A stretch of DNA of 64,000 nt from a virus (IMGVR_UViG_2687453341_000003:1-64000); one strand, 5' to 3'. Numbered from the stretch's first letter, positions 1 to 64,000 are shown. The notes: generated by a model not told the origin, from the letters alone. Numbers and translations are program-made.

Positions 1-414
1 TCAACATCCTTCCGAATCACTTGAACCAATTTCATCGCCCGAGCCTTCGCTGCCTCCTTCGCCACTTCCGCCTGGTGGCTTCGGTGGTTTCACATCGTGG
101 CCTGGATGCCCTGGTGGCAAGTTGTCGGGCCAGTGGTAGCCAGGCGGCAAATGATACGGATGATGTGGAGGCAGCCGCGGCCAGATGATGTTGGGCAGTG
201 GAGGCGGTACCAACACTTCAATCGGCGGCTCGGGCACCGGAGGCCATACCCAGTCCTCGGGCCACCAATCGGGCCGGGGCTCCGAGCTAGATCCCGGTGG
301 ATCTGGCGGTGGAACGTACGGTAGCGGTTCACCTGGCGGATCAAACGGCGGTGGAGGCCAACCCGGTGGTCGCTCGCCGTTGGGACCAAATGGTCCATGG
401 TTCGTGGTTGTCAT
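1..414 (-). CDS. Proline-rich hypothetical protein
   Basis: P/W-rich ORF with an AAGGA RBS upstream, co-oriented with the operon. Confidence 0.6.
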   Translation of the reverse strand: MTTTNHGPFGPNGERPPGWPPPPFDPPGEPLPYVPPPDPPGSSSEPRPDWWPEDWVWPPVPEPPIEVLVPPPLPNIIWPRLPPHHPYHLPPGYHWPDNLPPGHPGHDVKPPKPPGGSGEGGSEGSGDEIGSSDSEGC

Positions 415-456
415 AAACACTCCTTAAAGAAGCTGGGGAAACGAAAGAAACAGAAA

Positions 457-1185
457 TCAGCGCCAGAGAACTTTGCGTAGGTTGTGCTTACGCAAGGCTT
501 GTTTCAGGAAGACGGGGCGATGTCGCTTGTAGGCGGGCGGATCGACGTGGATGTGCGGAAAGATGTGGTCCGTCGCCACACCGACCTTGACGCCGGCAAC
601 CTTGGCTCGCCAGAAAAAGTCCCAGTGCTCGTCGACCTTCAGTTCTTCATCCCATCGAATTGCCTGCAGGATGTCGCGATGGGCAACAAAGCAGTTACAA
701 ACGAATGCGCACTCGGCGATGTCGCCGATGCGTCGATACTCACCGCGCGGAATGTGAAGAACGCCACCGGCTGACTTCAGTAAACGTGGCGCGCCATCAG
801 GATGGGCACGATGCGGTTGCTTGCTGAGCGTTGCTAATAGATCGAGGCGACTCGACTCGAACTTGCGAACCAGATCATTCAGTCGAGTCTGTGGGCCAAC
901 CACGTGATCATCGTCAGAGAAGATCACCATCCTTGTTTGCGCGGCTTCAACGAGACGATTGCGACCAGCCGACAACCCGATGTCATATTCAGTCTCAATG
1001 AGTCTATCGACCAACGTGGCTTCGTCGGGACAGACTTGCGAAAATCGCAGATCAGGCTTGCCGTCGTCGAGGACGTAGATCAGCGGACGATCATCGCCAC
1101 AATGCTCGTAAATGCTACGCACCAGAGTCGCGCAACAATGAGGGCGATGGATGGTCTTGATGCAGAATGTGACACGATCACGCAT
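457..1185 (-). CDS. Glycosyltransferase family 2 (GT-A fold)
   Basis: TFCIKT..R, VLDDG, GLSAGRN, FSDDD (DxD) and EHWDFF motifs. Start placed at MRDRVTF. Confidence 0.85.
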   Translation of the reverse strand: MRDRVTFCIKTIHRPHCCATLVRSIYEHCGDDRPLIYVLDDGKPDLRFSQVCPDEATLVDRLIETEYDIGLSAGRNRLVEAAQTRMVIFSDDDHVVGPQTRLNDLVRKFESSRLDLLATLSKQPHRAHPDGAPRLLKSAGGVLHIPRGEYRRIGDIAECAFVCNCFVAHRDILQAIRWDEELKVDEHWDFFWRAKVAGVKVGVATDHIFPHIHVDPPAYKRHRPVFLKQALRKHNLRKVLWR

Positions 1186-1933
1186 GGACGATACCTCCTC
1201 CTGGATAACGCAGTGAATCAAAGCCGTGCTTACGGAGCCCCAATCGGCGGAACTTGGGTCGGGCTCGCAGAGCGCCGTAAGGCTTGGCTGCCACGTGGTC
1301 GTGGACTACTGAGCAGTCGAGAGCCACGGCGATTTGCAGATGTTCAATATGGGACGCTCGGTAGAAGAACTCCCAGTGCTCGTACGTTTTGATCTCGTCA
1401 TCCCAGCGAACGCGGCCGATCGTGTCGCGTCGCGCCAGGAAAGCGTTGCTGACCATGTCGCACCAACTGGTCTCACCGATACGTTTGTGTTCGCCTCGAT
1501 GCATCCAGATCCGGCTGCCATTCATCAACGGGCTGAACAGCATTGGACGGCCACCAGCGCCCTGACGCACAGCCAAAATGTCGAGGCCGTACTCCATGAA
1601 CCGCTGGTAGACTCGGTCAAGATGCAGATCTGGCGTTACGATTTGGTCATCGTCGAGCAGAAAGATGAACTCGGTTTCTGCCGCGTCGATTGCTGTATTG
1701 CGTCCAATGCCGACACCCACATCGTGCTGCTGGAGATCAATCACTTTGCAGTGTTTGGCGGTCTCGGGATACTTTCGCGAGAACCAATGTTCGGGAAGAC
1801 CATCGTCAACGACAACGATCTTGGGTTCGCCGAACTCCTTTCGAAGCGACTGGACGAGTCGATGGCAGGCCCAAGGCCGATGAATGGTCTTTATGCAAAA
1901 GGTAATGTCTTGAATGGGTACAGTTGCTTCCAT
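1178..1933 (-). CDS. Glycosyltransferase family 2, paralog of the adjacent gene
   Basis: TFCIKTIHRP, VVDDG, GVGIGRN, LLDDD and EHWEFF motifs. Confidence 0.85.
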   Translation of the reverse strand: MEATVPIQDITFCIKTIHRPWACHRLVQSLRKEFGEPKIVVVDDGLPEHWFSRKYPETAKHCKVIDLQQHDVGVGIGRNTAIDAAETEFIFLLDDDQIVTPDLHLDRVYQRFMEYGLDILAVRQGAGGRPMLFSPLMNGSRIWMHRGEHKRIGETSWCDMVSNAFLARRDTIGRVRWDDEIKTYEHWEFFYRASHIEHLQIAVALDCSVVHDHVAAKPYGALRARPKFRRLGLRKHGFDSLRYPGGGIVHA

Positions 1934-1936
1934 GTT

Positions 1937-2383
1937 TCACCACGCGTTAAGGAGTTTTCGAGCAAGTTTGATGGCATGGCGATAGTCTTTGAGACGCTTC
2001 GCGCTGCGTTTGATATGCAAGATCGAGCTCAGTGGAGCGACGTTCCCGTAAAAGGAGATCAGCGAATTGTCAAAGGCCTTCTCAAAGTCGTCTGCGGTAC
2101 AGCCCATGACTTCTCGCATCACATCTAGCGGTGGCGAACAGGCGATACGAGTCGATGCGCGTAAGCCTCCGGCTCCGTCAGGCTCGCCTCGCTTCCACGG
2201 TTTTCGAAGCGATCCAGCCGCCACATCGACCGCGGCTTGCCACTCGTCATCGCTAAGGTTGGGATCGAGCCAGATGTCGAGATCGCCTTCCTCCCAATCG
2301 ATCCCGTGCAAGCGAAGTGCGCCGGAGCCGATGATGATGTAGCGATGTCGAAACTTAGCGAGAACATCTTCCACTGGTGTCAT
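1937..2383 (-). CDS. Nucleotidyltransferase-like protein
   Basis: IIGSGAL..HG...GDLDIW (GS..DxD) and a C-terminal R.KD motif. Confidence 0.6.
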   Translation of the reverse strand: MTPVEDVLAKFRHRYIIIGSGALRLHGIDWEEGDLDIWLDPNLSDDEWQAAVDVAAGSLRKPWKRGEPDGAGGLRASTRIACSPPLDVMREVMGCTADDFEKAFDNSLISFYGNVAPLSSILHIKRSAKRLKDYRHAIKLARKLLNAW

Positions 2384-3531
2384 TGACGCACTCCTTTACT
2401 TCTTGGCGTGTCGAAGGAAGCCTCAACGATGGCCAGGCTGCCAGCTAGGATTCGCTTACTAAGCTCGCGGTATCGAGGTCGATGAGCGTCATGGAGCAGC
2501 GTTGGTGTCTTGGTAGCCCAGCGGTTGCAGACATCCACGCGTGACCTTCCGTCGACCAGAACAAGGTCGGGAGACAGATCATCGGCCGACTTCACATACT
2601 CATCGAATTGCCCTGGCTGCGCAGGCTCAAGTGCTTCTGATGGCCATGCCGGCGGCGCATACCGCAACTCAACATTGCTTGGATAGGGACTGCTGGCGCG
2701 AAGCCAAGCTGCGTCGTGTTCGATCGAGGTGACCTTTGCTACTCTGTCAGAGAGCCAGAAGGTAGAGCGTCCGCTTCCATACTCGAGAACGTGATAGTCA
2801 GGCTTAAGCAACGATTCAAACGCGGTGATTTCGGCTGGCTGCATCCATGGCGTGGGCTCTTGAAACTTCCGTTTTACTGGATGGTAAATCGTCTCAGCCA
2901 AGCCCAGTGGCATGAATGGCTTCCAGGTCACCGTATGCGAATTGGGAATCGCCACTGGACTAAGTCCACAGATTGCAGCAATCGTCGGAAACCGCAGCTC
3001 ACCAGTCGCATCGGGCAGACTGGGCAAGTACTCGTTGTATGCTGTTGATGTCCGTTCTAAGGCTTCGTGAGAGACCAAAACGCAAGAAAACGGAACGATC
3101 CCAGTGGCAAAGGGGGCGATGGTTTGCGGTAACGATTTCCAGTGTCGCCTGAACCAATCGGGCTCCCGATGAAACAAGCGGATTGAAGGTGCTGCGAGTG
3201 GATAGCGAGCAACATCGCTGAACCAGCCATCGACCTCGACATTCACCAGCGTGTCCCATTCGAAGATCGCGTAACGATCCGAGTCTTGTCTCCGATTTCG
3301 AAACCAGTCGATTAGCAGGAGATCTGTCGCTTTGGCCCGAAGATGTGGGAATGTGTTAACGACATCGCGCCAAAGCGATGAGCTGCAATCATCGATTGAG
3401 AAGCCACCTGGAAGCGGCTCTGATGACGATATCGCAACCACTGATCCACGCGAGAAACGCTTCAGTCTCTCAAAATGGTCATTGGTCACTGCATCGGTGC
3501 GATGATGAATGAACAGGCTCGTGGTATTCAT
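2380..3531 (-). CDS. Two-domain protein: GT-like N-terminus plus class I SAM-dependent methyltransferase C-terminus
   Basis: C-terminal VLEYGSGRST, SIEHD and DLVLVDGR motifs. N-terminal FEWD motif is suggestive only. Confidence 0.65.
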   Translation of the reverse strand: MNTTSLFIHHRTDAVTNDHFERLKRFSRGSVVAISSSEPLPGGFSIDDCSSSLWRDVVNTFPHLRAKATDLLLIDWFRNRRQDSDRYAIFEWDTLVNVEVDGWFSDVARYPLAAPSIRLFHREPDWFRRHWKSLPQTIAPFATGIVPFSCVLVSHEALERTSTAYNEYLPSLPDATGELRFPTIAAICGLSPVAIPNSHTVTWKPFMPLGLAETIYHPVKRKFQEPTPWMQPAEITAFESLLKPDYHVLEYGSGRSTFWLSDRVAKVTSIEHDAAWLRASSPYPSNVELRYAPPAWPSEALEPAQPGQFDEYVKSADDLSPDLVLVDGRSRVDVCNRWATKTPTLLHDAHRPRYRELSKRILAGSLAIVEASFDTPRSKGVRQ

Positions 3532-3535
3532 GAAT

Positions 3536-4906
3536 TCACCCGAACTTTCGTAGCTGAGGATTCACATGAGCGATTGCCGAATCGATCTCTTCGGCAGTGG
3601 GCTCGATTCCGAGGAATGCGATCAGTTCATTGATCACCGTTTCAGGATCTTCCGTTAGCTTGGCGAAGTTGATCCGATGGACGAGGACTTCTGGATGCTG
3701 TTGGATGAACGTCTCGCGATGTTCCAGTAGCGAACGCTGTAGCTTGTCGCAGGCGTCATCGCCGGCTGCGAACCATTGACCTGGATGTCGGCTACTTCGA
3801 TCTTGAAGGGACCGAATCGAGGCTTCGATTGGGCGATCGACTGCGATGATTCGCAGCGAGTTACCGAGGGCTTCGTAGAGGTGGCTTGCGAATCGGCAGA
3901 GATGCGGATACTTGCCACCGGCAACAGTGCGGTCACGAATGGCTTCTGCCTTCCTGGCGACGATCCAAGCTTTCAGTTGCTTGGCGAGCTGACCGTCAGG
4001 GATCTTGGGATCGATCGCAGGGAATCGCATCGCCTTTTCACAGAGCTGGGCAAGGCCGATCGCCTCGCCACCTCCAGTTGCCTCGTAGCCACCGAGTTCG
4101 TTGCCCATGTGAACGCCCAAATGATGCATGACCATCGCGACACAGCTGGTGCCACTGCGATGGGGCCCGAGGACTGCGAAGAACGGCGCGTCGCTGTGGT
4201 CGGCATTCTTGGCATCGTTGAAGAACCTGGTCTGGGTCCACTTGCGACCGCAGATATTGGACTTGGTCGGCAGTTGGCCGACGAGCCAGCGATCGGGGGT
4301 GTAAACCGGAATCGACTCTTTCTCGACATTCTTGCCTTGGACCAGGGCTTCGTATCGCCGCTGAGTCAAACGACCCAAGTGATGATCGATGTGATGCTTC
4401 AGATGCCAGTCATTCCAGTTCAGGTGACGATAGAGTGCCTTCATCGTTGCGCGACCTCGCACCATGAACGCATGGGTGCGATTGACGTTGTAAGGTCGGT
4501 AAATGTGGTCGCTGATCTTCTTCGGCGGATGCTTGGCAGCGTACAGGTGCTGACCTCCGAGGTAAGCTAGTCCCCAGTCTTCAGGCAACTCACGAACGTA
4601 TGCCTCGAGATGTTCCACGAAGTCGGGAACGAACCCTGCGTCATCTTCGAAGACAACATACGAATCGATGCCTTCAAGCAGACATTTTTCAAGGATCAAC
4701 AAGTGCGAACGGTAGCAGCCCCAGGCACCATTGCCGGCTCGCCACTGCTCGGGCGTCGAAAGCTTGCGACCATCGATGGCTGCGAATCGCTCGACGTCTG
4801 GGAATGGCCATGGCTGCGGTAGTTGCTGCATCCATTCGCGCAGACGATCATCGCGTCGATCGAGATTCATCAGGAAGCAGCGTTCAACGATCTTCTTCGT
4901 CGGCAT
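3536..4906 (-). CDS. Glycosyltransferase family 25 fused to a sulfotransferase-like domain
   Basis: NLDRRDDR, FAAIDG, GCYRSH and VFEDDA (GT25). C-terminal LGPHRSGTS is a PAPS-binding-type loop. Start placed at MPTKKIV. Confidence 0.8.
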   Translation of the reverse strand: MPTKKIVERCFLMNLDRRDDRLREWMQQLPQPWPFPDVERFAAIDGRKLSTPEQWRAGNGAWGCYRSHLLILEKCLLEGIDSYVVFEDDAGFVPDFVEHLEAYVRELPEDWGLAYLGGQHLYAAKHPPKKISDHIYRPYNVNRTHAFMVRGRATMKALYRHLNWNDWHLKHHIDHHLGRLTQRRYEALVQGKNVEKESIPVYTPDRWLVGQLPTKSNICGRKWTQTRFFNDAKNADHSDAPFFAVLGPHRSGTSCVAMVMHHLGVHMGNELGGYEATGGGEAIGLAQLCEKAMRFPAIDPKIPDGQLAKQLKAWIVARKAEAIRDRTVAGGKYPHLCRFASHLYEALGNSLRIIAVDRPIEASIRSLQDRSSRHPGQWFAAGDDACDKLQRSLLEHRETFIQQHPEVLVHRINFAKLTEDPETVINELIAFLGIEPTAEEIDSAIAHVNPQLRKFG

Positions 4907-5456
4907 CGAAATCATCTTCGTTGGGCTCGGGTGCACCGTCTGGGAACTTACGCTCGAACCGGCGGATGGCAGTGAGCACAAGTGACTTGGCGATGGTTCT
5001 AGTAAACTTTCCATGGGGTAATCCTCTGAGTTGGGCTTCTTCCAAAAGCCATTCGATAATGGTGTCGAGATTCGTACGGCATCCTTCCACGCCCCAGTCG
5101 TTCATGGTCTCGGCGCGGGTCTCACACTTGCAGGTGTCGCTTGGTCTTGCGAACCATGCGAGCATCTTGCGAAGCTCGCTGCCTGGACCCGGCTTGTAAG
5201 CCGCGATCCGCAACGTCGTGGGCTCTTCCTGATTGGGCAGGTAGCTCTTCAGCAGTGCTTTTAGTTCGTCGACGTTTTGATTGCGTCGACGCTTGTTGAC
5301 GATGGCCATACCGATCGTCACGAGGTTGACAGCTTGCGGATTCGAACACTCGCTGCAGGCTCGGCATCCGCTGGACGAAGCCTGGACGGAGCAGTCGGCT
5401 AGATGGCTGGCGACTTGGCAGCGGTTGTCGTTGGTCAGATTGGGACAATGCATCAT
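4884..5456 (-). CDS. Cys-rich hypothetical phage protein
   Basis: Multiple Cys motifs; overlaps both neighbours in operon fashion. Confidence 0.7.
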   Translation of the reverse strand: MMHCPNLTNDNRCQVASHLADCSVQASSSGCRACSECSNPQAVNLVTIGMAIVNKRRRNQNVDELKALLKSYLPNQEEPTTLRIAAYKPGPGSELRKMLAWFARPSDTCKCETRAETMNDWGVEGCRTNLDTIIEWLLEEAQLRGLPHGKFTRTIAKSLVLTAIRRFERKFPDGAPEPNEDDFDADEEDR

Positions 5457-7873
5457 GCTGCCACCTCCACAACTTCACCGTCGTACCCACCCGATCCGCT
5501 CGGTGGATCGCCAACTTCGGGACAATCACTTTCAAGGAGCTGCCATCCACAGGACCAGATCCACGTCGTGTTGCATGGTTCGCTCGTGCTGCTTTCGGAA
5601 GTCGGAGGTTCGCTTGGCGGTTCGCTATCGGAGTGGCTGACGCTCGGACGATCCGACTCGCTTGTTGATGGATCGTGCGAGTCGCTTGTCGATGGATCAT
5701 GCGAATCGCTTGTTGATGGCGATGAGTCACTGCCTGAGCCGCTCGTTGAACCGCTTCCAGAGCCGCTCTGCGAATAGCTGCCAGATCCGCTGGTGGAATG
5801 GCTGGTCGACCAGGGAACGCTATAGCTTTCACTTTCGCTGTAACTTGGCCGTTCGCTGCTGGATCGGCTTTCTGACCCATCGCTGCTTGATGGCTCGCTT
5901 GCTGACCGCGATTCACTATCCGATTCGCTTTGAGATTGGCTCTCCGACTCACTTTGCGAATTACTATCGCTGTCGCTGGAGTCACTCGCCGACACAGATC
6001 CGCTGCCGCTTGAATAACTGGGCTCCGAGTAGCTTGGTTCTGAATAGCTGGGCCATGAGTAACTTGGTACAGATCTGCTATCGCTGCTCGGATTTTGGGA
6101 ATCCGATTGGCTTTCCGACTGGCTCTCGCTTTCCGAGCTGATCGATTCGCTTTCCGAACTATCGGATTGACTGGTGTCGCTTCCACTCGAATCGCTCTTG
6201 CTGGAATCGCTAACGCTGGATGATCCCGAGTAGCTGTCGCTAGACGATCGGCTGTAACTGGCGTCGCTGGAGTACGATTCGCTTTCTCGCGACGAATCCG
6301 ATTCGCTCGATTCAGACTGGCTGGATTCTGATTCACTTGATTCGGACTGACTCGACTCCGATTCACTCGAGCTCGATCCACTGGAGCCGCTGGATTGGCT
6401 CGAATGACTCGAACCAGAGCTTGATACGCTCGAAGAGTGGCTGCTTGAATAGGACGGCTCACTCAGCGAAATCGATTGGCTCGAATCGCTAGAAGAACCG
6501 CTTGATGCAGATGATCCAGAACTTGATGATTGGCTTGAGCTTGAATGCGACGAGCTCGAGCCGGATGAACTCGAGAGACTAGACGAACTCGATCCAGAAC
6601 TTGAGACCGATGGTACCGAGTAGGATTGCGACGAACTTGAATGTTCGCTCGACGATGAGCTCATCGACGACAGGCTACTCGATGAGCTGATGGAACTGGA
6701 GGAACTCGATGAGACGCTCGAACTGCTCGACGAGGATGGGCTTGACGAACTACTGCCGGAGCTGCTGCTGGAGCTGCTTGACGATGACGATGAGGATGAA
6801 CTCGAAGAGCTAGACGAGCTGCTGCTGGAACTGGAACTACTGCTTCCCTCGCAGCAGCGGCAGCCGATGGTTAGGTAAGCGCTGGTGTCCTCGTGAAAAT
6901 GGCAGACGATCTGTTGGCTTGTCAGAAGGGCATAGTCACAGACGTTGTAGACCGCGACCTTGACACCAATCGGTGCCCAGACACCGTTGGCATATCGCAG
7001 TTCACGAGCCATGCCCCAGCTCTTAGCCTTGAGCCTCGAGACGGGCTTGCAAAGCAACGTCTGCTTGGGCGGGTCGATGATCCAGGAGCGATTACCATCG
7101 TAGGTGACGCTGAGATACTGATCACCTTCGTAGTTGGAAACCGGACCTCGAATCCGCTGAGCGCTCGGGTTGCGAGCGATAATGCGAACGCCTTGTCCAT
7201 TCGGTTTCAAGACCGGCTCAATGGTGCCGGAATCGTCGAGCTGAAAGAGATCGCAGTTGGCGGAACCAGTCGCAAGACCAGAGCGACCAGGGATACCACC
7301 GCTGGGAACCTTCACCAGGAACGCAGGATCGGCTGGCTTACCGACGCGAACGACAGCCCACTGGACGCCAGTCTGATTCGCATCACGTCGCCATAGGATC
7401 TGGGCCGAGCCGTTGGGCTTCGACAGGAGCGTCGTTCCTCCTGAGTCGGCGACGTCGGCATATTGATGCCAGGTCTCTTGAACATTCACACGAGCAGCAA
7501 CCACGCCTGCGAATACCACGCGACCGACTTTGTCCTCGGCGATCGGCTCGATGGCTACACCGAATCGACCCATATGCTCGTCGGCGATGGGTCGAACCGA
7601 CTGGATCGTGGCATCGCGCACGAAGCGAGTGAGTGCTGTATTGTCGACGTCAGGATCGCCAAGTGGGGCGTTAAAACCGACGATTCCACCGATGGGCACA
7701 GTGGTCGCACTTTGATAGTGAACGCGAACGGTGGCAGCGTCGCGAACGTGGGTGCGGTTTCCTGCGCCAGCGGCGAGTCGGTCACGCGCAACGGCATCGG
7801 CGGCCGCCAGCAGACGGTTGTATTCCGCTGCCGTGATATTGAGTTTCTCGCCTGGCCGAACTCGCCTTGCCAT
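5453..7873 (-). CDS. Tail-region protein with a roughly 430-aa Ser-rich, mucin-like tract
   Basis: 806-aa ORF two genes downstream of the tape measure gene; globular N-terminus followed by poly-Ser/SE/SD written with mixed codons. Confidence 0.8.
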   Translation of the reverse strand: MARRVRPGEKLNITAAEYNRLLAAADAVARDRLAAGAGNRTHVRDAATVRVHYQSATTVPIGGIVGFNAPLGDPDVDNTALTRFVRDATIQSVRPIADEHMGRFGVAIEPIAEDKVGRVVFAGVVAARVNVQETWHQYADVADSGGTTLLSKPNGSAQILWRRDANQTGVQWAVVRVGKPADPAFLVKVPSGGIPGRSGLATGSANCDLFQLDDSGTIEPVLKPNGQGVRIIARNPSAQRIRGPVSNYEGDQYLSVTYDGNRSWIIDPPKQTLLCKPVSRLKAKSWGMARELRYANGVWAPIGVKVAVYNVCDYALLTSQQIVCHFHEDTSAYLTIGCRCCEGSSSSSSSSSSSSSSSSSSSSSSSSSSSSSGSSSSSPSSSSSSSVSSSSSSSISSSSSLSSMSSSSSEHSSSSQSYSVPSVSSSGSSSSSLSSSSGSSSSHSSSSQSSSSGSSASSGSSSDSSQSISLSEPSYSSSHSSSVSSSGSSHSSQSSGSSGSSSSESESSQSESSESESSQSESSESDSSRESESYSSDASYSRSSSDSYSGSSSVSDSSKSDSSGSDTSQSDSSESESISSESESQSESQSDSQNPSSDSRSVPSYSWPSYSEPSYSEPSYSSGSGSVSASDSSDSDSNSQSESESQSQSESDSESRSASEPSSSDGSESRSSSERPSYSESESYSVPWSTSHSTSGSGSYSQSGSGSGSTSGSGSDSSPSTSDSHDPSTSDSHDPSTSESDRPSVSHSDSEPPSEPPTSESSTSEPCNTTWIWSCGWQLLESDCPEVGDPPSGSGGYDGEVVEVAA
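5657..5720. repeat. Short in-frame tandem repeat (PSTSDSHD-like, about 3 copies)
   Basis: Unit TCGCTTGT(T/C)GATGG recurs about every 24 bp. Confidence 0.7.
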
Positions 7874-8664
7874 TACTCGATCCCCAACGCGTTAAAGTTC
7901 GCTTCGGGGTAAACCTGCTCGACATAGGCCGCTTCGGGTACTTGCAAGACGCGATCACCAACCACCTCTTCGCCATGCTTGACCCAGAGGTAATCCCAAC
8001 CTCGCTTCGCCACGCCCGAGATGTTGCCAACCGTAAGGTTGATTTCGTTGGGACGCGCCGCGAAGTGATAAGTCACATCAACCCAGTTCTGTTCGTCCTC
8101 GCCGCCCTCACCACCCAGGAACAAGGCCTCGCCTGGCGCAAAGATCGACCAGGGACTTGAATTGACCCGGCCGGTCATCGCGACCATGGCGAGCAGATAA
8201 GCTGTCGATACGAATTCAAACTTCTTGCGGACAGAGAACTCGAACGCCGGGACGGTCACGTCGACGCCGGCAACCCCCGAGTCGCTCACACCAATTGCTC
8301 CGCGATAGTTCGGAGCGATCTTGCCAGGGGCCGCGTAGATTCCACGAGTGAAAAGCGATTGATTGAGATGCGTTGAAGCGCCGGTGGTATTGAACGACAC
8401 CGGATCGAGCTTGGTCTTGTTGATCGATGCGGTGACAAGTGCGTGCTTGTCGTTGATGTACTCGCCATCAATCTGTAGATACGGGATCAGGTCTCGCTGG
8501 GTAGATCGGTAGTGTGCCAGCGCCGCACTCGCAGCGGTTGCCGGATCAACCGAACCGCCATTGGTCGCCACATAGACGAACGTATCCGAGGTCGTCTTGC
8601 CACGCGTTGCCTTCTTCGAAAGCGCAGCGAGTTCGAAATCATATCCACCGTGTGAGAATCCCAT
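7873..8664 (-). CDS. Putative distal tail / baseplate protein
   Basis: Directly follows the tape measure gene with a 1-nt overlap; function inferred from position. Confidence 0.65.
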   Translation of the reverse strand: MGFSHGGYDFELAALSKKATRGKTTSDTFVYVATNGGSVDPATAASAALAHYRSTQRDLIPYLQIDGEYINDKHALVTASINKTKLDPVSFNTTGASTHLNQSLFTRGIYAAPGKIAPNYRGAIGVSDSGVAGVDVTVPAFEFSVRKKFEFVSTAYLLAMVAMTGRVNSSPWSIFAPGEALFLGGEGGEDEQNWVDVTYHFAARPNEINLTVGNISGVAKRGWDYLWVKHGEEVVGDRVLQVPEAAYVEQVYPEANFNALGIE

Positions 8665-11600
8665 TAGCTGAACACGAAGCCTCCCGTGCGGGCGCGTTCG
8701 GCTAGCTGAGCGGTGTTCTCAGCCGTTTGAATGATGGCTCGCTTGACATCATCCGACAGGCCTTCGCCAGTAACTGGGGGCATCTGCAGCCGCGCGACGC
8801 TTTGTGATAGAGCCGCATCGAACTCCTCGAGTCGAACTCGCACTGCAGCAAAGGATGCCATGAGTGATTCGAGGTTGAGCGACGGCTCGGTTTCCTCAGG
8901 AAACAGCGCATCGGCCAGCTCGTTGAGTTCTTCGTCCGACATGTCTTGAGACTGCAACATTGGCGTCTCTTTTGTCGGATCAAGGACTTCGGGCACCTCC
9001 ATGTTTTCGGGCTCGGCGTTTAACTGCGGATCGACATCGAGATCGCCAGCATCGACATTTTCATCAACGTCGGGTTTGTCAGCGACCTGCACGGTTGGAA
9101 TCAGCGATGCGCCGCTACCAAGTCCCAGACCGCGACTATCGAAGTTGCCGGCCGCTTCGGTCTTCTCGGCGACTGCTTCTGGGCCACTGGAAAACTGATC
9201 TAGCGAATCCTTGGCCGAGCGATCGAGCCCAAGCTTGAGGTCCTTCTTCCTGGGCGGTTTCAGTTTGGGATCTTTGATACCATCGACTTCGACCTTGGGG
9301 GCCTTTACATCGCCGGGCATCGGCGGCGCGGGCATGGGAGGGATCGGAGTGCCAGCGTCTGGTTCTTTGGGTGCTTCGGGCTCTTGCGGTTTTGCGGCAT
9401 TGGCTGCTTCCACGGCATCATCGAACTCCGCTTGAGCGGCGGCTACCTGCTGGTCACGTTCCTTAGCGCGATCTTCGGGCGATTGGCGACCAGCTTCACG
9501 AGCGACGCGTGCCTCTTCTCGCATTTGATCAAGGGTCTTTTGAACCCCTGCGGTGGTGTCGTCGATGGTCTGTTGCCGCGACTGTCCGGCCGCTTCGTTC
9601 TGTTTGAACTGATCATCGCGCGAAGCATCGAGCACCTGGTTCTTGGCGTCGGTCTCTTGATCAATAACCGCCATCTCGGCATCAATGTCGCGACCAGCGC
9701 GTGCCTTGCGACGTTCTTCAAGTTGCTGCTTGATGCCTTCCTGCATCTGTACGCGATTAGCTTCGATCTGTTGTTTACGAGCGTCGCGCCGCTTCATGCG
9801 ATCGGCGATGGCTTGCTGCTTCTTGGCCTCTTCCGCTTCGTCGGCCGTGCGGATCTCCTTGTCGATCTTGGCCATTTCGACTTCGACATTCACATCGTCA
9901 TCGAACAGTGACTTCAGTTTGATCCAAGCCTTTCGCAGAAAGCCGACGGTCGTGTTCCACATCGACTTGACTTGCGCGACGAATACCGACCATGTATCAG
10001 CGAGATAGTCGATGGTTTCGACCCAGGCAGTTTCAACGCCTGCCAATGCATTGATTAGAACGCCACCGATCTGAACAGAAACGTCGCCAGCGATGTCAAC
10101 GAGTTCACGAAGCCGGATGAATCCTTTCTTGAGGAAGCCGATCGTGGAGTTCCAGCCCTTCTGAACTGAGGTGGTAAGGATCGTCCAGCCATCGGCCATG
10201 AAACCGAGTGTTGCATTCCAAACGCTGGCGAGGCCTGATAGCGCACTGATCAGTACATCGCCGATCGCATAAGCCGTTTCGCCCCAAACATCCGACAGGT
10301 AATTGGTGAAGTCGGCCCAAACGCCTTTGAGATAGGTTGTGCCTTTGATCCACTGGAGCTTGAGATATGTCCACAGAACGTTGGCCGCAGCGGTAATGTC
10401 TCCGGCTGCCAGTGCATTGGCGATCGCACCAAAGGCCTTGATCGTGTCGGCTTTCAGTGTTTCGAAGACGCCTTTCAAGTACTCGATCGCTTGGCCAGCG
10501 ATGCCGGTGGAGTAGATGAAGTAGGCACCCAGTGCCGCAACGGCCGCGACCACCAGACCGAGAGGCGTGAACAGAGCGCCGATAATGGTCACAAGGACGC
10601 CGATAGCGGTTCCCACCAGTGAGAACATCGAAGCCAGACCACCGACTGCGAATGCAGCGACACCAGCGGCGCTACCGATGCCGATGAACGCTGCGCCTAC
10701 ACCAACCACGCCAGCAACGATGAGGGCGACCTTCTTGACCACTTCCTGGTTCTTGCCGATCCATTCGGTGAGTCCAGACAATGCACGTGAGATCGCATTC
10801 ATCATCTTGGTCACAGAAAGATCGAGAGACTCGCCGATCGCAATCGCCACGCCCTCGATCGAGCTCTTGAGAATTCGGAAGGCACCGCCAATTCCCGAAT
10901 CCATATCGGCAGCAGTCTTAGCAGAGATACCACGGGCCTTTTGGATCTCACCGAGCAACTGCCTGGTGTCGGTGACCGACTTGCCGATGGCCGATGCGCT
11001 CGTGATACCAAGCAGACCAAAGACTTCGTTAAACGCAGCGGCGCGATCCCCAGAACCCATGTTGGCGGTCGCAGCAGCAACTTCCCCAAGCACGTCGACG
11101 AGCTTGCGAGCGTTGCCTTGTGCGTCTTTCGTAGCAACACCGAAGACCTTTTGAAACTTATCTGACTCCGAGGCGCTGAGCGTGAGTAAGCGACGCAGTG
11201 CAGTTCCTGCCTCGCTACCTTGAATCCCAAGATTGCCAAGCGTGCCGAGAATGGCGAGCGTCTCTTCGAGACTCATGTTGGCATCGGCCGCCACAGGACC
11301 TGCATACGATAATGCTTCGCCCAGCGATTCCACGGAGTTGAACGACTTGTTGGCCGCGGCCGTCAATCCGTCAGCAACTCGCACCGCATCGGTGGCTGCC
11401 ATTGAAAACTGGCGAATGGTGGCTGCCATAATGCCGGAGCTGAGCGTGGCATCGGTACCGGTGGCGCGAGCAAGATTCATCACCGCGCCGGTCATCTCTT
11501 CGATCTGCTTCGGTGAGAATCCGGCTCGTCCAAGCTCGGTCATCAGCGAGGCGACTTCGCTGGCAGAAAAACTTGTGGTTGCACCGAGAAGCTTGGCTTT

Positions 11601-11867
11601 CTCACGCAATGAATCGAAAGCCGCTCCGGTCGCGCCGGCCACCGCACCTGCGGCGCGAATGGCATCATCGAAGTTTGCATAGACGGCGACACTCCCTGCC
11701 ACGGGAGCTGCAGCGGCGACACCAAGTCCCATCAGCTTGGTGCCGATCATTCGCGTGGACGCGCCGAATGATTTCAGCCGCTTCTGCGCAGCCTCGAGCC
11801 CCTTGAGGAACTGCGCACTCCTCGCGGTCAGCTCGACGTAGGCTCCTCCGGCTTTGACTTGAGACAT
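8664..11867 (-). CDS. Phage tail tape measure protein (TP901-family core)
   Basis: 1067 aa, Ala/Gly-rich, with motifs LGATTSFSASEVA and GIQGSEAGTALR, hydrophobic segments and coiled coil. Confidence 0.95.
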   Translation of the reverse strand: MSQVKAGGAYVELTARSAQFLKGLEAAQKRLKSFGASTRMIGTKLMGLGVAAAAPVAGSVAVYANFDDAIRAAGAVAGATGAAFDSLREKAKLLGATTSFSASEVASLMTELGRAGFSPKQIEEMTGAVMNLARATGTDATLSSGIMAATIRQFSMAATDAVRVADGLTAAANKSFNSVESLGEALSYAGPVAADANMSLEETLAILGTLGNLGIQGSEAGTALRRLLTLSASESDKFQKVFGVATKDAQGNARKLVDVLGEVAAATANMGSGDRAAAFNEVFGLLGITSASAIGKSVTDTRQLLGEIQKARGISAKTAADMDSGIGGAFRILKSSIEGVAIAIGESLDLSVTKMMNAISRALSGLTEWIGKNQEVVKKVALIVAGVVGVGAAFIGIGSAAGVAAFAVGGLASMFSLVGTAIGVLVTIIGALFTPLGLVVAAVAALGAYFIYSTGIAGQAIEYLKGVFETLKADTIKAFGAIANALAAGDITAAANVLWTYLKLQWIKGTTYLKGVWADFTNYLSDVWGETAYAIGDVLISALSGLASVWNATLGFMADGWTILTTSVQKGWNSTIGFLKKGFIRLRELVDIAGDVSVQIGGVLINALAGVETAWVETIDYLADTWSVFVAQVKSMWNTTVGFLRKAWIKLKSLFDDDVNVEVEMAKIDKEIRTADEAEEAKKQQAIADRMKRRDARKQQIEANRVQMQEGIKQQLEERRKARAGRDIDAEMAVIDQETDAKNQVLDASRDDQFKQNEAAGQSRQQTIDDTTAGVQKTLDQMREEARVAREAGRQSPEDRAKERDQQVAAAQAEFDDAVEAANAAKPQEPEAPKEPDAGTPIPPMPAPPMPGDVKAPKVEVDGIKDPKLKPPRKKDLKLGLDRSAKDSLDQFSSGPEAVAEKTEAAGNFDSRGLGLGSGASLIPTVQVADKPDVDENVDAGDLDVDPQLNAEPENMEVPEVLDPTKETPMLQSQDMSDEELNELADALFPEETEPSLNLESLMASFAAVRVRLEEFDAALSQSVARLQMPPVTGEGLSDDVKRAIIQTAENTAQLAERARTGGFVFS

Positions 11868-12091
11868 GGCAACTCGGCTAACTTGGGTTGAAAACTCGCA
11901 CCGAGCATCGCTGCAGCTTGCTCAACAGTTCCGCGAGCAACGATCGGTTTCTGTTCTGCGTAGGGATTGAAGTCATCGGGCTTGAATGGCTTGCGACGCC
12001 TCTTGCGATCACGGTTCATCTCGGCCATCAGTGCCATGATCGTGCTGGCGACATTCCAGTCGTGCTGGCGTCTGGCCTCAGCCATCAGCAC
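11828..12091 (-). CDS. Small pre-tape-measure protein (tail assembly chaperone T-like)
   Basis: Lies between the chaperone and the tape measure gene; PDDFNPY motif. Its frame stays open upstream into the previous gene. Confidence 0.6.
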   Translation of the reverse strand: MLMAEARRQHDWNVASTIMALMAEMNRDRKRRRKPFKPDDFNPYAEQKPIVARGTVEQAAAMLGASFQPKLAELPCLKSKPEEPTSS

Positions 12092-12105
12092 AAGTTGGCG
12101 AAGCG

Positions 12106-12606
12106 TTAAGGGGCCTGGATCGACTCCGACGATGCCGGCGAGTCTGACGATGAGTCGCTCAATGTCGGCACAGCGAGCTTGCGTTCGAGATCTTCGACGA
12201 GCTTGTCGACCAAGTTCGGATCGTCCAGTCGCTTCTCGATCGCATTGATCCCCCGACTCTCGATCAACTTCTGTTTCTCGGCCGCCTTCCGCAGAAGACG
12301 GCGTCGGGACTCCGGGAAGTAATTGATCAACGCTTCGAGGAGTGCACCGGTTGCATCGTCGATCGAGTTTCCCGCGAGGCCCTCACCGAAGGCTTCGTCC
12401 GTGATCTGCTGCTGATCAGCTTGCGGCTTGCAAATCGCAAACAGCACATCGCCGAGGAGCAACGGATCGGTCGAGAGTCGCGTGATCAAATCACCGTCGA
12501 TCGCTTCCAGCAGATGCACGCCTGTGAGAGTCTTCACGCGGCGCAGCGTCGTGTTATCGATATCCACAATCCAAATGCGACCGGCGCGGTCAACGAACTT
12601 CTGCAT
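12106..12606 (-). CDS. Putative tail assembly chaperone (G-like)
   Basis: Follows the tail tube gene; GGAGG RBS precedes MQKFVD. Confidence 0.65.
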   Translation of the reverse strand: MQKFVDRAGRIWIVDIDNTTLRRVKTLTGVHLLEAIDGDLITRLSTDPLLLGDVLFAICKPQADQQQITDEAFGEGLAGNSIDDATGALLEALINYFPESRRRLLRKAAEKQKLIESRGINAIEKRLDDPNLVDKLVEDLERKLAVPTLSDSSSDSPASSESIQAP

Positions 12607-12656
12607 GATGCCTCCCTGAGTGTTATGAATCTCTAAACCAACTACAACGACAGCTA

Positions 12657-13073
12657 TCAAGGACCAGCTAAGCCAGGTCCCACATTCATGCCACCACCGG
12701 AACTCGACTGCGTTGGTTTGAGAGTCACATCAGCGGAGATGACCTCTTCCAAGTTCTGGTTGACATTGAAGGTCATCACTTCGCAGGTCAGCGTTAGCGT
12801 GCCACCAGCGTCGCTGATGCCGACATCACATGGATCACCGCTGCTCCACAAGCCTTGAAGCAAGCCGAAAGCGCTATCGCCATCCTTGTTCAGCACCGTG
12901 AACTCGATGGAGGCATCCTTCAGCGTTCCGACCGTAGCACGCCATCCGTTGTTGGCACGTGTACTGGCATCCGCTTCGGCCTTTTCAAGGCTGACCGTCA
13001 AATCCTTGACATTGGTGATCTCCGCTCCGTCGATGGTCAGGACGGCTTCGAGACCAAGTCTTACTTCTGGCAT
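12657..13073 (-). CDS. Tail tube (major tail) protein
   Basis: VKDLTVSLEKAEADASTR..GW..TVGTLKDASIEF tube-like motif; AAGGA RBS. Confidence 0.75.
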   Translation of the reverse strand: MPEVRLGLEAVLTIDGAEITNVKDLTVSLEKAEADASTRANNGWRATVGTLKDASIEFTVLNKDGDSAFGLLQGLWSSGDPCDVGISDAGGTLTLTCEVMTFNVNQNLEEVISADVTLKPTQSSSGGGMNVGPGLAGP

Positions 13074-13099
13074 CGTGAATGATTCCTTATGGCGAACGT

Positions 13100-13666
13100 T
13101 TACTTGACTGAGTTGGCCCAAAACATGGGGAGCCGACTCCGGTTGGCATCCAGTGCCGGCTTCATGAAGGGGCGCTTGGGGTAATGACGAGGTTTGTTGT
13201 CACTGCGACGCTCGTTCTCTTCAGCGACCAAGCGAGTGGCTCGATTGGCTTGTGCAGCGGTTCGCAGTTCGATCCTCGCAAACTTCGTCTTGTTTCCTTG
13301 CTGCTTGACTCGGATCGGACCATGCTCGCCAACTCGAAAGCGATGTGGCTTCAGCTTGCGCCGTTTGGTTGCCACGCCACCGAATTCATGCAGATTCCAA
13401 AGGCGGCCCGCGATCTCATTCACAGGCCCGATGATGACTTCGGTCTTGTTGTTGGTAACGTCGTAGCGAATCACCCGCTTGAGCATGCCCGTCTGCGTAT
13501 GTGGCGGGCTGCCAGGCTTGGATGATGTTTTTCGACGTCGAATACTGAACCGAGCGGTCTTGCCAATCGCGCCCCCGGCGTGCCGAAGCGAAGTGAAGGT
13601 GGCAGTTTCCGCCTTCTTCTTGAGCTTTCGCTTATCGAATTGAGTTCGAACGGTGAGCCTGATCAT
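13100..13666 (-). CDS. Neck / tail-completion protein (HK97 gp10-like)
   Basis: Basic protein with SKPGSPPHTQTG.L, HEFGG and YPKRPFMKPAL motifs. Confidence 0.75.
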   Translation of the reverse strand: MIRLTVRTQFDKRKLKKKAETATFTSLRHAGGAIGKTARFSIRRRKTSSKPGSPPHTQTGMLKRVIRYDVTNNKTEVIIGPVNEIAGRLWNLHEFGGVATKRRKLKPHRFRVGEHGPIRVKQQGNKTKFARIELRTAAQANRATRLVAEENERRSDNKPRHYPKRPFMKPALDANRSRLPMFWANSVK

Positions 13667-14091
13667 CGCGCCAGTTCAAAGGTTAAGGTCAACAAACTTG
13701 TAAACTGACGCAGTTGCTCCCAGTGTTCACTGGAGTACAGCACGGCATGTTCGGCCTTGATGCATCGAGCCGCTTGAAATGACACGAGCCGCTTCAAGCG
13801 AAACTCGTCGGCGATCTTTTCCACCAAATCAACCAGCGGGTCGATCTCCTCATTGGTTCCCTTGGAAAACTTCTTCTGCACAGCAACGTCCACGCGGCAG
13901 TGATACCGGTTGTGGGCGCGATCATGAGGCAATAGTTCAACATCGCGAGGCACAACGCTGACACGCAGTTCCTTCATGTCTTCGAGGTCGAAGTTGGGAA
14001 CGTACAAACGCTCGGCCACGAATTCGAAGTCGAACTCGGCGGCATTGAGCTGGGCGGTAACGCTGTCGGCAACTTGTAGAACGGTCGTCAT
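13663..14091 (-). CDS. Putative tail terminator
   Basis: Position and size fit; ATGA overlaps with both neighbours. Confidence 0.6.
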   Translation of the reverse strand: MTTVLQVADSVTAQLNAAEFDFEFVAERLYVPNFDLEDMKELRVSVVPRDVELLPHDRAHNRYHCRVDVAVQKKFSKGTNEEIDPLVDLVEKIADEFRLKRLVSFQAARCIKAEHAVLYSSEHWEQLRQFTSLLTLTFELAR

Positions 14092-14471
14092 GAGGGATGG
14101 GATTCGATCTGTTTGGTGTGAATGCGGAGTTTCAAACGGAATGGGTCGCTGTAGCGCCAAGGTGGGTCGCCACCAAGGGCCATCACTTCAAATATGAAGG
14201 TGTGGTTGCCATCGATCTCGACGATGGTGTCACCGCGGCGAGGCAACGTTCCGATGATCGACTGGAGCAGAGATTGCGTGTCGATCAGGAAATCGCGAAC
14301 TTGGCTGCGAGTGACAATTCCCTCGCCGTCGTCCTGGTCGTACATCGACTTGCCGATCGTGGCTTGGAGCGTGGCTCCAAGCTCTCCTCGGCGATATACG
14401 ACCTGGCGAGACGCGTGCTGGGTGAGTTTGGAGGCAAGCCACTCCTGGCCCTTTTGAAGCATGTCTGTCAT
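14088..14471 (-). CDS. Putative head-tail adaptor / head closure protein
   Basis: Position; P.RGD.I motif and a C-terminal RIHTK. Confidence 0.65.
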   Translation of the reverse strand: MTDMLQKGQEWLASKLTQHASRQVVYRRGELGATLQATIGKSMYDQDDGEGIVTRSQVRDFLIDTQSLLQSIIGTLPRRGDTIVEIDGNHTFIFEVMALGGDPPWRYSDPFRLKLRIHTKQIESHPS

Positions 14472-14776
14472 GACTCGGCTTTTGCCTTCGTGTTGCCCAG
14501 CAGCTTCGAAGCCTTCGTTCGAACTTCATCGAGCCAAACCGCATCGGCGCGGCGCTGGTACTCGGAAGCAACCGCATTGGCCTCTTCGTCAAGCTGTTGC
14601 TGACGAAGCGTTGTTTGACGAACGGGCTGGGCTGGTTCTGGAGTTAAGAAAGCAACGGGCGACGCTTGCTTGAGTTGCTCGGGTTCCCGTTTCTTCACAG
14701 GAATCAGAGCAACTGCCAGCAGGACGACGACCACAATGACGGCAATGGCTAATAACATTTTTTGGTTGAACCTCAT
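14468..14776 (-). CDS. Small membrane-anchored protein
   Basis: N-terminal hydrophobic helix. Confidence 0.65.
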   Translation of the reverse strand: MRFNQKMLLAIAVIVVVVLLAVALIPVKKREPEQLKQASPVAFLTPEPAQPVRQTTLRQQQLDEEANAVASEYQRRADAVWLDEVRTKASKLLGNTKAKAES

Positions 14777-14806
14777 CTAGGAGAATGGATTGGGTTAAAG
14801 CAAGGC

Positions 14807-15859
14807 TCAGCTAATGCCGCGCTTGATCAGAATGAACACGAGCAACACGGCTGCGATTCCAATCAGCGCGACCGTGGCGATCTCGCCGGCCGAGAGCCAA
14901 AGCAGAGCGTTACGAGTGTCTTTCGCTCCATCGAACAGATCGCGTACTCGATCCAGTGGCCGACGGTCTTCGGAGGGTGGCGTTGGGCAATAGCCATCGG
15001 GACAATCCTCGGCCGACAGATACAGCGTCGGTGTGATCGCATCGTCCCAGGAGTAACCTTTGGTTTTCACTGCTCCAGTCTTCTGCGCTTCTTTGGCTTG
15101 CTTGTAGAGCGTGTAACCATGACGCAAATCCGAGTAGAGCTCGTCCGGCGTGCTCGGAATCATCGAACGACCAGCGGCGTGGATGTGCCCGCCAGTTGCG
15201 TCTTGGAAGAGCACCACAGGGAACTGTTCCGCGGGCACAATGTCGGCATAGCGAGTCTTGTAGATTGCATTGTTTGCCGTATAGACCTGGAATTCGCAGC
15301 TTTCCTTGAGCGCCGCTAGCTGCTTGTTCTGCGTGAACCATTCCTGGAGTCGCTGACTTGTCGCATCAGTGTTCACGAACAACGCGATCTGGTAACTCTT
15401 CTTCGGTGGAGGAGCCGCAGGATTCGAAACGGGAGTTACAACTAGCGGCTCTTGAGTTGGCTTCGAAACATCCACAAAGTTCGGCGTCGCAGGTACCGGT
15501 TGGGCAAATGTGGGCGTCACCGTTGGCGTCACAACGGTCGGTTGCACGATTGTGGGCTGAACTACCAATGGCGCGGGATAGACGCGTTGTGGTAGGCAAT
15601 TCGGCGGACAGTTGCGGATCTGTTGCTTGATCTCACCCTGGGCCTGCAAGTTCACCGACTGCGGTTCTTGCAACTTCTCGATCGCGCCAACGCTCGGCGC
15701 GGTCGGTCGAGAGTTGGGCACCGTCCAGCTCTGCTCGGGCTGAGGCTGCGCTGGCTTGTTATGCAAAGCCGTGAATACAACACCGAGGAGAATCGCGTGG
15801 ACGATTGCCACCACGATCAGCCCCAGACTTAAGCGAATTCGAATCGTATCGTTGATCAT
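14807..15859 (-). CDS. Membrane protein with N- and C-terminal transmembrane segments and a Pro/Thr/Gln-rich linker
   Basis: Hydrophobic ends; CPPNC and CPDGYCP motifs. Confidence 0.7.
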   Translation of the reverse strand: MINDTIRIRLSLGLIVVAIVHAILLGVVFTALHNKPAQPQPEQSWTVPNSRPTAPSVGAIEKLQEPQSVNLQAQGEIKQQIRNCPPNCLPQRVYPAPLVVQPTIVQPTVVTPTVTPTFAQPVPATPNFVDVSKPTQEPLVVTPVSNPAAPPPKKSYQIALFVNTDATSQRLQEWFTQNKQLAALKESCEFQVYTANNAIYKTRYADIVPAEQFPVVLFQDATGGHIHAAGRSMIPSTPDELYSDLRHGYTLYKQAKEAQKTGAVKTKGYSWDDAITPTLYLSAEDCPDGYCPTPPSEDRRPLDRVRDLFDGAKDTRNALLWLSAGEIATVALIGIAAVLLVFILIKRGIS

Positions 15860-15864
15860 GGTGA

Positions 15865-16464
15865 TTACAGAACCTCATAACTTTGGTAAGGCAGTGAACT
15901 GCTGGGATCGTTGAGAACGGTTAAGGCAAAGCCTCCGTAGCCTGCCCATAAGCGGATGAACTGTTCACGAGGCGTGAGTTCGAAGCGCCCCGGATAGTTG
16001 TTGTCGAGGATCGCTGCGTATTGCTTCCCATCACGCTCGATCCAGCCAACGAACGTGCAGCAATGCGCTGGCTTCCACCAGAGGATTGCTCCACGCCTGG
16101 TTGCACTTGCCCAATCGAGGAAACGAGGATCAGCCTTGAGCGTGTAGCTGTAGTCGATGCCGGCAGCATCCAGCCGATCACGCAATCGCGAGTCCCATTC
16201 GCCGTCGGCATAGGTCGCTCGCCAGCGTTCGCCAAGCTCGAATCTATTGAGCCAACGGAGGTGGTTGACAAGCGAGGCATGAACACAGCTCCCTTGGCCA
16301 AGCGAGCCTGTCCAATTGCGCTGATGCAGTTGCACCGGCAGATTGGCTGGTGGTTGCTCCAGTTCAGGCGCTGGCAATGCACGAACGTTGACGACGCCCG
16401 AATCGCAGCCAGCCAACACGAGCAGCATCAGTGCACAGGCTGAAATCAATTGTTTATGAATCAT
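15865..16464 (-). CDS. Lipoprotein with a papain-like (C39-like) cysteine peptidase signature
   Basis: Lipobox LAGC; GSCVHAS (Cys), PAHCC (His) and ILDNN (Asp/Asn). Confidence 0.6.
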   Translation of the reverse strand: MIHKQLISACALMLLVLAGCDSGVVNVRALPAPELEQPPANLPVQLHQRNWTGSLGQGSCVHASLVNHLRWLNRFELGERWRATYADGEWDSRLRDRLDAAGIDYSYTLKADPRFLDWASATRRGAILWWKPAHCCTFVGWIERDGKQYAAILDNNYPGRFELTPREQFIRLWAGYGGFALTVLNDPSSSLPYQSYEVL

Positions 16465-16583
16465 ATTGAGCTCGTTGATAAAACTATTGACGGTGACGAC
16501 TAACGCTGGACCGCAAACGCAGGGATCGTTTGGAGAGCCGAGGCTCAACTCGTGCCCCTGGTGCGGGCCAGCGGTAGTCGTCG

Positions 16584-16910
16584 CTAACTCTTAAATACCA
16601 CCCACAGTTGCGGATTCGACTGCGGCGTCGAAGCCACGAAGCGAATGGGCAGCCCACACATCGCCTTCATCGTGACGTAGCGCGGATTGGTTGGATCGAA
16701 TAACTCGCTTTCATACTTGGCGAGTTCTGCGACCTCTCCATTGGGAAGCCAGCCCTCGATGGTCCACTGCGATGGCGTCGATTGCTTGGCAATACAAAAG
16801 CAACTGCGGAACTCGCCCACCGAGATCCACTGGCTGACTTGGCCGTTTGCCAGACGCAGTGGCTGAACAGACCGTGCGCGATCGACAGTTACTTTTGCGA
16901 TTGATCCCAT
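16584..16910 (-). CDS. Hypothetical phage protein
   Basis: 108-aa ORF tightly packed in the head operon. Confidence 0.6.
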   Translation of the reverse strand: MGSIAKVTVDRARSVQPLRLANGQVSQWISVGEFRSCFCIAKQSTPSQWTIEGWLPNGEVAELAKYESELFDPTNPRYVTMKAMCGLPIRFVASTPQSNPQLWVVFKS

Positions 16911-16913
16911 GGC

Positions 16914-17267
16914 TTATTGACTCAGTCGTAAACGGACACAGCGGGTTCCTGGTGGAGCGGACTCGATGGCTTTGCCCATCATCGGATGGGCGTAAGCGTT
17001 CTTGACCACATGCCAACTGATCTCCGACCAGTAAAGGATCGTGCCAGCGGGAATGTTGGTGGTTGGATCTTTGACTACATCGAAGACGCCCCGCATCGTG
17101 ATGCTGCCACGTGAGCCCGCACTAATCCCAAACTTGGCGATGCCCACGAGCCGGTCGACGACAACCACTGAGCCAGCGGCCACGTCGGACTCGGGGACGA
17201 TCGGCAAGGTGTTACCATCCGCGACGAAGATGGCTCCTGCATTTATGATTTGTGCGTTGTTGCTCAC
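16914..17267 (-). CDS. DUF2190-family capsid cement/decoration protein (copy 2)
   Basis: V.AGSVVV...VGIA...I.AG..G.I...GVFDV.K motif; ends VRLRLSQ. Confidence 0.75.
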   Translation of the reverse strand: MSNNAQIINAGAIFVADGNTLPIVPESDVAAGSVVVVDRLVGIAKFGISAGSRGSITMRGVFDVVKDPTTNIPAGTILYWSEISWHVVKNAYAHPMMGKAIESAPPGTRCVRLRLSQ

Positions 17268-17276
17268 GGCGTCTCA

Positions 17277-17606
17277 TCACTGGCTCAGGCGAACGCGAAC
17301 GAAGGAATCAGTGGCGGCAGCGTCATTGACGACTTTGCCGAGATAGGTGGTGCCAACATCGTCAGCGACCACGGCTCCGTCTTCATCGACGTAGACCTTG
17401 GTGCCTGCTTCGAACTCGACAGCCAGGGCTGGGTCTTTGGGAATGTCAAAGACGCCTTCCACAGCGATCGAGCCAAGCGAGCCGGCCTTGATGTCGCGTT
17501 TAGTGATTCCCACCAAGTCGCCTTGGATCACGATTGATCCAACCGCGACATCAACGGTGGGAGTGAAATCGACGGCCTTACCGTCATGAACAAATTGAGC
17601 TTGCAT
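17277..17606 (-). CDS. DUF2190-family capsid cement/decoration protein (copy 1)
   Basis: FVHDGKAVDFTP..DVAVG..V and GVFDIPK motifs; directly follows the capsid gene. Confidence 0.8.
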   Translation of the reverse strand: MQAQFVHDGKAVDFTPTVDVAVGSIVIQGDLVGITKRDIKAGSLGSIAVEGVFDIPKDPALAVEFEAGTKVYVDEDGAVVADDVGTTYLGKVVNDAAATDSFVRVRLSQ

Positions 17607-17666
17607 GGATTATGGAATCCTTGAGGACAAAGAATGGTTGGTTTCAGAGCGGTCAGGAGACGAGGC

Positions 17667-19700
17667 TTACTCGCCGGTGACCTTCACAGCGGCGCGTGGG
17701 TCTTGCGAGTTCACACCGAAGTCGATGTAAGAACGAAAGCCCATGCCGAGCGTGTTGGCCGGCATCTCAACGCGTTCGATGACCGGCGTACGTCGACCGT
17801 TAAGGAACACGATCTCAAAGGCGGGCAGTACATTTGGATTAGCGAACAGATACCAAGCCGAGCCGCTGGCTCCCTGGTAGTAGCTGTCCGACAAATGCGG
17901 CGTTGAAATGACGCGGTACTTGTTGCGGTGTGGGTTGTCGACCGGAATCTTGGTCGGCGTTCCCTGGGCATCCATCATGAGCTGGGCCGAACCCATCAGC
18001 AGTTCCGCATCGGTTTCGATCTCGACGGGAACGACCAAAAACTCGGGCCGAATGTTGATCGGCTTTTGATCCTTGGCCTTGTTACCAGGCCCAACCTTCT
18101 GCTTGCGGAAGGTCGTCTTGGCAACGGTGAGCGACTCGGGACCGAACTTTGTATCGGGACCTTGCAGCAAGTTTCCATTGGCCGAGGAGAAGAACGCCGT
18201 GTTCTTGAGCAGTAGCGTGAAGAACAGCTCATCGATCGACTCAGCACCGCTGCGTCCCATTTGACGAGGGATGTCCATGAACGCGTTGAGGTCATCGTTG
18301 ATGATGTCGTGGCGAGTCAGCGCAAGGATCTGACCGTAGGTGTCAGCCTTGTTGCTATACTTTTGGTCGGAGAGCTTTCCATGCTTCAGCTCGCCATCGG
18401 GCGCAACCTTTTCGAAGCCGCCAGTGCCAAGCAAACGATAGCGCGAGATTTCCTTGAAGTCACTCACAGTCCCGATGCTGCACAGGTCAAACGCTGCGAT
18501 CGGCGTCGATTCATAGGCAGACAGAAGCGTCTTGTTCATGACATTCTCGAGGATGCCAGGAAGCGACATCGTCGAAAAACCGGCGCGAATCGTTGCGGTT
18601 CCATCGCCGAAGACGCGCGGAACATCGAACCCTTCGAGCCGTGCGCACTCGGCAACGAGTTCACGCAAGCCAATGTGGCGAAGCGGATCGGCAGCGTTGA
18701 GCGTTCGCTCTCCGTAGGCCTTGAGCAACTTTGTTTCGTCGAGTCCTACCGATAAGCAGCAAGCTGCCTCGAGGACTTCGCGTCGGTACATCGGTTGGCT
18801 TGCCTGTTGGTCAGGGGCCTTGGGTCGTTCGATTCGCAGCACTGCCAACTCCGTTTTGGTAACACTCCAGCCTTCCTCGATCGCGCGAGCTTCGATCTCC
18901 GTGTGCTTGCCAGCACACACTTTGCGAATGCCGGCGATACGCTTGGATTCAGCAGCGGCTTCGATACGCATCTTGGAAACGACTCCGCTCGTGACAGGAC
19001 GCTTGGGCTTGCTGCCCATATCCAAGCTGGCGTTCACCGGGTCGAGCTCCGAATCATCGGACTCGGTGGTGTCGTCATCCGGCTGTTCGCTATCGAGGTC
19101 CTCGTCATCGCCAGACTGGCCAGCTGCAATCCGAGCCTCGGTGTCATCGTCGGCACCAAGGGCTACGAACGAGACTTCACCCAGCGTTGACTTGCGAGCG
19201 ATGTAAACAGGGCCTTTGAACTCGCGACTGTTGGCGGTTGCAGTCTTGCCTTCAGGAATGAAGACAACTTTGTCGGCGTTCGCGCCGAGCGATGCTTGCC
19301 AAGGGAAACCGTTCTCGCTGGTAGCGATGACTTCTTGCGCGGTATTGCCCACACCTGAGATCACGCCAGCGACTTCAAGCCGAGAATCGCCGACCATGAT
19401 GTCGTCGGTGTGACCAACGATACTGGCGCGATCGTGGTCCTTGAGAATGGGGCGAGACTTGCGAGTAACTCGCATGCCCGCTAAGTCAACGACTACGGGA
19501 TATGGCCAGCCACCAAGACGCATCGCGCCACCGGTGTAAGCGACCATTGAGAACTTTCGCAGCGCCGGCTTGCCTTCTTCGGCAGCCTCAGCGGCTTGTA
19601 AATTGATCGAACTGGAATCGTCACAAACGATTCGTAGCGAGCTTGGTACCGACTCGGCATCCACCTCACTCTGCTTGTTCGACTGCAATGTCTTCGTCAT
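17667..19700 (-). CDS. Prohead protease-scaffold-major capsid fusion (Mu gpT-like capsid domain)
   Basis: Protease motifs AYTGG, ILKDHD, PWQASLG and EVSFVALGAD; capsid motifs VSDFK, TYG....TR..IINDDL and IDFGV...DPR. Confidence 0.9.
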   Translation of the reverse strand: MTKTLQSNKQSEVDAESVPSSLRIVCDDSSSINLQAAEAAEEGKPALRKFSMVAYTGGAMRLGGWPYPVVVDLAGMRVTRKSRPILKDHDRASIVGHTDDIMVGDSRLEVAGVISGVGNTAQEVIATSENGFPWQASLGANADKVVFIPEGKTATANSREFKGPVYIARKSTLGEVSFVALGADDDTEARIAAGQSGDDEDLDSEQPDDDTTESDDSELDPVNASLDMGSKPKRPVTSGVVSKMRIEAAAESKRIAGIRKVCAGKHTEIEARAIEEGWSVTKTELAVLRIERPKAPDQQASQPMYRREVLEAACCLSVGLDETKLLKAYGERTLNAADPLRHIGLRELVAECARLEGFDVPRVFGDGTATIRAGFSTMSLPGILENVMNKTLLSAYESTPIAAFDLCSIGTVSDFKEISRYRLLGTGGFEKVAPDGELKHGKLSDQKYSNKADTYGQILALTRHDIINDDLNAFMDIPRQMGRSGAESIDELFFTLLLKNTAFFSSANGNLLQGPDTKFGPESLTVAKTTFRKQKVGPGNKAKDQKPINIRPEFLVVPVEIETDAELLMGSAQLMMDAQGTPTKIPVDNPHRNKYRVISTPHLSDSYYQGASGSAWYLFANPNVLPAFEIVFLNGRRTPVIERVEMPANTLGMGFRSYIDFGVNSQDPRAAVKVTGE

Positions 19701-21150
19701 CCGTTACATCTCCTGGAGAAAGTGAAGTTGAATCGGTCGAGAGTCCGAGCTCACGCATGAGCGAGATCTCTTTCGCGCGTTGTTTAAGTTCCGCCTCCCA
19801 ATCACGCCCCTGCCTCGCGTATTCATGGGCCAGAGTTGTCGTATGATTGGCGAGGCGGATTTTCTGGGCATTGGCTTCTTTGGCTGGGTCGACATGCTCA
19901 TGTCCGTCCCAGAACCATTGATGCTCGAACGACGAGTCGAGGGTGCGAAGCGAGTTAGGCAGATAGCCTTCGATGAGAATCGCTTCGCGCAGCCATGCGT
20001 ACAGAATGCGATCCAGAATGGTGCGAGCCATCTGGGACTGCTCGACACGGATCGACTTGAAGTAGGTTTGGTGGTCGAGTCTCCCGGAGGCATAGTTGTA
20101 ACCCGACGAATTACCAGCAGCGACATTGAACGGCATGTTCAAACAACGTGCGATTTCGTTGAGAATCTCGCGTTTGAACTCTGCGTAAGTCGTGGCTGGT
20201 TGCTCAGCATGCATCTGAGCCATCTTCCAACCGCCTGGCATGGTCAGCAGGGCTCGCTTCTCCAGCTCGATCGGCTCGAACGGTTCAGCAGCGTCCGCTT
20301 CGCCACCGGCCGGCGCATCGGTGTAGAGAATCCCAGCGAAGTCAGCCGCTGTTTCGGCAGCCGCTAATACTGCCAAAGTGAATCGTCGCAGTTGTGCAAA
20401 CAGTGGCAGCGCCGGCGTGATATCGGGGATACCACGGATCTGCCCTGGACGATCGCTGCGGAAGAAATGGAGGATTGAATTGGCATCGATGGTGTCGTAA
20501 CTCTCGGTCAACGAGAATGCGTCGTCGCCCGGATGTTCTCGAAGAACATCGTATGAGATTGGGTTGCCATGCTCATCGAAGCGAATGCCATCGAGGTAAC
20601 GATTACTGTCGAGAGCCAAGATAGGTGACGTGACCTGTTCGGCTTCGACCAGCTTGAGATCGAGTTGAACCGGCGAATCGATTCTTGGGTTACTGGTTAG
20701 CAAACCAAATGATTCACCGTCCGATACGCGGGCGAGCCGCATCGTGCGTAGCTTCTCTGCCAAGCAAATTGCATCAGCCCACGCAAAGAACTCTTGCTCA
20801 ACAAATCGGTTTGCAAATGCATCCATAGTCAGCATTTGCAATCGAGGGCCCGTGCCAACACAGTCGTTGGCCAGAGTCAGCGAGATGCCACGAGCATAAG
20901 AGTTGTTGGCAATCTCGTATCGCGAACGGTTGCGTAGCGTGCGGCGCACTTCGGGGCTATTGGCCGCACTGGCCGATAGTCCGTCTGCGGCCGCCCAGTG
21001 GCGAACGTTGTCGACCGTGGTGGTCGCAGCGTCGTAGCGCCCCAGCAATCTCACCAACGACCAGGGGTGTCGGGTCGAGCGTCCACGGACGAGCGATCGA
21101 TCTTTGCGATCGCCGTTCTTGCTCAGAATCCCTGACAACAACTTAAACAT
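19666..21150 (-). CDS. Lambda-family portal protein (intact)
   Basis: LRNRSRYE..NN, DGESF, RPGQIRG.P, YNYASGR and HVDPAKE motifs. Confidence 0.93.
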   Translation of the reverse strand: MFKLLSGILSKNGDRKDRSLVRGRSTRHPWSLVRLLGRYDAATTTVDNVRHWAAADGLSASAANSPEVRRTLRNRSRYEIANNSYARGISLTLANDCVGTGPRLQMLTMDAFANRFVEQEFFAWADAICLAEKLRTMRLARVSDGESFGLLTSNPRIDSPVQLDLKLVEAEQVTSPILALDSNRYLDGIRFDEHGNPISYDVLREHPGDDAFSLTESYDTIDANSILHFFRSDRPGQIRGIPDITPALPLFAQLRRFTLAVLAAAETAADFAGILYTDAPAGGEADAAEPFEPIELEKRALLTMPGGWKMAQMHAEQPATTYAEFKREILNEIARCLNMPFNVAAGNSSGYNYASGRLDHQTYFKSIRVEQSQMARTILDRILYAWLREAILIEGYLPNSLRTLDSSFEHQWFWDGHEHVDPAKEANAQKIRLANHTTTLAHEYARQGRDWEAELKQRAKEISLMRELGLSTDSTSLSPGDVTDDEDIAVEQAE

Positions 21151-21222
21151 CCGTGACTCAATCCCTACTGTTAAACCCGACACCCCTGCCTATAGAAACA
21201 AGCTCGATCAGTTGCGAACCAA

Positions 21223-21420
21223 TTAGTCCGCACCCGGTGGCACGAGCTTGTTGAAACGAAGACCACGCTTCGGTTGAGAGGCGGCTGTTTTGGACGCCAG
21301 ATACTTGTCAGCAGCGATCTGCTCCGTGAGCTTGTGCTGCTCGACGCTACCGGCATCTCCCGATGCCTTAGCAGGTGCTTTCGCACTATCGCGAATCGTT
21401 TCTTGCAAGTTGTCAGACAT
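21223..21420 (-). CDS. Small head-completion (gpW-position) protein
   Basis: Lies between terminase and portal; near-identical copy at 35046-35243. Confidence 0.75.
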   Translation of the reverse strand: MSDNLQETIRDSAKAPAKASGDAGSVEQHKLTEQIAADKYLASKTAASQPKRGLRFNKLVPPGAD

Positions 21421-21530
21421 ACATGCGGCCTACCTGAGAATGAAGAAGTGGTCTTCTATCTGTAGGAATACCCGGTACCCATGTAGATTGACGGAAAAGC
21501 GAGAATATTTTTTTGATCAAGTCTTTCGGG

Positions 21531-23801
21531 CTACTGGTTCCGCCGGCGCTTCTGCATCTCAGAAAAGCTCATCCGCTCCTTACGGATCTCGGCCGTGCCT
21601 TCGATGCCTGGAAGAATCACGCCTTGCATTGACGCCGCAACCGCAGAACCAACCAAACAGTCAAACCAGTGGTTGTCGGGCTGCTCCGGTCGCTGCTTCC
21701 ATTCGTCGACGCTCCGGCCGCGGGCCTCTGTCTTGACGAAGTACTCCGAGGTTAGATGCTCGGCGAGCATGCGATGGGTCTCGGCGTTGGTGCCAAAGAG
21801 CGAAAGGCAACCGCGATCGCCCATCGCGACTTGCAGGCGAGCGTTGATAAACGACTTCCACCAGTTCGTATCGTAGACCACGTGGCGGATGGCCCGCTTA
21901 CCGGCGACGTTGGGGATACGCCAGTTGAGCCCTACGCGATCACCTGGCCGGCGACGATATTCGCTAAACGGCAAACTCGATGCGCCCACGAAGCGACCGT
22001 GGCTGGGGATGATCACAGCGGCGTGTTTTGACTGCCGGCAGAACTGGTAGACCACATCCGTCGACTGGCCCCAGTTAGCATCGATCAAACAGCGACCGAT
22101 GCGCATCGCTGCACCGTCATCTCGCTGCCATTCCCGATCGAGTAGTTTTGAAGTTAGCGATTCGAGGCCGGCGTAGATCGATCCTTCGAGTCCGCTTCCA
22201 GTCGCTTCGGAGCTCAGTGTCTGGCGAGCCTCGCGCAGCGTAAAGTAGGGACGCTGCTGGTCGGGGTAGCAACCATAGTCGATTACATAACCCGTGTAAT
22301 CGTCCTCCCAAGCGGTGACCACATAGAACAGGAGCTTTTGCTGGACGTCAATGAAGGCCGTGAGATGGTTTGCACCGATCGATACCAAACCACGATCCAT
22401 GCGGTTGATCTTTCTCGCGACTTCTTCTGGTTTGAGCATTCCGTCAACCACCGTTTCCGCTGGCAGAGGTTGGTTTTGATATTCGGCGAAGAACGCAGCT
22501 TCGTCTTGTAGCTTGAGATTCATCGCGTGTTGGATTGCAGAGAGTTCGTCGTAGTTGAATCGCTCCTGCCAAGCGATAACGGCACCCTCGTCCATCGCGG
22601 CTTGATTCTGACGATAGAACTCGGTGGCCGCTTCACCACCATCACCGCCACGCATCCCTTCGGCGCGGATCTCGGCGTAACGTTCCCATAGCGTATCGTT
22701 CTTGGGGAACGCATAGACCATCTTTGTCCGCTCGCCATTCCATTCGGGATGCCGATTGCGATCGAGGATATTGTCGGCCATATCACCCGGGCGAATCACG
22801 GTGCAGGGCATGATGCCCGATATTTTCTTGCCCGGCCCGGCCAAGCCAAGGACTGCGCCGGCGAGGATGCTTTCGCGATTCGCGCATTGCGAGAGCGAAC
22901 GAGCGCTCTCATCCGTTTGCGGGTCATCGAGTACCACAAGACTCGGACGTACTGTTCTGCCATCTGGACGCTTGAACTTCATACCGCGGATGCGACCCGT
23001 AAGGCCGGCGACCTTGATGATCGCTCCGCTAGCGCTGCTACCCTCGATTGTTGGTAAGACGACTTCTTTGGCGGTCCATCCGATCTGCGTGCGCTTGCCT
23101 TTGTAAAGTTGACCATTGGCTCGATTGGAAATCCCATCGAGGGCTTGGATCGGGAAGCAGACCTCGGGGAAGTCGGCTAAGAGCAGCTCGTTGCTGTCGA
23201 GTTCGGTTTTGATTGAGTCGAGCATGTCACACGCATGACCTTCATCGCTGCCGATCAAACATACGAAGTTACGATGCCCGTAAAGCACCGCCCATATGCA
23301 AGCGACTTCAGCAATCGAACTCTTGCCGCTACCACGCGCCATCGCGAGTGCAAACAAACCGCCATGCACAACCGCTTGCTCGATCTTCTCGATGACCTTG
23401 ATGTGGTCCGGCGACCAGGCGAGATGGAACGTTAGCGGAAAGTATGTTTCACAAAAGTATCGGAAGTCTCGCGACGCCCGATCTTTGCGATCTGGGTTAT
23501 CGACCTCTGGTAGTTCACCAATGTCTCGACCTGCAAGTGCGAGCGCTGCATTGCGTGCGCGAGCTCGCTCCTTCATCGCATCGTAGGGATCGACACCGTT
23601 TGTCGTACGAGGTGTATGTCGTACGACATGCATCCATGCGCAATAGCGAAGCAAATCGACGGTCTTATTGTCGCCGATGCGTGCGCCGGCGCGTTGACGA
23701 TGGCGATACAGTTGACGCTCGCTGATCACCTCGCCTAGCGGCGTCGAGTTCAGCAGTCGGCATAGCTCGCTTGGTTTTAGCTTCCTCGGATCACTCGCCA
23801 C
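21531..23801 (-). CDS. Terminase large subunit (ATPase plus gpA-type nuclease)
   Basis: Walker A ARGSGKS, Walker B VVLDD, nuclease motifs FIDVQ and DNHWFDC; GTG start. Confidence 0.92.
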   Translation of the reverse strand: MASDPRKLKPSELCRLLNSTPLGEVISERQLYRHRQRAGARIGDNKTVDLLRYCAWMHVVRHTPRTTNGVDPYDAMKERARARNAALALAGRDIGELPEVDNPDRKDRASRDFRYFCETYFPLTFHLAWSPDHIKVIEKIEQAVVHGGLFALAMARGSGKSSIAEVACIWAVLYGHRNFVCLIGSDEGHACDMLDSIKTELDSNELLLADFPEVCFPIQALDGISNRANGQLYKGKRTQIGWTAKEVVLPTIEGSSASGAIIKVAGLTGRIRGMKFKRPDGRTVRPSLVVLDDPQTDESARSLSQCANRESILAGAVLGLAGPGKKISGIMPCTVIRPGDMADNILDRNRHPEWNGERTKMVYAFPKNDTLWERYAEIRAEGMRGGDGGEAATEFYRQNQAAMDEGAVIAWQERFNYDELSAIQHAMNLKLQDEAAFFAEYQNQPLPAETVVDGMLKPEEVARKINRMDRGLVSIGANHLTAFIDVQQKLLFYVVTAWEDDYTGYVIDYGCYPDQQRPYFTLREARQTLSSEATGSGLEGSIYAGLESLTSKLLDREWQRDDGAAMRIGRCLIDANWGQSTDVVYQFCRQSKHAAVIIPSHGRFVGASSLPFSEYRRRPGDRVGLNWRIPNVAGKRAIRHVVYDTNWWKSFINARLQVAMGDRGCLSLFGTNAETHRMLAEHLTSEYFVKTEARGRSVDEWKQRPEQPDNHWFDCLVGSAVAASMQGVILPGIEGTAEIRKERMSFSEMQKRRRNQ

Positions 23802-23997
23802 GTCCCATCTCCTTTGCTTGCCACGCGCTGTAGTGCACGAGGTTGATCGTGCCATCGGCGTTCACCGGCGCACCGCTTTGTATGTCAAGGCGGATCTTCT
23901 CTGGATCGATCCGCTCTCGGTATGCGGCCGCAAGTAGCTTCGCCGCTTGTTCCACCGGAATCCTCGTCGGATCGACCTGGCCCGTTCCTTCACTCAT
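23791..23997 (-). CDS. Small pre-terminase protein (possible DNA-binding/TerS-like)
   Basis: Overlaps the terminase start; homolog at 38549-38755; GGAGG RBS. Confidence 0.75.
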   Translation of the reverse strand: MSEGTGQVDPTRIPVEQAAKLLAAAYRERIDPEKIRLDIQSGAPVNADGTINLVHYSAWQAKEMGRGE

Positions 23998-24146
23998 CGC
24001 ATTCCTCCGTGACTTGGGATCTCGAAACGTGGGGCCACCGTTTGCGCACGGTCGCGTTTTGGCCGCATGTTCGCCTGGTTATGCGGAGCATGTTTGGACG
24101 CGATGGTGGCGTAATGCTGGGGCACCGGTGGCCTCTCAAAAAACAT
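23994..24146 (-). CDS. 50-aa bridging ORF, homologous to the C-terminus of the 1336-aa antisense ORF
   Basis: MFFERPPVPQHYAT...PSHGGMR. Its ATG overlaps the end of the 2096-aa ORF and its stop forms ATGA with the next gene. Confidence 0.45.
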   Translation of the reverse strand: MFFERPPVPQHYATIASKHAPHNQANMRPKRDRAQTVAPRFEIPSHGGMR

Positions 24147-24175
24147 GGAAATTACTAGGAAAACATGCAAGACTT

Positions 24176-24212
24176 CGCTTGAGGTTCCTCGAAACGCATG
24201 GCTCATGTGTGT
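24176..24212 (+). promoter_or_regulatory. Cassette leader repeat 1 (GGCTTG-N14-GCATGGCTCATGTGTGT)
   Basis: Fixed 20-nt offset between the two boxes; about 60 nt upstream of the amidoligase ATG. Confidence 0.8.
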
Positions 24213-24270
24213 CATCGCGACGCAGAAAACGCGACGCAAAACACACCTCGAACCACAAAGGAACAGAACG

Positions 24271-25128
24271 ATGAACGCAAACGAACTTTCTTGGGGAATT
24301 GAATTCGAATGTACGCTTCCTAGCACCGACAACACACCGATCGGCCCCTACCACAACGGATACCAAGTACCCTGGCTGCCAACCGGATGGAAAGCAGAAC
24401 GCGACGGGAGCATCCGACCCGAGAACGCCAGCCGCAAAGGTTGCGAGTTTGTAAGCCCAATACTCAAAGGGGTTGAAGGCGTACAGCAGATCGAGAACGC
24501 GATCGACCAAATCAACGCTCGCGGGGGCCGAGTGAATTCCAGCTGCGGACTTCACGTAACTATTAGCTGGCACGGAGACGCAGCCGCCTTGGCTCGATTG
24601 ATTTCCTTGGTCGGCAACCACGAACGAGCGATCTACGCTTCGACCGGAACCCGCAAACGCGAACAGATGATGTACGCCAAGCGAATCAAACAATACGGCA
24701 ACAAAGACAACGCCAAGAGCCGATGCGAATCGGATCGCTACCACCTGCTGAACTTGACCCACCTGACCCGCGGCAAAAACCGAATCGAATTCCGAGCCTT
24801 CGGCGGAACGCTCAACAAGACCAAGGTGGTCGGATACCTGATGATGGTTTTGGGTTTGGTTGAACTCGCCCTCAATACCAAACGATGCAGCGAATGGGAT
24901 TACATCAAGAAGGAAGGAACTAAGAGTTGCTGGGATCGCCCTGGTGCCGGCCTTGGCGAAACCGAACTCAACCGATTGTTCTACCGACTCGGATGGACCA
25001 AGGGTTGGTACAAGGGTGCCCTTCGCGACAAGGTCTACGGAGAGATCGCCGGCGAAACCAAACCGGAATGGAAAACGATCAAAACCAAACTCCTCGAGCT
25101 CGCCCGCAAATACGACCACGCGGCCTAA
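24271..25128 (+). CDS. Putative amidoligase (COOH-NH2 ligase type 2 family)
   Basis: WGIEFE, ERDGSI, CEFVSPIL, NSSCGLHV, RYHLLNL and IEFR motifs. Confidence 0.85.
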   Translation: MNANELSWGIEFECTLPSTDNTPIGPYHNGYQVPWLPTGWKAERDGSIRPENASRKGCEFVSPILKGVEGVQQIENAIDQINARGGRVNSSCGLHVTISWHGDAAALARLISLVGNHERAIYASTGTRKREQMMYAKRIKQYGNKDNAKSRCESDRYHLLNLTHLTRGKNRIEFRAFGGTLNKTKVVGYLMMVLGLVELALNTKRCSEWDYIKKEGTKSCWDRPGAGLGETELNRLFYRLGWTKGWYKGALRDKVYGEIAGETKPEWKTIKTKLLELARKYDHAA

Positions 25129-25142
25129 ATCGCAACCACATA

Positions 25143-25170
25143 GAACGCCGCGAACGGAATCGCGGCGTTC
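25143..25170 (+). terminator. GC-rich hairpin after the amidoligase gene
   Basis: GAACGCCGCG-loop-CGCGGCGTTC followed by TT. Confidence 0.55.
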
Positions 25171-25324
25171 TTCCGCTTGGTCGCAACACTTGCGCACCGT
25201 CGCGTTCTTCACACCGCATGCGACCAAGTACCCAAGATCCAAACGGACGCAACACACGCGAACGTTGTGCGACACGCGGCCGGCGAGAAAGCTGCGAAAA
25301 ACATTCTGAAAACATGCCGTAAAC

Positions 25325-25361
25325 GGCTTGAGGTTAATCAAACCGCATGGCTCATTTGTGG
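25325..25361 (+). promoter_or_regulatory. Cassette leader repeat 2
   Basis: GGCTTGAGGTTAATCAAACCGCATGGCTCATTTGTGG. Confidence 0.8.
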
Positions 25362-25407
25362 CATCACGTAAACGATTCCATTCCCTTTCCCAAACGGAGA
25401 AACACAG

Positions 25408-25701
25408 ATGAACGACACGAATCAAACGAGCGCCGAACAAGCGATCCAGGACCAACTGCGACGGCTCAAATGGATGATCCCCGATGCTATGCGCCGCATG
25501 GACGAGGCGGCTCAATGCATGCTTCGTCGCGCTCAAGGTGCGGTCAAAGACACCGAGGCATTGCTGGCCGACCAACCATGCAGCATGTCCTGGGTCGATT
25601 TCGCCGAGGGCGACCTCCGCGCTGCACGCGAGGCCAAAGCGGAACTTGCAAAACTTCTCGAGCAACAAAGAATGCTCGAGTTCTTCTTGAGGAAAGACTA
25701 G
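25408..25701 (+). CDS. Small helical hypothetical protein (cassette 1 only)
   Basis: GGAGA RBS; follows a leader repeat. Confidence 0.75.
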   Translation: MNDTNQTSAEQAIQDQLRRLKWMIPDAMRRMDEAAQCMLRRAQGAVKDTEALLADQPCSMSWVDFAEGDLRAAREAKAELAKLLEQQRMLEFFLRKD

Positions 25702-25906
25702 GCCGCTGCAGAGGCAAAGACCGAACACGGAGGTTCGGTCGACGAATCGTTGGCAATATTGGGCCAACGGTTCGTCAATGTGGGCCTGTTTCGTGTATGT
25801 AACTAATAGTGGCCAACGGTCTGCAGCAATGCGAACGGCGGCATCGTGTGCGAATTGTTCGCAAAGGCAGAAACATTCAGATTTCTGCCGAGATTCTCGC
25901 AGGCTT

Positions 25907-25943
25907 GGCTTGAGCTTTCGCCAACCGCATGGCTCATGTGTGT
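25907..25943 (+). promoter_or_regulatory. Cassette leader repeat 3
   Basis: GGCTTGAGCTTTCGCCAACCGCATGGCTCATGTGTGT. Confidence 0.8.
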
Positions 25944-25989
25944 CATCGCGTAAACGATTCAAACCTTTTTCCAAAACGGAGACACAAAC

Positions 25990-26247
25990 ATGACCAACGC
26001 AAACACCCAACACGCAGCGACCGACGCAACCCTTCGCCAGATCTTCAAGGCGATGGATGCCCACCAAGCCCAAGAGATCCGCGAAGCCTACTACAAGGCG
26101 ATCGAGGGTTTGATGACCTTGGCAGAAACCCTTGAGATCGCCGACGCACAACAAACACCCTGCGCCGGCCCGCTTCTCACCGAACACTTCAACGCGGTCC
26201 AAGCCCTGGACGCGATGAAGAACAGTCGCCTTGGAAAGATCCTCTAA
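25990..26247 (+). CDS. Small hypothetical protein (homolog at 40171-40428)
   Basis: GGAGA RBS; conserved second copy. Confidence 0.85.
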   Translation: MTNANTQHAATDATLRQIFKAMDAHQAQEIREAYYKAIEGLMTLAETLEIADAQQTPCAGPLLTEHFNAVQALDAMKNSRLGKIL

Positions 26248-26452
26248 GCCACAGACCAGCGGAATGCCACGGACGCCGCGAATGGAAGCGCGGCGTTCTT
26301 CCGCTTGGTCGCGACACACGCCCACTGCCGCGTGGTGTATCCCTTCTTCGACTAAGTACCCAACAATCAAAACATCGCAACACGGGCCAACGTCGGGGCC
26401 CGTAAGGCCTCCCCTGAAACATGGAAGAACACGGGAAAAAACTGCTGAAATC

Positions 26453-26489
26453 GGCTTGCTACCGGTTAAACCGCATGGCTCATGTGTGT
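26453..26489 (+). promoter_or_regulatory. Cassette leader repeat 4
   Basis: GGCTTGCTACCGGTTAAACCGCATGGCTCATGTGTGT. Confidence 0.8.
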
Positions 26490-26538
26490 CATCGCCCAGC
26501 GACCAACTGCTTTCACCACGCAATAGGAAAACAAACCG

Positions 26539-26814
26539 ATGTCCCGAACCAATGCCAGAACCGTTGCTATCAGAACCGCCTTCAAACAAATGCCTCGCGC
26601 CACCGCGATGGACCTCTGTGAGGACTATCGCGAAGTGGTCACAAGGTTGAAACGAATGACCGACAACTTGGCCGGCGCATTCGTGGTCGCGAGTGGAGAT
26701 TCGGCCCGTGCCCTGGAAGCAGAACTCCGCATGTTCGAAGAGGCCATAGACGTCCTTGCCGGCAGCATGCTGCCCGAAGTAATCGAAGAATATCTGGCTT
26801 CCAAGGAATGCTGA
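26539..26814 (+). CDS. Small hypothetical protein (cassette 1 only)
   Basis: AGGA RBS; follows a leader repeat. Confidence 0.75.
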   Translation: MSRTNARTVAIRTAFKQMPRATAMDLCEDYREVVTRLKRMTDNLAGAFVVASGDSARALEAELRMFEEAIDVLAGSMLPEVIEEYLASKEC

Positions 26815-26842
26815 GAAAACCTGCTGAAAACATTGCAAGGAC

Positions 26843-26879
26843 GGCTTGAGGTTAATCGAACCGCATGGCTCATGTGTGT
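26843..26879 (+). promoter_or_regulatory. Cassette leader repeat 5
   Basis: GGCTTGAGGTTAATCGAACCGCATGGCTCATGTGTGT. Confidence 0.8.
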
Positions 26880-26922
26880 TATCGCATAACCAATTTTCAT
26901 TCACCCAAACGGAGAACCAAAC

Positions 26923-27195
26923 ATGAACCTCGACACCCTGATCGAAATCCTCAGCGACTACCGCGAAGAGTTCGGAGGCGACGCCGAAGTGCGACTGATG
27001 ACCCAGCAGAACTGGCCCTTCGAGAACCGGATCTGCGGCGTTACCAGCGGACGCGACATAAACGACGCGTCCGACGATGAGGATGAAGACGACGACGCCC
27101 AAGACGTTGCCGACGACTACACGGTCTACATCGTCGAAGGCGGGCAGATCTGCTACGGCAGCAAGCGGGCTTGGGAAACGTGTCGCGATAGTTGA
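26923..27195 (+). CDS. Small acidic hypothetical protein (homolog at 40459-40716)
   Basis: EVRLMTQQNWPFE motif and Asp-rich loop; GGAGA RBS. Confidence 0.85.
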   Translation: MNLDTLIEILSDYREEFGGDAEVRLMTQQNWPFENRICGVTSGRDINDASDDEDEDDDAQDVADDYTVYIVEGGQICYGSKRAWETCRDS

Positions 27196-27257
27196 CCGCG
27201 ACACATCGATGCGCCAAGGAGAAGATTCTGGAAAACCTTCAGAATCTTTTCTTCTTC

Positions 27258-27294
27258 GGCTTGCTGTCGGTTGAGCCGCATGGCTCATGTGTGT
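27258..27294 (+). promoter_or_regulatory. Cassette leader repeat 6
   Basis: GGCTTGCTGTCGGTTGAGCCGCATGGCTCATGTGTGT. Confidence 0.8.
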
Positions 27295-27339
27295 CAACGC
27301 ACTTGCGAGTTCACATCTACAAACCATAGGAGTAACACA

Positions 27340-27549
27340 ATGGCTGGTCACACACCACAACAGTACGAATCGTACAACGACAACTGGGCCGAGGTTCAAA
27401 ACCAACTGGCCTCTATCAAGGAACGGATTGACCAGTTCCCAAATCCACATTATGAGAACTTCAGTTTCTACGAGCACCAAAGCTTCACCCTGCGAGAGGT
27501 GGCACGAGCGCTCGAGGGCTTGCGCGAGTATCTCGGCATCGCCGACTAG
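27340..27549 (+). CDS. 69-aa hypothetical protein (cassette 1 only)
   Basis: AGGAG RBS precedes MAGHTPQQY. Confidence 0.75.
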   Translation: MAGHTPQQYESYNDNWAEVQNQLASIKERIDQFPNPHYENFSFYEHQSFTLREVARALEGLREYLGIAD

Positions 27550-27754
27550 TAGACCCAGCGTCAAATCAGAACCGCGGCGAATGCATGTGCCGCGTTGACT
27601 GGCTAACACAACGCGACACATCAAACGTGTCGCGTTCTTTCTTCTGCCTGCGCCCAATGATGGAACAAGAATACGAACGCGACACAAACGAACGTGGGCA
27701 AAATTGGGCGATGGGGAGAAACATGGAAAAAGACTCGGAAAAGCTGCTGGAATT

Positions 27755-27791
27755 GGCTTGATGCTGTTCAAACCGCATGGCTCATGTGTGT
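27755..27791 (+). promoter_or_regulatory. Cassette leader repeat 7
   Basis: GGCTTGATGCTGTTCAAACCGCATGGCTCATGTGTGT. Confidence 0.8.
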
Positions 27792-27837
27792 GCATACCAA
27801 ACGCGGTTTCAAACCAACCCAACACCGGAGAGACACG

Positions 27838-28086
27838 ATGCCAACCATGACCAACCGACCACGCCTGACCTCGGCCCAGTTCCTCGGAGCGCACCGGCGA
27901 GCGCTGGAAACAATCAGCGACCTGTACGCAGTGGTCGAAGAGATGCCGATCCTCGCCGCTTCCGACCCATCGACCATGAAACAGTTCTTCGACGAACTGG
28001 CTGATGTGCAGGCCACCGCAGCGAAACTCGCCCAACATTTCCGAACGCAGGTATGCACCGAAGAAAAGAATTCGAATTCCTTTTGA
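27838..28086 (+). CDS. 82-aa hypothetical protein (cassette 1 only)
   Basis: GGAGA RBS precedes MPTMTNRP. Confidence 0.7.
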   Translation: MPTMTNRPRLTSAQFLGAHRRALETISDLYAVVEEMPILAASDPSTMKQFFDELADVQATAAKLAQHFRTQVCTEEKNSNSF

Positions 28087-28090
28087 ATCC

Positions 28091-28127
28091 GGCTTGATGC
28101 GGTTCAAACCGCATGGCTCATGTGTGT
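28091..28127 (+). promoter_or_regulatory. Cassette leader repeat 8
   Basis: GGCTTGATGCGGTTCAAACCGCATGGCTCATGTGTGT. Confidence 0.8.
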
Positions 28128-28170
28128 TAACGCGAAAACGATTCACCAACCAAAAAACGGAGACCAGCAG

Positions 28171-28485
28171 ATGACCCAACACGACCTCGACCTGACGATC
28201 ACCAAGATCAGCAATCGCAACCGCGGTGCTGGCGGGTCTTGGGTGCAAGGCAAGATCAACGACGAATACCGATTCGATGCTTTGGTCTTCGCCGAACACG
28301 CAGAACACGAATCGTACGAATTGAACCAGAGCAAGATTTCGAAGCTTTGGGTTCAACGCCTGGCAGACCGCAAAGTGATGTTCAACTTCGATCGCGGGTT
28401 GGATGTGCCAGCGGTCAATACAGAGGTGCAGGTGATAGTCGACTTTCTCTGCGAGGGATTGTCGGACTTGGTCTTTGGTCAATAA
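28171..28485 (+). CDS. Conserved small phage protein (DUF7678-like; homolog at 41209-41523)
   Basis: WVQG.I...RF.ALVF, SKISKLW and FNFDRG.D motifs. Confidence 0.8.
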   Translation: MTQHDLDLTITKISNRNRGAGGSWVQGKINDEYRFDALVFAEHAEHESYELNQSKISKLWVQRLADRKVMFNFDRGLDVPAVNTEVQVIVDFLCEGLSDLVFGQ

Positions 28486-28554
28486 GCCGAAACGCAGCAC
28501 GGACGCGCGTAGTCGATCGGTGGTTCGATCGGCCTGACGATGGCAGCCAACCAC
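28486..28554 (+). ncRNA. Type II hammerhead ribozyme with loop-I pseudoknot
   Basis: GCC-GAAA, stem III, GUA cleavage triplet (28509-28511), stem I GUCGAUCG/CGAUCGGC, core CUGACGA, then U-GGC. Loop GUGGUU is complementary to downstream AACCAC. Confidence 0.88.
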
Positions 28555-28578
28555 GAACACAGATTTGGAGATACGAAG

Positions 28579-29148
28579 ATGAAGAAGGCAGAAGTAAAGA
28601 TCGGTGGCAAGTACTATGCGAACGTTTCGGGCAATCGCTGCGAGATTCGGATCGATGCCGAGAAGCCTCGGGGCGGTTGGGACGCAACCAACCTCGCGAC
28701 CGGCAAAAAGATCTTGATCAAGAGCGCCCAACGCCTGCAGGGCGAAGTGGGTGCGAAACGCGGACGCGCGAAGGTCACCACCGAAGGTAACGTAACGGTG
28801 GTTGAGAACGAACCAGCCACCGTCGAAACGATCGGAGGCGAAACGTCCACAGCGGTTGCGGTTCTCAAGAAGCCACGCAAGGCAAAGGCTGCATCCACCG
28901 AGACCGCCGACGCCGGCGAGAAGCGATTGAGCTGCGTCGCTGCGGCCTTGAAGGTTCTCAGCGAATCGAGCGAACCGATGAACGCTCAAGAGTTGATCAC
29001 CGCGATGGAAGCCAAGGGCTATTGGAGCAGCCCCGGTGGCAAGACTCCCCACGCGACCTTGTACAGCGCGATCCTTCGTGACTTGGCCAAGGGCGACGAT
29101 AGCAAGTTCGTGAAGACCGAACGCGGACGCTTCACCGTTCGAGACTAG
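28579..29148 (+). CDS. Protein with a C-terminal HARE-HTH-type winged helix
   Basis: LS...AA.KVL....EPM...ELI.......W....GKTPHATLYSAILR...RG.F motif. Confidence 0.8.
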   Translation: MKKAEVKIGGKYYANVSGNRCEIRIDAEKPRGGWDATNLATGKKILIKSAQRLQGEVGAKRGRAKVTTEGNVTVVENEPATVETIGGETSTAVAVLKKPRKAKAASTETADAGEKRLSCVAAALKVLSESSEPMNAQELITAMEAKGYWSSPGGKTPHATLYSAILRDLAKGDDSKFVKTERGRFTVRD

Positions 29149-29160
29149 GAGACCCAGCCG

Positions 29161-29394
29161 GTGAAACACTTTTACGATTTGCGAACGGTGGATGACTTGG
29201 CCGAAGGCGAGATCGCAGTGCCAGAGCCAGGCATCACCTACGACCTGCGAACGATTAACAATCGCAAGCTCGACGTCGGCAGCGTGGTGGACGTGATCCG
29301 CCAAGGTCCCACGCTGTTCGCCCGAACCGCTAGCGGAGATTCGATTGCCGTCTCCGGCCACGGCGCTGCCATCTTGGTACCGCACGACTTGTAG
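29161..29394 (+). CDS. 77-aa hypothetical protein (distant homolog of 40723-40962)
   Basis: AGGAG RBS with GTG start; shares DL..G....PE....Y and AR...G...AVSG. Confidence 0.75.
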   Translation: MKHFYDLRTVDDLAEGEIAVPEPGITYDLRTINNRKLDVGSVVDVIRQGPTLFARTASGDSIAVSGHGAAILVPHDL

Positions 29395-29571
29395 ACACGC
29401 CCGAAGCACGGAACGCTTCCCACCAATCGCCCCACGTTTACACCGTGTGGGCGTTTTCTCGTTGATGCGAACATAAGCCCAACCAGCAACACAACGCGAC
29501 ACGTCGCGGAACTGCGGTTCGCCGGCGCAGCCACATGTTTGGAAGAAATTCACAAAACATGCTCGCATGTT

Positions 29572-29608
29572 GGCTTGATGTTTTTGCGATTCGCTGGCTG
29601 ACTGTTGA
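29572..29608 (+). promoter_or_regulatory. Degenerate cassette leader repeat
   Basis: GGCTTGATG followed by a diverged GCTGGCTGACTG box. Confidence 0.45.
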
Positions 29609-29646
29609 GGATCGTCTTTCGTTTCTCCAACAACCAGGAACCAACT

Positions 29647-29862
29647 ATGGCCAAACCAGCCCTTGAGCCGGCAGCTCCCTACGAGAACCTGCACCTCGTA
29701 GCACGCGACTACCTCGATCGACTGCGTCAATCGCTCGATGCTATGCAACAACCAGATGACCCAAATCTGCGATGGCGGAAAGTTCACACGATGGCACAGG
29801 TCAACGCACGCCTGGCTCAAGCCGGCGAACTGCTCGACAAACTCAACCCAACCACCAAATGA
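29647..29862 (+). CDS. 71-aa hypothetical protein
   Basis: AGGA RBS precedes MAKPALEP. Confidence 0.7.
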   Translation: MAKPALEPAAPYENLHLVARDYLDRLRQSLDAMQQPDDPNLRWRKVHTMAQVNARLAQAGELLDKLNPTTK

Positions 29863-29874
29863 AACAAGGAACCA

Positions 29875-30105
29875 ATGACCATGCACACACGACTGAATAA
29901 AGGCGATCGCATCCGCTTGGTGTCGATGCCGCAAGATCCAGACCCGATCCCCGTTGGATCGCTCGGGACCGTCATTGATGTTCACGAGCATCACGATTGG
30001 ATGCAGGTCGATGTCGATTGGGACAACGGCCGCTCCCTCATGCTGACGATGCCCGACGATTGTGTCGCCATCGTCGAACCCAACCACCACGAACCATCGA
30101 AGTAA
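29875..30105 (+). CDS. DUF4314-family protein
   Basis: GDRIRLVSM..DPDPIP.G..GTV and V.WDNGRSL.L motifs. Confidence 0.8.
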   Translation: MTMHTRLNKGDRIRLVSMPQDPDPIPVGSLGTVIDVHEHHDWMQVDVDWDNGRSLMLTMPDDCVAIVEPNHHEPSK

Positions 30106-30117
30106 GGAAGCCAACCT

Positions 30118-30435
30118 ATGTCCACAAGAGCAACGATTGCCTGCAAGCAAGAAGACGGTCGCTACGCAGCGATCTACCTTCACTTCGATGGCTACCAAGA
30201 CCACGCCGGCAGAGTCCTCAAAGAACATTACACATCGATCGAGTCGGCACGAACGCTGGTCGCAGGTGGCGATATTCGATCGCTCGCTAACGACGGAACG
30301 CCCGAACGATTCACCGACGGTAATCGCACGGTTGTCATGCCGACGCGCGCGGCTCTCCACGAGTTCGCGAGGAACTGCGGCACCGAGTATGTTTACGTTT
30401 TCGAGGACGACGCTTGGCATTGTCATAGGCTTTGA
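30118..30435 (+). CDS. Conserved phage protein with an MSTR...Y.H.DGY motif
   Basis: MSTRATI, IYLHFDGY and EYVYVF..W motifs; AAGGA RBS. Confidence 0.8.
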   Translation: MSTRATIACKQEDGRYAAIYLHFDGYQDHAGRVLKEHYTSIESARTLVAGGDIRSLANDGTPERFTDGNRTVVMPTRAALHEFARNCGTEYVYVFEDDAWHCHRL

Positions 30436-30441
30436 TGGGCT

Positions 30442-30864
30442 TTACTGATTCGATGAGTTTTGTTTTGCACGAAGTTTCCGATTGCGTTTCGCGATGACGG
30501 CGAGGTCCGATAGACAGCGCTTGCACACCCCCATCACACCGTTGCGTCCCTTGTATTCGTAGAACTCCGTGTCGACGGGCCGATACCATTGGCAGCGCCG
30601 ACAGCGTTTCAACCAGCGGCTGCCAACTCGGATGCAACCGCTGTGAATCCGCTTGTGCTCCAAGCGAGTCACCAGCATGAGGTTCTCAAGTCGGTTATCG
30701 AGCTTGTCACCGTTGCGATGGTGTAGCTCCATGCCTTCAGGGATAGGCCCATGGTGCGTCTCCCAGACGATTACATGCTCAAACCTTTGCTTCCGATCCT
30801 TGCACGTGATCCGTCGATAGCCGAACGGCGTGATTGAACCTCTGGCCGGTGACCGTTGCGTCAT
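30442..30864 (-). CDS. HNH endonuclease with a C-terminal Zn-binding CxxC pair
   Basis: EHVIVWE.HHGPIP, HHRNGDKLDNRLENL and EH...H motifs. Confidence 0.9.
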   Translation of the reverse strand: MTQRSPARGSITPFGYRRITCKDRKQRFEHVIVWETHHGPIPEGMELHHRNGDKLDNRLENLMLVTRLEHKRIHSGCIRVGSRWLKRCRRCQWYRPVDTEFYEYKGRNGVMGVCKRCLSDLAVIAKRNRKLRAKQNSSNQ

Positions 30865-31833
30865 CGCATGTTCTCCTCTCGCGCCTTCATGGGGATCGGA
30901 GATTCGCCCGTTCGTTCCAAGACCGCAGGGATACCTGTGAAACGCTGGAAGCGATCAACGATGACATCACAATACAGCGTGTCGAGTTCCATCAAGAACG
31001 CGTTGCGACCGCACTGCTCAGCGCCGATCAGCGTTGAGCCACTGCCACCGAACAGGTCGAGGACGTTCTCGCCTTGAACCGACGAATACTGCATCGCGCG
31101 GACAGCGAGTTCAGCCGGCTTGCCCGTTAAATGTTCAAGCTGTTGCGGAGGGATCTTCTTGACATGCCAAAGGTCCGTGATGTTCTTCGGTCCATAGAAC
31201 TTATGGCCGGCACCTTCTTTCCAGCCATAGAACGCCCATTCATGCGCGCCCATGAAATCTTTTCGCGTCAAAACTGGATGCTGCTTGTCCCAGATGATTG
31301 ATTGCGAGAAGTACAGCCCATGCTTCTTCAGTACCGGTGGATAGTTGCCGCAGTTGGCGTAGCCACCCCAGATGTAGAAGCAGCGACCTGGCAGTAAGAC
31401 TCGGGCAATGTTTCCAAACCAATCATCAAGCAGCTTGTCGAACGCCTCGTCGCTGACGAAGTCATTTGCAAGCGGTCGATCCTTTGGACGAAGCTTCTTG
31501 TGAGTCGCTGCATGTTTTGGTTTGCCCGTTTCGTGATCGACACCAAACGAAGCGGCGTTGCCTTGTCCTTGCTTCAGCCGGCCCGATGCCCCATCGTTCG
31601 AGAACGAAGACAAACCCGCAGCGATCGCGTTATTCGATCGCGGTTCGACCTTTACGTTGTAGGGCGGATCTGTGTTGCACAAGTGGATCGCAGCGCCGGC
31701 CAAGAGCCGATCTAAGTCCGCCGGCGACGACGAGTCACCACAGAGTAGCCGATGGTTTCCGAGGATCCAAAGATCGCCTGGTTGGGTAACCGCTTCGTCT
31801 GGCGGCTCCGGCACATCGTCTGGATCGGTGAGC
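30861..31833 (-). pseudogene. 5'-truncated DNA methyltransferase (N6A/N4C, beta class) that lacks the ParB domain
   Basis: DPPY and DLFGGSGST are intact. Alignment to 42775-44166 ends at LTDPD; an unrelated N-terminus continues in frame to 31970. Confidence 0.8.
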
Positions 31834-32274
31834 TTCCAGGCAACCCACTGATTCCGATCGCGAATGCAACTTGGACAATTCTGGTCGATAGCTTCAAGAG
31901 GCGGTTGGGGTGCGGAACCTCCCCGGACCGACCCTGATAAGGAACCTTCTCGGAGAAGTCGATTTCGCAACTGCTTGAAAAACGAGGGCTTACGGAGTTC
32001 GAGACCGAATCGCTCGGTCGTAAAAGGTGTGCCGCGTTACGGAAAATCTGCTTAACAGTCAGGACTTTCGCTGCGCGCGTTTTTAGTCATTTTAGCTTTC
32101 CGCGACCTGCACATAAGTTCTTGTTTGAACAGTCGTTAACCGCTTTCGGGTTACATCGGTGCCCCGCATCGGTCTCGAACGCATGCGACATACTACTTAG
32201 CAATCACTGCGAACCGGCTGCACCGCCATGAAGCAGTTGTTACATGCAGCCGTCGAACTATCCTAGACCCACAT

Positions 32275-33654
32275 CCGGGGTGCAAAAAGTGCGCTCCGCC
32301 TATGTATTTCTCGGGAATTCACGGCTTTTCATCATGGCAAGCTTCCGCAACGTTTACACATCCCTCTTGCTCGTCATTGCCGGGTCAACGGACAGGGAAC
32401 TTGCCCGCCAGGTCAACTACCTCAAGGCGGAGAACCAAATCCTTCGCAGTCGGCTTCCTGGTCGGATCAGTCTAACTGAACGCGAGAAGAACCGCCTGAT
32501 TCGTTTTGCCAAAAATCTTGGTTCGGCACTCAATGAGTTGGCCACGATTGTTCACCCCGGGACCATCCATCGCTGGATTCGCGAAGCCGCAGCAAAATCC
32601 AAGGCGCGCCGAAAAGGCAAAAGCGGCCGTCCCCGGACTGCAAAGGATATCGAGAAACTGATCCTTAAACTGGCCAAAGACAATTCCTGGGGCTACACCA
32701 GGATCCTCGGCGAACTAAAGAAACTTGGGATCGAATCGGTAACGCGCAACACGGTCAAAAACATTCTCAAACGCAATGGCTTCGAGTCAGGCCCTAAGCG
32801 AGGACCGGGCACTTGGGACGAGTTCGTCAATCGCCATGCGAAAACGCTTTGGCAATGCGACTTCTTCTCGAAGAAGATCGTTTCGAAGGCTGGCCTTCGA
32901 GACATCTTTGTTTTGATCTTTATCAACGTTGAAACACGTCGCGTCTACATTTCGCCGTCGACCTACAAGCCAGATGAGCAATGGATGGTTCAGCAAGCGA
33001 CAACGTTTATCGAGTCGACAAAGGCGGGAGGTCCGAAATGCAAGATCCTGATGCTCGACAACGACGCAAAGTACTCCAAGCTGTTCATGGACGTATTTGA
33101 AAAGGGAAAAATCAAAATCCAACGAACTCCGATCCGATCCCCGAACATGGTCGCCTTTGCCGAACGATTCGTTCAAACGATCAAGCAAGAATGTCTCGAC
33201 CATTTCGTCGTTTTTGGCCACAAACACATGGACCTCCTGTGCCAAGAATTCAAAGACTACTATCACGAAGAACGGCCGCATCAGGGACTGGAGAACGAGC
33301 TTGTGATTGACGGTACGAGAACGAAGAAACGATCGAAGTCTGGAACGACACAATCCGAAGCCGTATCGATTCCGATTTCTGAGATTCGTTGCAAAGAACG
33401 GCTCGGTGGACTGCTCAAGAGCTATAGCCGCAGAGCGGCGTAGCTCAAGTCATCGTTCCACTTCCTTTGATACGTTCACTTCAGGTTTGTGCTTACTGCT
33501 GCGCACGACGCGAACATCCATCTGCACCGCAGCCATCTGTGTCCAAAAATGATCAATGTGCTATCTCAAACGTGATTCCAACTGCTCTCGATCCCTTACC
33601 TATTTCGTTCGGAAAATCACCTTGCTCGATGCAATCTAGTTTTTGCACAGGGCG
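32275..33654 (+). mobile_element. Insertion sequence encoding an rve-type DDE integrase/transposase
   Basis: Short inverted termini GTGCAAAAA (32280-32288) and TTTTTGCAC (33640-33648). The right end coincides with the portal breakpoint. Confidence 0.65.
32334..33443 (+). CDS. Integrase core domain (DDE) transposase
   Basis: N.SWGY.RI.GEL, WQCDFF (D), DNDAKY (D), AERFV.TIK.ECLD (E), Y.EERPHQG and RLGGLL motifs. Confidence 0.92.
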   Translation: MASFRNVYTSLLLVIAGSTDRELARQVNYLKAENQILRSRLPGRISLTEREKNRLIRFAKNLGSALNELATIVHPGTIHRWIREAAAKSKARRKGKSGRPRTAKDIEKLILKLAKDNSWGYTRILGELKKLGIESVTRNTVKNILKRNGFESGPKRGPGTWDEFVNRHAKTLWQCDFFSKKIVSKAGLRDIFVLIFINVETRRVYISPSTYKPDEQWMVQQATTFIESTKAGGPKCKILMLDNDAKYSKLFMDVFEKGKIKIQRTPIRSPNMVAFAERFVQTIKQECLDHFVVFGHKHMDLLCQEFKDYYHEERPHQGLENELVIDGTRTKKRSKSGTTQSEAVSIPISEIRCKERLGGLLKSYSRRAA

Positions 33655-34974
33655 CAGAGTGGTCGTATGATTGGCGAGGCGGATTTTCTGGGCATTGGCT
33701 TCTTTGGCTGGGTCGACATGCTCATGTCCGTCCCAAAACCATTGATGCTCGAACGACGAGTCGAGAGTGCGAAGCGAGTTAGGCAGATAGCCTTCGATGA
33801 GAACCGCTTCGCGCAGCCATGCGTACAGAATGCGATCCAGAATGGTGCGAGCCATTTGAGACTGCTCGACACGGATCGACTTGAAGTAGGTTTGATGGTC
33901 GAGTCGCCCAGATGCGTAGTTGTAGCCCGACGAATTTCCAGCGGCGACATTGAACGGCATGTTCAAACAACGTGCGATTTCGTTGAGAATCTCACGCTTG
34001 AACTCGGCGTACGTGGTCGCCGGTTGCTCAGCGTGCATCTGAGCCATCTTCCAACCGCCAGGCATCGTTAGGAGCGCTCGCTTCTCCAGTTCGATCGGCT
34101 CGAACGGTTCCGCGGCGTCGGCTTCGCCACCTGCGGGCGCGTCGGTGTAGAGAATCCCGGCAAAGTCAGCTGCTGTTTCTGCGGCAGCAAGCACTGCTAG
34201 AGTGAATCGACGAAGTTGTGCGAAGAGTGGCAGCGCTGGCGTAATGTCAGGAATACCACGAATCTGCCCTGGCCGATCACTGCGAAAATAGTGAAGGACC
34301 GAACTGGCGTCGATCGTGTCATAGTTCTCTGTCAATGAGAATGCGTCATCACCTGGATGTTCTCGGAGCACATCGTATGAAATCGGATTGCCATGCTCAT
34401 CAAAGCGGATGCCATCGAGATAGCGATAGCTGTCAAAGGCCAAGAGAGGCGAACTAACCTGTTCGGCCTCGACCAGCTTTAGATCAAGTTGAACCGGCGA
34501 ATCAATTCTCGGGTTACTGGTTAGCAAACCAAACGATTCACCGTCTGAAACGCGAGCAAGCCGCATCGTGCGTAGTTTCTCTGCGAGGCCAACTGCATCA
34601 GCCCAAGCAAAGAACTCCTGTTCAACAAAACGGTTGGCAAACGCATCCGCAGTCAGCATCTGCAATCGAGGTCCGGTACCAACACAGTCGTTGGCCAGAG
34701 TCAGCGAGATACCGCGAGCATAAGAATTGTTAGCGATCTCGTATCGCGAACGGTTGCGTAGCGTGCGACGCACTTCAGGGCTATTGGCCGCACTGGCCGA
34801 TAGTCCGTCAGCGGCTGCCCAGTGGCGAACGTTGTCGACCGTGGTGGTCGCAGCGTCATAGCGTCCCAGCAGTCTCATCATCGACCAGGGGTGTCGGGTC
34901 GAGCGTCCACGGACGAGCGATCGATCAACTCGATCACCGTTCTTGCTCAACATCCTTGATAACAACTTCAACAT
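33553..34974 (-). pseudogene. Lambda-family portal, C-terminally truncated at the IS end
   Basis: Matches 19666-21150 up to LANHTTTL (about 33655), then reads into IS sequence. Confidence 0.85.
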
Positions 34975-35045
34975 CCGTGAATCAATCCCTACTGTGAAAC
35001 CCGACACCCCTGCCAATAGAAACAAGCTCGATCAGGTGCGAACGA

Positions 35046-35243
35046 TTAGTCCGCACCCGGTGGCACGAGCTTGTTGAATCGAAGACCACGCTTTGGTTGA
35101 GAGGCGGCTGCCTTGGACGCTAGATACTTGTCTGCCGCGATCTGCTCGGTGAGCTTATGCTGCTCGACGCTTCCGGCATCGCCCGATGCCTTCGCGGGTG
35201 CCTTCGCACTCTCGCGAATGGAGTCCCTCAGATCGTCTGGCAT
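35046..35243 (-). CDS. Small head-completion protein (copy 2)
   Basis: Near-identical to 21223-21420. Confidence 0.8.
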   Translation of the reverse strand: MPDDLRDSIRESAKAPAKASGDAGSVEQHKLTEQIAADKYLASKAAASQPKRGLRFNKLVPPGAD

Positions 35244-35288
35244 TAGAAGTTCCGTCCATTGTCAAAGGTAGCTGTGTCTCTCTACCCC

Positions 35289-35318
35289 TTGAACTACTCA
35301 CGAAACATGCAAACTGGC
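35289..35318 (-). promoter_or_regulatory. Bipartite motif GCCAGTT-N11-TGAGTAGTTCAA upstream of the head genes
   Basis: One of four copies with identical spacing. Confidence 0.7.
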
Positions 35319-35418
35319 GAAAGCGACGGACAGAATTTGGGAAATAGTTTGATTCACAGCCTACATGACGTGAACGAGAGCCATGACTGTGGGACTTAGC
35401 GCGGTGAATGCCGCTAGA

Positions 35419-35916
35419 TTAGAGTGTCTCTGCCGTCAGCATTGGAAGAAACATCCGATCAGGTAATTTCGGTAGCGAGATAAAACCGAACTTCTCATAG
35501 AAATGCGTTGCGGTTTCCCCTTTGGAATCGACAACGATAAGGCTTGCCGCGATCTCACTTGCCACTCGGACGCATCGTGTGATTGCATCGGACAATAGTA
35601 GCGTGCCGACGCCAGGCTGATTGATGTCTCGAGCCAGTCGTCCTATGAGTATCGCGGGAATCTCGGGATAGCGGGGAAGTTTTCTTGTAACCTCATCGGG
35701 TAACTCAGCAAGGGCTACCGATGTCGCACACAGAGTGTAATAACCGATCACTCGCTTCGGCTCCATGCTCTTGACCAAGACAAAGACCGCCGACGCCTTT
35801 CGTTTCACATCTTGTTTCGCATACTTGGCTAGGTATTCGTTGAGAACTGGCACGCCACAATCAAATTGCGATCGATCGTGTTGATTGCCAAGCGGTTCAC
35901 AAACGAAGTCGCTCAT
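35419..35916 (-). CDS. GNAT acetyltransferase toxin (AtaT/TacT-like)
   Basis: HDRSQFDCG...LNEYL, IGYYTL, PAILIGRLA and FYEKFGF motifs. Confidence 0.9.
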   Translation of the reverse strand: MSDFVCEPLGNQHDRSQFDCGVPVLNEYLAKYAKQDVKRKASAVFVLVKSMEPKRVIGYYTLCATSVALAELPDEVTRKLPRYPEIPAILIGRLARDINQPGVGTLLLSDAITRCVRVASEIAASLIVVDSKGETATHFYEKFGFISLPKLPDRMFLPMLTAETL

Positions 35917-36206
35917 CGACTTTCGACCTGCTTGCGATAGCTCTCCATGGCAAGCTTCAACTTCTTGTTTGGCTTCTTGGGTGCAAGAAGTGCCTCGACC
36001 AGAATTTTGCTTTGCGCTTGGTCCAAGTGCACCTTCTCATGCTCATCGATCACTTTCTTTGCAGCGACTTCAACATGAGCGAGTACAAATTCAGAAACAG
36101 TCCGACCACTGAATGCGGCAGCCCGCTCGATTAGATCTTTCTGCTCTTGAGACACTCGAGTCTCGATTCGAGCCGACTTTGAGGTACCGTTCACAGTTGC
36201 CATCAC
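35913..36206 (-). CDS. DUF1778 ribbon-helix-helix antitoxin (AtaR/TacA-like)
   Basis: RIETRVS.EQK.LIERAA...GRTVSEFV and P.KPN.KL motifs; ATGA overlap with the toxin. Confidence 0.9.
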   Translation of the reverse strand: MMATVNGTSKSARIETRVSQEQKDLIERAAAFSGRTVSEFVLAHVEVAAKKVIDEHEKVHLDQAQSKILVEALLAPKKPNKKLKLAMESYRKQVESR

Positions 36207-36291
36207 TTGCTCCTTGATTCACTACTACTGTACGGCATATTTCCGTACAAGTCAATTTGAATGGGTTTCGCTTCCAAAGCGAGAAACCACA

Positions 36292-38559
36292 TCAAACCCG
36301 TCGTCGCCCCTGCATTTCCTTGAAACTCAGTCGATTTCGCTTCTCGGGAACATCTCGATCGGTACCAAAGAGCACAACGCCTTGCATGGATGCCGCAACG
36401 GCAGTGCCTACCAAACAGTCGAACCAGTGGTTGTCGGGCTGCTCGGGTCGCTGCTTCCATTCGTCAACTGATCGGCCACGCCCTTCCGTTTTGATGAAAT
36501 ATTCGGACGTGAGATGCTCGGAGAGCATACGGTGGGTTTCGGCGTTGCTACCAAAAAGCGATAAGCAGCCGCGATCGCCCATGGAGACTCGCATTCGAGC
36601 GTTGATGAATGATTTCCACCAGTTGGTGTCATAGAGCACGTGTCGGATGGCGCGCTTGCCATTTACGTTGGGCACGCGCCAGTTGAGACCGACCCGGTCT
36701 CCGGGCCGACGTCGATACTCGCTGAACGGTTGACTTGAAGCACCTACGAATCTCCCGTGGCTCGGCATGATCACGGCGGCATGTTTGGATTGCCGGCAGA
36801 ACTGATAGACCACATCAGTCGATTGGCCCCAGTTGGCGTCGATCAAGCAGCGACCGATTCGCATTGCAGCCCCATCGTCTCGTTGCCACTCGCGATCGAG
36901 TAGATTGGATGTCAGCGATTCAAGGCCGGCGTAGATCGATCCCTCGAGCCCAGTTCCCATTGCCTCGGAACTCAACGTTTGCCGAGCTTCCCGTAATGTG
37001 AAGTACGGACGCTGCTGATCGGGATAGCAACCGTAGTCAATGATATAGCCTGTGAAATCATCCTCCCAGGCAGCGACTACATAGAAGAGCAATTTCTGCT
37101 GGACGTCGATGAATGCGGTGAGGTGGTTTGCTCCGATGGAAACCAAGCCGCGATCCAAGCGGTTGATCTTGCTTGCAACCTCTGCGGGTTTGAGCATCCC
37201 ATCGCTAACCGTCTCGGCTGGCAGCGGTTGGTTCTGGTATTCAGCGAAGAACGCAGCTTCATCCTGAAGCTTGAGGTTCATAGCATGCTGGATTGCCGAA
37301 AGTTCATCGTAGTTAAATCGCTCCTGCCAAGCGACAACAGCGCCGTCATCCATAGCCGCTTGGTTCTGACGATAGAATTCGGTGGCTGCTTCACCACCAT
37401 CACCACCTCGCATCCCTTCCGCGCGGATCTCGGCATAGCGTTCCCAAAGTGTTTCGTTCTTTGGGAAGGAGTAAACCATCTTGGTTCGTTCGCCATTCCA
37501 TTCGGGATGTCGATTGCGATCGAGGATATTGTCGGCCATATCACCAGGGCGAATCACCGTGCAGGGCATGATGCCTGAGATCTTCTTCCCCGGGCCAGCC
37601 AAACCGAGCACTGCACCGGCAAGAATGCTTTCGCGATTTGCACATTGCGAAAGCGAACGCGCACTCTCATCGGTTTGCGGGTCATCGAGCACCACGAGGC
37701 TTGGACGGACCGTTCGACCATCGGGGCGCTTGAACTTCATTCCACGGATACGACCGGTTAGGCCAGCGACCTTGATAATCGCTCCGCTGGCACTGCTACC
37801 TTCGATGGTTGGCAGCACAACCTCTTTGGCGGTCCATCCGATCTGCGTGCGTTTGCCTTTATAGAGCTGACCATTCGCGCGATTTGAGATTCCATCGAGG
37901 GCTTGGATGGGAAAACAAACCTCGGGGAAGTCGGCTAAAAGCAGCTCGTTGCTGTCGAGTTCGGTTTTGATCGAATCGAGCATGTCGCAGGCGTGGCCTT
38001 CGTCGCTACCGATCAGACAGACGAAGTTCCGATGTCCGTAGAGCACTGCCCAGATGCAAGCGACTTCTGCGATCGACGATTTTCCACTGCCACGTGCCAT
38101 CGCCAAGGCAAACAATCCCCCATGGACAACAGCTTGCTCAATTTTGTTGATGACCTTGATATGGTCCGGAGACCATGCGAGATGAAACGTGAGCGGAAAG
38201 TAGGTCTCGCAAAAGTATCGGAAGTCTCGCGATGCGCGATCTTTCCGATCGGGATTGTCTACCACCGGAAGTTCACCGATATCTCGGCCGGCTAGCGCGA
38301 GCGCTGCGTTGCGTGCTCGAGCTCGCTCCTTCATCGCTTCGTACGAATCGACCCCTGAGTTTTGTTTGGGAGTATGGCGTACGACGTGCATCCAGGCGCA
38401 GTAGCGAAGGAGGTCGACCGTCTTGTTGTCACCGATACGGGCGCCGGCGCGTTGCCGATGACGATACAACTGCCGCTCGCTGATCACCTCGCCTAGCGGC
38501 GTTGAGTTGAGCAGCCGGCATAGCTCACTTGGCTTTAGTTTTCGAGGATCACTCGCCAC
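36292..38559 (-). CDS. Terminase large subunit (copy 2)
   Basis: Same motifs as 21531-23801, with many synonymous differences. Confidence 0.92.
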   Translation of the reverse strand: MASDPRKLKPSELCRLLNSTPLGEVISERQLYRHRQRAGARIGDNKTVDLLRYCAWMHVVRHTPKQNSGVDSYEAMKERARARNAALALAGRDIGELPVVDNPDRKDRASRDFRYFCETYFPLTFHLAWSPDHIKVINKIEQAVVHGGLFALAMARGSGKSSIAEVACIWAVLYGHRNFVCLIGSDEGHACDMLDSIKTELDSNELLLADFPEVCFPIQALDGISNRANGQLYKGKRTQIGWTAKEVVLPTIEGSSASGAIIKVAGLTGRIRGMKFKRPDGRTVRPSLVVLDDPQTDESARSLSQCANRESILAGAVLGLAGPGKKISGIMPCTVIRPGDMADNILDRNRHPEWNGERTKMVYSFPKNETLWERYAEIRAEGMRGGDGGEAATEFYRQNQAAMDDGAVVAWQERFNYDELSAIQHAMNLKLQDEAAFFAEYQNQPLPAETVSDGMLKPAEVASKINRLDRGLVSIGANHLTAFIDVQQKLLFYVVAAWEDDFTGYIIDYGCYPDQQRPYFTLREARQTLSSEAMGTGLEGSIYAGLESLTSNLLDREWQRDDGAAMRIGRCLIDANWGQSTDVVYQFCRQSKHAAVIMPSHGRFVGASSQPFSEYRRRPGDRVGLNWRVPNVNGKRAIRHVLYDTNWWKSFINARMRVSMGDRGCLSLFGSNAETHRMLSEHLTSEYFIKTEGRGRSVDEWKQRPEQPDNHWFDCLVGTAVAASMQGVVLFGTDRDVPEKRNRLSFKEMQGRRRV

Positions 38560-38755
38560 GGCCCATCTCCTTTGCTTGCCAAGCGCTATAGTTCACGAGG
38601 TTGATCGTGCCATCGGCGTTCGCGGGCGCACCTTCATGGAGATCGCTTCGGATCTTCTCGGCATCGATCCGTTCTCGGTAGGCAGCGGACAGAAGTTTCG
38701 CGGCTTGTTCGATCGAGAGTCTCGTCGGATCGACCGGCTGTTTGTCTTCACTCAT
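38549..38755 (-). CDS. Small pre-terminase protein (copy 2)
   Basis: Homolog of 23791-23997. Confidence 0.75.
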   Translation of the reverse strand: MSEDKQPVDPTRLSIEQAAKLLSAAYRERIDAEKIRSDLHEGAPANADGTINLVNYSAWQAKEMGRGE

Positions 38756-38934
38756 CGCATTCCTCCGTGACTTGGTAGTTCAAAACGTGGGGCCACTGTT
38801 TGCGCCGTGTCGCGTTTCCCCATCCACTTCGCCTGGTTATGCGAAGCATGTTTGAACGCGACGGTGGCGTAATGTTGGGGCACCGGTGGCTTCTCGAAGA
38901 ACATGCGAAATTGCTGGAAAAACATGATGCAATT

Positions 38935-38972
38935 CGCTGGATGATTCCTCTCCCGCAAGGCTTCATGTGTGT
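38935..38972 (+). promoter_or_regulatory. Variant cassette leader repeat with a 1-nt insertion
   Basis: CGCTGG-N14-GCAAGGCTTCATGTGTGT. Confidence 0.65.
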
Positions 38973-39030
38973 TGTCGCGACGCGAAGAACGCGACGAAAC
39001 ACAAACCTTGCACCCCAGAGGAACATCACC

Positions 39031-39888
39031 ATGAACGCAAACGAAATTTTCTTTGGTCTGGAATTTGAGACGACGCTTCCGAACAGTGACACCACACCAA
39101 TCGGCCCCTACCACAACGGATACCAAGTCCCTTGGTTGCCAAACGGATGGAAAGCGGAACGCGATGGTAGCATCCGCCCTGAGAGCCCATGCCGCAAAGG
39201 ATGCGAGTTCGTAAGCCCCAAGCTGAAAGGTTACGATGGCCTCAAGGAAATCGAGGAAGCGATCGACCAAATCAACGCTCGTGGGGGACGAGTCAATTCG
39301 AGCTGTGGTCTCCATCTTTCGATAGATTGGCGTGGCGACGCAGCGGCACTCGCACGACTGATCTCCCTGGTTGGCAACCACGAGAAAGCGATTTTCGCGA
39401 GTACTGGGACTCGCCGCCGCGAACAAACGATCTACACCAAGCAGATCAAGCAATACGGCGACAAAGACGCTGCGAAGAATCGATGTGAAGCGGATCGCTA
39501 CCACCTGCTGAACCTTACCCACCTCGCTGCCGGTAGAAACCGTATCGAATTTCGGGCTTTCGCAGGAACTCTCAACAAGACCAAGGTGGTCGGATACCTG
39601 ATGATGGTTTTGGGATTGGTAGAGCTGGCCCTGAACACCAAACGCTGCAGCGATTGGGACTACATCAAGAAGGAAGGAACCAAAAGCTGCTGGGATAGAC
39701 CAGGCGCCGGCCTTGGGGAAACGGAGATCAACCGATTGTTCTACCGCCTCGGTTGGACCAAGGGTTGGTACAAGGGCGCTCTTCGCGACAAGGTTTACGG
39801 GGAGATCACAGGGGAAACCAAACCGGATTGGAAGGCGATCAAGACCAAGCTGATCGAGCTTGCCCGCAAGTACGACCGCGCGGCCTAG
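39031..39888 (+). CDS. Putative amidoligase (copy 2)
   Basis: FGLEFE, CEFVSP, NSSCGLH and IEFR motifs. Confidence 0.85.
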   Translation: MNANEIFFGLEFETTLPNSDTTPIGPYHNGYQVPWLPNGWKAERDGSIRPESPCRKGCEFVSPKLKGYDGLKEIEEAIDQINARGGRVNSSCGLHLSIDWRGDAAALARLISLVGNHEKAIFASTGTRRREQTIYTKQIKQYGDKDAAKNRCEADRYHLLNLTHLAAGRNRIEFRAFAGTLNKTKVVGYLMMVLGLVELALNTKRCSDWDYIKKEGTKSCWDRPGAGLGETEINRLFYRLGWTKGWYKGALRDKVYGEITGETKPDWKAIKTKLIELARKYDRAA

Positions 39889-39902
39889 GACTAATCCAGA
39901 CG

Positions 39903-39931
39903 AAACGCCGGGAAAACAATCCCGGCGTTTT
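39903..39931 (+). terminator. Hairpin terminator, potentially bidirectional
   Basis: AAACGCCGGGA-loop-TCCCGGCGTTTT. Confidence 0.6.
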
Positions 39932-39954
39932 GACGTTTTCTGGCCCACCATTTC

Positions 39955-39984
39955 GCCAGTATGGCGTCGGCTTGAGTAGTTCAA
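39955..39984 (+). promoter_or_regulatory. Bipartite motif GCCAGTA-N11-TGAGTAGTTCAA
   Basis: Same spacing as the three other copies. Confidence 0.65.
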
Positions 39985-40087
39985 AGATAGTGGGCAATCG
40001 TCTTCGGCGTCGTCGCATATCGCGTTTTGTGCGACATGTCGCAGATCAGAGAAACCTGTGAGATTTGCCATTAATCCTCGCATGTTC

Positions 40088-40124
40088 GGCTTGAGGTTAT
40101 CTAAACCGCATGGCTCCATGGTGT
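40088..40124 (+). promoter_or_regulatory. Cassette leader repeat (cassette 2)
   Basis: GGCTTGAGGTTATCTAAACCGCATGGCTCCATGGTGT. Confidence 0.75.
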
Positions 40125-40170
40125 CATCGCGTAAGCGATTCGAAACCGAGTTCCCAACGGAGACACAAAC

Positions 40171-40428
40171 ATGACCAACGCAAGCAACCCACACGCAGCG
40201 ACCGACGCGACCCTTCGCCAAATCTTCAAGGCGATGGACGCCCACCAAGCCCAAGAGATCCGCGAAGCCTACTACAAGGCGATCGAGGGACTGATGACCT
40301 TGGCTGAAACCCTCGAAGTCGCCGACGCACAACAAACCCCCAGCGCCGGCCCGCTTCTCACCGAACACTTCCACGCGGTCCAAGCGTTGGACGCCATGAA
40401 GAACAGCCGCCTCGGCAAGATCCTCTAA
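40171..40428 (+). CDS. Small hypothetical protein (homolog of 25990-26247)
   Basis: Near-identical protein. Confidence 0.85.
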   Translation: MTNASNPHAATDATLRQIFKAMDAHQAQEIREAYYKAIEGLMTLAETLEVADAQQTPSAGPLLTEHFHAVQALDAMKNSRLGKIL

Positions 40429-40458
40429 ACCCAAGAACATAACGAAGGAGAAATCAAC

Positions 40459-40716
40459 ATGAAGCTCGACACCTTGATCGAAATCCTGAACGACTACCGC
40501 GAAGAGTTCGGAGGCGACGCGGAAGTGCGATTGATGACCCAGCAAAATTGGCCCTTTGAGAACCGTATCTGCGGTGTAACGAGCGGGCGCGACATGAACG
40601 AATCGGATGAGGACGATGACCAAGATGTCGCTGACGACCAAACGGTCTACATCGTCGAAGGGGGGCAAATCTGCTACGGCAGCAAGAGGGCTTGGGAAAA
40701 CTACAAGGATAGCTGA
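40459..40716 (+). CDS. Small acidic protein (homolog of 26923-27195)
   Basis: AAGGAG RBS; near-identical protein. Confidence 0.85.
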   Translation: MKLDTLIEILNDYREEFGGDAEVRLMTQQNWPFENRICGVTSGRDMNESDEDDDQDVADDQTVYIVEGGQICYGSKRAWENYKDS

Positions 40717-40722
40717 ACGCAA

Positions 40723-40962
40723 ATGTATATCGGACAACTTCATTTGGTAACCGACCTCGAAGACGGAGATCGGGCCTATCCAGAGGCGAACGTCTCGTAC
40801 GAAATCGAATCGATTGACGACTCTTCGCTCAATACGACCGTCGCGTATGTCGAGCGACGAGGGAATCGGCTGATTGCAAGAGGATACAACGGACGGGATT
40901 ACGCCGTCTCGGGCGTCGATGGTTACGAACTTTACGCGGTTCGAAAGCCGCCACAGCGATGA
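40723..40962 (+). CDS. 79-aa hypothetical protein (distant homolog of 29161-29394)
   Basis: Shared motifs; directly follows the previous stop codon. Confidence 0.75.
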   Translation: MYIGQLHLVTDLEDGDRAYPEANVSYEIESIDDSSLNTTVAYVERRGNRLIARGYNGRDYAVSGVDGYELYAVRKPPQR

Positions 40963-41128
40963 TGATTGCCCGCTTCGCGACATCGCCCCACGTTTGCGAC
41001 GTGAGGGCGTTCTTTTCTCGATTGGCGTCATTTCCCCCAGATGCAATGCGATGCGACTGTGGCCAAACGGTTGCGACTGTGGGGCTCGGAAACATTCTTC
41101 AAAAAAGCATCGAACTACTTTTTGAATT

Positions 41129-41165
41129 GCCTTGCTGTTTATCAAAGTGCATGGCTCATGTGTGT
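41129..41165 (+). promoter_or_regulatory. Cassette leader repeat (cassette 2)
   Basis: GCCTTG-N14-GCATGGCTCATGTGTGT. Confidence 0.8.
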
Positions 41166-41208
41166 ATACGCCCCAACGAATTGATAACCCAAACGAAGAG
41201 ATGCATAG

Positions 41209-41523
41209 ATGACTCAACACGACCTCGACCTGACGATTACCAAGATCAGCCACCGAACCCCTGGAGCAGGAGGTTCTTGGGTCCAAGGGAAGATCAACAA
41301 CGAATACCGATTCGATGCCCTGGTCTTCTCGGAACACGCGGAATGCGAATCGTACGAATTGGGAAGGAGCAAGATTTCGAAGCTTTGGATCCAACGCCTT
41401 TCCGATCGCGCGGTGATGTTCAACTTCGACCGCGGGTTGGATGTCGCTGCGGTCAACACCGAGGTTCAGGTGGTGGTTGATTTTCTTTGCGAAGGACTCT
41501 CCGACTTGGTCTTTGGTTCCTAA
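41209..41523 (+). CDS. DUF7678-like protein (copy 2)
   Basis: Homolog of 28171-28485. Confidence 0.8.
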   Translation: MTQHDLDLTITKISHRTPGAGGSWVQGKINNEYRFDALVFSEHAECESYELGRSKISKLWIQRLSDRAVMFNFDRGLDVAAVNTEVQVVVDFLCEGLSDLVFGS

Positions 41524-41592
41524 GCCGAAACGCGGAAGCGATCCGCGTCGCCGATCGGTGGTTCGATCGGCCTGAAGACGGCAGCCAACCAC
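41524..41592 (+). ncRNA. Type II hammerhead ribozyme with pseudoknot (copy 2)
   Basis: GCC-GAAA, perfect stem III ACGCGGA/UCCGCGU, GUC triplet (41547-41549), perfect stem I GCCGAUCG/CGAUCGGC, CUGAAGA, C-GGC, and GUGGUU:AACCAC pairing. Confidence 0.92.
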
Positions 41593-41616
41593 GAACATGA
41601 ACAAGAGGTGATCAAG

Positions 41617-42201
41617 ATGAAGAAGGCAGACGTAAAGATCGGCGGCAAGTATTACGCGAATGTTTCCGGCAACCGTTGTGAAATCCGAATTGATGCTGAG
41701 AAACCGCGTGGCGGATGGGATGCCACGAATCTGGCCACAGGCAAGAAGATTCTTATCAAAAGCGCACAGCGTCTTCATGGGGAGGTGACGACGCGAGCCG
41801 GCCAAGCCAAGGTGACCACCGAGGGAAATGTCACCGTGGTCGAGAATGAGCCGGCAACTGTCGAATCGTTCGGGGAGTCCGCGACCAAGGTGGCCGTTCT
41901 TAAGAAGCCTCGTAAAACCAAACCTGCTGCAAACGAATCGGCGGCGGCCGAAACAGCGGCGACTGGGAAAAAACGAATGAGCTGCATCGAAGCGGCATTG
42001 AAGGTCCTCTCCGAATCCACAGAACCCATGAACACGCAACAGATGATTGCTGCCATGGAAGCGAAGGGGTACTGGTCGAGCCCGGGTGGAAAAACTCCCC
42101 ACGCGACCCTCTACAGCGTGATCCTTCGCGACTTGGCCAAAGGCGATTCGAGCCGGTTTGTAAAAGCCGAGCGCGGACGCTTTACAGTCTCCACCAAATA
42201 A
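41617..42201 (+). CDS. HARE-HTH winged-helix protein (copy 2)
   Basis: GKTPHATLYSVILR motif; homolog of 28579-29148. Confidence 0.8.
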   Translation: MKKADVKIGGKYYANVSGNRCEIRIDAEKPRGGWDATNLATGKKILIKSAQRLHGEVTTRAGQAKVTTEGNVTVVENEPATVESFGESATKVAVLKKPRKTKPAANESAAAETAATGKKRMSCIEAALKVLSESTEPMNTQQMIAAMEAKGYWSSPGGKTPHATLYSVILRDLAKGDSSRFVKAERGRFTVSTK

Positions 42202-42219
42202 GCCGAAGGCGATGCAATC

Positions 42220-42771
42220 ATGCGAATTCGATTGAAGAGTGGCGACCGCATACGGTTGGTCTCGATGCCTGATGATCCCGATCCAATCCCGGTCGGGATG
42301 CTTGGAACCGTCACCGAGGTTCATGAGCATCGAGACTGGATGCAGGTTGAGGTGGATTGGGACAACGGCCGCTCCCTGATGCTGACCCTTCCCGATGACT
42401 GTATTGAGATCATCGATTCCCAGAACTCCGAATCCTGTAGGGACCACACCATGTCGACGCGAGCAACGATTGCCCATTCCGATAGCGATGGGAGCTACCA
42501 CGCTACCTACCTGCATTTCGATGGATATCCGGAACATGCAGGGGTGATTCTCAACCAATGGTACAACTCCATCGAGAAGGCCTCGGCGTTGATCGCCGGA
42601 GGAGAACTGCGAAGTTTGAACTCGAGCGATGGGGCACCCGAGTATTTCTCTCGGGCACAACCCCCAAAGCATCTCTGCGACCGGATGTCGCTCATGACGT
42701 TTGCACGCGGCTGCGATGCGAACTACCTTTACGTCTTCGAAGACGGGCATTGGCACTGCCACAAGCTTTAG
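42220..42771 (+). CDS. In-frame fusion of DUF4314 and the MSTR..H.DGY protein
   Basis: Both domains are separate genes in cassette 1; the internal ATG at 42451 is retained. Confidence 0.8.
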   Translation: MRIRLKSGDRIRLVSMPDDPDPIPVGMLGTVTEVHEHRDWMQVEVDWDNGRSLMLTLPDDCIEIIDSQNSESCRDHTMSTRATIAHSDSDGSYHATYLHFDGYPEHAGVILNQWYNSIEKASALIAGGELRSLNSSDGAPEYFSRAQPPKHLCDRMSLMTFARGCDANYLYVFEDGHWHCHKL

Positions 42772-42774
42772 CTC

Positions 42775-44166
42775 TTACTTGGCGTCCGCAGCACGCATCG
42801 GAATCGGAGACTCGCCGGTCCGCTCCAAGATCGCCGGCTTGCCAGTGAATCGCTGGTAGCGATCAACGATGACGTCGGCGTAGAGGCAATCGAGTTCCAT
42901 CAAAAAGGCATTGCGACCGCATTGCTCGGCGCCGATCAAGGTCGAGCCGCTACCACCGAAGAGATCAAGCACATTCTCGCCAGGGAGCGACGAATACTGC
43001 ATGGCTCGTATCGCAAGCTCCACAGGCTTTTCGGTGAGGTGGATCATTGATTGCGGATTGACCTTCTTTACTTGCCACAGATCGGTTGCATTGTTGGGCC
43101 CGTAGTACTTATGCCCCGCCCCTTCCTTCCATCCGTAGAACGCCCATTCATGCGCGCCCATGAAGTCTTTGCGTGTCAAAACAGGATGCTGCTTGTCCCA
43201 AATGATCGATTGGGAGAAATACAAACCATGCTTAGCAAGGAACGGAGGGTAGTTGCCACAGTTGGCGTAGCCTCCCCAGATGTAGAAGCACCGGCCAGGC
43301 AACAGAACGCGTGCGATATTCCCAAACCACGCATCGAGCAATCGATCGAACTCGTTGTCGCTAACAAAGTCGTTCGCGAGGGGGCGATCCTTAGGCCGGA
43401 GCTTCTTATGCGTTGCAGCGTGCTTTGGTTTCCCCGTCTCATGATCGACACCAAAGGAAGCAGCGTTCCCTTGCCCTTGCTTAAGTTTCCCCGACGCAGC
43501 GTCGTTGGTGAACGAGGATAGGCCGGCCGCGATCGCGTTGTTCGATCGTGGTTCCACTTTGACATTGTACGGAGGGTCAGTGTTGCAAAGATGAATCGCA
43601 TTGCCGGCCAATAAGCGATCTAGATCCGCAGGACTCGAAGAATCCCCACAGAGCAAACGATGATTTCCGAGGATCCAAAGATCCCCTGGCTTAGTGATCG
43701 CAGCATCTGGAGGTTCCGGGATTTCGTCCGGGTCGGTCAAGCCTTCGTTGACTCCGGTATCCATCAGCTTCGCAAGTTCCTCCGCGTTAAACCCAAGCAG
43801 CCCGAGGTCGTAGTTTGCTTCCTGCAATGCCGACAATTCGATCGGCAACAGATCGTAATTCCATTCCGCGATCTCAGCGGTCTTGTTATCTGCGATGCGG
43901 TAGGCTCGGACTTGCTCAGGCGACAGGTGCGCCGCTACAACAACGGGCACTCGCTCGAGTCCGAGCTTCTGCGCGGCTTTCAATCTTGTATGCCCGACGA
44001 TGATGACACTATCACTATCGACAACGATTGGCTGTGAGAAGCCATACTCCTTAATCGAAGCAGCGACGGCGTCAACGGCTTTATCGTTGTTGCGGGGGTT
44101 GTTTTCGTAGGGACGAACGCGATCGAGGGTCCACATTTCAATCTGCAATGCATTGATGGTTGACAT
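42775..44166 (-). CDS. ParB-like N-terminal domain fused to a DNA methyltransferase (N6A/N4C)
   Basis: PYENNPR.N, GF..PIVVD, GHTRLKAA and RIADNK, followed by DPPY and DLFGGSGST. Confidence 0.93.
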   Translation of the reverse strand: MSTINALQIEMWTLDRVRPYENNPRNNDKAVDAVAASIKEYGFSQPIVVDSDSVIIVGHTRLKAAQKLGLERVPVVVAAHLSPEQVRAYRIADNKTAEIAEWNYDLLPIELSALQEANYDLGLLGFNAEELAKLMDTGVNEGLTDPDEIPEPPDAAITKPGDLWILGNHRLLCGDSSSPADLDRLLAGNAIHLCNTDPPYNVKVEPRSNNAIAAGLSSFTNDAASGKLKQGQGNAASFGVDHETGKPKHAATHKKLRPKDRPLANDFVSDNEFDRLLDAWFGNIARVLLPGRCFYIWGGYANCGNYPPFLAKHGLYFSQSIIWDKQHPVLTRKDFMGAHEWAFYGWKEGAGHKYYGPNNATDLWQVKKVNPQSMIHLTEKPVELAIRAMQYSSLPGENVLDLFGGSGSTLIGAEQCGRNAFLMELDCLYADVIVDRYQRFTGKPAILERTGESPIPMRAADAK

Positions 44167-44224
44167 ACTGGTATCCTTCCGTGATGGACTCGTGTTGGAA
44201 ATAGATCTCTAATCTTTGGTGGAA

Positions 44225-44455
44225 TTACTTGGCGTTGATGGGCTCGGGCTTCGCTTTCAACGCGTTGACGTTCACGTTTCTCGACGCCTTGCTTCGTACT
44301 TTTCGAAGCGCACGTTTCAACGCTTCATCCCAGGTTGTTGGCTGGGGCTCTGATGGCTTCGAATCCACCTCGCCCGCTTCGCGTTTTGCAATCGAGCGTC
44401 TGGCTGCTGCATTGAATCGCTTCAATTTCCGGCGCATAGATGTGCCGAAATCCAT
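44225..44455 (-). CDS. Small basic hypothetical protein
   Basis: AAGGAG RBS precedes MDFGTS. Confidence 0.55.
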   Translation of the reverse strand: MDFGTSMRRKLKRFNAAARRSIAKREAGEVDSKPSEPQPTTWDEALKRALRKVRSKASRNVNVNALKAKPEPINAK

Positions 44456-44742
44456 GAAAATCTCCTTGTAAAAATGGGGCGGAAGTCGCCCGGACCCAAA
44501 AAACAAACTCTGTCTAGTAAGGCTCCTGTTCCCGCGGCCCTAGAACGCGTTTTAGGGCGGGGTAGGACCCATTACTATTCGTTGCACCGAAGCTGCTGAG
44601 TGCCACTTTGGCAGACGCAACGTGGGGGCCACTGTTGGCCCACTGACGCGTTCTCCGGTTGGTTTGGCGTTCCATACGAATGCGGTGCTTCGGTTGCGAC
44701 GTGCGCTAACGTGTGCGATTCGTTGCGATTGCGCTTGGTTAC

Positions 44743-45213
44743 TCATGAGTAGTCTCGGATGATATTGCCTGCTGCCTTCCAGAGTTCGTTTGCATTCGTT
44801 GGCGTCCAGTTGCGAACGTTCTCGGCACCACCACCGGCGCCATGCCCCATTTCCCAATAGGTCACATCGGGATTGATTCCGAATGCGGCTGATGCGTCGG
44901 CAGGAATCGTTTCCTCATCGCCGTTTGGCTTGTTACTAGCGCCAAAGGAGAAGTCCATGCAGCGCCGGCCAGCAAACGCTGCAACTTCGTCAAAGGGTTG
45001 CACGTCGATCAAAAGCACATGGGTGTCAGGGCACTCGGAGTGCCCGCATGGAAACTCCACACGGAAGCTTGGCGTCCAACCAACGAGGTCAAACGGCTCA
45101 TAGTCCCACTTCCATTTCGCTTGATCGAAGAAGCACGCCCATTGCGCTTCCAAACGGGAACGGAACTGGACGCCGTTGTAGAAGGTGGACCGAGACTCAA
45201 ATGCGTGATTCAT
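44743..45213 (-). CDS. PD-(D/E)XK-like nuclease-fold protein
   Basis: T.YNGVQFRSRLEA.WA.FFD....W.YEP motif. The usual PD and ExK residues appear altered (PSF, IDVQ). Confidence 0.65.
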   Translation of the reverse strand: MNHAFESRSTFYNGVQFRSRLEAQWACFFDQAKWKWDYEPFDLVGWTPSFRVEFPCGHSECPDTHVLLIDVQPFDEVAAFAGRRCMDFSFGASNKPNGDEETIPADASAAFGINPDVTYWEMGHGAGGGAENVRNWTPTNANELWKAAGNIIRDYS

Positions 45214-45264
45214 ATCGCGGGTACCTTTCGATTTTGGGGTGACTGAGAAATGTGGTTTGAGGCA

Positions 45265-45610
45265 TTCCCGGACGTCCGGACGTTTAGGACGTGTTTCCCT
45301 ATACGATCTACATACGGGAAAATACACATACGTTTACCCGTCCAATAACTAACTCCTGACAAACGTCCGGAACGTCCGGAACGTCCTAAACCGCCAATGA
45401 AAATGCTGGGTAAAACGTTAGGACGTTTCGAAATCTTTATGTCCGGGAAATGTCCTAAACGTCCGGAAGTGGACACTGAGCCTCGCATGTGGGAGCAGCG
45501 AAAGTGATCGAACGCCGAACTGCTATCAGCGATTGTGATACTGATCATGAAAACAGCTCCATTTCCCGGACGTTCCCGGACGTTTGATTTTCAACGTCCG
45601 GAAGTCCTAA
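45265..45610. repeat. Cluster of (CC/TA)GGACGT direct and inverted repeats; candidate replication origin
   Basis: More than ten ACGTCC/GGACGT-type units in about 350 bp at the 3' end of the primase gene. Confidence 0.65.
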
Positions 45611-48214
45611 GCGGTCATTGTGGGCCGACTCAACGAAGACCTGGTACTGGTTGTATTGGCCGTTGAACGAGCGCTTGAATACCGCGAAGGTGCCGTCATC
45701 AAGCTTGAAACGCTCGCCAACGAATCGCCCTGCCAGCTTGCCCATGCGTGTGGTCTGAGAGCGAGGAGTCCCGTCACCGAGTTCGGATTGCAGCACAAAG
45801 TGCTTGTTTGCGAGGTCGGTTAACTCAGACGAAGACCAGATCCCCTGTGGATGATGCGCAAGCGCCGTAACGAGCTCTTCGAACTCGCGGCGCGTCTCAT
45901 CCATTTCACTGGCGGCATCTTCGGCATTGGTCATGAAGTCCGGTTCACCATTGGCTTCAAGAATTCCACCGATGATGTTGCCCCAGCCCTTCTTGTTGAA
46001 TCGAGTTTGGATCTTGGCTAGAGGCATGCCACTGGCTTTCCAGCGTTCGACCATGTTTACCAGCTCACCGAGCAGTTGCAGCCGATGCGTTTGAACGTAT
46101 GCCTCGGGATCATCCATCGAGAATGAACGCCTAGATGGGTCGCCCTCGTATTCCAGGTTGATAACAACGCAGCGAGTGATAAGGTCGCGACTCACATCAG
46201 GCGAGTTGGCGGTGATGCAGAATAGATGCGAGTTCTCAGCGCGAATCTCTTGCGAGAATCCTAGCAGACGAAAGGACAGAATCGGATCGGTGATGGATCG
46301 CTCGAGGCAGGCGGAGTCGATCTTTGGATTGCGGCCGCGTGCCTTCGCGTTGTCGATGATGATAGTCGTTACACCACGTCTGACAATCGTTCCCAGTCGC
46401 TTCTCGAACTCTTCGTCGTTCGCGTTATAGGATGCAGTCTCCACATGATGGCCATCCCGGAGGATTGCCAGAATCTGTGCAAGAACCGATTTGCCTAGCT
46501 CGGGTTGATTCCCGTTGAACAGTACAGCAGGCTTAGAACCGATGAAGCGTGAGACTAGCAGCCCCGTTAGCAGGATACCTATGTAATTAGTGCGATCGGC
46601 CGGCTTCCGCCAACAGAAGTCTCGCAGCAATGCGTCGAGATGCTTGGTCCCCTCAACGGGCTCGATGTTAGGACCAGCATAAAAGAAACCAGTCTGGGGA
46701 TCGAAACCAGGACTGACCAATCGCCAATCCTCTGTGTAGATCGGATTGTGGCTAAACAGCCGGATGGCTGGAAGGCGTTCTCTTTGCCCCACATTGTTGA
46801 GCCAGGTGTTCGCATACGAGGATGGGAGCGGCTTGTACTCACCCCCATCGTCATTCACGAAATAGAACTCGACATGCTGGTTGAGTAGACCTGTCAATTC
46901 CGCCGAGGAGAGAACCGGCGAGATCGATTGCTCCCTCACCACGACCATTTGTTCCACCCGATTGAAACAGGAGCCGGTGGCAAGTAGTCGGTCGGTGATC
47001 TGGTCCATGGTCGTGGCAACAGGCGTTGATCGCGAGTCGATCGTAATGGTTCGTCGTTCTTCGGACTCATCTGCCTGCTGGCCATCCGTTGGCGCAGCTA
47101 CTGTAGGACTTTCCTTTGGCAAACGCTTTTGCAAGCGATCGCACAACGTAGCCCGCACATCGTACTCGCCACTTTCCCAGGTTAAGTCGAAGTAGCGGCG
47201 ACCTTGCTCTGCGAACTTACCCACCGATTGCAGTCGATGCCAAACCTCATCCTTCTCGATCCCGTTTCGAATCGCATAGCAGCAGACTGCGAAGTCAGCC
47301 TCGGAACGTGCACCATCGGGAGCGATCGCACAAGCCGCAATCAACTCCGAGAGCTTGTCCGATTTTCCAGCCGATAGTTTGCGAACAGATGGCAAGGGCA
47401 TCGCCTCGATCTGCCGCCGGCGCTTGGTAGATTCGCTCGTCTTTGCAAACTTCTGAAATGCCTCGAGGGAATACCGCCTGGTTCCATCACATTCGATTAA
47501 TTCTGCTTTGCCCGGTGCGCGACCATTACGTTGATCTTTGCGATTCAATGTGCCAGGAAGCCGGAGCAACCGAGTGAGGTCCGTTGTATGATCGGCGCTG
47601 ATGGCAGACGCGATGCCAGTTAAAAGGTCTTGGGCCTGAAGTGCTTTCGGGCTTGTTTTGGTCAAATGATGGCGTTGATCCACAAAAACACGATCATTAC
47701 CATCCAGCATGTATCGTCTCGGCTTCTTTCGCCCATCGCTGCCGAGAGCCCATTCCGTTTCAATGGGAGGCGGATCGCCCGCGTCGTCGATTAGGAATGG
47801 GCGATCCAGCAGCCAGTAAAGATGCACACCGTTCCCACTGCTAACGATCGCCGTAGGTGTAGGCATCGACTGCGATGCGCATCGTTCAAGGGACTGTGCA
47901 ACGGTGCATCCATCAATATCGGCCCACAGGCATCGAATAACGCGAATCTGCCAAGCGAGGTCGAATCGCCCTTTGTTTCCTACTCGGGGGCAGACTCCGA
48001 AAAACAAGTTCGTGCGCTCCGACTCGGAACTTGCTTCCAATCGAGCCAGTGTTTGTTCAAGAGTCGTCGCCTTGGCGGGCCGATAGCAAACATTGCGATA
48101 ATCGACGCGGCTACGTTTTCGTCCACTTTCATTCCAAGTCTCCACGGGACGAAAGAGGATGAGATCGGACGGATCATACAATGTTGTCAATAAGGTGATC
48201 GCTGGATGAGTCAA
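45545..48214 (-). CDS. Primase (RepB'-like AEP) fused to an ATPase/helicase-like domain
   Basis: LWADID, SSGNGVHLYW and D.TRLLRLPGT.N.K (primase); QPELGKS and IIIDN (NTPase). Confidence 0.8.
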   Translation of the reverse strand: MTHPAITLLTTLYDPSDLILFRPVETWNESGRKRSRVDYRNVCYRPAKATTLEQTLARLEASSESERTNLFFGVCPRVGNKGRFDLAWQIRVIRCLWADIDGCTVAQSLERCASQSMPTPTAIVSSGNGVHLYWLLDRPFLIDDAGDPPPIETEWALGSDGRKKPRRYMLDGNDRVFVDQRHHLTKTSPKALQAQDLLTGIASAISADHTTDLTRLLRLPGTLNRKDQRNGRAPGKAELIECDGTRRYSLEAFQKFAKTSESTKRRRQIEAMPLPSVRKLSAGKSDKLSELIAACAIAPDGARSEADFAVCCYAIRNGIEKDEVWHRLQSVGKFAEQGRRYFDLTWESGEYDVRATLCDRLQKRLPKESPTVAAPTDGQQADESEERRTITIDSRSTPVATTMDQITDRLLATGSCFNRVEQMVVVREQSISPVLSSAELTGLLNQHVEFYFVNDDGGEYKPLPSSYANTWLNNVGQRERLPAIRLFSHNPIYTEDWRLVSPGFDPQTGFFYAGPNIEPVEGTKHLDALLRDFCWRKPADRTNYIGILLTGLLVSRFIGSKPAVLFNGNQPELGKSVLAQILAILRDGHHVETASYNANDEEFEKRLGTIVRRGVTTIIIDNAKARGRNPKIDSACLERSITDPILSFRLLGFSQEIRAENSHLFCITANSPDVSRDLITRCVVINLEYEGDPSRRSFSMDDPEAYVQTHRLQLLGELVNMVERWKASGMPLAKIQTRFNKKGWGNIIGGILEANGEPDFMTNAEDAASEMDETRREFEELVTALAHHPQGIWSSSELTDLANKHFVLQSELGDGTPRSQTTRMGKLAGRFVGERFKLDDGTFAVFKRSFNGQYNQYQVFVESAHNDRLGLPDVENQTSGNVREMELFS

Positions 48215-48480
48215 GCTGCGCCACCCTTATTTGCTTGGTCGCTGGCTGGTACCCTTACTCCCATCGATTTCAAGACTCGCAACCCATGGTCCGTTTCACA
48301 AAACCGAACCACAGGCTCGTTCTCATCTGATAGTGATGCAAGCTGAGCCCAGCTAACGCTTTTCCATTTGCGACAGCGGTATGCACGAATGGCAATCCCA
48401 GAATCATCGAAACGAACAACAAGGTTTAGACTTGGGAAATGCCGGACGATTGGGCGACTGAAACGGGTGAGTTGCGACAT
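48211..48480 (-). CDS. Hypothetical protein
   Basis: Tightly packed in the replication operon. Confidence 0.6.
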   Translation of the reverse strand: MSQLTRFSRPIVRHFPSLNLVVRFDDSGIAIRAYRCRKWKSVSWAQLASLSDENEPVVRFCETDHGLRVLKSMGVRVPASDQANKGGAA

Positions 48481-48482
48481 GG

Positions 48483-48866
48483 CTAGGCGATCTCCATGCT
48501 GGGAGAAAGCGATTGCGACGTCTCATCGCTGAGTTGAACCCTGATTGTGCCGCTCTTCTGCGCTTCGTGCTTGATCGAGAGTAACCAGACAACTTGCGAG
48601 TCATCCCAGAAAGCGCCGGCATGTTGTAACGCATCGAGTACAGATTTTTGTACGTTATCTGCGTCGCGCCGACGATCATCCGGCGGGGTTATGTCGATAC
48701 GAATCGCTAGCGGTCCCATCAAAGGTTTGATACCAGCGGCGATCGCCATTCGTCGAACCTGATGACGATAGGTCCTCGCATCCTTTGAAAGCACGGGACG
48801 TCCTTGGTAGTAGCTGAAGTAATGATTTATCGACGGTGGGTAAGGGAGTGTGAGCTCGGTAACCAT
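48483..48866 (-). CDS. rusA: RusA-family Holliday junction resolvase
   Basis: LPYPPSIN.Y, PPD.RRRD.DN..K..LDAL and DDSQV motifs. Confidence 0.92.
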   Translation of the reverse strand: MVTELTLPYPPSINHYFSYYQGRPVLSKDARTYRHQVRRMAIAAGIKPLMGPLAIRIDITPPDDRRRDADNVQKSVLDALQHAGAFWDDSQVVWLLSIKHEAQKSGTIRVQLSDETSQSLSPSMEIA

Positions 48867-48982
48867 CCCTGCTTCCTTTTGCTGAAATAGAAAAAGCTGG
48901 AACGGAGCGAATGGCCGATTAGCAACGACTCATTCGCTTTGCCCGTCCCAGCCGCACCCGTGCGAACTCAAGCCGCTTGTGA

Positions 48983-49447
48983 TCAGAACGGTATATCCCC
49001 TGATGATGGGACTTCACCGCTTGATGCCGCAGCAAGACGAATGCGTCGATTGAAGTAGACGTTGGTGTAGTCACCACGAGTCCGCTTCGTGACTTCCAAG
49101 GTCACATCGAGCAGTTCTTCGAGTCGCCCAGACAATTCGCTGAATTTGGAAAGTTCGATCCCCAGCGTTTTTAGGTCTCCCTTTACATAGGGAATCGACG
49201 CTTGGGTGATGACCGAGTTCTTGAAGATGTGGCGGCCGGCCTGGGAGCCAGACATCACTTCCAAATCGAACTTAATCATCGGATCGCCCTTCTGACTTGA
49301 CTCAAGCTTCACCGACTCGATGCGAGCTTGATACTTGCCATCGGGGACTTCGTCGTACTCCGGTGCCTCCGCAGTTTCGAACTCTTCATCGAACGACGAC
49401 AAATCGACCGAGGGATTGTTGGGTTCGTATTCTTCGTAATCGCTCAT
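48983..49447 (-). CDS. DUF669-like phage ssDNA-binding protein
   Basis: VPDGKY.A.I and S.KG.PM motifs; C-terminal DIPF tail. Confidence 0.8.
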   Translation of the reverse strand: MSDYEEYEPNNPSVDLSSFDEEFETAEAPEYDEVPDGKYQARIESVKLESSQKGDPMIKFDLEVMSGSQAGRHIFKNSVITQASIPYVKGDLKTLGIELSKFSELSGRLEELLDVTLEVTKRTRGDYTNVYFNRRIRLAAASSGEVPSSGDIPF

Positions 49448-51300
49448 TACTTAACAGCCTTTCCTGCTGGGGTGCTGCCCGGATTGGAAGAAGACGCAGC
49501 AGAGCCTTTGCCGGGCGCAGGGCTCTGTGCGGTTGAATTTGATGTGTTGCCGCTGAATGCCGAATTGAAAGCGGCATAGCTCAGTGGCAGCATTTCTGGC
49601 AAGCGACCCGTGCGATCGCCGGCTTCGTAAGTGGGATGCGGCTTGGTTCGGAGCACGCGATCGACAACAAGATTGCCTGCAGCGTCCTTACGCGAGACCG
49701 AGTCACCGTAGAGGATGATGTCGACTAGGCCCAACACAACGTTGCGAGCCCGATCAGGCAAGCTTGGGGTCGTTTTGGTGTATTCCCCGGTTCGCGTTTC
49801 AATTGTCTTGTCGACGGCATGCGAAATGAGAATCAAGCCGTATGGCAAACTAGCCAAACGCGTCAGTACTCGATGCCATTCGTTCTTGACCAGAGCCCAG
49901 CCTTTGCCGTGGCCCATGTCCCCTTCGTACTCGATGCCATGTTTGGCACAGACATAGTCCGAGCACATCTTGAAGGCGTTGTCGACCGTGTCGATCACCA
50001 ACGTCTTGAAGTTGTGATCACCCTTGGCGATGAGTTTGCAAGCTTCCAGGAATGTTTCCCACGAATAGGTTGGCACCTTGAACACTTCCAAGTGATTAAG
50101 ACCTGGCTCGCATTCGAAGAACATCGCCTCCGGGAATTGGGAAGCAAAACTCGAGTTATGAACGACGAAGTCGTTGGCTACGAAGTTATGAGTGTCCGGA
50201 ATTGTGAGATCGTAGATTCGACCGGTGCCCAATGGAACAATACTCTTGATGCGATCAAAAAGTATGTTCCCCTGACGATCTAACTGTGTTGAAGCGGCGC
50301 GAATGGAGTATAAGCCTTGGCGAAGTTGCTCAGCCGCGATTTGCTTCTCGCCAAATACACCGATGTCGTCCAGAAATCGCAAGATGTCTTCTTTGGCGGC
50401 GATGTACAGCTCTGCGCCGTACAGCTCACCATCGATAAATCGATCTCGCATGAGACTGACGATTCCAAATCGCAGTAGCAGATGCTGAACCTGTCTCACC
50501 ATTCGAATTGACTTCGAACTGTATGAGACCTTTTTCTTTTCGACCGAACCATCACAGCTAAACAAGCGATTCAAAAAGAGTGCCATTCGCTCTCGTTGAA
50601 GACCGAATACAAAATCGGGAATGAATTTATCGCCAGATCGCAAGCCGTCGATGCCATGTTCTCGAATGAATCGCAAGACATTATTGCGACCAATACGCCC
50701 ACCCTTCACTCGCACCTGTGGGATGCCTTGATCATTGACGAACTCAAGGAATTCATCGCCAATCGATTCAACGGCCTGCTTGAAATCTTCGCGAACTTCT
50801 TCGTCAACCTTCGTAAATACTGGACTCGTACCGCCGAGGCTCCCATCAGCTAAGAGGTAAGCCAGGACTTTGAGAAATTCGGGTTCTGTCCGGACTGTAC
50901 CGAACAGTGACGAATACTCAGCGACGACACCGATTTTGTCATTCTCTTTCAATACGCTTAGCGGTGCCCATCCTTCGCGGGTTAAGAAGGGATGCTCAGC
51001 AGTCGCATCGATAGTGCGGCCTGACTGCGTCGTGATCCGAAACAACATGGCTTCGCCGTTGTCGATGTAGTCGGTTGGATCAGCTGACTTGATGATGCCG
51101 GCCATCCCCATCGATAAGACTGTGCCTTCCTTGCTGGTCACAAGGTCTGCCAAGGTAACTGGCTGCCCAGAAGTTGGGTCATATAGGACTGTATTGCCAG
51201 CGAGACACTTGCCTAGTTTTGGAACGCCATAGAGCAAGATCGACTGCTTTGCCAAGTCGGTGGTCGGCCTGGTCTTGGCTGTTGGTAGAGTCAGTGTCAT
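49447..51300 (-). CDS. AAA-family (Sak4-like) recombination ATPase interrupted by an intein
   Basis: Walker A YGVPKLGK|S split by the insert; LVIDTVD, LILISH and VDIILY motifs. Confidence 0.88.
   Translation of the reverse strand: MTLTLPTAKTRPTTDLAKQSILLYGVPKLGKCLAGNTVLYDPTSGQPVTLADLVTSKEGTVLSMGMAGIIKSADPTDYIDNGEAMLFRITTQSGRTIDATAEHPFLTREGWAPLSVLKENDKIGVVAEYSSLFGTVRTEPEFLKVLAYLLADGSLGGTSPVFTKVDEEVREDFKQAVESIGDEFLEFVNDQGIPQVRVKGGRIGRNNVLRFIREHGIDGLRSGDKFIPDFVFGLQRERMALFLNRLFSCDGSVEKKKVSYSSKSIRMVRQVQHLLLRFGIVSLMRDRFIDGELYGAELYIAAKEDILRFLDDIGVFGEKQIAAEQLRQGLYSIRAASTQLDRQGNILFDRIKSIVPLGTGRIYDLTIPDTHNFVANDFVVHNSSFASQFPEAMFFECEPGLNHLEVFKVPTYSWETFLEACKLIAKGDHNFKTLVIDTVDNAFKMCSDYVCAKHGIEYEGDMGHGKGWALVKNEWHRVLTRLASLPYGLILISHAVDKTIETRTGEYTKTTPSLPDRARNVVLGLVDIILYGDSVSRKDAAGNLVVDRVLRTKPHPTYEAGDRTGRLPEMLPLSYAAFNSAFSGNTSNSTAQSPAPGKGSAASSSNPGSTPAGKAVK
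50155..51207 (-). mobile_element. Intein with a LAGLIDADG homing endonuclease (351 aa)
   Basis: Starts CLAGNT, block B AT.EHPF, endonuclease blocks LAYLLADG and LNRLFSCDG, ends YDLTI..THNFVAN.FVVHN followed by Ser+1. Confidence 0.95.
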
Positions 51301-51320
51301 AAATGAGAATTCCTTTCAAA

Positions 51321-52367
51321 TCAGAACGGGGGTGCTTCAGAATCAACACGAGATAGCTCTTCGTTAGGGAGAGCGATCTCGTACAGGTTGTCAGCGACGT
51401 TTGGATTGAATCCCGACTGGCAATACGCTAAGTACTCGCAGGGTCGTTGGTACGAGAAACAGTTCGAGGTATTCAGCAGCCATTTGCCACGTCGGCGGGC
51501 ATCGAGGTATTGCTGCGTGATCTCCCAGACCTCGTCTTGCAACATGGCGAGACGGTCTTCGGAGAGATAAATGAACTCGCGATGGAAGGCCTCGGGACGG
51601 GAATACCATTCCGTTAGCCGGACTTGGAACTCATCGTCGGTCTCAGGCATCTGCCGCTTGGCGGTTGACTTGCCGCTCTTGTTCTTGGCTGCCAATTCGG
51701 CTTTGCGAGCCTCGTACTCTTCCTGCGTTTCGCCTTTCCCTTGCTTGAGCCGACTCTTGAGCAACACGTTGTAGATGACGCCCACGATCGGATAGCCCAA
51801 CTCTCGTAGGTAATGGCAGTACAAGGCGATTTGAGTGTCGGTCCACAGTTTATCGAGATAGCTCGAATCAACCGTGGATGCCGTTTTATGCTCAATCAGG
51901 TACAAACCATCGTGGCAATGAACGATGCCATCAACCTTGCCAGCGATACGGAATGTTTGACTTTGCCGACCCGTATCAGGGTTGCGGATCTCGCCGACGA
52001 ACTCCTTTTCCACTTCGACAATCTCGAACTCTTCGATTGCATAGCGTTCGGCGTAGCCACGGATCATCGCCGTTGCTAGATGCCACTGAACCATCTGGTT
52101 CGAATCAGCGAGGCGATCTTCAAAAGCATCATCAATGTACGTGAGCACATCGCGTAGCCGCGATTCCGCATTTTGCGACCGATACCAAAGCTCGATCGCC
52201 GTATGGATAACGCTCCCGAACGACAACGCCTCTGCACGCTCACGCGGTCGCAATTTATCGAGATAGCGGTTCTTATACTTTCTTGGACAATTGCGAAACG
52301 TATTCAGCGCTGAATAGGTCAGTAGCGTCTTGTCGTTCGCAGCGGATGGCGCAATAACTTGAGACAT
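51321..52367 (-). CDS. PD-(D/E)XK exonuclease (RecB/Cas4-like phage recombination nuclease)
   Basis: YS.L..F..CPRKY, GS..H, GKVDG, IEHKT, Q..LY and a C-terminal Cys cluster. Confidence 0.88.
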   Translation of the reverse strand: MSQVIAPSAANDKTLLTYSALNTFRNCPRKYKNRYLDKLRPRERAEALSFGSVIHTAIELWYRSQNAESRLRDVLTYIDDAFEDRLADSNQMVQWHLATAMIRGYAERYAIEEFEIVEVEKEFVGEIRNPDTGRQSQTFRIAGKVDGIVHCHDGLYLIEHKTASTVDSSYLDKLWTDTQIALYCHYLRELGYPIVGVIYNVLLKSRLKQGKGETQEEYEARKAELAAKNKSGKSTAKRQMPETDDEFQVRLTEWYSRPEAFHREFIYLSEDRLAMLQDEVWEITQQYLDARRRGKWLLNTSNCFSYQRPCEYLAYCQSGFNPNVADNLYEIALPNEELSRVDSEAPPF

Positions 52368-52390
52368 GGTTTTTCCGTTACAGAATCGGG

Positions 52391-52630
52391 CTAATTGAAT
52401 TGGGAATCGGTGTTAGTCACTTCGTATATGCATGGCTCTTCAATGATGATTCCATTCAGTCGCTTCACGCCACGCTCAAGAGCCAGCTGCGCTTCGCTAA
52501 CTTTCAGTGATGCGTTGATTCGCGCACAGTCTCGGCAGATGCGGTTTCCAGCGCCGCTTGATCGAAACTCTTGATTGCACTTGAGGCAGCGTCGTTCTCC
52601 GGGATCGGTTGGTCGTAATGGCTTGTTCAC
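52391..52630 (-). CDS. Small zinc-finger protein
   Basis: RRCLKC...F.S.G.GNRIC..C motif. Confidence 0.75.
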   Translation of the reverse strand: MNKPLRPTDPGERRCLKCNQEFRSSGAGNRICRDCARINASLKVSEAQLALERGVKRLNGIIIEEPCIYEVTNTDSQFN

Positions 52631-52678
52631 GGTGTCACTTTCAAGAGGCAGGGATGAGGACGCGAATCAACCAGGCAG

Positions 52679-52930
52679 CTAGAGCAGCTCGAGTTCCTCG
52701 ACCTCGAAGTTGCGTTCCTGGTCGGAAGTGACCAAGTAATGCTTGAAGTCGATCTTGGTAACGAAGCGGCTTGGCTCAACCAGTTGGTCTCTCAGTCCCG
52801 AACACGCTTCGTTGAACTCCCTGGATGCTGCTTCGAAATGCTCAACAGCACGCAGGTACCGTCCGACTGCACGGGAAACGTTGACACGGGTCTCGACATT
52901 GGTTGTGGATGCTGACATGGATCTCTTCAT
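52679..52930 (-). CDS. Hypothetical protein
   Basis: First gene after the bipartite promoter motif; start uncertain. Confidence 0.6.
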   Translation of the reverse strand: MKRSMSASTTNVETRVNVSRAVGRYLRAVEHFEAASREFNEACSGLRDQLVEPSRFVTKIDFKHYLVTSDQERNFEVEELELL

Positions 52931-52972
52931 TGCAGTCACTTGGGAATGGTGGGTTGATTTGCCCTCTACCTC

Positions 52973-53002
52973 TTGAACTACTCAGCAAAGTGGCAAACTG
53001 GC
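52973..53002 (-). promoter_or_regulatory. Bipartite motif GCCAGTT-N11-TGAGTAGTTCAA upstream of the replication operon
   Basis: Flanks also resemble the 35289 copy; lies just downstream of the sigma gene. Confidence 0.7.
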
Positions 53003-53021
53003 GAAAGACTTTCAAAACTTT

Positions 53022-53615
53022 TCAGGCGATGTACTCGCGGAGTCCTTCTGCCTCGAATTGATCGGCGATCTGCCGGATCCAGCATCGAAGGGTCGACCTT
53101 GGGACGCCCATGAGTTCCGCCACCCGAGGTAGGGAGTGTGTTTTTCGCAATTCAAGCATCTGTTGCCATTGTTCAGGCAGTCGAGAAATCGCGATGGCAA
53201 GATCGGAAGCCAAGTCTTTCAATTCGTTGACCGGCTTGCGGTCGATTTGCAACCTGGCGTCACAGATCGACTCATCGAGCGTGTACTGCAAATCGATGGG
53301 ACTCTCACCGGGAATGGGTACAGGCACATTCAATGACTGGATTTGACTCTGGCCTTTGAACAGAGACGCACCGTCCCTGATCAGTGTGCTGGTTTGTCGT
53401 TCAACGACGGTGGTAACAAAAACGTTTCGGTGAGCGATCTGCGGGTCAAATGAGGGCATTGCCTCTATGACCTTTGTCAGAAGAGCGTGCTCGATCGATT
53501 CTAGATCCTGCTCTGAAAAGCCAGCCCTCTTCACGATCTGCATTGCTTTGCGGCGAATGATGCCGCGGGTGAACTTGTCGTTGATAACATCAAATGACTG
53601 GGACATGCGTGCCAT
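53022..53615 (-). CDS. Phage-encoded sigma-70/ECF-like sigma factor
   Basis: Region-2-like DLE..E..LL.......FDP and region-4 HTH AISRLP...S..RVAELMGVPRSTL. Confidence 0.8.
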   Translation of the reverse strand: MARMSQSFDVINDKFTRGIIRRKAMQIVKRAGFSEQDLESIEHALLTKVIEAMPSFDPQIAHRNVFVTTVVERQTSTLIRDGASLFKGQSQIQSLNVPVPIPGESPIDLQYTLDESICDARLQIDRKPVNELKDLASDLAIAISRLPEQWQQMLELRKTHSLPRVAELMGVPRSTLRCWIRQIADQFEAEGLREYIA

Positions 53616-53883
53616 TCCTTGGCCGGCACACCAGCACAGCGTCCTAGCGACAGACCGTCCCGAAGGGCTTGGAAGCGGTGCTGATCTGCTGCGGCAAGGG
53701 AGACTTGTCGAAGCGTCGTTGGCCTGTCGCTCATGACTGACGACATGTCGCTGCTAAGCCGAAGAATCTCGAAAGTTGCTTGGCAGGTAATGAATTGGAC
53801 AGCGAAATCGCGAGGCTTTCGAAGATAGGAAAATCCAAGAAATCTGCGAACGACTCAGCGACATGTCGCTGCGACAAGCCAGG

Positions 53884-54936
53884 TCAGGGTTCTGGATCGA
53901 GAGCAAAAAGAGTCTGCCAACCGCAGCGATCGGGCATCCAACGAATCGGATCGTCGGAAATGCCGAAGAACTCACAAAGCGTTTCGCTAAGCCGTTCTTT
54001 ACGTTTCTGGTTTTGACGGCTGGCACCAGGTGATGTCCAAGTCAACGTGCCATAGCTTTTCGCAAACGCTCGCAACAATTCCCATTGAACATTCGAGCGT
54101 TTGTTGCCAGCCCGGGAGAACCCCATCTCGGTAAAGTGGTAGCGACCAACCACACCATTGGCTGTAATGGAAACAGTATCAATATCCAGAAACCGAATTT
54201 TGATTGCTGACCAGGAACAATTTGGTGGAGTTGGGAATCCTGGCGCGGTGATTTTGGCTGATTGCTTCGGCAGAAACTGCTGTAGAAAGGACGTGATGCT
54301 CTCCAGAACCGGTTGGGTAAACGCAATCGCGTTCGATTCCGTAGGCTGAGTTACCTCGGCAAGAGATAGCAACAAACCGCGCCGTTCATGCAACAGACGA
54401 CCACAAAGAGAGTCGATCGGTTTGGTTCGTAGACGCAACACTACAAACGGCTGATTCGTTTGGTCGCCTATGGTAGTTAGAGTGTCCAACAATGGCCCTG
54501 ACGCTAAGAACAGAGGGAACGCGAATCCCATTTGTGGATGCGCAGTCCCCCAATGCCAAACTGACCTCGTGCACGCAGAGGTTGCCGAGCGATGAAAACC
54601 ACTTTGACAGCAGAGTGAATCGGCCACTCGCACCCAATCGATTCCAAAGACTGTAACTTCAGCACGGTCAATGGATCGGCTACGATGCGAGTCCTCATCG
54701 TAGATCAAATATCGATAAGGCTCATCTTCTGCAACTTTGAGCCATCGGCTCCTATCTCCCTGCCATGGAACCGCGCTGGCAACCTCCTGAGTGGGAACGA
54801 GCCAGCGTCTGGCTTGTTCGAAATCAGTATCTAAGAGGATCCGCCAGTGTGCGAGAGACGTTCGCTGCTCAGGCACCGCGGCTGCTGTGAGCCAAAGACG
54901 CTCCACCCAGCTTGAATGGCACAATGATTTTGCCAT
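53884..54936 (-). CDS. Conserved hypothetical protein with a C-terminal winged-helix-like region
   Basis: 350-aa ORF; FPTP....W..I.IRF and F.EMGF motifs. Confidence 0.7.
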   Translation of the reverse strand: MAKSLCHSSWVERLWLTAAAVPEQRTSLAHWRILLDTDFEQARRWLVPTQEVASAVPWQGDRSRWLKVAEDEPYRYLIYDEDSHRSRSIDRAEVTVFGIDWVRVADSLCCQSGFHRSATSACTRSVWHWGTAHPQMGFAFPLFLASGPLLDTLTTIGDQTNQPFVVLRLRTKPIDSLCGRLLHERRGLLLSLAEVTQPTESNAIAFTQPVLESITSFLQQFLPKQSAKITAPGFPTPPNCSWSAIKIRFLDIDTVSITANGVVGRYHFTEMGFSRAGNKRSNVQWELLRAFAKSYGTLTWTSPGASRQNQKRKERLSETLCEFFGISDDPIRWMPDRCGWQTLFALDPEP

Positions 54937-56083
54937 TGGTAAATCCTCGATCGTTCAGAAACAACTCGATAATGTCCGCATCACCATCGCGGGTGTAGAC
55001 GGCGATATTCGGCGGCTTAATCGTTACCGATCGAGTTCTTCTTCCATCGATGAACCGCAATTCAATCCTGGCTTCTACGATTCGAACATCGATATCCAGA
55101 CCCTCGTAGTACGCGATCCGTTCATCGAGGATATCAATCAAGTTATCTCGCTTCATTGTGACCAGTTCCGGCTTCGCGCCCGCGATGAAGAGGGTCACTG
55201 ACGTCAGTGTTGCTGAAAGTAGTTCAGGTACGTTGACCACGGACAACGCAGCCTCGCTATTCTGTCGCAGTGGTTCGGTCGTCCAGATGTCACCTGGCGG
55301 GAACAAATTTTCGTCACCGAAGAAGAATCTGCCAAATGAGGAACGATACATCTCCTTCTGAATCGCAGTTACAGCATTGATTTTCAACTCACCGGTTAGT
55401 CGATTGAACTGCAGCAAATCTTCATGCAATGGCTGAAAACTCAAGATGTCGCGTACTCCATCGACTAAGACATCTTGTAATTGCCAAGGCCTACCATGGC
55501 TAACCGTGAGATCGAGGGAATCGCCGCTCAGCAGCATCGCCGCATGGGTACCACGGCCGCACTTTTTTGATTCAAAGTACGATCCAACGGCACTCTCAAA
55601 AGCAACGCGGCATCGTTCCAGTGGCTCTTGCAAGCTTGGTACAAAATCACTGTTTGCTTGAAAGTACGAGTACGTTCGCCGAGTCGCTAACGACTGCAGG
55701 CGATGAATCGTCTCGACATGGTCACGATGCCGAAGGATTGCTTCAACCGCTACATCGGCAGGCATGATTCTTTCGTCACGATGAAAGGCTTCGGCTAACT
55801 CGTCGATCTGATGGAGCAGGGTTTCCATCATTGATTCGCGAGCCAACTCATTGACCATGTGTACCGCACGCATCAATTCGGCGGGTGTCTGACCGTCGGG
55901 AGCTCTAAGTATCTGGCCCAAGAGCTCGAACTGTGAATCGGTTAGCTTGCTTCCTAGTGGAAGCTCTAGGCCTCGTGAGGCGATATATTCTTTGTGGGGC
56001 GAGAGAAACTTCAATAACCGATCGTTTTGGACGGATTTCAGCACTCGCAAGTTGGTAAATCGTTGGTACTTGGCTGTGGTCAT
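54869..56083 (-). CDS. Hypothetical protein (404 aa)
   Basis: Long ORF co-oriented with and overlapping the previous gene. Confidence 0.7.
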   Translation of the reverse strand: MTTAKYQRFTNLRVLKSVQNDRLLKFLSPHKEYIASRGLELPLGSKLTDSQFELLGQILRAPDGQTPAELMRAVHMVNELARESMMETLLHQIDELAEAFHRDERIMPADVAVEAILRHRDHVETIHRLQSLATRRTYSYFQANSDFVPSLQEPLERCRVAFESAVGSYFESKKCGRGTHAAMLLSGDSLDLTVSHGRPWQLQDVLVDGVRDILSFQPLHEDLLQFNRLTGELKINAVTAIQKEMYRSSFGRFFFGDENLFPPGDIWTTEPLRQNSEAALSVVNVPELLSATLTSVTLFIAGAKPELVTMKRDNLIDILDERIAYYEGLDIDVRIVEARIELRFIDGRRTRSVTIKPPNIAVYTRDGDADIIELFLNDRGFTNGKIIVPFKLGGASLAHSSRGA

Positions 56084-56305
56084 GTGATGCTCGAAAAAAA
56101 TTAGTAGATCATGCGTACTTCCATGGGAAAAATAGGATTCCAGTGACTCCGACTAACTGGCAAGATGCCGATTGAGGAAGGGTCGACGGCGGTTCCACCA
56201 CCGTGCGCTCCTGTAGCTTGCGTCCATTCGCTTCATCCTTGGCCATGCTCCTGATGCCTTCCTAGCGATCGACCCTTTGCTCAATCTGCAATTGCTAGCA
56301 TTGCA

Positions 56306-56734
56306 TTACGATGTGACACGACTGGTCAGCATCTTCCAAAAACTTTCCATTTCTTCCGGAGTCGCATCCTCGCAATTTATCCTCAAGAGACTCTGTCCAC
56401 CTTTGGGTTCCACCTTTACACGCAATCCAGAACTCGACTCGGAAGAGTAGACCCAATTCTCTGAATCGCAGAGAGAGAACGTTTCAGGCAGTCTAAACGC
56501 GGGGCATTTCTCCGTGAGCAAGTCATCGACATCGCAACCTAGGAAATCGGCGATGTCATAGACCACATCTCGGCCAACCTCGCTAAATTCGCCGCGTTCG
56601 ATTCTTCTCCAATCTTCCTGCAAGTTGGACTCGCGAACGCAATCTTCTAGCCGGTACCTTGCGATCTCGCGGAACTTTCGCACCTTAGCGCGATCGAGTT
56701 TAGGTGCATTGTCAGTTGTTGAGGCTTGAGCCAT
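56306..56734 (-). CDS. XRE-like HTH regulator (candidate repressor)
   Basis: RRIERG.......V..IADFLGCDVDDLL motif; divergent from the recombinase operon; start uncertain. Confidence 0.6.
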   Translation of the reverse strand: MAQASTTDNAPKLDRAKVRKFREIARYRLEDCVRESNLQEDWRRIERGEFSEVGRDVVYDIADFLGCDVDDLLTEKCPAFRLPETFSLCDSENWVYSSESSSGLRVKVEPKGGQSLLRINCEDATPEEMESFWKMLTSRVTS

Positions 56735-56864
56735 TTCGGAACTCTCCAAGTGAATGGTGACGGGAACAAAAACGCTAATCTTCGACACCGCTTTGACTCC
56801 TCTGGTCACAGCTCTTTGGAAAATCGAAAAATCGCCGTTTTCAAGAATTTTGGCGCTCATCGTT

Positions 56865-56894
56865 GCCAGTTCCTTCTCGTGCTGAGTAGTTCAA
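56865..56894 (+). promoter_or_regulatory. Bipartite motif GCCAGTT-N11-TGAGTAGTTCAA upstream of the recombinase operon
   Basis: Fourth copy, with identical spacing. Confidence 0.7.
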
Positions 56895-56945
56895 GGAGTA
56901 GGGGCTTGTGTTAAACGGAGTCTATGTAGCCGAATCGGAACCTTG

Positions 56946-57116
56946 ATGAGCAAACTGACCGAACTATCGACATTGAGCGTCGAGACTAGACGCCTTGAGC
57001 TTGCGAAGGTGCTTGCTGCAGGCTTGATCCGCACTCTGTTGAAGAAGGTATCCAACGCAACGGAAGAGGACAAAGAAACCCGACAATCTCCCGACGATGG
57101 GCTTGAAGATTCTTGA
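56946..57116 (+). CDS. 56-aa ORF preceding DUF2924
   Basis: Hand-translated as MSKLTELSTLSVETRRLELAKVLAAGLIR...; below the ORF-track cutoff. Confidence 0.45.
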   Translation: MSKLTELSTLSVETRRLELAKVLAAGLIRTLLKKVSNATEEDKETRQSPDDGLEDS

Positions 57117-57190
57117 GAACTACCGCTCAGTGTGTCCACACGGGTTAACTACCGTCTTAGTTCTCAACCATTTACCAAGTCGAGGTAAGA

Positions 57191-57679
57191 ATGAACATCG
57201 ATCGGGAAGTCGCACTCATGAAGCTCATGAGCGTGGGTGAGCTTCGCAAGAAATATTGCGAAGTCTTCAAAGAGCCAACCAATGCGCGAAATAAGGTTTG
57301 GCTCATCAAACGGATCGCTTGGCGTATGCAGGCGAATATCGAAGGAGATCTCTCCGAACGAGCGAGGCGTCGGGCCATGGAGATTGCAAACGACGCGGAC
57401 ATACGCATGATGCCACCACGCGAACGGAAGCCGCGTGAGTTTGTCCAGCAGCCGAATACGGTTGTCGTGAATGTTGATTCCAAGCCGACTCGTAGTCTGT
57501 CGGTAGGCCAGTCCCTCCAGCGGATTTACAAAGGGCAGAACATTGTTGTGGTCGTCCGAGGCGATGGCTTCGAATGGCAAGGGCAGAAGTACAAGTCTCT
57601 TACCGCCGTTGCCAAGGCCGTGACTGGTAAACACTGGAACGGCTTCAACTTCTTTCGCGTTGATGGGGGCAAAGCCTAA
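57191..57679 (+). CDS. DUF2924-family protein
   Basis: L.KRIAWR.Q....G.LS, L.R.YKG, F.WQG..Y.SL.AVA...TG..WNG..FF motifs. Confidence 0.9.
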   Translation: MNIDREVALMKLMSVGELRKKYCEVFKEPTNARNKVWLIKRIAWRMQANIEGDLSERARRRAMEIANDADIRMMPPRERKPREFVQQPNTVVVNVDSKPTRSLSVGQSLQRIYKGQNIVVVVRGDGFEWQGQKYKSLTAVAKAVTGKHWNGFNFFRVDGGKA

Positions 57680-59238
57680 TGTCGAACAAACATTCTGCAA
57701 AACCCGAAGCGAGGAAGACCTGTCGCTGTGCCATCTACACTCGCAAATCGACCGAAGAGGGATTGGAGCAAGAGTTCAATTCCCTGGATGCGCAGCGAGA
57801 AGCTGGCGAGCTCTACGTCAAGAGCCAGAAGCATGAAGGCTGGGAATGCCTCGAGACCAAGTACGACGACGGTGGATTCACCGGTGCAAATATGGATCGC
57901 CCGGGTCTTCGACGGTTACTGGCTGACATCGCTGCCGGCAAGATCGACTGCGTTGTCGTCTATAAGGTCGACCGTCTCAGTCGAAGTCTGCTTGATTTCG
58001 CGAAAATCATCGAGGTCTTCGACCGTCATCAAGTCACGTTTGTGAGTGTAACACAGTCATTCAATACCGCCTCTTCAATGGGCCGATTGACGCTCAATGT
58101 TCTTTTGTCATTTGCTCAATTCGAACGCGATATGATCAGCGAGCGAACACGCGACAAGATGCGGGCAGCTCGGCGCAAGGGGCGTTGGATTGGAGGCAAG
58201 CCGATCCTTGGCTACAACGTTGTCAACACGAAGCTGGTCGTTGATCCTCTCGAATCGCTACAAGTTCAAGAGATCTTCAAATTGTACTTAGAAATGAAAT
58301 CGACTCTGCAGGTTGCACGGGTGTTGAACCAACGTGGTTGGCGAATCAAAGAGTGGACCACCAAGAAGGGTAGGACGATCGGTGGCGGTGAGTTCAACAA
58401 GAACAAGGTCACAGCCATCCTGACCAACGCGACTTACATCGGTATGATCGAGTACGAGGGCCAGCTCCATCCTGGCCTCCAAGATGCCATCATCAAGCGA
58501 GATTTATTCGACCGAGTCCAGGAGATCCTAAAGCTGAACAGCCGCATGAAGAAAGACCTCATGCGATGCAAGCACAATGCTTTGCTGCAGGGACTACTTC
58601 GCTGCGCTGCCTGCAATTGTGGGATGAGCCATTCGTACACAAAGAAAGGCTCGACTCTTTATCGCTACTACATTTGTCACAAAGCGCAAAAGCAAGGCTG
58701 GGCAAGTTGCCCATCACCATCGCTTCCAGCTGCTGAGATCGAAAATTTCGTGATTGACCAAATACGAAGCGTTGGTCAAGACCCTGGCGTTGTTCGCGAT
58801 ACGTTGGCCCAGAGTCGCGTCCAAACTCAGACGACCGTAGAACGACTCAAGAAAGAAAAGAACGCGTTGGAACGGGCAATCCTTGGCCACTATGAGCGAC
58901 TGAACCAAGCGATCGCGGACGGTGCCAACGAGTCGGCGGTTGCCGATATCCAAGACCAGATTCGCGAGAAGGAACAACGGGTATCCGAGGTCGTTGACGA
59001 GATGACCTCCGTATCCAGCCTGATGATCGATGAGTCGGACGTCCGCGAGTCGCTCGGTCGGTTCCAAGAAGTCTGGGCAGCGTTGTCTCCTGCCGAGAAA
59101 GCCAAAGCCATCCGCCAGATCGTCGATTCGATTCAGTACGACGGTCATAGCAAAGAGCTGTCCATCTCCTACCACCCGATCGGGATCAGAACATTCAGTC
59201 AAGAACAGCAAAGTAAAGTGGGAGCAGGCACATGCTAA
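57679..59238 (+). CDS. Large serine recombinase (integrase)
   Basis: CAIYTRKS, SLDAQ, DDGG.TG...RP, VYKVDRLSR, FAQFER and a zinc ribbon. Confidence 0.95.
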   Translation: MSNKHSAKPEARKTCRCAIYTRKSTEEGLEQEFNSLDAQREAGELYVKSQKHEGWECLETKYDDGGFTGANMDRPGLRRLLADIAAGKIDCVVVYKVDRLSRSLLDFAKIIEVFDRHQVTFVSVTQSFNTASSMGRLTLNVLLSFAQFERDMISERTRDKMRAARRKGRWIGGKPILGYNVVNTKLVVDPLESLQVQEIFKLYLEMKSTLQVARVLNQRGWRIKEWTTKKGRTIGGGEFNKNKVTAILTNATYIGMIEYEGQLHPGLQDAIIKRDLFDRVQEILKLNSRMKKDLMRCKHNALLQGLLRCAACNCGMSHSYTKKGSTLYRYYICHKAQKQGWASCPSPSLPAAEIENFVIDQIRSVGQDPGVVRDTLAQSRVQTQTTVERLKKEKNALERAILGHYERLNQAIADGANESAVADIQDQIREKEQRVSEVVDEMTSVSSLMIDESDVRESLGRFQEVWAALSPAEKAKAIRQIVDSIQYDGHSKELSISYHPIGIRTFSQEQQSKVGAGTC

Positions 59239-59633
59239 CCGCCACGCACAAATTGGAGTTCAAGTCCGGCAAGCGAACCGCCAAGACGATTGCGGAAGCC
59301 GGAACGCAGCCAGAGCAACCCACGCCAGGCCGATTGCCTCGCATCACCAAAATGATGGCCCTCGCCGTCCGCCTCGATCACTTGATCAAGAGCGGGCAAG
59401 TTACCGACCAAGCCGAGCTCGCACGAGTTGGCCATGTCAGTCGTGCTCGGCTTACCCAGATCATGGATTTGAACTTGCTTGCACCAGACATTCAGGAAGA
59501 GATCTTGTTTTTTGGAGGTTCTGTGACCACTTTTGCGGTTCCAATTGAACGCTCAGCGAGAAACATCGCCAAAATGACTGATTGGAGCTTACAACGGCGA
59601 TCCTGGAGAAAAAGCAGGGCTACCAAGTACTGA
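59232..59633 (+). CDS. Recombinase-associated HTH protein
   Basis: AELAR.G.VSRAR.TQI..L..LAPDIQE.IL motif. Confidence 0.8.
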   Translation: MLTATHKLEFKSGKRTAKTIAEAGTQPEQPTPGRLPRITKMMALAVRLDHLIKSGQVTDQAELARVGHVSRARLTQIMDLNLLAPDIQEEILFFGGSVTTFAVPIERSARNIAKMTDWSLQRRSWRKSRATKY

Positions 59634-59772
59634 TGACCAGCTCGGTGGATTTACAAGCTTCGCTTTGCTAGCTTTGACTTGGTGGTCGGCCGAAGGACCA
59701 AACTTGTCACCGCATTGAAAAAAATGTATTCCCTGAAGTGCGATTCCCCGTAGCTATGTTGCAAGGAGATAA

Positions 59773-60597
59773 ATGATGAGCGTGAACTCCAAAATCGAGT
59801 GGACAGACACTACGTGGAATCCAGTGCGCGGTTGCACGAAGATAAGCGCTGGCTGCAAGCACTGTTATGCGGAAACTTTTGCAGAACGCTTTCGCGGAGT
59901 CCCCGGCAATCCGTTTGAGTTCGGGTTCGACCTTCGCCTCGTACCACACAAATTGCCAGAGCCTTTTCATTGGACGAAGCCACAGATGGTCTTCGTGAAT
60001 TCGATGAGCGATCTGTTTCATGAAGATGTCCCAGACGACTATATAGTCCAAGTTGCTCAAGTGATGGCAACGGCCAACTGGCATATCTACCAAGTGTTGA
60101 CCAAACGAGCTGAACGCTTGCGAGATTTGTTGAAAACCAAGCTGAGCTTCGCAGCCAAACTGGAACACATTTGGTGGGGCACAAGCGTCGAAAACAAGAA
60201 GTCGGGCGTACCAAGAATTCAGCAATTGCGTGATGCAAAAGCAGAGATGAATTTCCTTTCCATTGAGCCGCTACTTGAAGACTTGGGCCCGCTCAATCTC
60301 AAAGGCATGCAGTGGGTAATTGTGGGTGGCGAGAGCGGGAACGGAGCTAGGCCAATGCGAGTCGAGTGGGTCACTTCGATCCGAGCGCAATGCGAGAAAC
60401 AGAACATTCCGTTCTTTTTCAAGCAGTGGGGAGGCGTAAGAAAGTCTCGACATGGGCGTGAGCTGGATGGCAGAACCTATGATGAATACCCGACAGTGAT
60501 ACGTCAGCCATTCCCACAGCTAGCAGTTCGTCGTGAATTAGAGGCAAGCTTAAACTTGCCACGAGACACTCGCTTGACGGTCGCAGCAATCGCCTAA
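59773..60597 (+). CDS. DUF5131 (phage Gp37/Gp68) three-Cys-motif protein
   Basis: SKIEWTD.TWNP..GC.KIS.GC.HCYA, FVNSMSDLFH, WVIVGGESG and FFFKQWG motifs. Confidence 0.92.
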   Translation: MMSVNSKIEWTDTTWNPVRGCTKISAGCKHCYAETFAERFRGVPGNPFEFGFDLRLVPHKLPEPFHWTKPQMVFVNSMSDLFHEDVPDDYIVQVAQVMATANWHIYQVLTKRAERLRDLLKTKLSFAAKLEHIWWGTSVENKKSGVPRIQQLRDAKAEMNFLSIEPLLEDLGPLNLKGMQWVIVGGESGNGARPMRVEWVTSIRAQCEKQNIPFFFKQWGGVRKSRHGRELDGRTYDEYPTVIRQPFPQLAVRRELEASLNLPRDTRLTVAAIA

Positions 60598-61484
60598 GGG
60601 CGAAGAATGTCTTGTGCCATCCGAACGGCAGTCGGTGCGCCTTTTTCATTGCCCACGGCAAAACAAAGCAGGTAGATGGGTGTGCCACGAGAATTGAACA
60701 GCAACAAGGGGTTCTTGGCTACGCTCTCAAAAACCGAGCTCAGTCGCTCTAGAAAGTAGGCTTCAATATCCGCAAAGTCAGCGGTCTTTGTTTCGAGTTC
60801 CTCATCTCCGAATAGAGATGGCTGAACGGACTTCTTGTAGAACCTGTGTCGCCACGCATCTTCACCGAAAGTTCTCGTAAGGGCATTGGCCCAGTTTTCT
60901 GGTGGTGGCTTTCGGTTGACAAGTAAACGGTTTACTGCCTGGCCGATTGGAAAAAGAATCCACAGGTCGATTGCCTTGGTTGCCGCAATCGCCTCGATCG
61001 TTGACCAATTGACCTGCATACCGTATGGATCCAGGAACACAACCGCGCGATGACTCTGCCAGTTTGTTTGTCGGCACCAGTTCGTTAGAACCGTGTTGGC
61101 GTCCCCGTGTTCGATGAGTACGTTGCTCGCACGGCCGGGATAAAGAGCCTTTAACTTTTCCAGCTCAGCGATGCGTTTCTTGCTATGCTCGATGAACAGA
61201 TAACGATCGAATCCCGGCTCGACTTCCAGAGCAATTCGCGAACTTCCCTTTTGTAGTTCTACGAAATCAGGATCGGATTCGACATCAAGCAAAGGAGTTT
61301 CGCTGATGCCCGCGATGTTTGAGTCCAGTCGATCGCCGGTTCCAGCAAAAGCGTCGACGAAGTAGGTGGTGAAGTATCTGGCTCGCACGTTGGTACGCAT
61401 AATCGTCGTGTACGCGGTGAGATACTTGCGGACACGCTCAAGCTTTTCAACAGTCCATTCTCCACCAAATATATGCTCACTCAT
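60594..61484 (-). CDS. tcmP: Three-Cys-motif partner protein (methyltransferase fold)
   Basis: GG.WT..KL...KYL..Y, VDAFAG.G, GDAN and FLDPYG motifs. Confidence 0.85.
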   Translation of the reverse strand: MSEHIFGGEWTVEKLERVRKYLTAYTTIMRTNVRARYFTTYFVDAFAGTGDRLDSNIAGISETPLLDVESDPDFVELQKGSSRIALEVEPGFDRYLFIEHSKKRIAELEKLKALYPGRASNVLIEHGDANTVLTNWCRQTNWQSHRAVVFLDPYGMQVNWSTIEAIAATKAIDLWILFPIGQAVNRLLVNRKPPPENWANALTRTFGEDAWRHRFYKKSVQPSLFGDEELETKTADFADIEAYFLERLSSVFESVAKNPLLLFNSRGTPIYLLCFAVGNEKGAPTAVRMAQDILRP

Positions 61485-61757
61485 AAATCTTCCTCCTTGG
61501 TAAAGCGTCGTAATCCAGCTCTTTATTCGCTACGCGATCAGCTTCCTCCGCTGTTCAAGAAATTCGTCGTAGTTCAGCTCTTGGCCAGCGAGGAAACTGA
61601 ATGTTCCGAATTTCGATTGTGGTTGCGTTTAGCATCGTAACTACTTACGGAGATTCGGGCGATTACAATATCCATAATAGGTGCAAGCATCGTATTGCCA
61701 AGTTGAAGACTTTGCTAGACTATGAAGACTAGCCCGATGGCTCTTGGACCCAATCGC

Positions 61758-61958
61758 ATGAAAAATCTGAGCGAATACGTGAAAACTGCAGAGGCGGCCC
61801 AGATACTTGGTGTCGCACAAAACACGCTCCGAAAATGGGCTGAGCAGGGAGATATCCCTGTGCACCGGAATCCAGCAAACGGATACAGGCTCTTCAAACG
61901 CGAGGACTTGATGCGATTCTTGAAGAAGATCGACCAGTCATCGAAGTCCGGGAGCTGA
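61758..61958 (+). CDS. MerR/excisionase-like HTH protein
   Basis: AEAA.ILGV..NTLR.W...G and NGYRLF...DL motifs. Confidence 0.8.
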   Translation: MKNLSEYVKTAEAAQILGVAQNTLRKWAEQGDIPVHRNPANGYRLFKREDLMRFLKKIDQSSKSGS

Positions 61959-61964
61959 AGCAGC

Positions 61965-64000
61965 ATGTCAAACGAATCCGCAACGCGACAACAGATCATC
62001 GACCACCGGCTAAAGGAAGCCGGTTGGGACGTTCTTGATCGCACGCAGGTTGTGGAAGAATTCACCATCGAAAAAGCCTCAGAGATGCAAGTGAAGGAGG
62101 AAGCTGCTTCCTTTGGCAATCGAGAGTTCAGCGACTACGTCCTTCTCGGAAAAAACGGCAAACCTTTGGCGGTAGTCGAAGCGAAGCGAACATCGAAGGA
62201 TGCTGAACTCGGGCGTGAACAGGCAAAACAGTATTGCATTAATATTCAGGCGCGTATTGGCGGAGAACTACCCTTCTGCTTCTACACCAATGGTCACGAG
62301 ATCTACTTTTGGAATATCGGAGAAGGGCCACCACAGCGGGTCCATGGATTTCCAACGCGGCAGGATCTGGAGAGACTTTTATATATTCGGAAGAACAAAA
62401 AGCCACTCGTTGATGAGCTGATAAACACGGACATTGCTGGACGCGACTACCAGATCCAAGCCATCCGAACAGTGATGGAAGGCATTGCTAAGAGCCGCCG
62501 TCAATTCCTGCTGGTAATGGCAACGGGAACAGGAAAAACCCGTACCTGTATTGCTCTGGTCGATGCTCTGATGCGTGCGGGGTACGTTCAGCGAGTTCTC
62601 TTTTTGGTGGACCGCATTGCCCTTCGCGGTCAGGCCCTCGATGCGTTCAAGGAACATATACCTGACGAACCCCGCTGGCCGGAGCCCGGTGAAAAGTCAA
62701 TCACCACGGATCGCCGAATCTATGTTGCCACTTACCCAACGATGCTTAACATTGTGCGGGATGAAGAGAACTCTCTGTCGCCGCATTTCTTCGATCTTGT
62801 GATCGTCGATGAAAGCCATCGGTCTATTTACAACACCTACGGTGAAGTCCTCGATTATTTTCATTCAATCACGCTGGGGCTGACTGCCACGCCACGCGAC
62901 GTCATAGATCACAACACCTTTGCCGTATTCCACTGCGAGGACGGACTTCCCAGCTTCGCCTTCTCCTACGATGAAGCCATCAATCACGTCCCCCCATACC
63001 TATGCGACTTCCGAGTCCTGAAGATCAAAACCAAATTCCAGGACGAGGGCATCAGCAAACGCACAATCAGCCTCGAGGACCAAAAGCGTCTCATCCTCGA
63101 GGGTAAGGACATCGAGGAAATCGTTTACGAAGGCACCGACCTCGAAAAGAAGGTCACGAACCACGCTACTAACGCCCTCATCGTAAAGGAGTTCATGGAG
63201 GAATCCATCAAGGACACCAACGGAGTTCTTCCTGGAAAGACGATTTTCTTTTGTATGTCGGTCGCCCACGCGCGACGCATCGAGCGCATCTTCGATTCAC
63301 TCTATCCGGAATACAAAGGCGAACTCGCCAAGGTCTTGGTTTCCGACGATCCTCGCGTCTACGGCAAGGGCGGATTGCTGGACCAGTTCACTCGGAGCGA
63401 TATGCCCCGTGTGGCGATCAGCGTCGACATGCTCGATACCGGCATCGACGTTCGTGAAATCGTCAACCTCGTCTTCGCGAAGCCGGTGTTCTCGTACACA
63501 AAGTTCTGGCAGATGATTGGTCGTGGTACGAGACTTCTGGAGTCCAATAAGATCAAGGCTTGGTGTCCTGAGAAGGATGTCTTCCAGATTATTGATTGCT
63601 GGGACAATTTTGATTACTTCCAACTCTCTCCGAAGGGTAAAGAACCCAAGCCGCAGGTTCCGCTACCGGTTCGACTGGTTGGCGCTCGCATCGACAAGAT
63701 TGAAGCCGCTCAGGCTCTTGGCAATTCGTCCGTAGCGGACAAAGAGATCGCTGCCCTTCGCGGCCAAATTGCAGTTCTCCCCGGCAATTCGGTCGCCATC
63801 ATGGAATCGAAGGCCAATCTCGCGAAATGCGGCGCTGATGCTTTCTGGCAGCCATTGACGGCGGATGGCATCGCGTTCCTTCGCCATGTGATTCAGCCGC
63901 TATTCCGCGCTTTGTCGCAGGTCGATTTCAAAGCGATGCGATTCGAGAAAGACGTGCTCGAAGCATCTCTCGCGCATCTCAAGGGCGAAAAGGAGAAATA
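61965..64000 (+). CDS. hsdR: Type I restriction enzyme R subunit (EcoEI/EcoAI-like), runs off the window
   Basis: Hand translation gives TRQQIID..L..AGW, DYVL.....VVEAK, RDYQ, MATGTGKT, VDESHRS and GLTATP. Not in the ORF track because no stop falls inside the window. Confidence 0.92.
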   Translation, partial: MSNESATRQQIIDHRLKEAGWDVLDRTQVVEEFTIEKASEMQVKEEAASFGNREFSDYVLLGKNGKPLAVVEAKRTSKDAELGREQAKQYCINIQARIGGELPFCFYTNGHEIYFWNIGEGPPQRVHGFPTRQDLERLLYIRKNKKPLVDELINTDIAGRDYQIQAIRTVMEGIAKSRRQFLLVMATGTGKTRTCIALVDALMRAGYVQRVLFLVDRIALRGQALDAFKEHIPDEPRWPEPGEKSITTDRRIYVATYPTMLNIVRDEENSLSPHFFDLVIVDESHRSIYNTYGEVLDYFHSITLGLTATPRDVIDHNTFAVFHCEDGLPSFAFSYDEAINHVPPYLCDFRVLKIKTKFQDEGISKRTISLEDQKRLILEGKDIEEIVYEGTDLEKKVTNHATNALIVKEFMEESIKDTNGVLPGKTIFFCMSVAHARRIERIFDSLYPEYKGELAKVLVSDDPRVYGKGGLLDQFTRSDMPRVAISVDMLDTGIDVREIVNLVFAKPVFSYTKFWQMIGRGTRLLESNKIKAWCPEKDVFQIIDCWDNFDYFQLSPKGKEPKPQVPLPVRLVGARIDKIEAAQALGNSSVADKEIAALRGQIAVLPGNSVAIMESKANLAKCGADAFWQPLTADGIAFLRHVIQPLFRALSQVDFKAMRFEKDVLEASLAHLKGEKEK

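Follow-up and report, generated by a model that had tools for sequence, protein, structure and literature searches.

Genes of polycistronic operons can be translationally coupled through the overlap of a stop and a start codon, as in ATGA junctions, and in leader or upstream ORFs it is translation that controls Rho-dependent termination. The processive antitermination of lambdoid phages (N, Q, put RNA) acts by modifying RNA polymerase. Coupled transcription-translation and operon polarity are treated in two reports (PMC7858274, PMC11551753), the second of which describes untranslated transcripts, antisense RNAs included, as terminated by Rho and NusG. Antisense overlapping genes are described in Pseudomonas aeruginosa, where olg1 and olg2 measure 957 and 1536 nt (PMC8850804), and hammerhead ribozymes are reported to flank genes in prophage gene blocks (PMC3088659). 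In the literature we searched, we found no precedent for the arrangement described here, in which the strand opposite an inverted gene cassette is kept as one very long stop-free frame.

The window, a stretch of 64,000 nucleotides of viral DNA, carries, in tandem, two of the four lambda-like prophages of this genome, which is that of a Pirellula-type planctomycete. Within the minus-strand operon of this phage lineage, replication genes are followed by a ParB-methylase, a gene of 68 aa, the large terminase and the portal; the operon is compact, with stop/start overlaps between genes, and overlapping ORFs tile the minus strand densely upstream. The cassette itself consists of small accessory genes (amidoligase, DUF7678, HARE-HTH, DUF4314 and others), sits inverted, with the methylase on one side and the 68-aa gene on the other, that is, at the border of the replication and packaging modules, and has its own repeated upstream element, terminator and hammerhead ribozyme (Table 1). 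The seven plus-strand genes at 39031-42771 are genuine genes: four have Pfam families, sense dN/dS of cassette genes is 0.11-0.28, and the share of columns that vary at sense codon positions 1, 2 and 3 is 0.20, 0.13 and 0.57. DUF4314 and the phrog_1987 domain, separate genes in cassette 1, are fused here, and the C-terminal His codons of the fused gene are, on the other strand, the first start codons of the long antisense frame, hereafter the bridge ORF. The 19-nt element occurs 9 times within the window (0.02 expected) and 12 times in the genome, each copy on the sense strand inside one of the four cassettes. The window holds a second match to RF02276 at 28485-28552 (39.6 bits); both exceed the gathering score of 37, and of 10 related loci searched, 7 have a member of the family. 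The complements of both the terminator-like hairpin and the hammerhead lie within the bridge ORF.

Table 1. Features of the bridged cassette and its operon neighbours (coordinates of the window).
Feature	Coordinates	Strand	Remarks
Large terminase, GpA type	36292..38559	-	PF20454 2.2e-22; overlaps 3' end of 68-aa gene
68-aa gene preceding large terminase	38549..38755	-	presumed small terminase or packaging HTH
Bridge ORF	38752..42762	-	stop-free, codon-aligned, antisense to entire cassette; 1336 aa from GTG
Cassette gene 1, amidoligase	39031..39888	+	PF12224 1.4e-15; phrog_2443; frame 1 mod 3, TTA/CTA/TCA = 0
Intrinsic-terminator-like hairpin, strong, 3' of amidoligase gene	39901..39932	+	13-bp stem, T tract
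Cassette gene 2, 85 aa	40171..40428	+	no family; homologues in relatives, always in locked frame
Cassette gene 3, 85 aa, acidic	40459..40716	+	no family
Cassette gene 4, 79 aa	40723..40962	+	no family
19-nt spacer element, one copy, ~45 nt upstream of DUF7678 start	41147..41165	+	presumed promoter or operator for sense genes
Cassette gene 5, DUF7678	41209..41523	+	PF24726 8.5e-15
Predicted type II hammerhead ribozyme, spacer DUF7678/HARE-HTH	41523..41590	+	RF02276 50.8 bits; CGAAAC and CUGAAGA core aligned
Cassette gene 6, C-terminal HARE-HTH protein	41617..42201	+	PF05066 7.1e-12
Cassette gene 7, DUF4314 fused to phrog_1987 domain	42220..42771	+	PF14192 1.7e-11; phrog_1987 6.2e-23
ParB-N / N6_N4 DNA methylase gene, upstream neighbour of bridge	42775..44166	-	PF01555 2.9e-23, PF02195 9e-09

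The bridge ORF spans 1340 codons from stop to stop: it runs from the methylase stop to its own, which overlaps in ATGA with the start of the 68-aa gene that precedes the terminase. The original prediction had placed all seven plus-strand genes in a single frame opposite a 1336-codon ORF, and this is what we find: their starts are all 1 mod 3 and therefore codon-aligned with the minus-strand ORF. Their 1022 codons include no TTA, CTA or TCA (2.5% in neighbouring phage genes), where 20.1 would be expected from 18 minus-strand phage ORFs (250 in 10002 codons; P of zero about 2e-9). It is the combination of one shared frame with the complete lack of these triplets that leaves the codon-aligned minus strand open over 1340 codons. 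Counted by phase 0, 1 and 2 of the bridge ORF, the triplets number 0, 40 and 40. The prediction had also named an ORF length attainable from composition alone as what would refute it, and base or codon composition fails to give such a length: none of 2000 randomisations with synonymous resampling, spacer shuffling, or both together with frame shifts reached 1336 codons, and frame shifts alone did so twice in 2000. The four bridge ORFs of the genome are its four longest antisense-type ORFs, and they cross 16-28 opposite-strand stops against 0-5 in nearly all other long ones; three shorter antisense-type ORFs of 547-575 codons cross 13-16. The antisense openness of the cassette far beyond chance is thus confirmed. 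Because this bridge ORF crosses 20 opposite in-phase stops and the depletion of the triplets is phase-specific, the shadow of a single opposite gene was ruled out.

The same constraint recurs in most relatives within the order. A bridge ORF is present in all four cassette copies of this genome, and in 31 of 32 related IMG/VR viral contigs the ORF has 1352-2514 codons or runs to the contig end; at 20 loci from genomes of the order it reaches at least 1000 codons in 8, 400-800 in 5 and fewer than 300 in 7. Although gene content, order and spacers differ, no more than three ORFs are needed to cross each of 56 of the 69 distinct cassettes, at 0.85 ORFs per kb compared with 6.6 antisense to other phage genes. 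Even single-gene cassettes are still bridged, by ORFs of 263-382 codons with antisense-type codon usage. Gene-to-gene distances are multiples of 3 in 309 of 315 cases (80 of 86 distinct junction classes), and TTA, CTA and TCA make up 19 of 47556 cassette-gene codons versus 1667 of 89128 flank codons. When the count is limited to 46 of the 56 loci (10 were dropped because the ORF was broken or the locus lay out of context), each is at 0.00% of 44288 cassette codons, compared with 0.38, 0.89 and 0.65% of 82789 flank codons, and in these same loci ATA, GTA, CCA, ACA and GCA are used normally in the cassette genes: the avoidance is specific to triplets whose complements are stops. No antisense stops arise, yet sense dS reaches 2.0. 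DUF7678 homologues found out of context, which make a natural control, do use the three codons (2/94, 3/293 and 4/94). These data strongly support the original proposal of active selection for an open antisense frame, maintained while genes were gained, lost and reordered and spacers turned over. The accompanying expectation, spacer indels that are all in-frame, is borne out by net spacer lengths; individual gaps do not follow it, 42 of 97 gap runs being multiples of 3. A functionless shadow, open by chance or composition, might draw on the shadows of up to 1259 codons that this genome has opposite single giant genes and on its low overall use of TTA, CTA and TCA (1.6%); the simulations, the phase specificity, the frame lock, the sense divergence and the out-of-context homologues refute it. 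Three of the 69 cassettes (L038, L135 and L136) are broken into 15-30 ORFs, and at least L038 still has a full-length terminase match, so the bridge may be dispensable there, or these prophages may be decaying.

What is conserved is openness alone, and not the antisense amino-acid sequence. The antisense frame has a dN/dS of 1.1-1.7, where flank genes read in their antisense frames give 1.3-2.2, and variability in the spacers at antisense codon positions 3, 2 and 1 is 0.368, 0.373 and 0.419, with no excess at third positions. These values bear on the idea of a functional giant protein encoded by an overprinted antisense gene, for which one could invoke a long, conserved ORF with start and stop signals and the long translated antisense ORFs described in Pseudomonas aeruginosa (PMC8850804). 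We disfavour this explanation and hold it to be very improbable, given the absence of amino-acid-level constraint, a sequence that is a mosaic shifting with the gene content and order of the cassette, and a length ranging from 263 to 2514 codons among relatives. The bridge ORF matches no Pfam or PHROG family, and its protein was not among the called proteins of a 15-billion protein collection with two starts tried. Selection appears to keep the reading, that is, the passage of ribosomes, and not the polypeptide.

Both ends of the bridge have the stop/start geometry of a translationally coupled operon member. At the entry, the methylase TAA (42777-42775) is followed in frame by GAG CTA AAG CTT GTG, and candidate starts lie 12, 18 and 24 nt after the stop (GTG 42762, GTG 42756 and ATG 42750). 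The in-frame relationship to the methylase that was first noticed is hence real in the window but does not extend to relatives, where all three frames (0, 1 or 2) with respect to the upstream gene occur and close ones have a 1-nt deletion at 42775. For this reason stop read-through, one of the two entry routes originally considered, is not supported as the general entry. At the locus L124 the methylase continues in frame as the bridge. The feature common to relatives is a start codon at the upstream stop or within about 25 nt of it; in 12 of 18 distant loci it lies at -4 to +15 nt relative to the methylase stop, frequently preceded by GGAGG. Re-initiation, the other route, fits these arrangements better. 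At the entry described here there is no Shine-Dalgarno motif; scanned generically for such a motif plus a start, 21 of 64 entries were positive versus 19% of internal windows, and in the copy c3 the first 185 nt after the methylase are without cover.

At the exit, the bridge TGA (38754-38752) overlaps the ATG of the 68-aa gene (38755-38753), just as had been reported for the pre-terminase gene, and the exit gap is between -14 and +17 nt in 49 of 85 rows. Among 20 loci with a 40-155 nt gap, 16 have a short relay ORF that starts a few nt from the stop of the long ORF and ends at or near the 68-aa start, as ATGA in all 12 cassette-1-like loci; the other 4 of the 20 checked stop 40-80 nt short of that start, with no relay. 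In the cassette-less relatives L144, L145, L146 and L152, the end of the methylase ORF lies at -4, -14, -4 and +2 nt from the 68-aa ATG. Coupling at both ends of the cassette, as predicted, is therefore borne out as geometry, and that of the exit is conserved. The 68-aa gene matches no Pfam or PHROG family; of 401 genomes of the order, 56 have a homologue of it. One could suppose from these junctions that the bridge serves ribosome delivery only, that is, a strict coupling of the methylase to the 68-aa gene and terminase for stoichiometry or timing, with no protection against Rho or RNase: ATGA-type exits are conserved and restored by relays, and without a cassette the two genes overlap directly. 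However, the 68-aa gene has a good GGAGG 8 nt upstream of its ATG and no structure masking it (z 0.25), so it may not need delivered ribosomes; some exits fall short with no relay; and coupling over 1300-2500 codons would yield few ribosomes. We consider delivery alone unlikely.

The reading we favour, and hold to be reasonably likely, is that of a translated bridge ORF through which translation of the minus-strand operon continues over the inverted accessory cassette, probably shielding the operon's read-through RNA against Rho-type polarity. The opposite strand of the cassette would be kept as one ORF, or as a short relay of overlapping ORFs, starting at the upstream stop or a few nt past it and finishing in ATGA with the 68-aa gene. 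The cheapest route to this is the one observed: all cassette genes share one frame and are aligned with the bridge codon by codon, synonyms stand in for sense TTA, CTA and TCA, the complements of which are stops, and spacer lengths vary by net multiples of three only. The selected property would be ribosome passage rather than the polypeptide: a ribosome trailing RNA polymerase could shield 1-7.5 kb of antisense RNA, which would not be translated otherwise, from Rho-dependent termination and decay, could also aid the polymerase across the complement of the sense terminator, and would deliver ribosomes to the packaging genes. We infer both the transcription and translation of the bridge and the part of Rho or polarity as selective agent. 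The host genome encodes Rho (PF07497, two matches above cut-off). The bridge RNA is neither more C-rich nor more G-poor than flanking mRNAs, so it is not marked as an unusually good Rho substrate. RNA data for the locus are metatranscriptome contigs, unstranded and of low depth. A sigma-70 scan found no independent promoter for the packaging genes, although planctomycete promoters may differ.

Alternatively, the bridge could act in regulation or timing, with translated read-through shutting off or overriding the sense promoters of the cassette late in infection, by way of head-on interference and the prevention of sense/antisense duplexes, or delaying the packaging genes. Each of the sense genes does come with a conserved element upstream that is restricted to the cassettes, and the cassette sits at the module boundary. 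Interference needs no ORF, however, and ORF length varies tenfold among relatives, hence any delay would be equally variable. Both this function and the proposed route to it strike us as distinctly improbable.

If translational continuity is confirmed as what is selected, many independent genes would for the first time be seen to share a frame and go without three codons purely so that the other strand stays translatable. Genome architecture would then be subject to a new kind of selective force, translation for its own sake. We see even chances that this very long ORF, translated without a useful protein, is a ribosome-carried bridge over opposite-facing genes that dictates, for all genes on the opposite strand, the frame, the Leu and Ser codons and the spacer lengths. 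Gene callers would miss such bridges, which would probably also occur in other phage lineages with inverted accessory islands; for annotation, the longest ORF of the region would be no conventional gene. The locus would then make directly testable how far transcription must stay translation-coupled in bacteria beyond model species, by offering a natural experiment in which a 4-7.5 kb antisense stretch is kept open by evolution in dozens of phages. It is also relevant to the way in which phage late operons tolerate an inverted island of accessory or anti-defence genes, and it provides a design rule for fitting cargo into operons in reverse orientation.

Like olg1 and olg2, the bridge is a long ORF opposite annotated genes that exceeds the expectation from composition; those two, however, are described as lying within one mother gene and under purifying selection as proteins (PMC8850804), whereas the bridge spans 7-14 genes with their spacers, a terminator and a ribozyme over 4-7.5 kb, shows no amino-acid constraint, and has its sense genes forced into one frame. 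As in the prophages of PMC3088659, a type II hammerhead lies between two small genes on the sense strand; unlike the hammerheads described there, its complement must stay stop-free in one frame. With coupled operons the locus shares the ATGA exit, the entry start 0-25 nt from the upstream stop and, without the cassette, overlapped flanking genes; it departs from them in a middle 'gene' apparently without product function and antisense to a gene cassette. As in leader ORFs and polarity, the act of translation, and not the peptide, would protect the transcript, but here over hundreds to 2500 codons instead of tens, antisense to functional genes, and in a constitutive, structural element, not a sensor, whose Rho dependence we infer. 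The goal would be that of lambdoid antitermination, to bring phage transcription past terminators and foreign-oriented DNA as far as the late genes, although the agent we propose is a ribosome that follows the polymerase on a maintained ORF.

The stop-free minus-strand frame opposite cassette 2, the block of seven plus-strand genes, is referred to here as the bridge ORF and is proposed to be translated. The original prediction described a frame shared by all seven genes, an antisense ORF in frame with the methylase and a stop overlapping the next start, and every element was correct on re-reading. All seven sense starts equal 1 modulo 3, so that sense codons coincide with bridge codons; after the methylase TAA the same frame reads GAG CTA AAG CTT GTG; and the bridge TGA shares nucleotides with the start codon (ATG) of the 68-aa gene, and GGAGG stands 8 nt ahead of this start. 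Further downstream on the minus strand lie genes for a GpA-type large terminase, an acetyltransferase and a lambda-family portal, and the region upstream of the methylase is closely packed with ORFs on this strand, many of them in 4-nt overlaps. Annotation pipelines call the sense genes, four of which have Pfam families (Amidoligase_2, DUF7678, HARE-HTH and DUF4314), and do not call the bridge ORF, whose translation resembles a reversed coding sequence and matches nothing in Pfam or PHROG. The bridge takes ATG/GTG codons from the strand opposite the conserved His-rich motif at the C-terminal end of the last cassette gene.

Coordinates of the bridge ORF, its neighbours and other elements (window positions unless marked otherwise)
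Feature	Position	Strand	Remarks
Bridge ORF	38752-42762	-	1336 aa from GTG; 1340 codons stop-to-stop
Seven protein-like sense genes	starts 39031, 40171, 40459, 40723, 41209, 41617, 42220	+	cassette 2
Last cassette 2 gene	42220-42771	+	fusion, DUF4314 + phrog_1987 domain
Cassette 1 counterpart of fusion	29875-30105 and 30118-30435		two separate genes
ParB-N/N6_N4 methylase	42775-44166	-	upstream neighbour of bridge ORF
68-aa gene	38549-38755	-	downstream neighbour of bridge ORF
Cassette 1 relay	24146-23994		50-codon ORF
Type II hammerhead ribozyme RF02276	41523-41590	+	50.8 bits
Type II hammerhead ribozyme RF02276	28485-28552	+	39.6 bits
19-nt element	24194-28127 (8 copies), 41147-41165; genome 5910633, 5911093, 5989449
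Left prophage	457-31970		methylase (30861-31970) without ParB N-terminal part
rve-family transposase gene	32244-33443	+	joint of the two prophages
Right prophage	33553-57700		seems to end after its portal gene
AAA_24 protein gene	49447-51300	-	split by intein with LAGLIDADG homing endonuclease domain (Pfam)
Shadow ORF in host genome	G000:C1:1970298-1974074	-	1259 codons, opposite a single 4999-codon giant gene
Antitoxin-like gene in cassette copy c4	G000:C1:5987701-5987994	cassette's sense strand	beside truncated cassette gene

An ORF of this length is not expected from base composition alone. TTA, CTA and TCA, the sense codons whose complements are stops in the codon-aligned antisense frame, make up 0 of 1022 codons in the seven sense genes versus 250 of 10002 in 18 minus-strand phage ORFs of the window; the Leu and Ser content of the cassette and phage codon usage predict 20.1 (probability of none about 2e-9). 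The same triplets are not rare within the bridge ORF, where phase 0 has none of them and phases 1 and 2 have 40 each. In 46 related loci (10 of 56 were left out for a broken ORF or a homologue out of context) they account for 0.00% of 44288 cassette codons versus 0.38, 0.89 and 0.65% of 82789 flank codons, and the sister codons ATA, GTA, CCA, ACA and GCA are in normal use. Over all loci the counts are 19/47556 in cassettes and 1667/89128 in flanks, and DUF7678 homologues outside this context use the three codons normally (2/94, 3/293 and 4/94). We randomised cassette 2 in 2000 runs of each kind: the longest ORF was 689 codons after synonymous-codon resampling, 943 after spacer shuffling and 364 when both were combined with frame shifts, and frame shifts alone attained 1336 codons in two runs. 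Codon log-odds were scored without stop-related codons, which otherwise dominated and made the result misleading.

As a caveat, the background of TTA/CTA/TCA in the host genome is low (1.6%), and shadow ORFs of up to 1259 codons lie opposite single giant genes; the longest of these shows that codon usage can by itself give rise here to a long codon-aligned antisense ORF inside one gene. The four longest antisense-type ORFs of the 6.5-Mb genome are those of its four cassette copies, and no other long ones cross many opposite-strand in-phase stops, the counts being 16-28 versus 0-5 for nearly all others genome-wide; three shorter ones (547-575 codons) cross 13-16. A chance origin of the bridge ORF is excluded.

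The four cassette copies carry ORFs of 2101, 1340, 1375 and 1561 codons. In one of them, c4, an inserted small gene similar to an addiction-module antitoxin does not share the frame of the other genes, and the antisense ORF is still open through it in a non-aligned frame. The DUF7678 gene is present in 28/401 sampled genomes of the same order, and the 20 loci retrieved share one architecture, in which the cassette lies on the strand opposite to the terminase and 68-aa genes and is followed by (HNH and) the methylase. Their aligned antisense stretch is at least 1000 codons in eight, 400-800 in five and below 300 in seven; gene orders vary, nearly all cassette genes are in the locked frame, and a broken single ORF usually gives way to a few large ORFs that still tile the strand. 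In IMG/VR, all but one of 32 contigs carry ORFs that span 1352-2514 codons or reach the contig end, and every cassette gene detected there is in frame 0; a homologue of 36% identity is the exception. Additional Pirellula and Pirellulaceae genome records follow the same pattern, with some two-frame cases. At most three ORFs cross 56 of 69 distinct cassettes, and ORFs per kb number 0.85 across cassettes versus 6.6 antisense to the phage's other genes. Three decayed cassettes (L038, L135 and L136) are crossed by 15-30 ORFs.

Gene-to-gene distances are divisible by three in 309/315 junctions, or 80/86 distinct classes of junction type and length; the loci compared are relatives, so that the counts over loci are non-independent samples. 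Sense dS between lineages is 0.24-2.0, a divergence through which a neutral open frame could not have lasted. Together with the avoidance of TTA, CTA and TCA, this bears out the original prediction that the open antisense frame is under active selection. The further expectation that spacers would carry only in-frame indels holds for net junction distances, which replaced the test on multiple alignments, but not for alignment gap runs, only 42/97 of which are multiples of three, owing to ambiguous alignment and mutually compensating indels.

Such openness might be that of a functional giant protein encoded by the bridge ORF. Yet dN/dS is 0.11-0.28 in the sense frame and 1.1-1.7 for the same columns in the antisense frame, no lower than for the terminase and methylase genes read antisense (1.3-2.2). 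In the spacers, a test ground free of sense-coding constraint, variability at antisense codon positions 3, 2 and 1 is 0.368, 0.373 and 0.419, the reverse of a conserved protein's pattern. What is maintained is the open frame, and the product can change freely. A regulatory or timer role for the bridge is a further, less likely rival; ORF length follows cassette size, from 263 to 2514 codons.

Either re-initiation or stop read-through had been suggested for entry into the bridge. Re-initiation is favoured: the start codon overlaps the upstream stop or lies within ~25 nt of it, and in 12/18 distant loci it lies at -4 to +15 nt, often after GGAGG. Read-through as the general entry was rejected because relatives differ in the frame of the bridge with respect to the upstream gene (0, 1 or 2). 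No SD is found at the window's own entry, and a generic scan for SD plus start at ORF entries gave 21/64 versus a 19% background, a weak enrichment in which the methylase ORF itself was picked in some loci. In L122 and L151, two related loci, an extra minus-strand gene (N-terminus MIYLASPYSH), presumably similar to deoxyribosyltransferase-like phage genes, overlaps the methylase stop by ATGA and precedes the bridge.

At the other end, a search with the 68-aa protein found homologues in 56/401 genomes, and forty further loci were examined. In the cassette-less loci L144, L145, L146 and L152 the distance between the end of the methylase ORF and the 68-aa gene's ATG is -4, -14, -4 and +2 nt. Where HARE-HTH is the only gene detected in the cassette, the interval between the methylase end and the 68-aa gene is still spanned by an ORF of 263-382 codons whose codon usage is of antisense type, and in L124 the methylase ORF itself runs on through the cassette. 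The exit gap is -14 to +17 nt in 49/85 rows, which were not deduplicated. Where the long ORF ends 40-155 nt short, as in cassette 1, 16/20 loci checked have a short relay ORF whose start is only a few nt from the stop of the long ORF and whose end falls at, or close to, the 68-aa gene's start, as ATGA in 12/12 cassette-1-like loci. This geometry might serve pure ribosome delivery to the downstream genes; the RBS of the 68-aa gene shows no masking, its fold being no better than shuffles (z 0.25). A sigma-70 promoter scan gave 0 matches versus 2.9 expected, with a consensus that may not suit a planctomycete.

As the most economical reading, we propose that an ancestral operon of methylase, 68-aa gene and terminase, coupled in translation, would have gained an inverted accessory cassette, and that selection would thereafter have kept a ribosome track across it. 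The frame lock would follow, since one shared frame is the only arrangement that lets synonymous changes alone remove antisense stops. The need for ribosome crossing may lie in classical polarity, with Rho acting on untranslated RNA: Rho and NusG terminate untranslated transcripts, antisense RNAs included (PMC11551753; review of transcription-translation coupling, PMC7858274), and the host genome encodes rho. The bridge must also traverse the complement of a 13-bp terminator hairpin. The C/G ratio of bridge RNA, 0.92-1.03, is flank-like, not distinctive, and uninformative as to Rho. Counted against a translated bridge are the missing SD at the window's entry, the weak general SD enrichment, the unmasked RBS of the 68-aa gene and the three decayed cassettes. 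Judged from sequence, the translated bridge as a whole is somewhat probable, and Rho as its selective agent a tentative candidate, a little short of an even chance. Metatranscriptome contigs, of low depth and unstranded, touch parts of the region, the methylase/cassette junction included; they give no indication of strand, level or continuity and weigh neither for nor against the bridge. The cassette was also considered as an invertible segment and rejected, as it has no flanking inverted repeats.

The hammerheads of both window cassettes lie in the sense spacer between the DUF7678 and HARE-HTH genes, and 7/10 related loci searched also have one. Hammerheads flanking prophage genes were described earlier (PMC3088659) and match those of the cassettes; the predicted ribozymes suggest that sense transcripts are self-cleaved. 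Many cassette genes are preceded, ~45-60 nt upstream, by a 19-nt element that belongs to a repeat of ~40-70 nt and is confined to the four cassettes in the whole 6.5-Mb genome; the TGA-containing one of its three antisense frames is never used. It is probably a phage-specific promoter or operator. The two prophages of the window are related and stand in tandem.

A full-text literature search (main texts, few subscription journals) found no published ORF kept antisense to several genes and no frame lock, and a planctomycete phage paper (PMC10945688) mentions amidoligase and has no bearing on the antisense ORF. The architecture appears new. It has to be contrasted with long antisense overlapping genes, each of them confined to one gene and under selection as a protein, whereas tests of the bridge found no protein-level selection. 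Its geometry is that of ordinary stop/start coupling, with a putative dependence of downstream on upstream translation. Leader ORFs gating Rho follow the same logic as the proposed bridge at a hundredfold smaller scale, and lambdoid antitermination reaches the same goal through a different agent.
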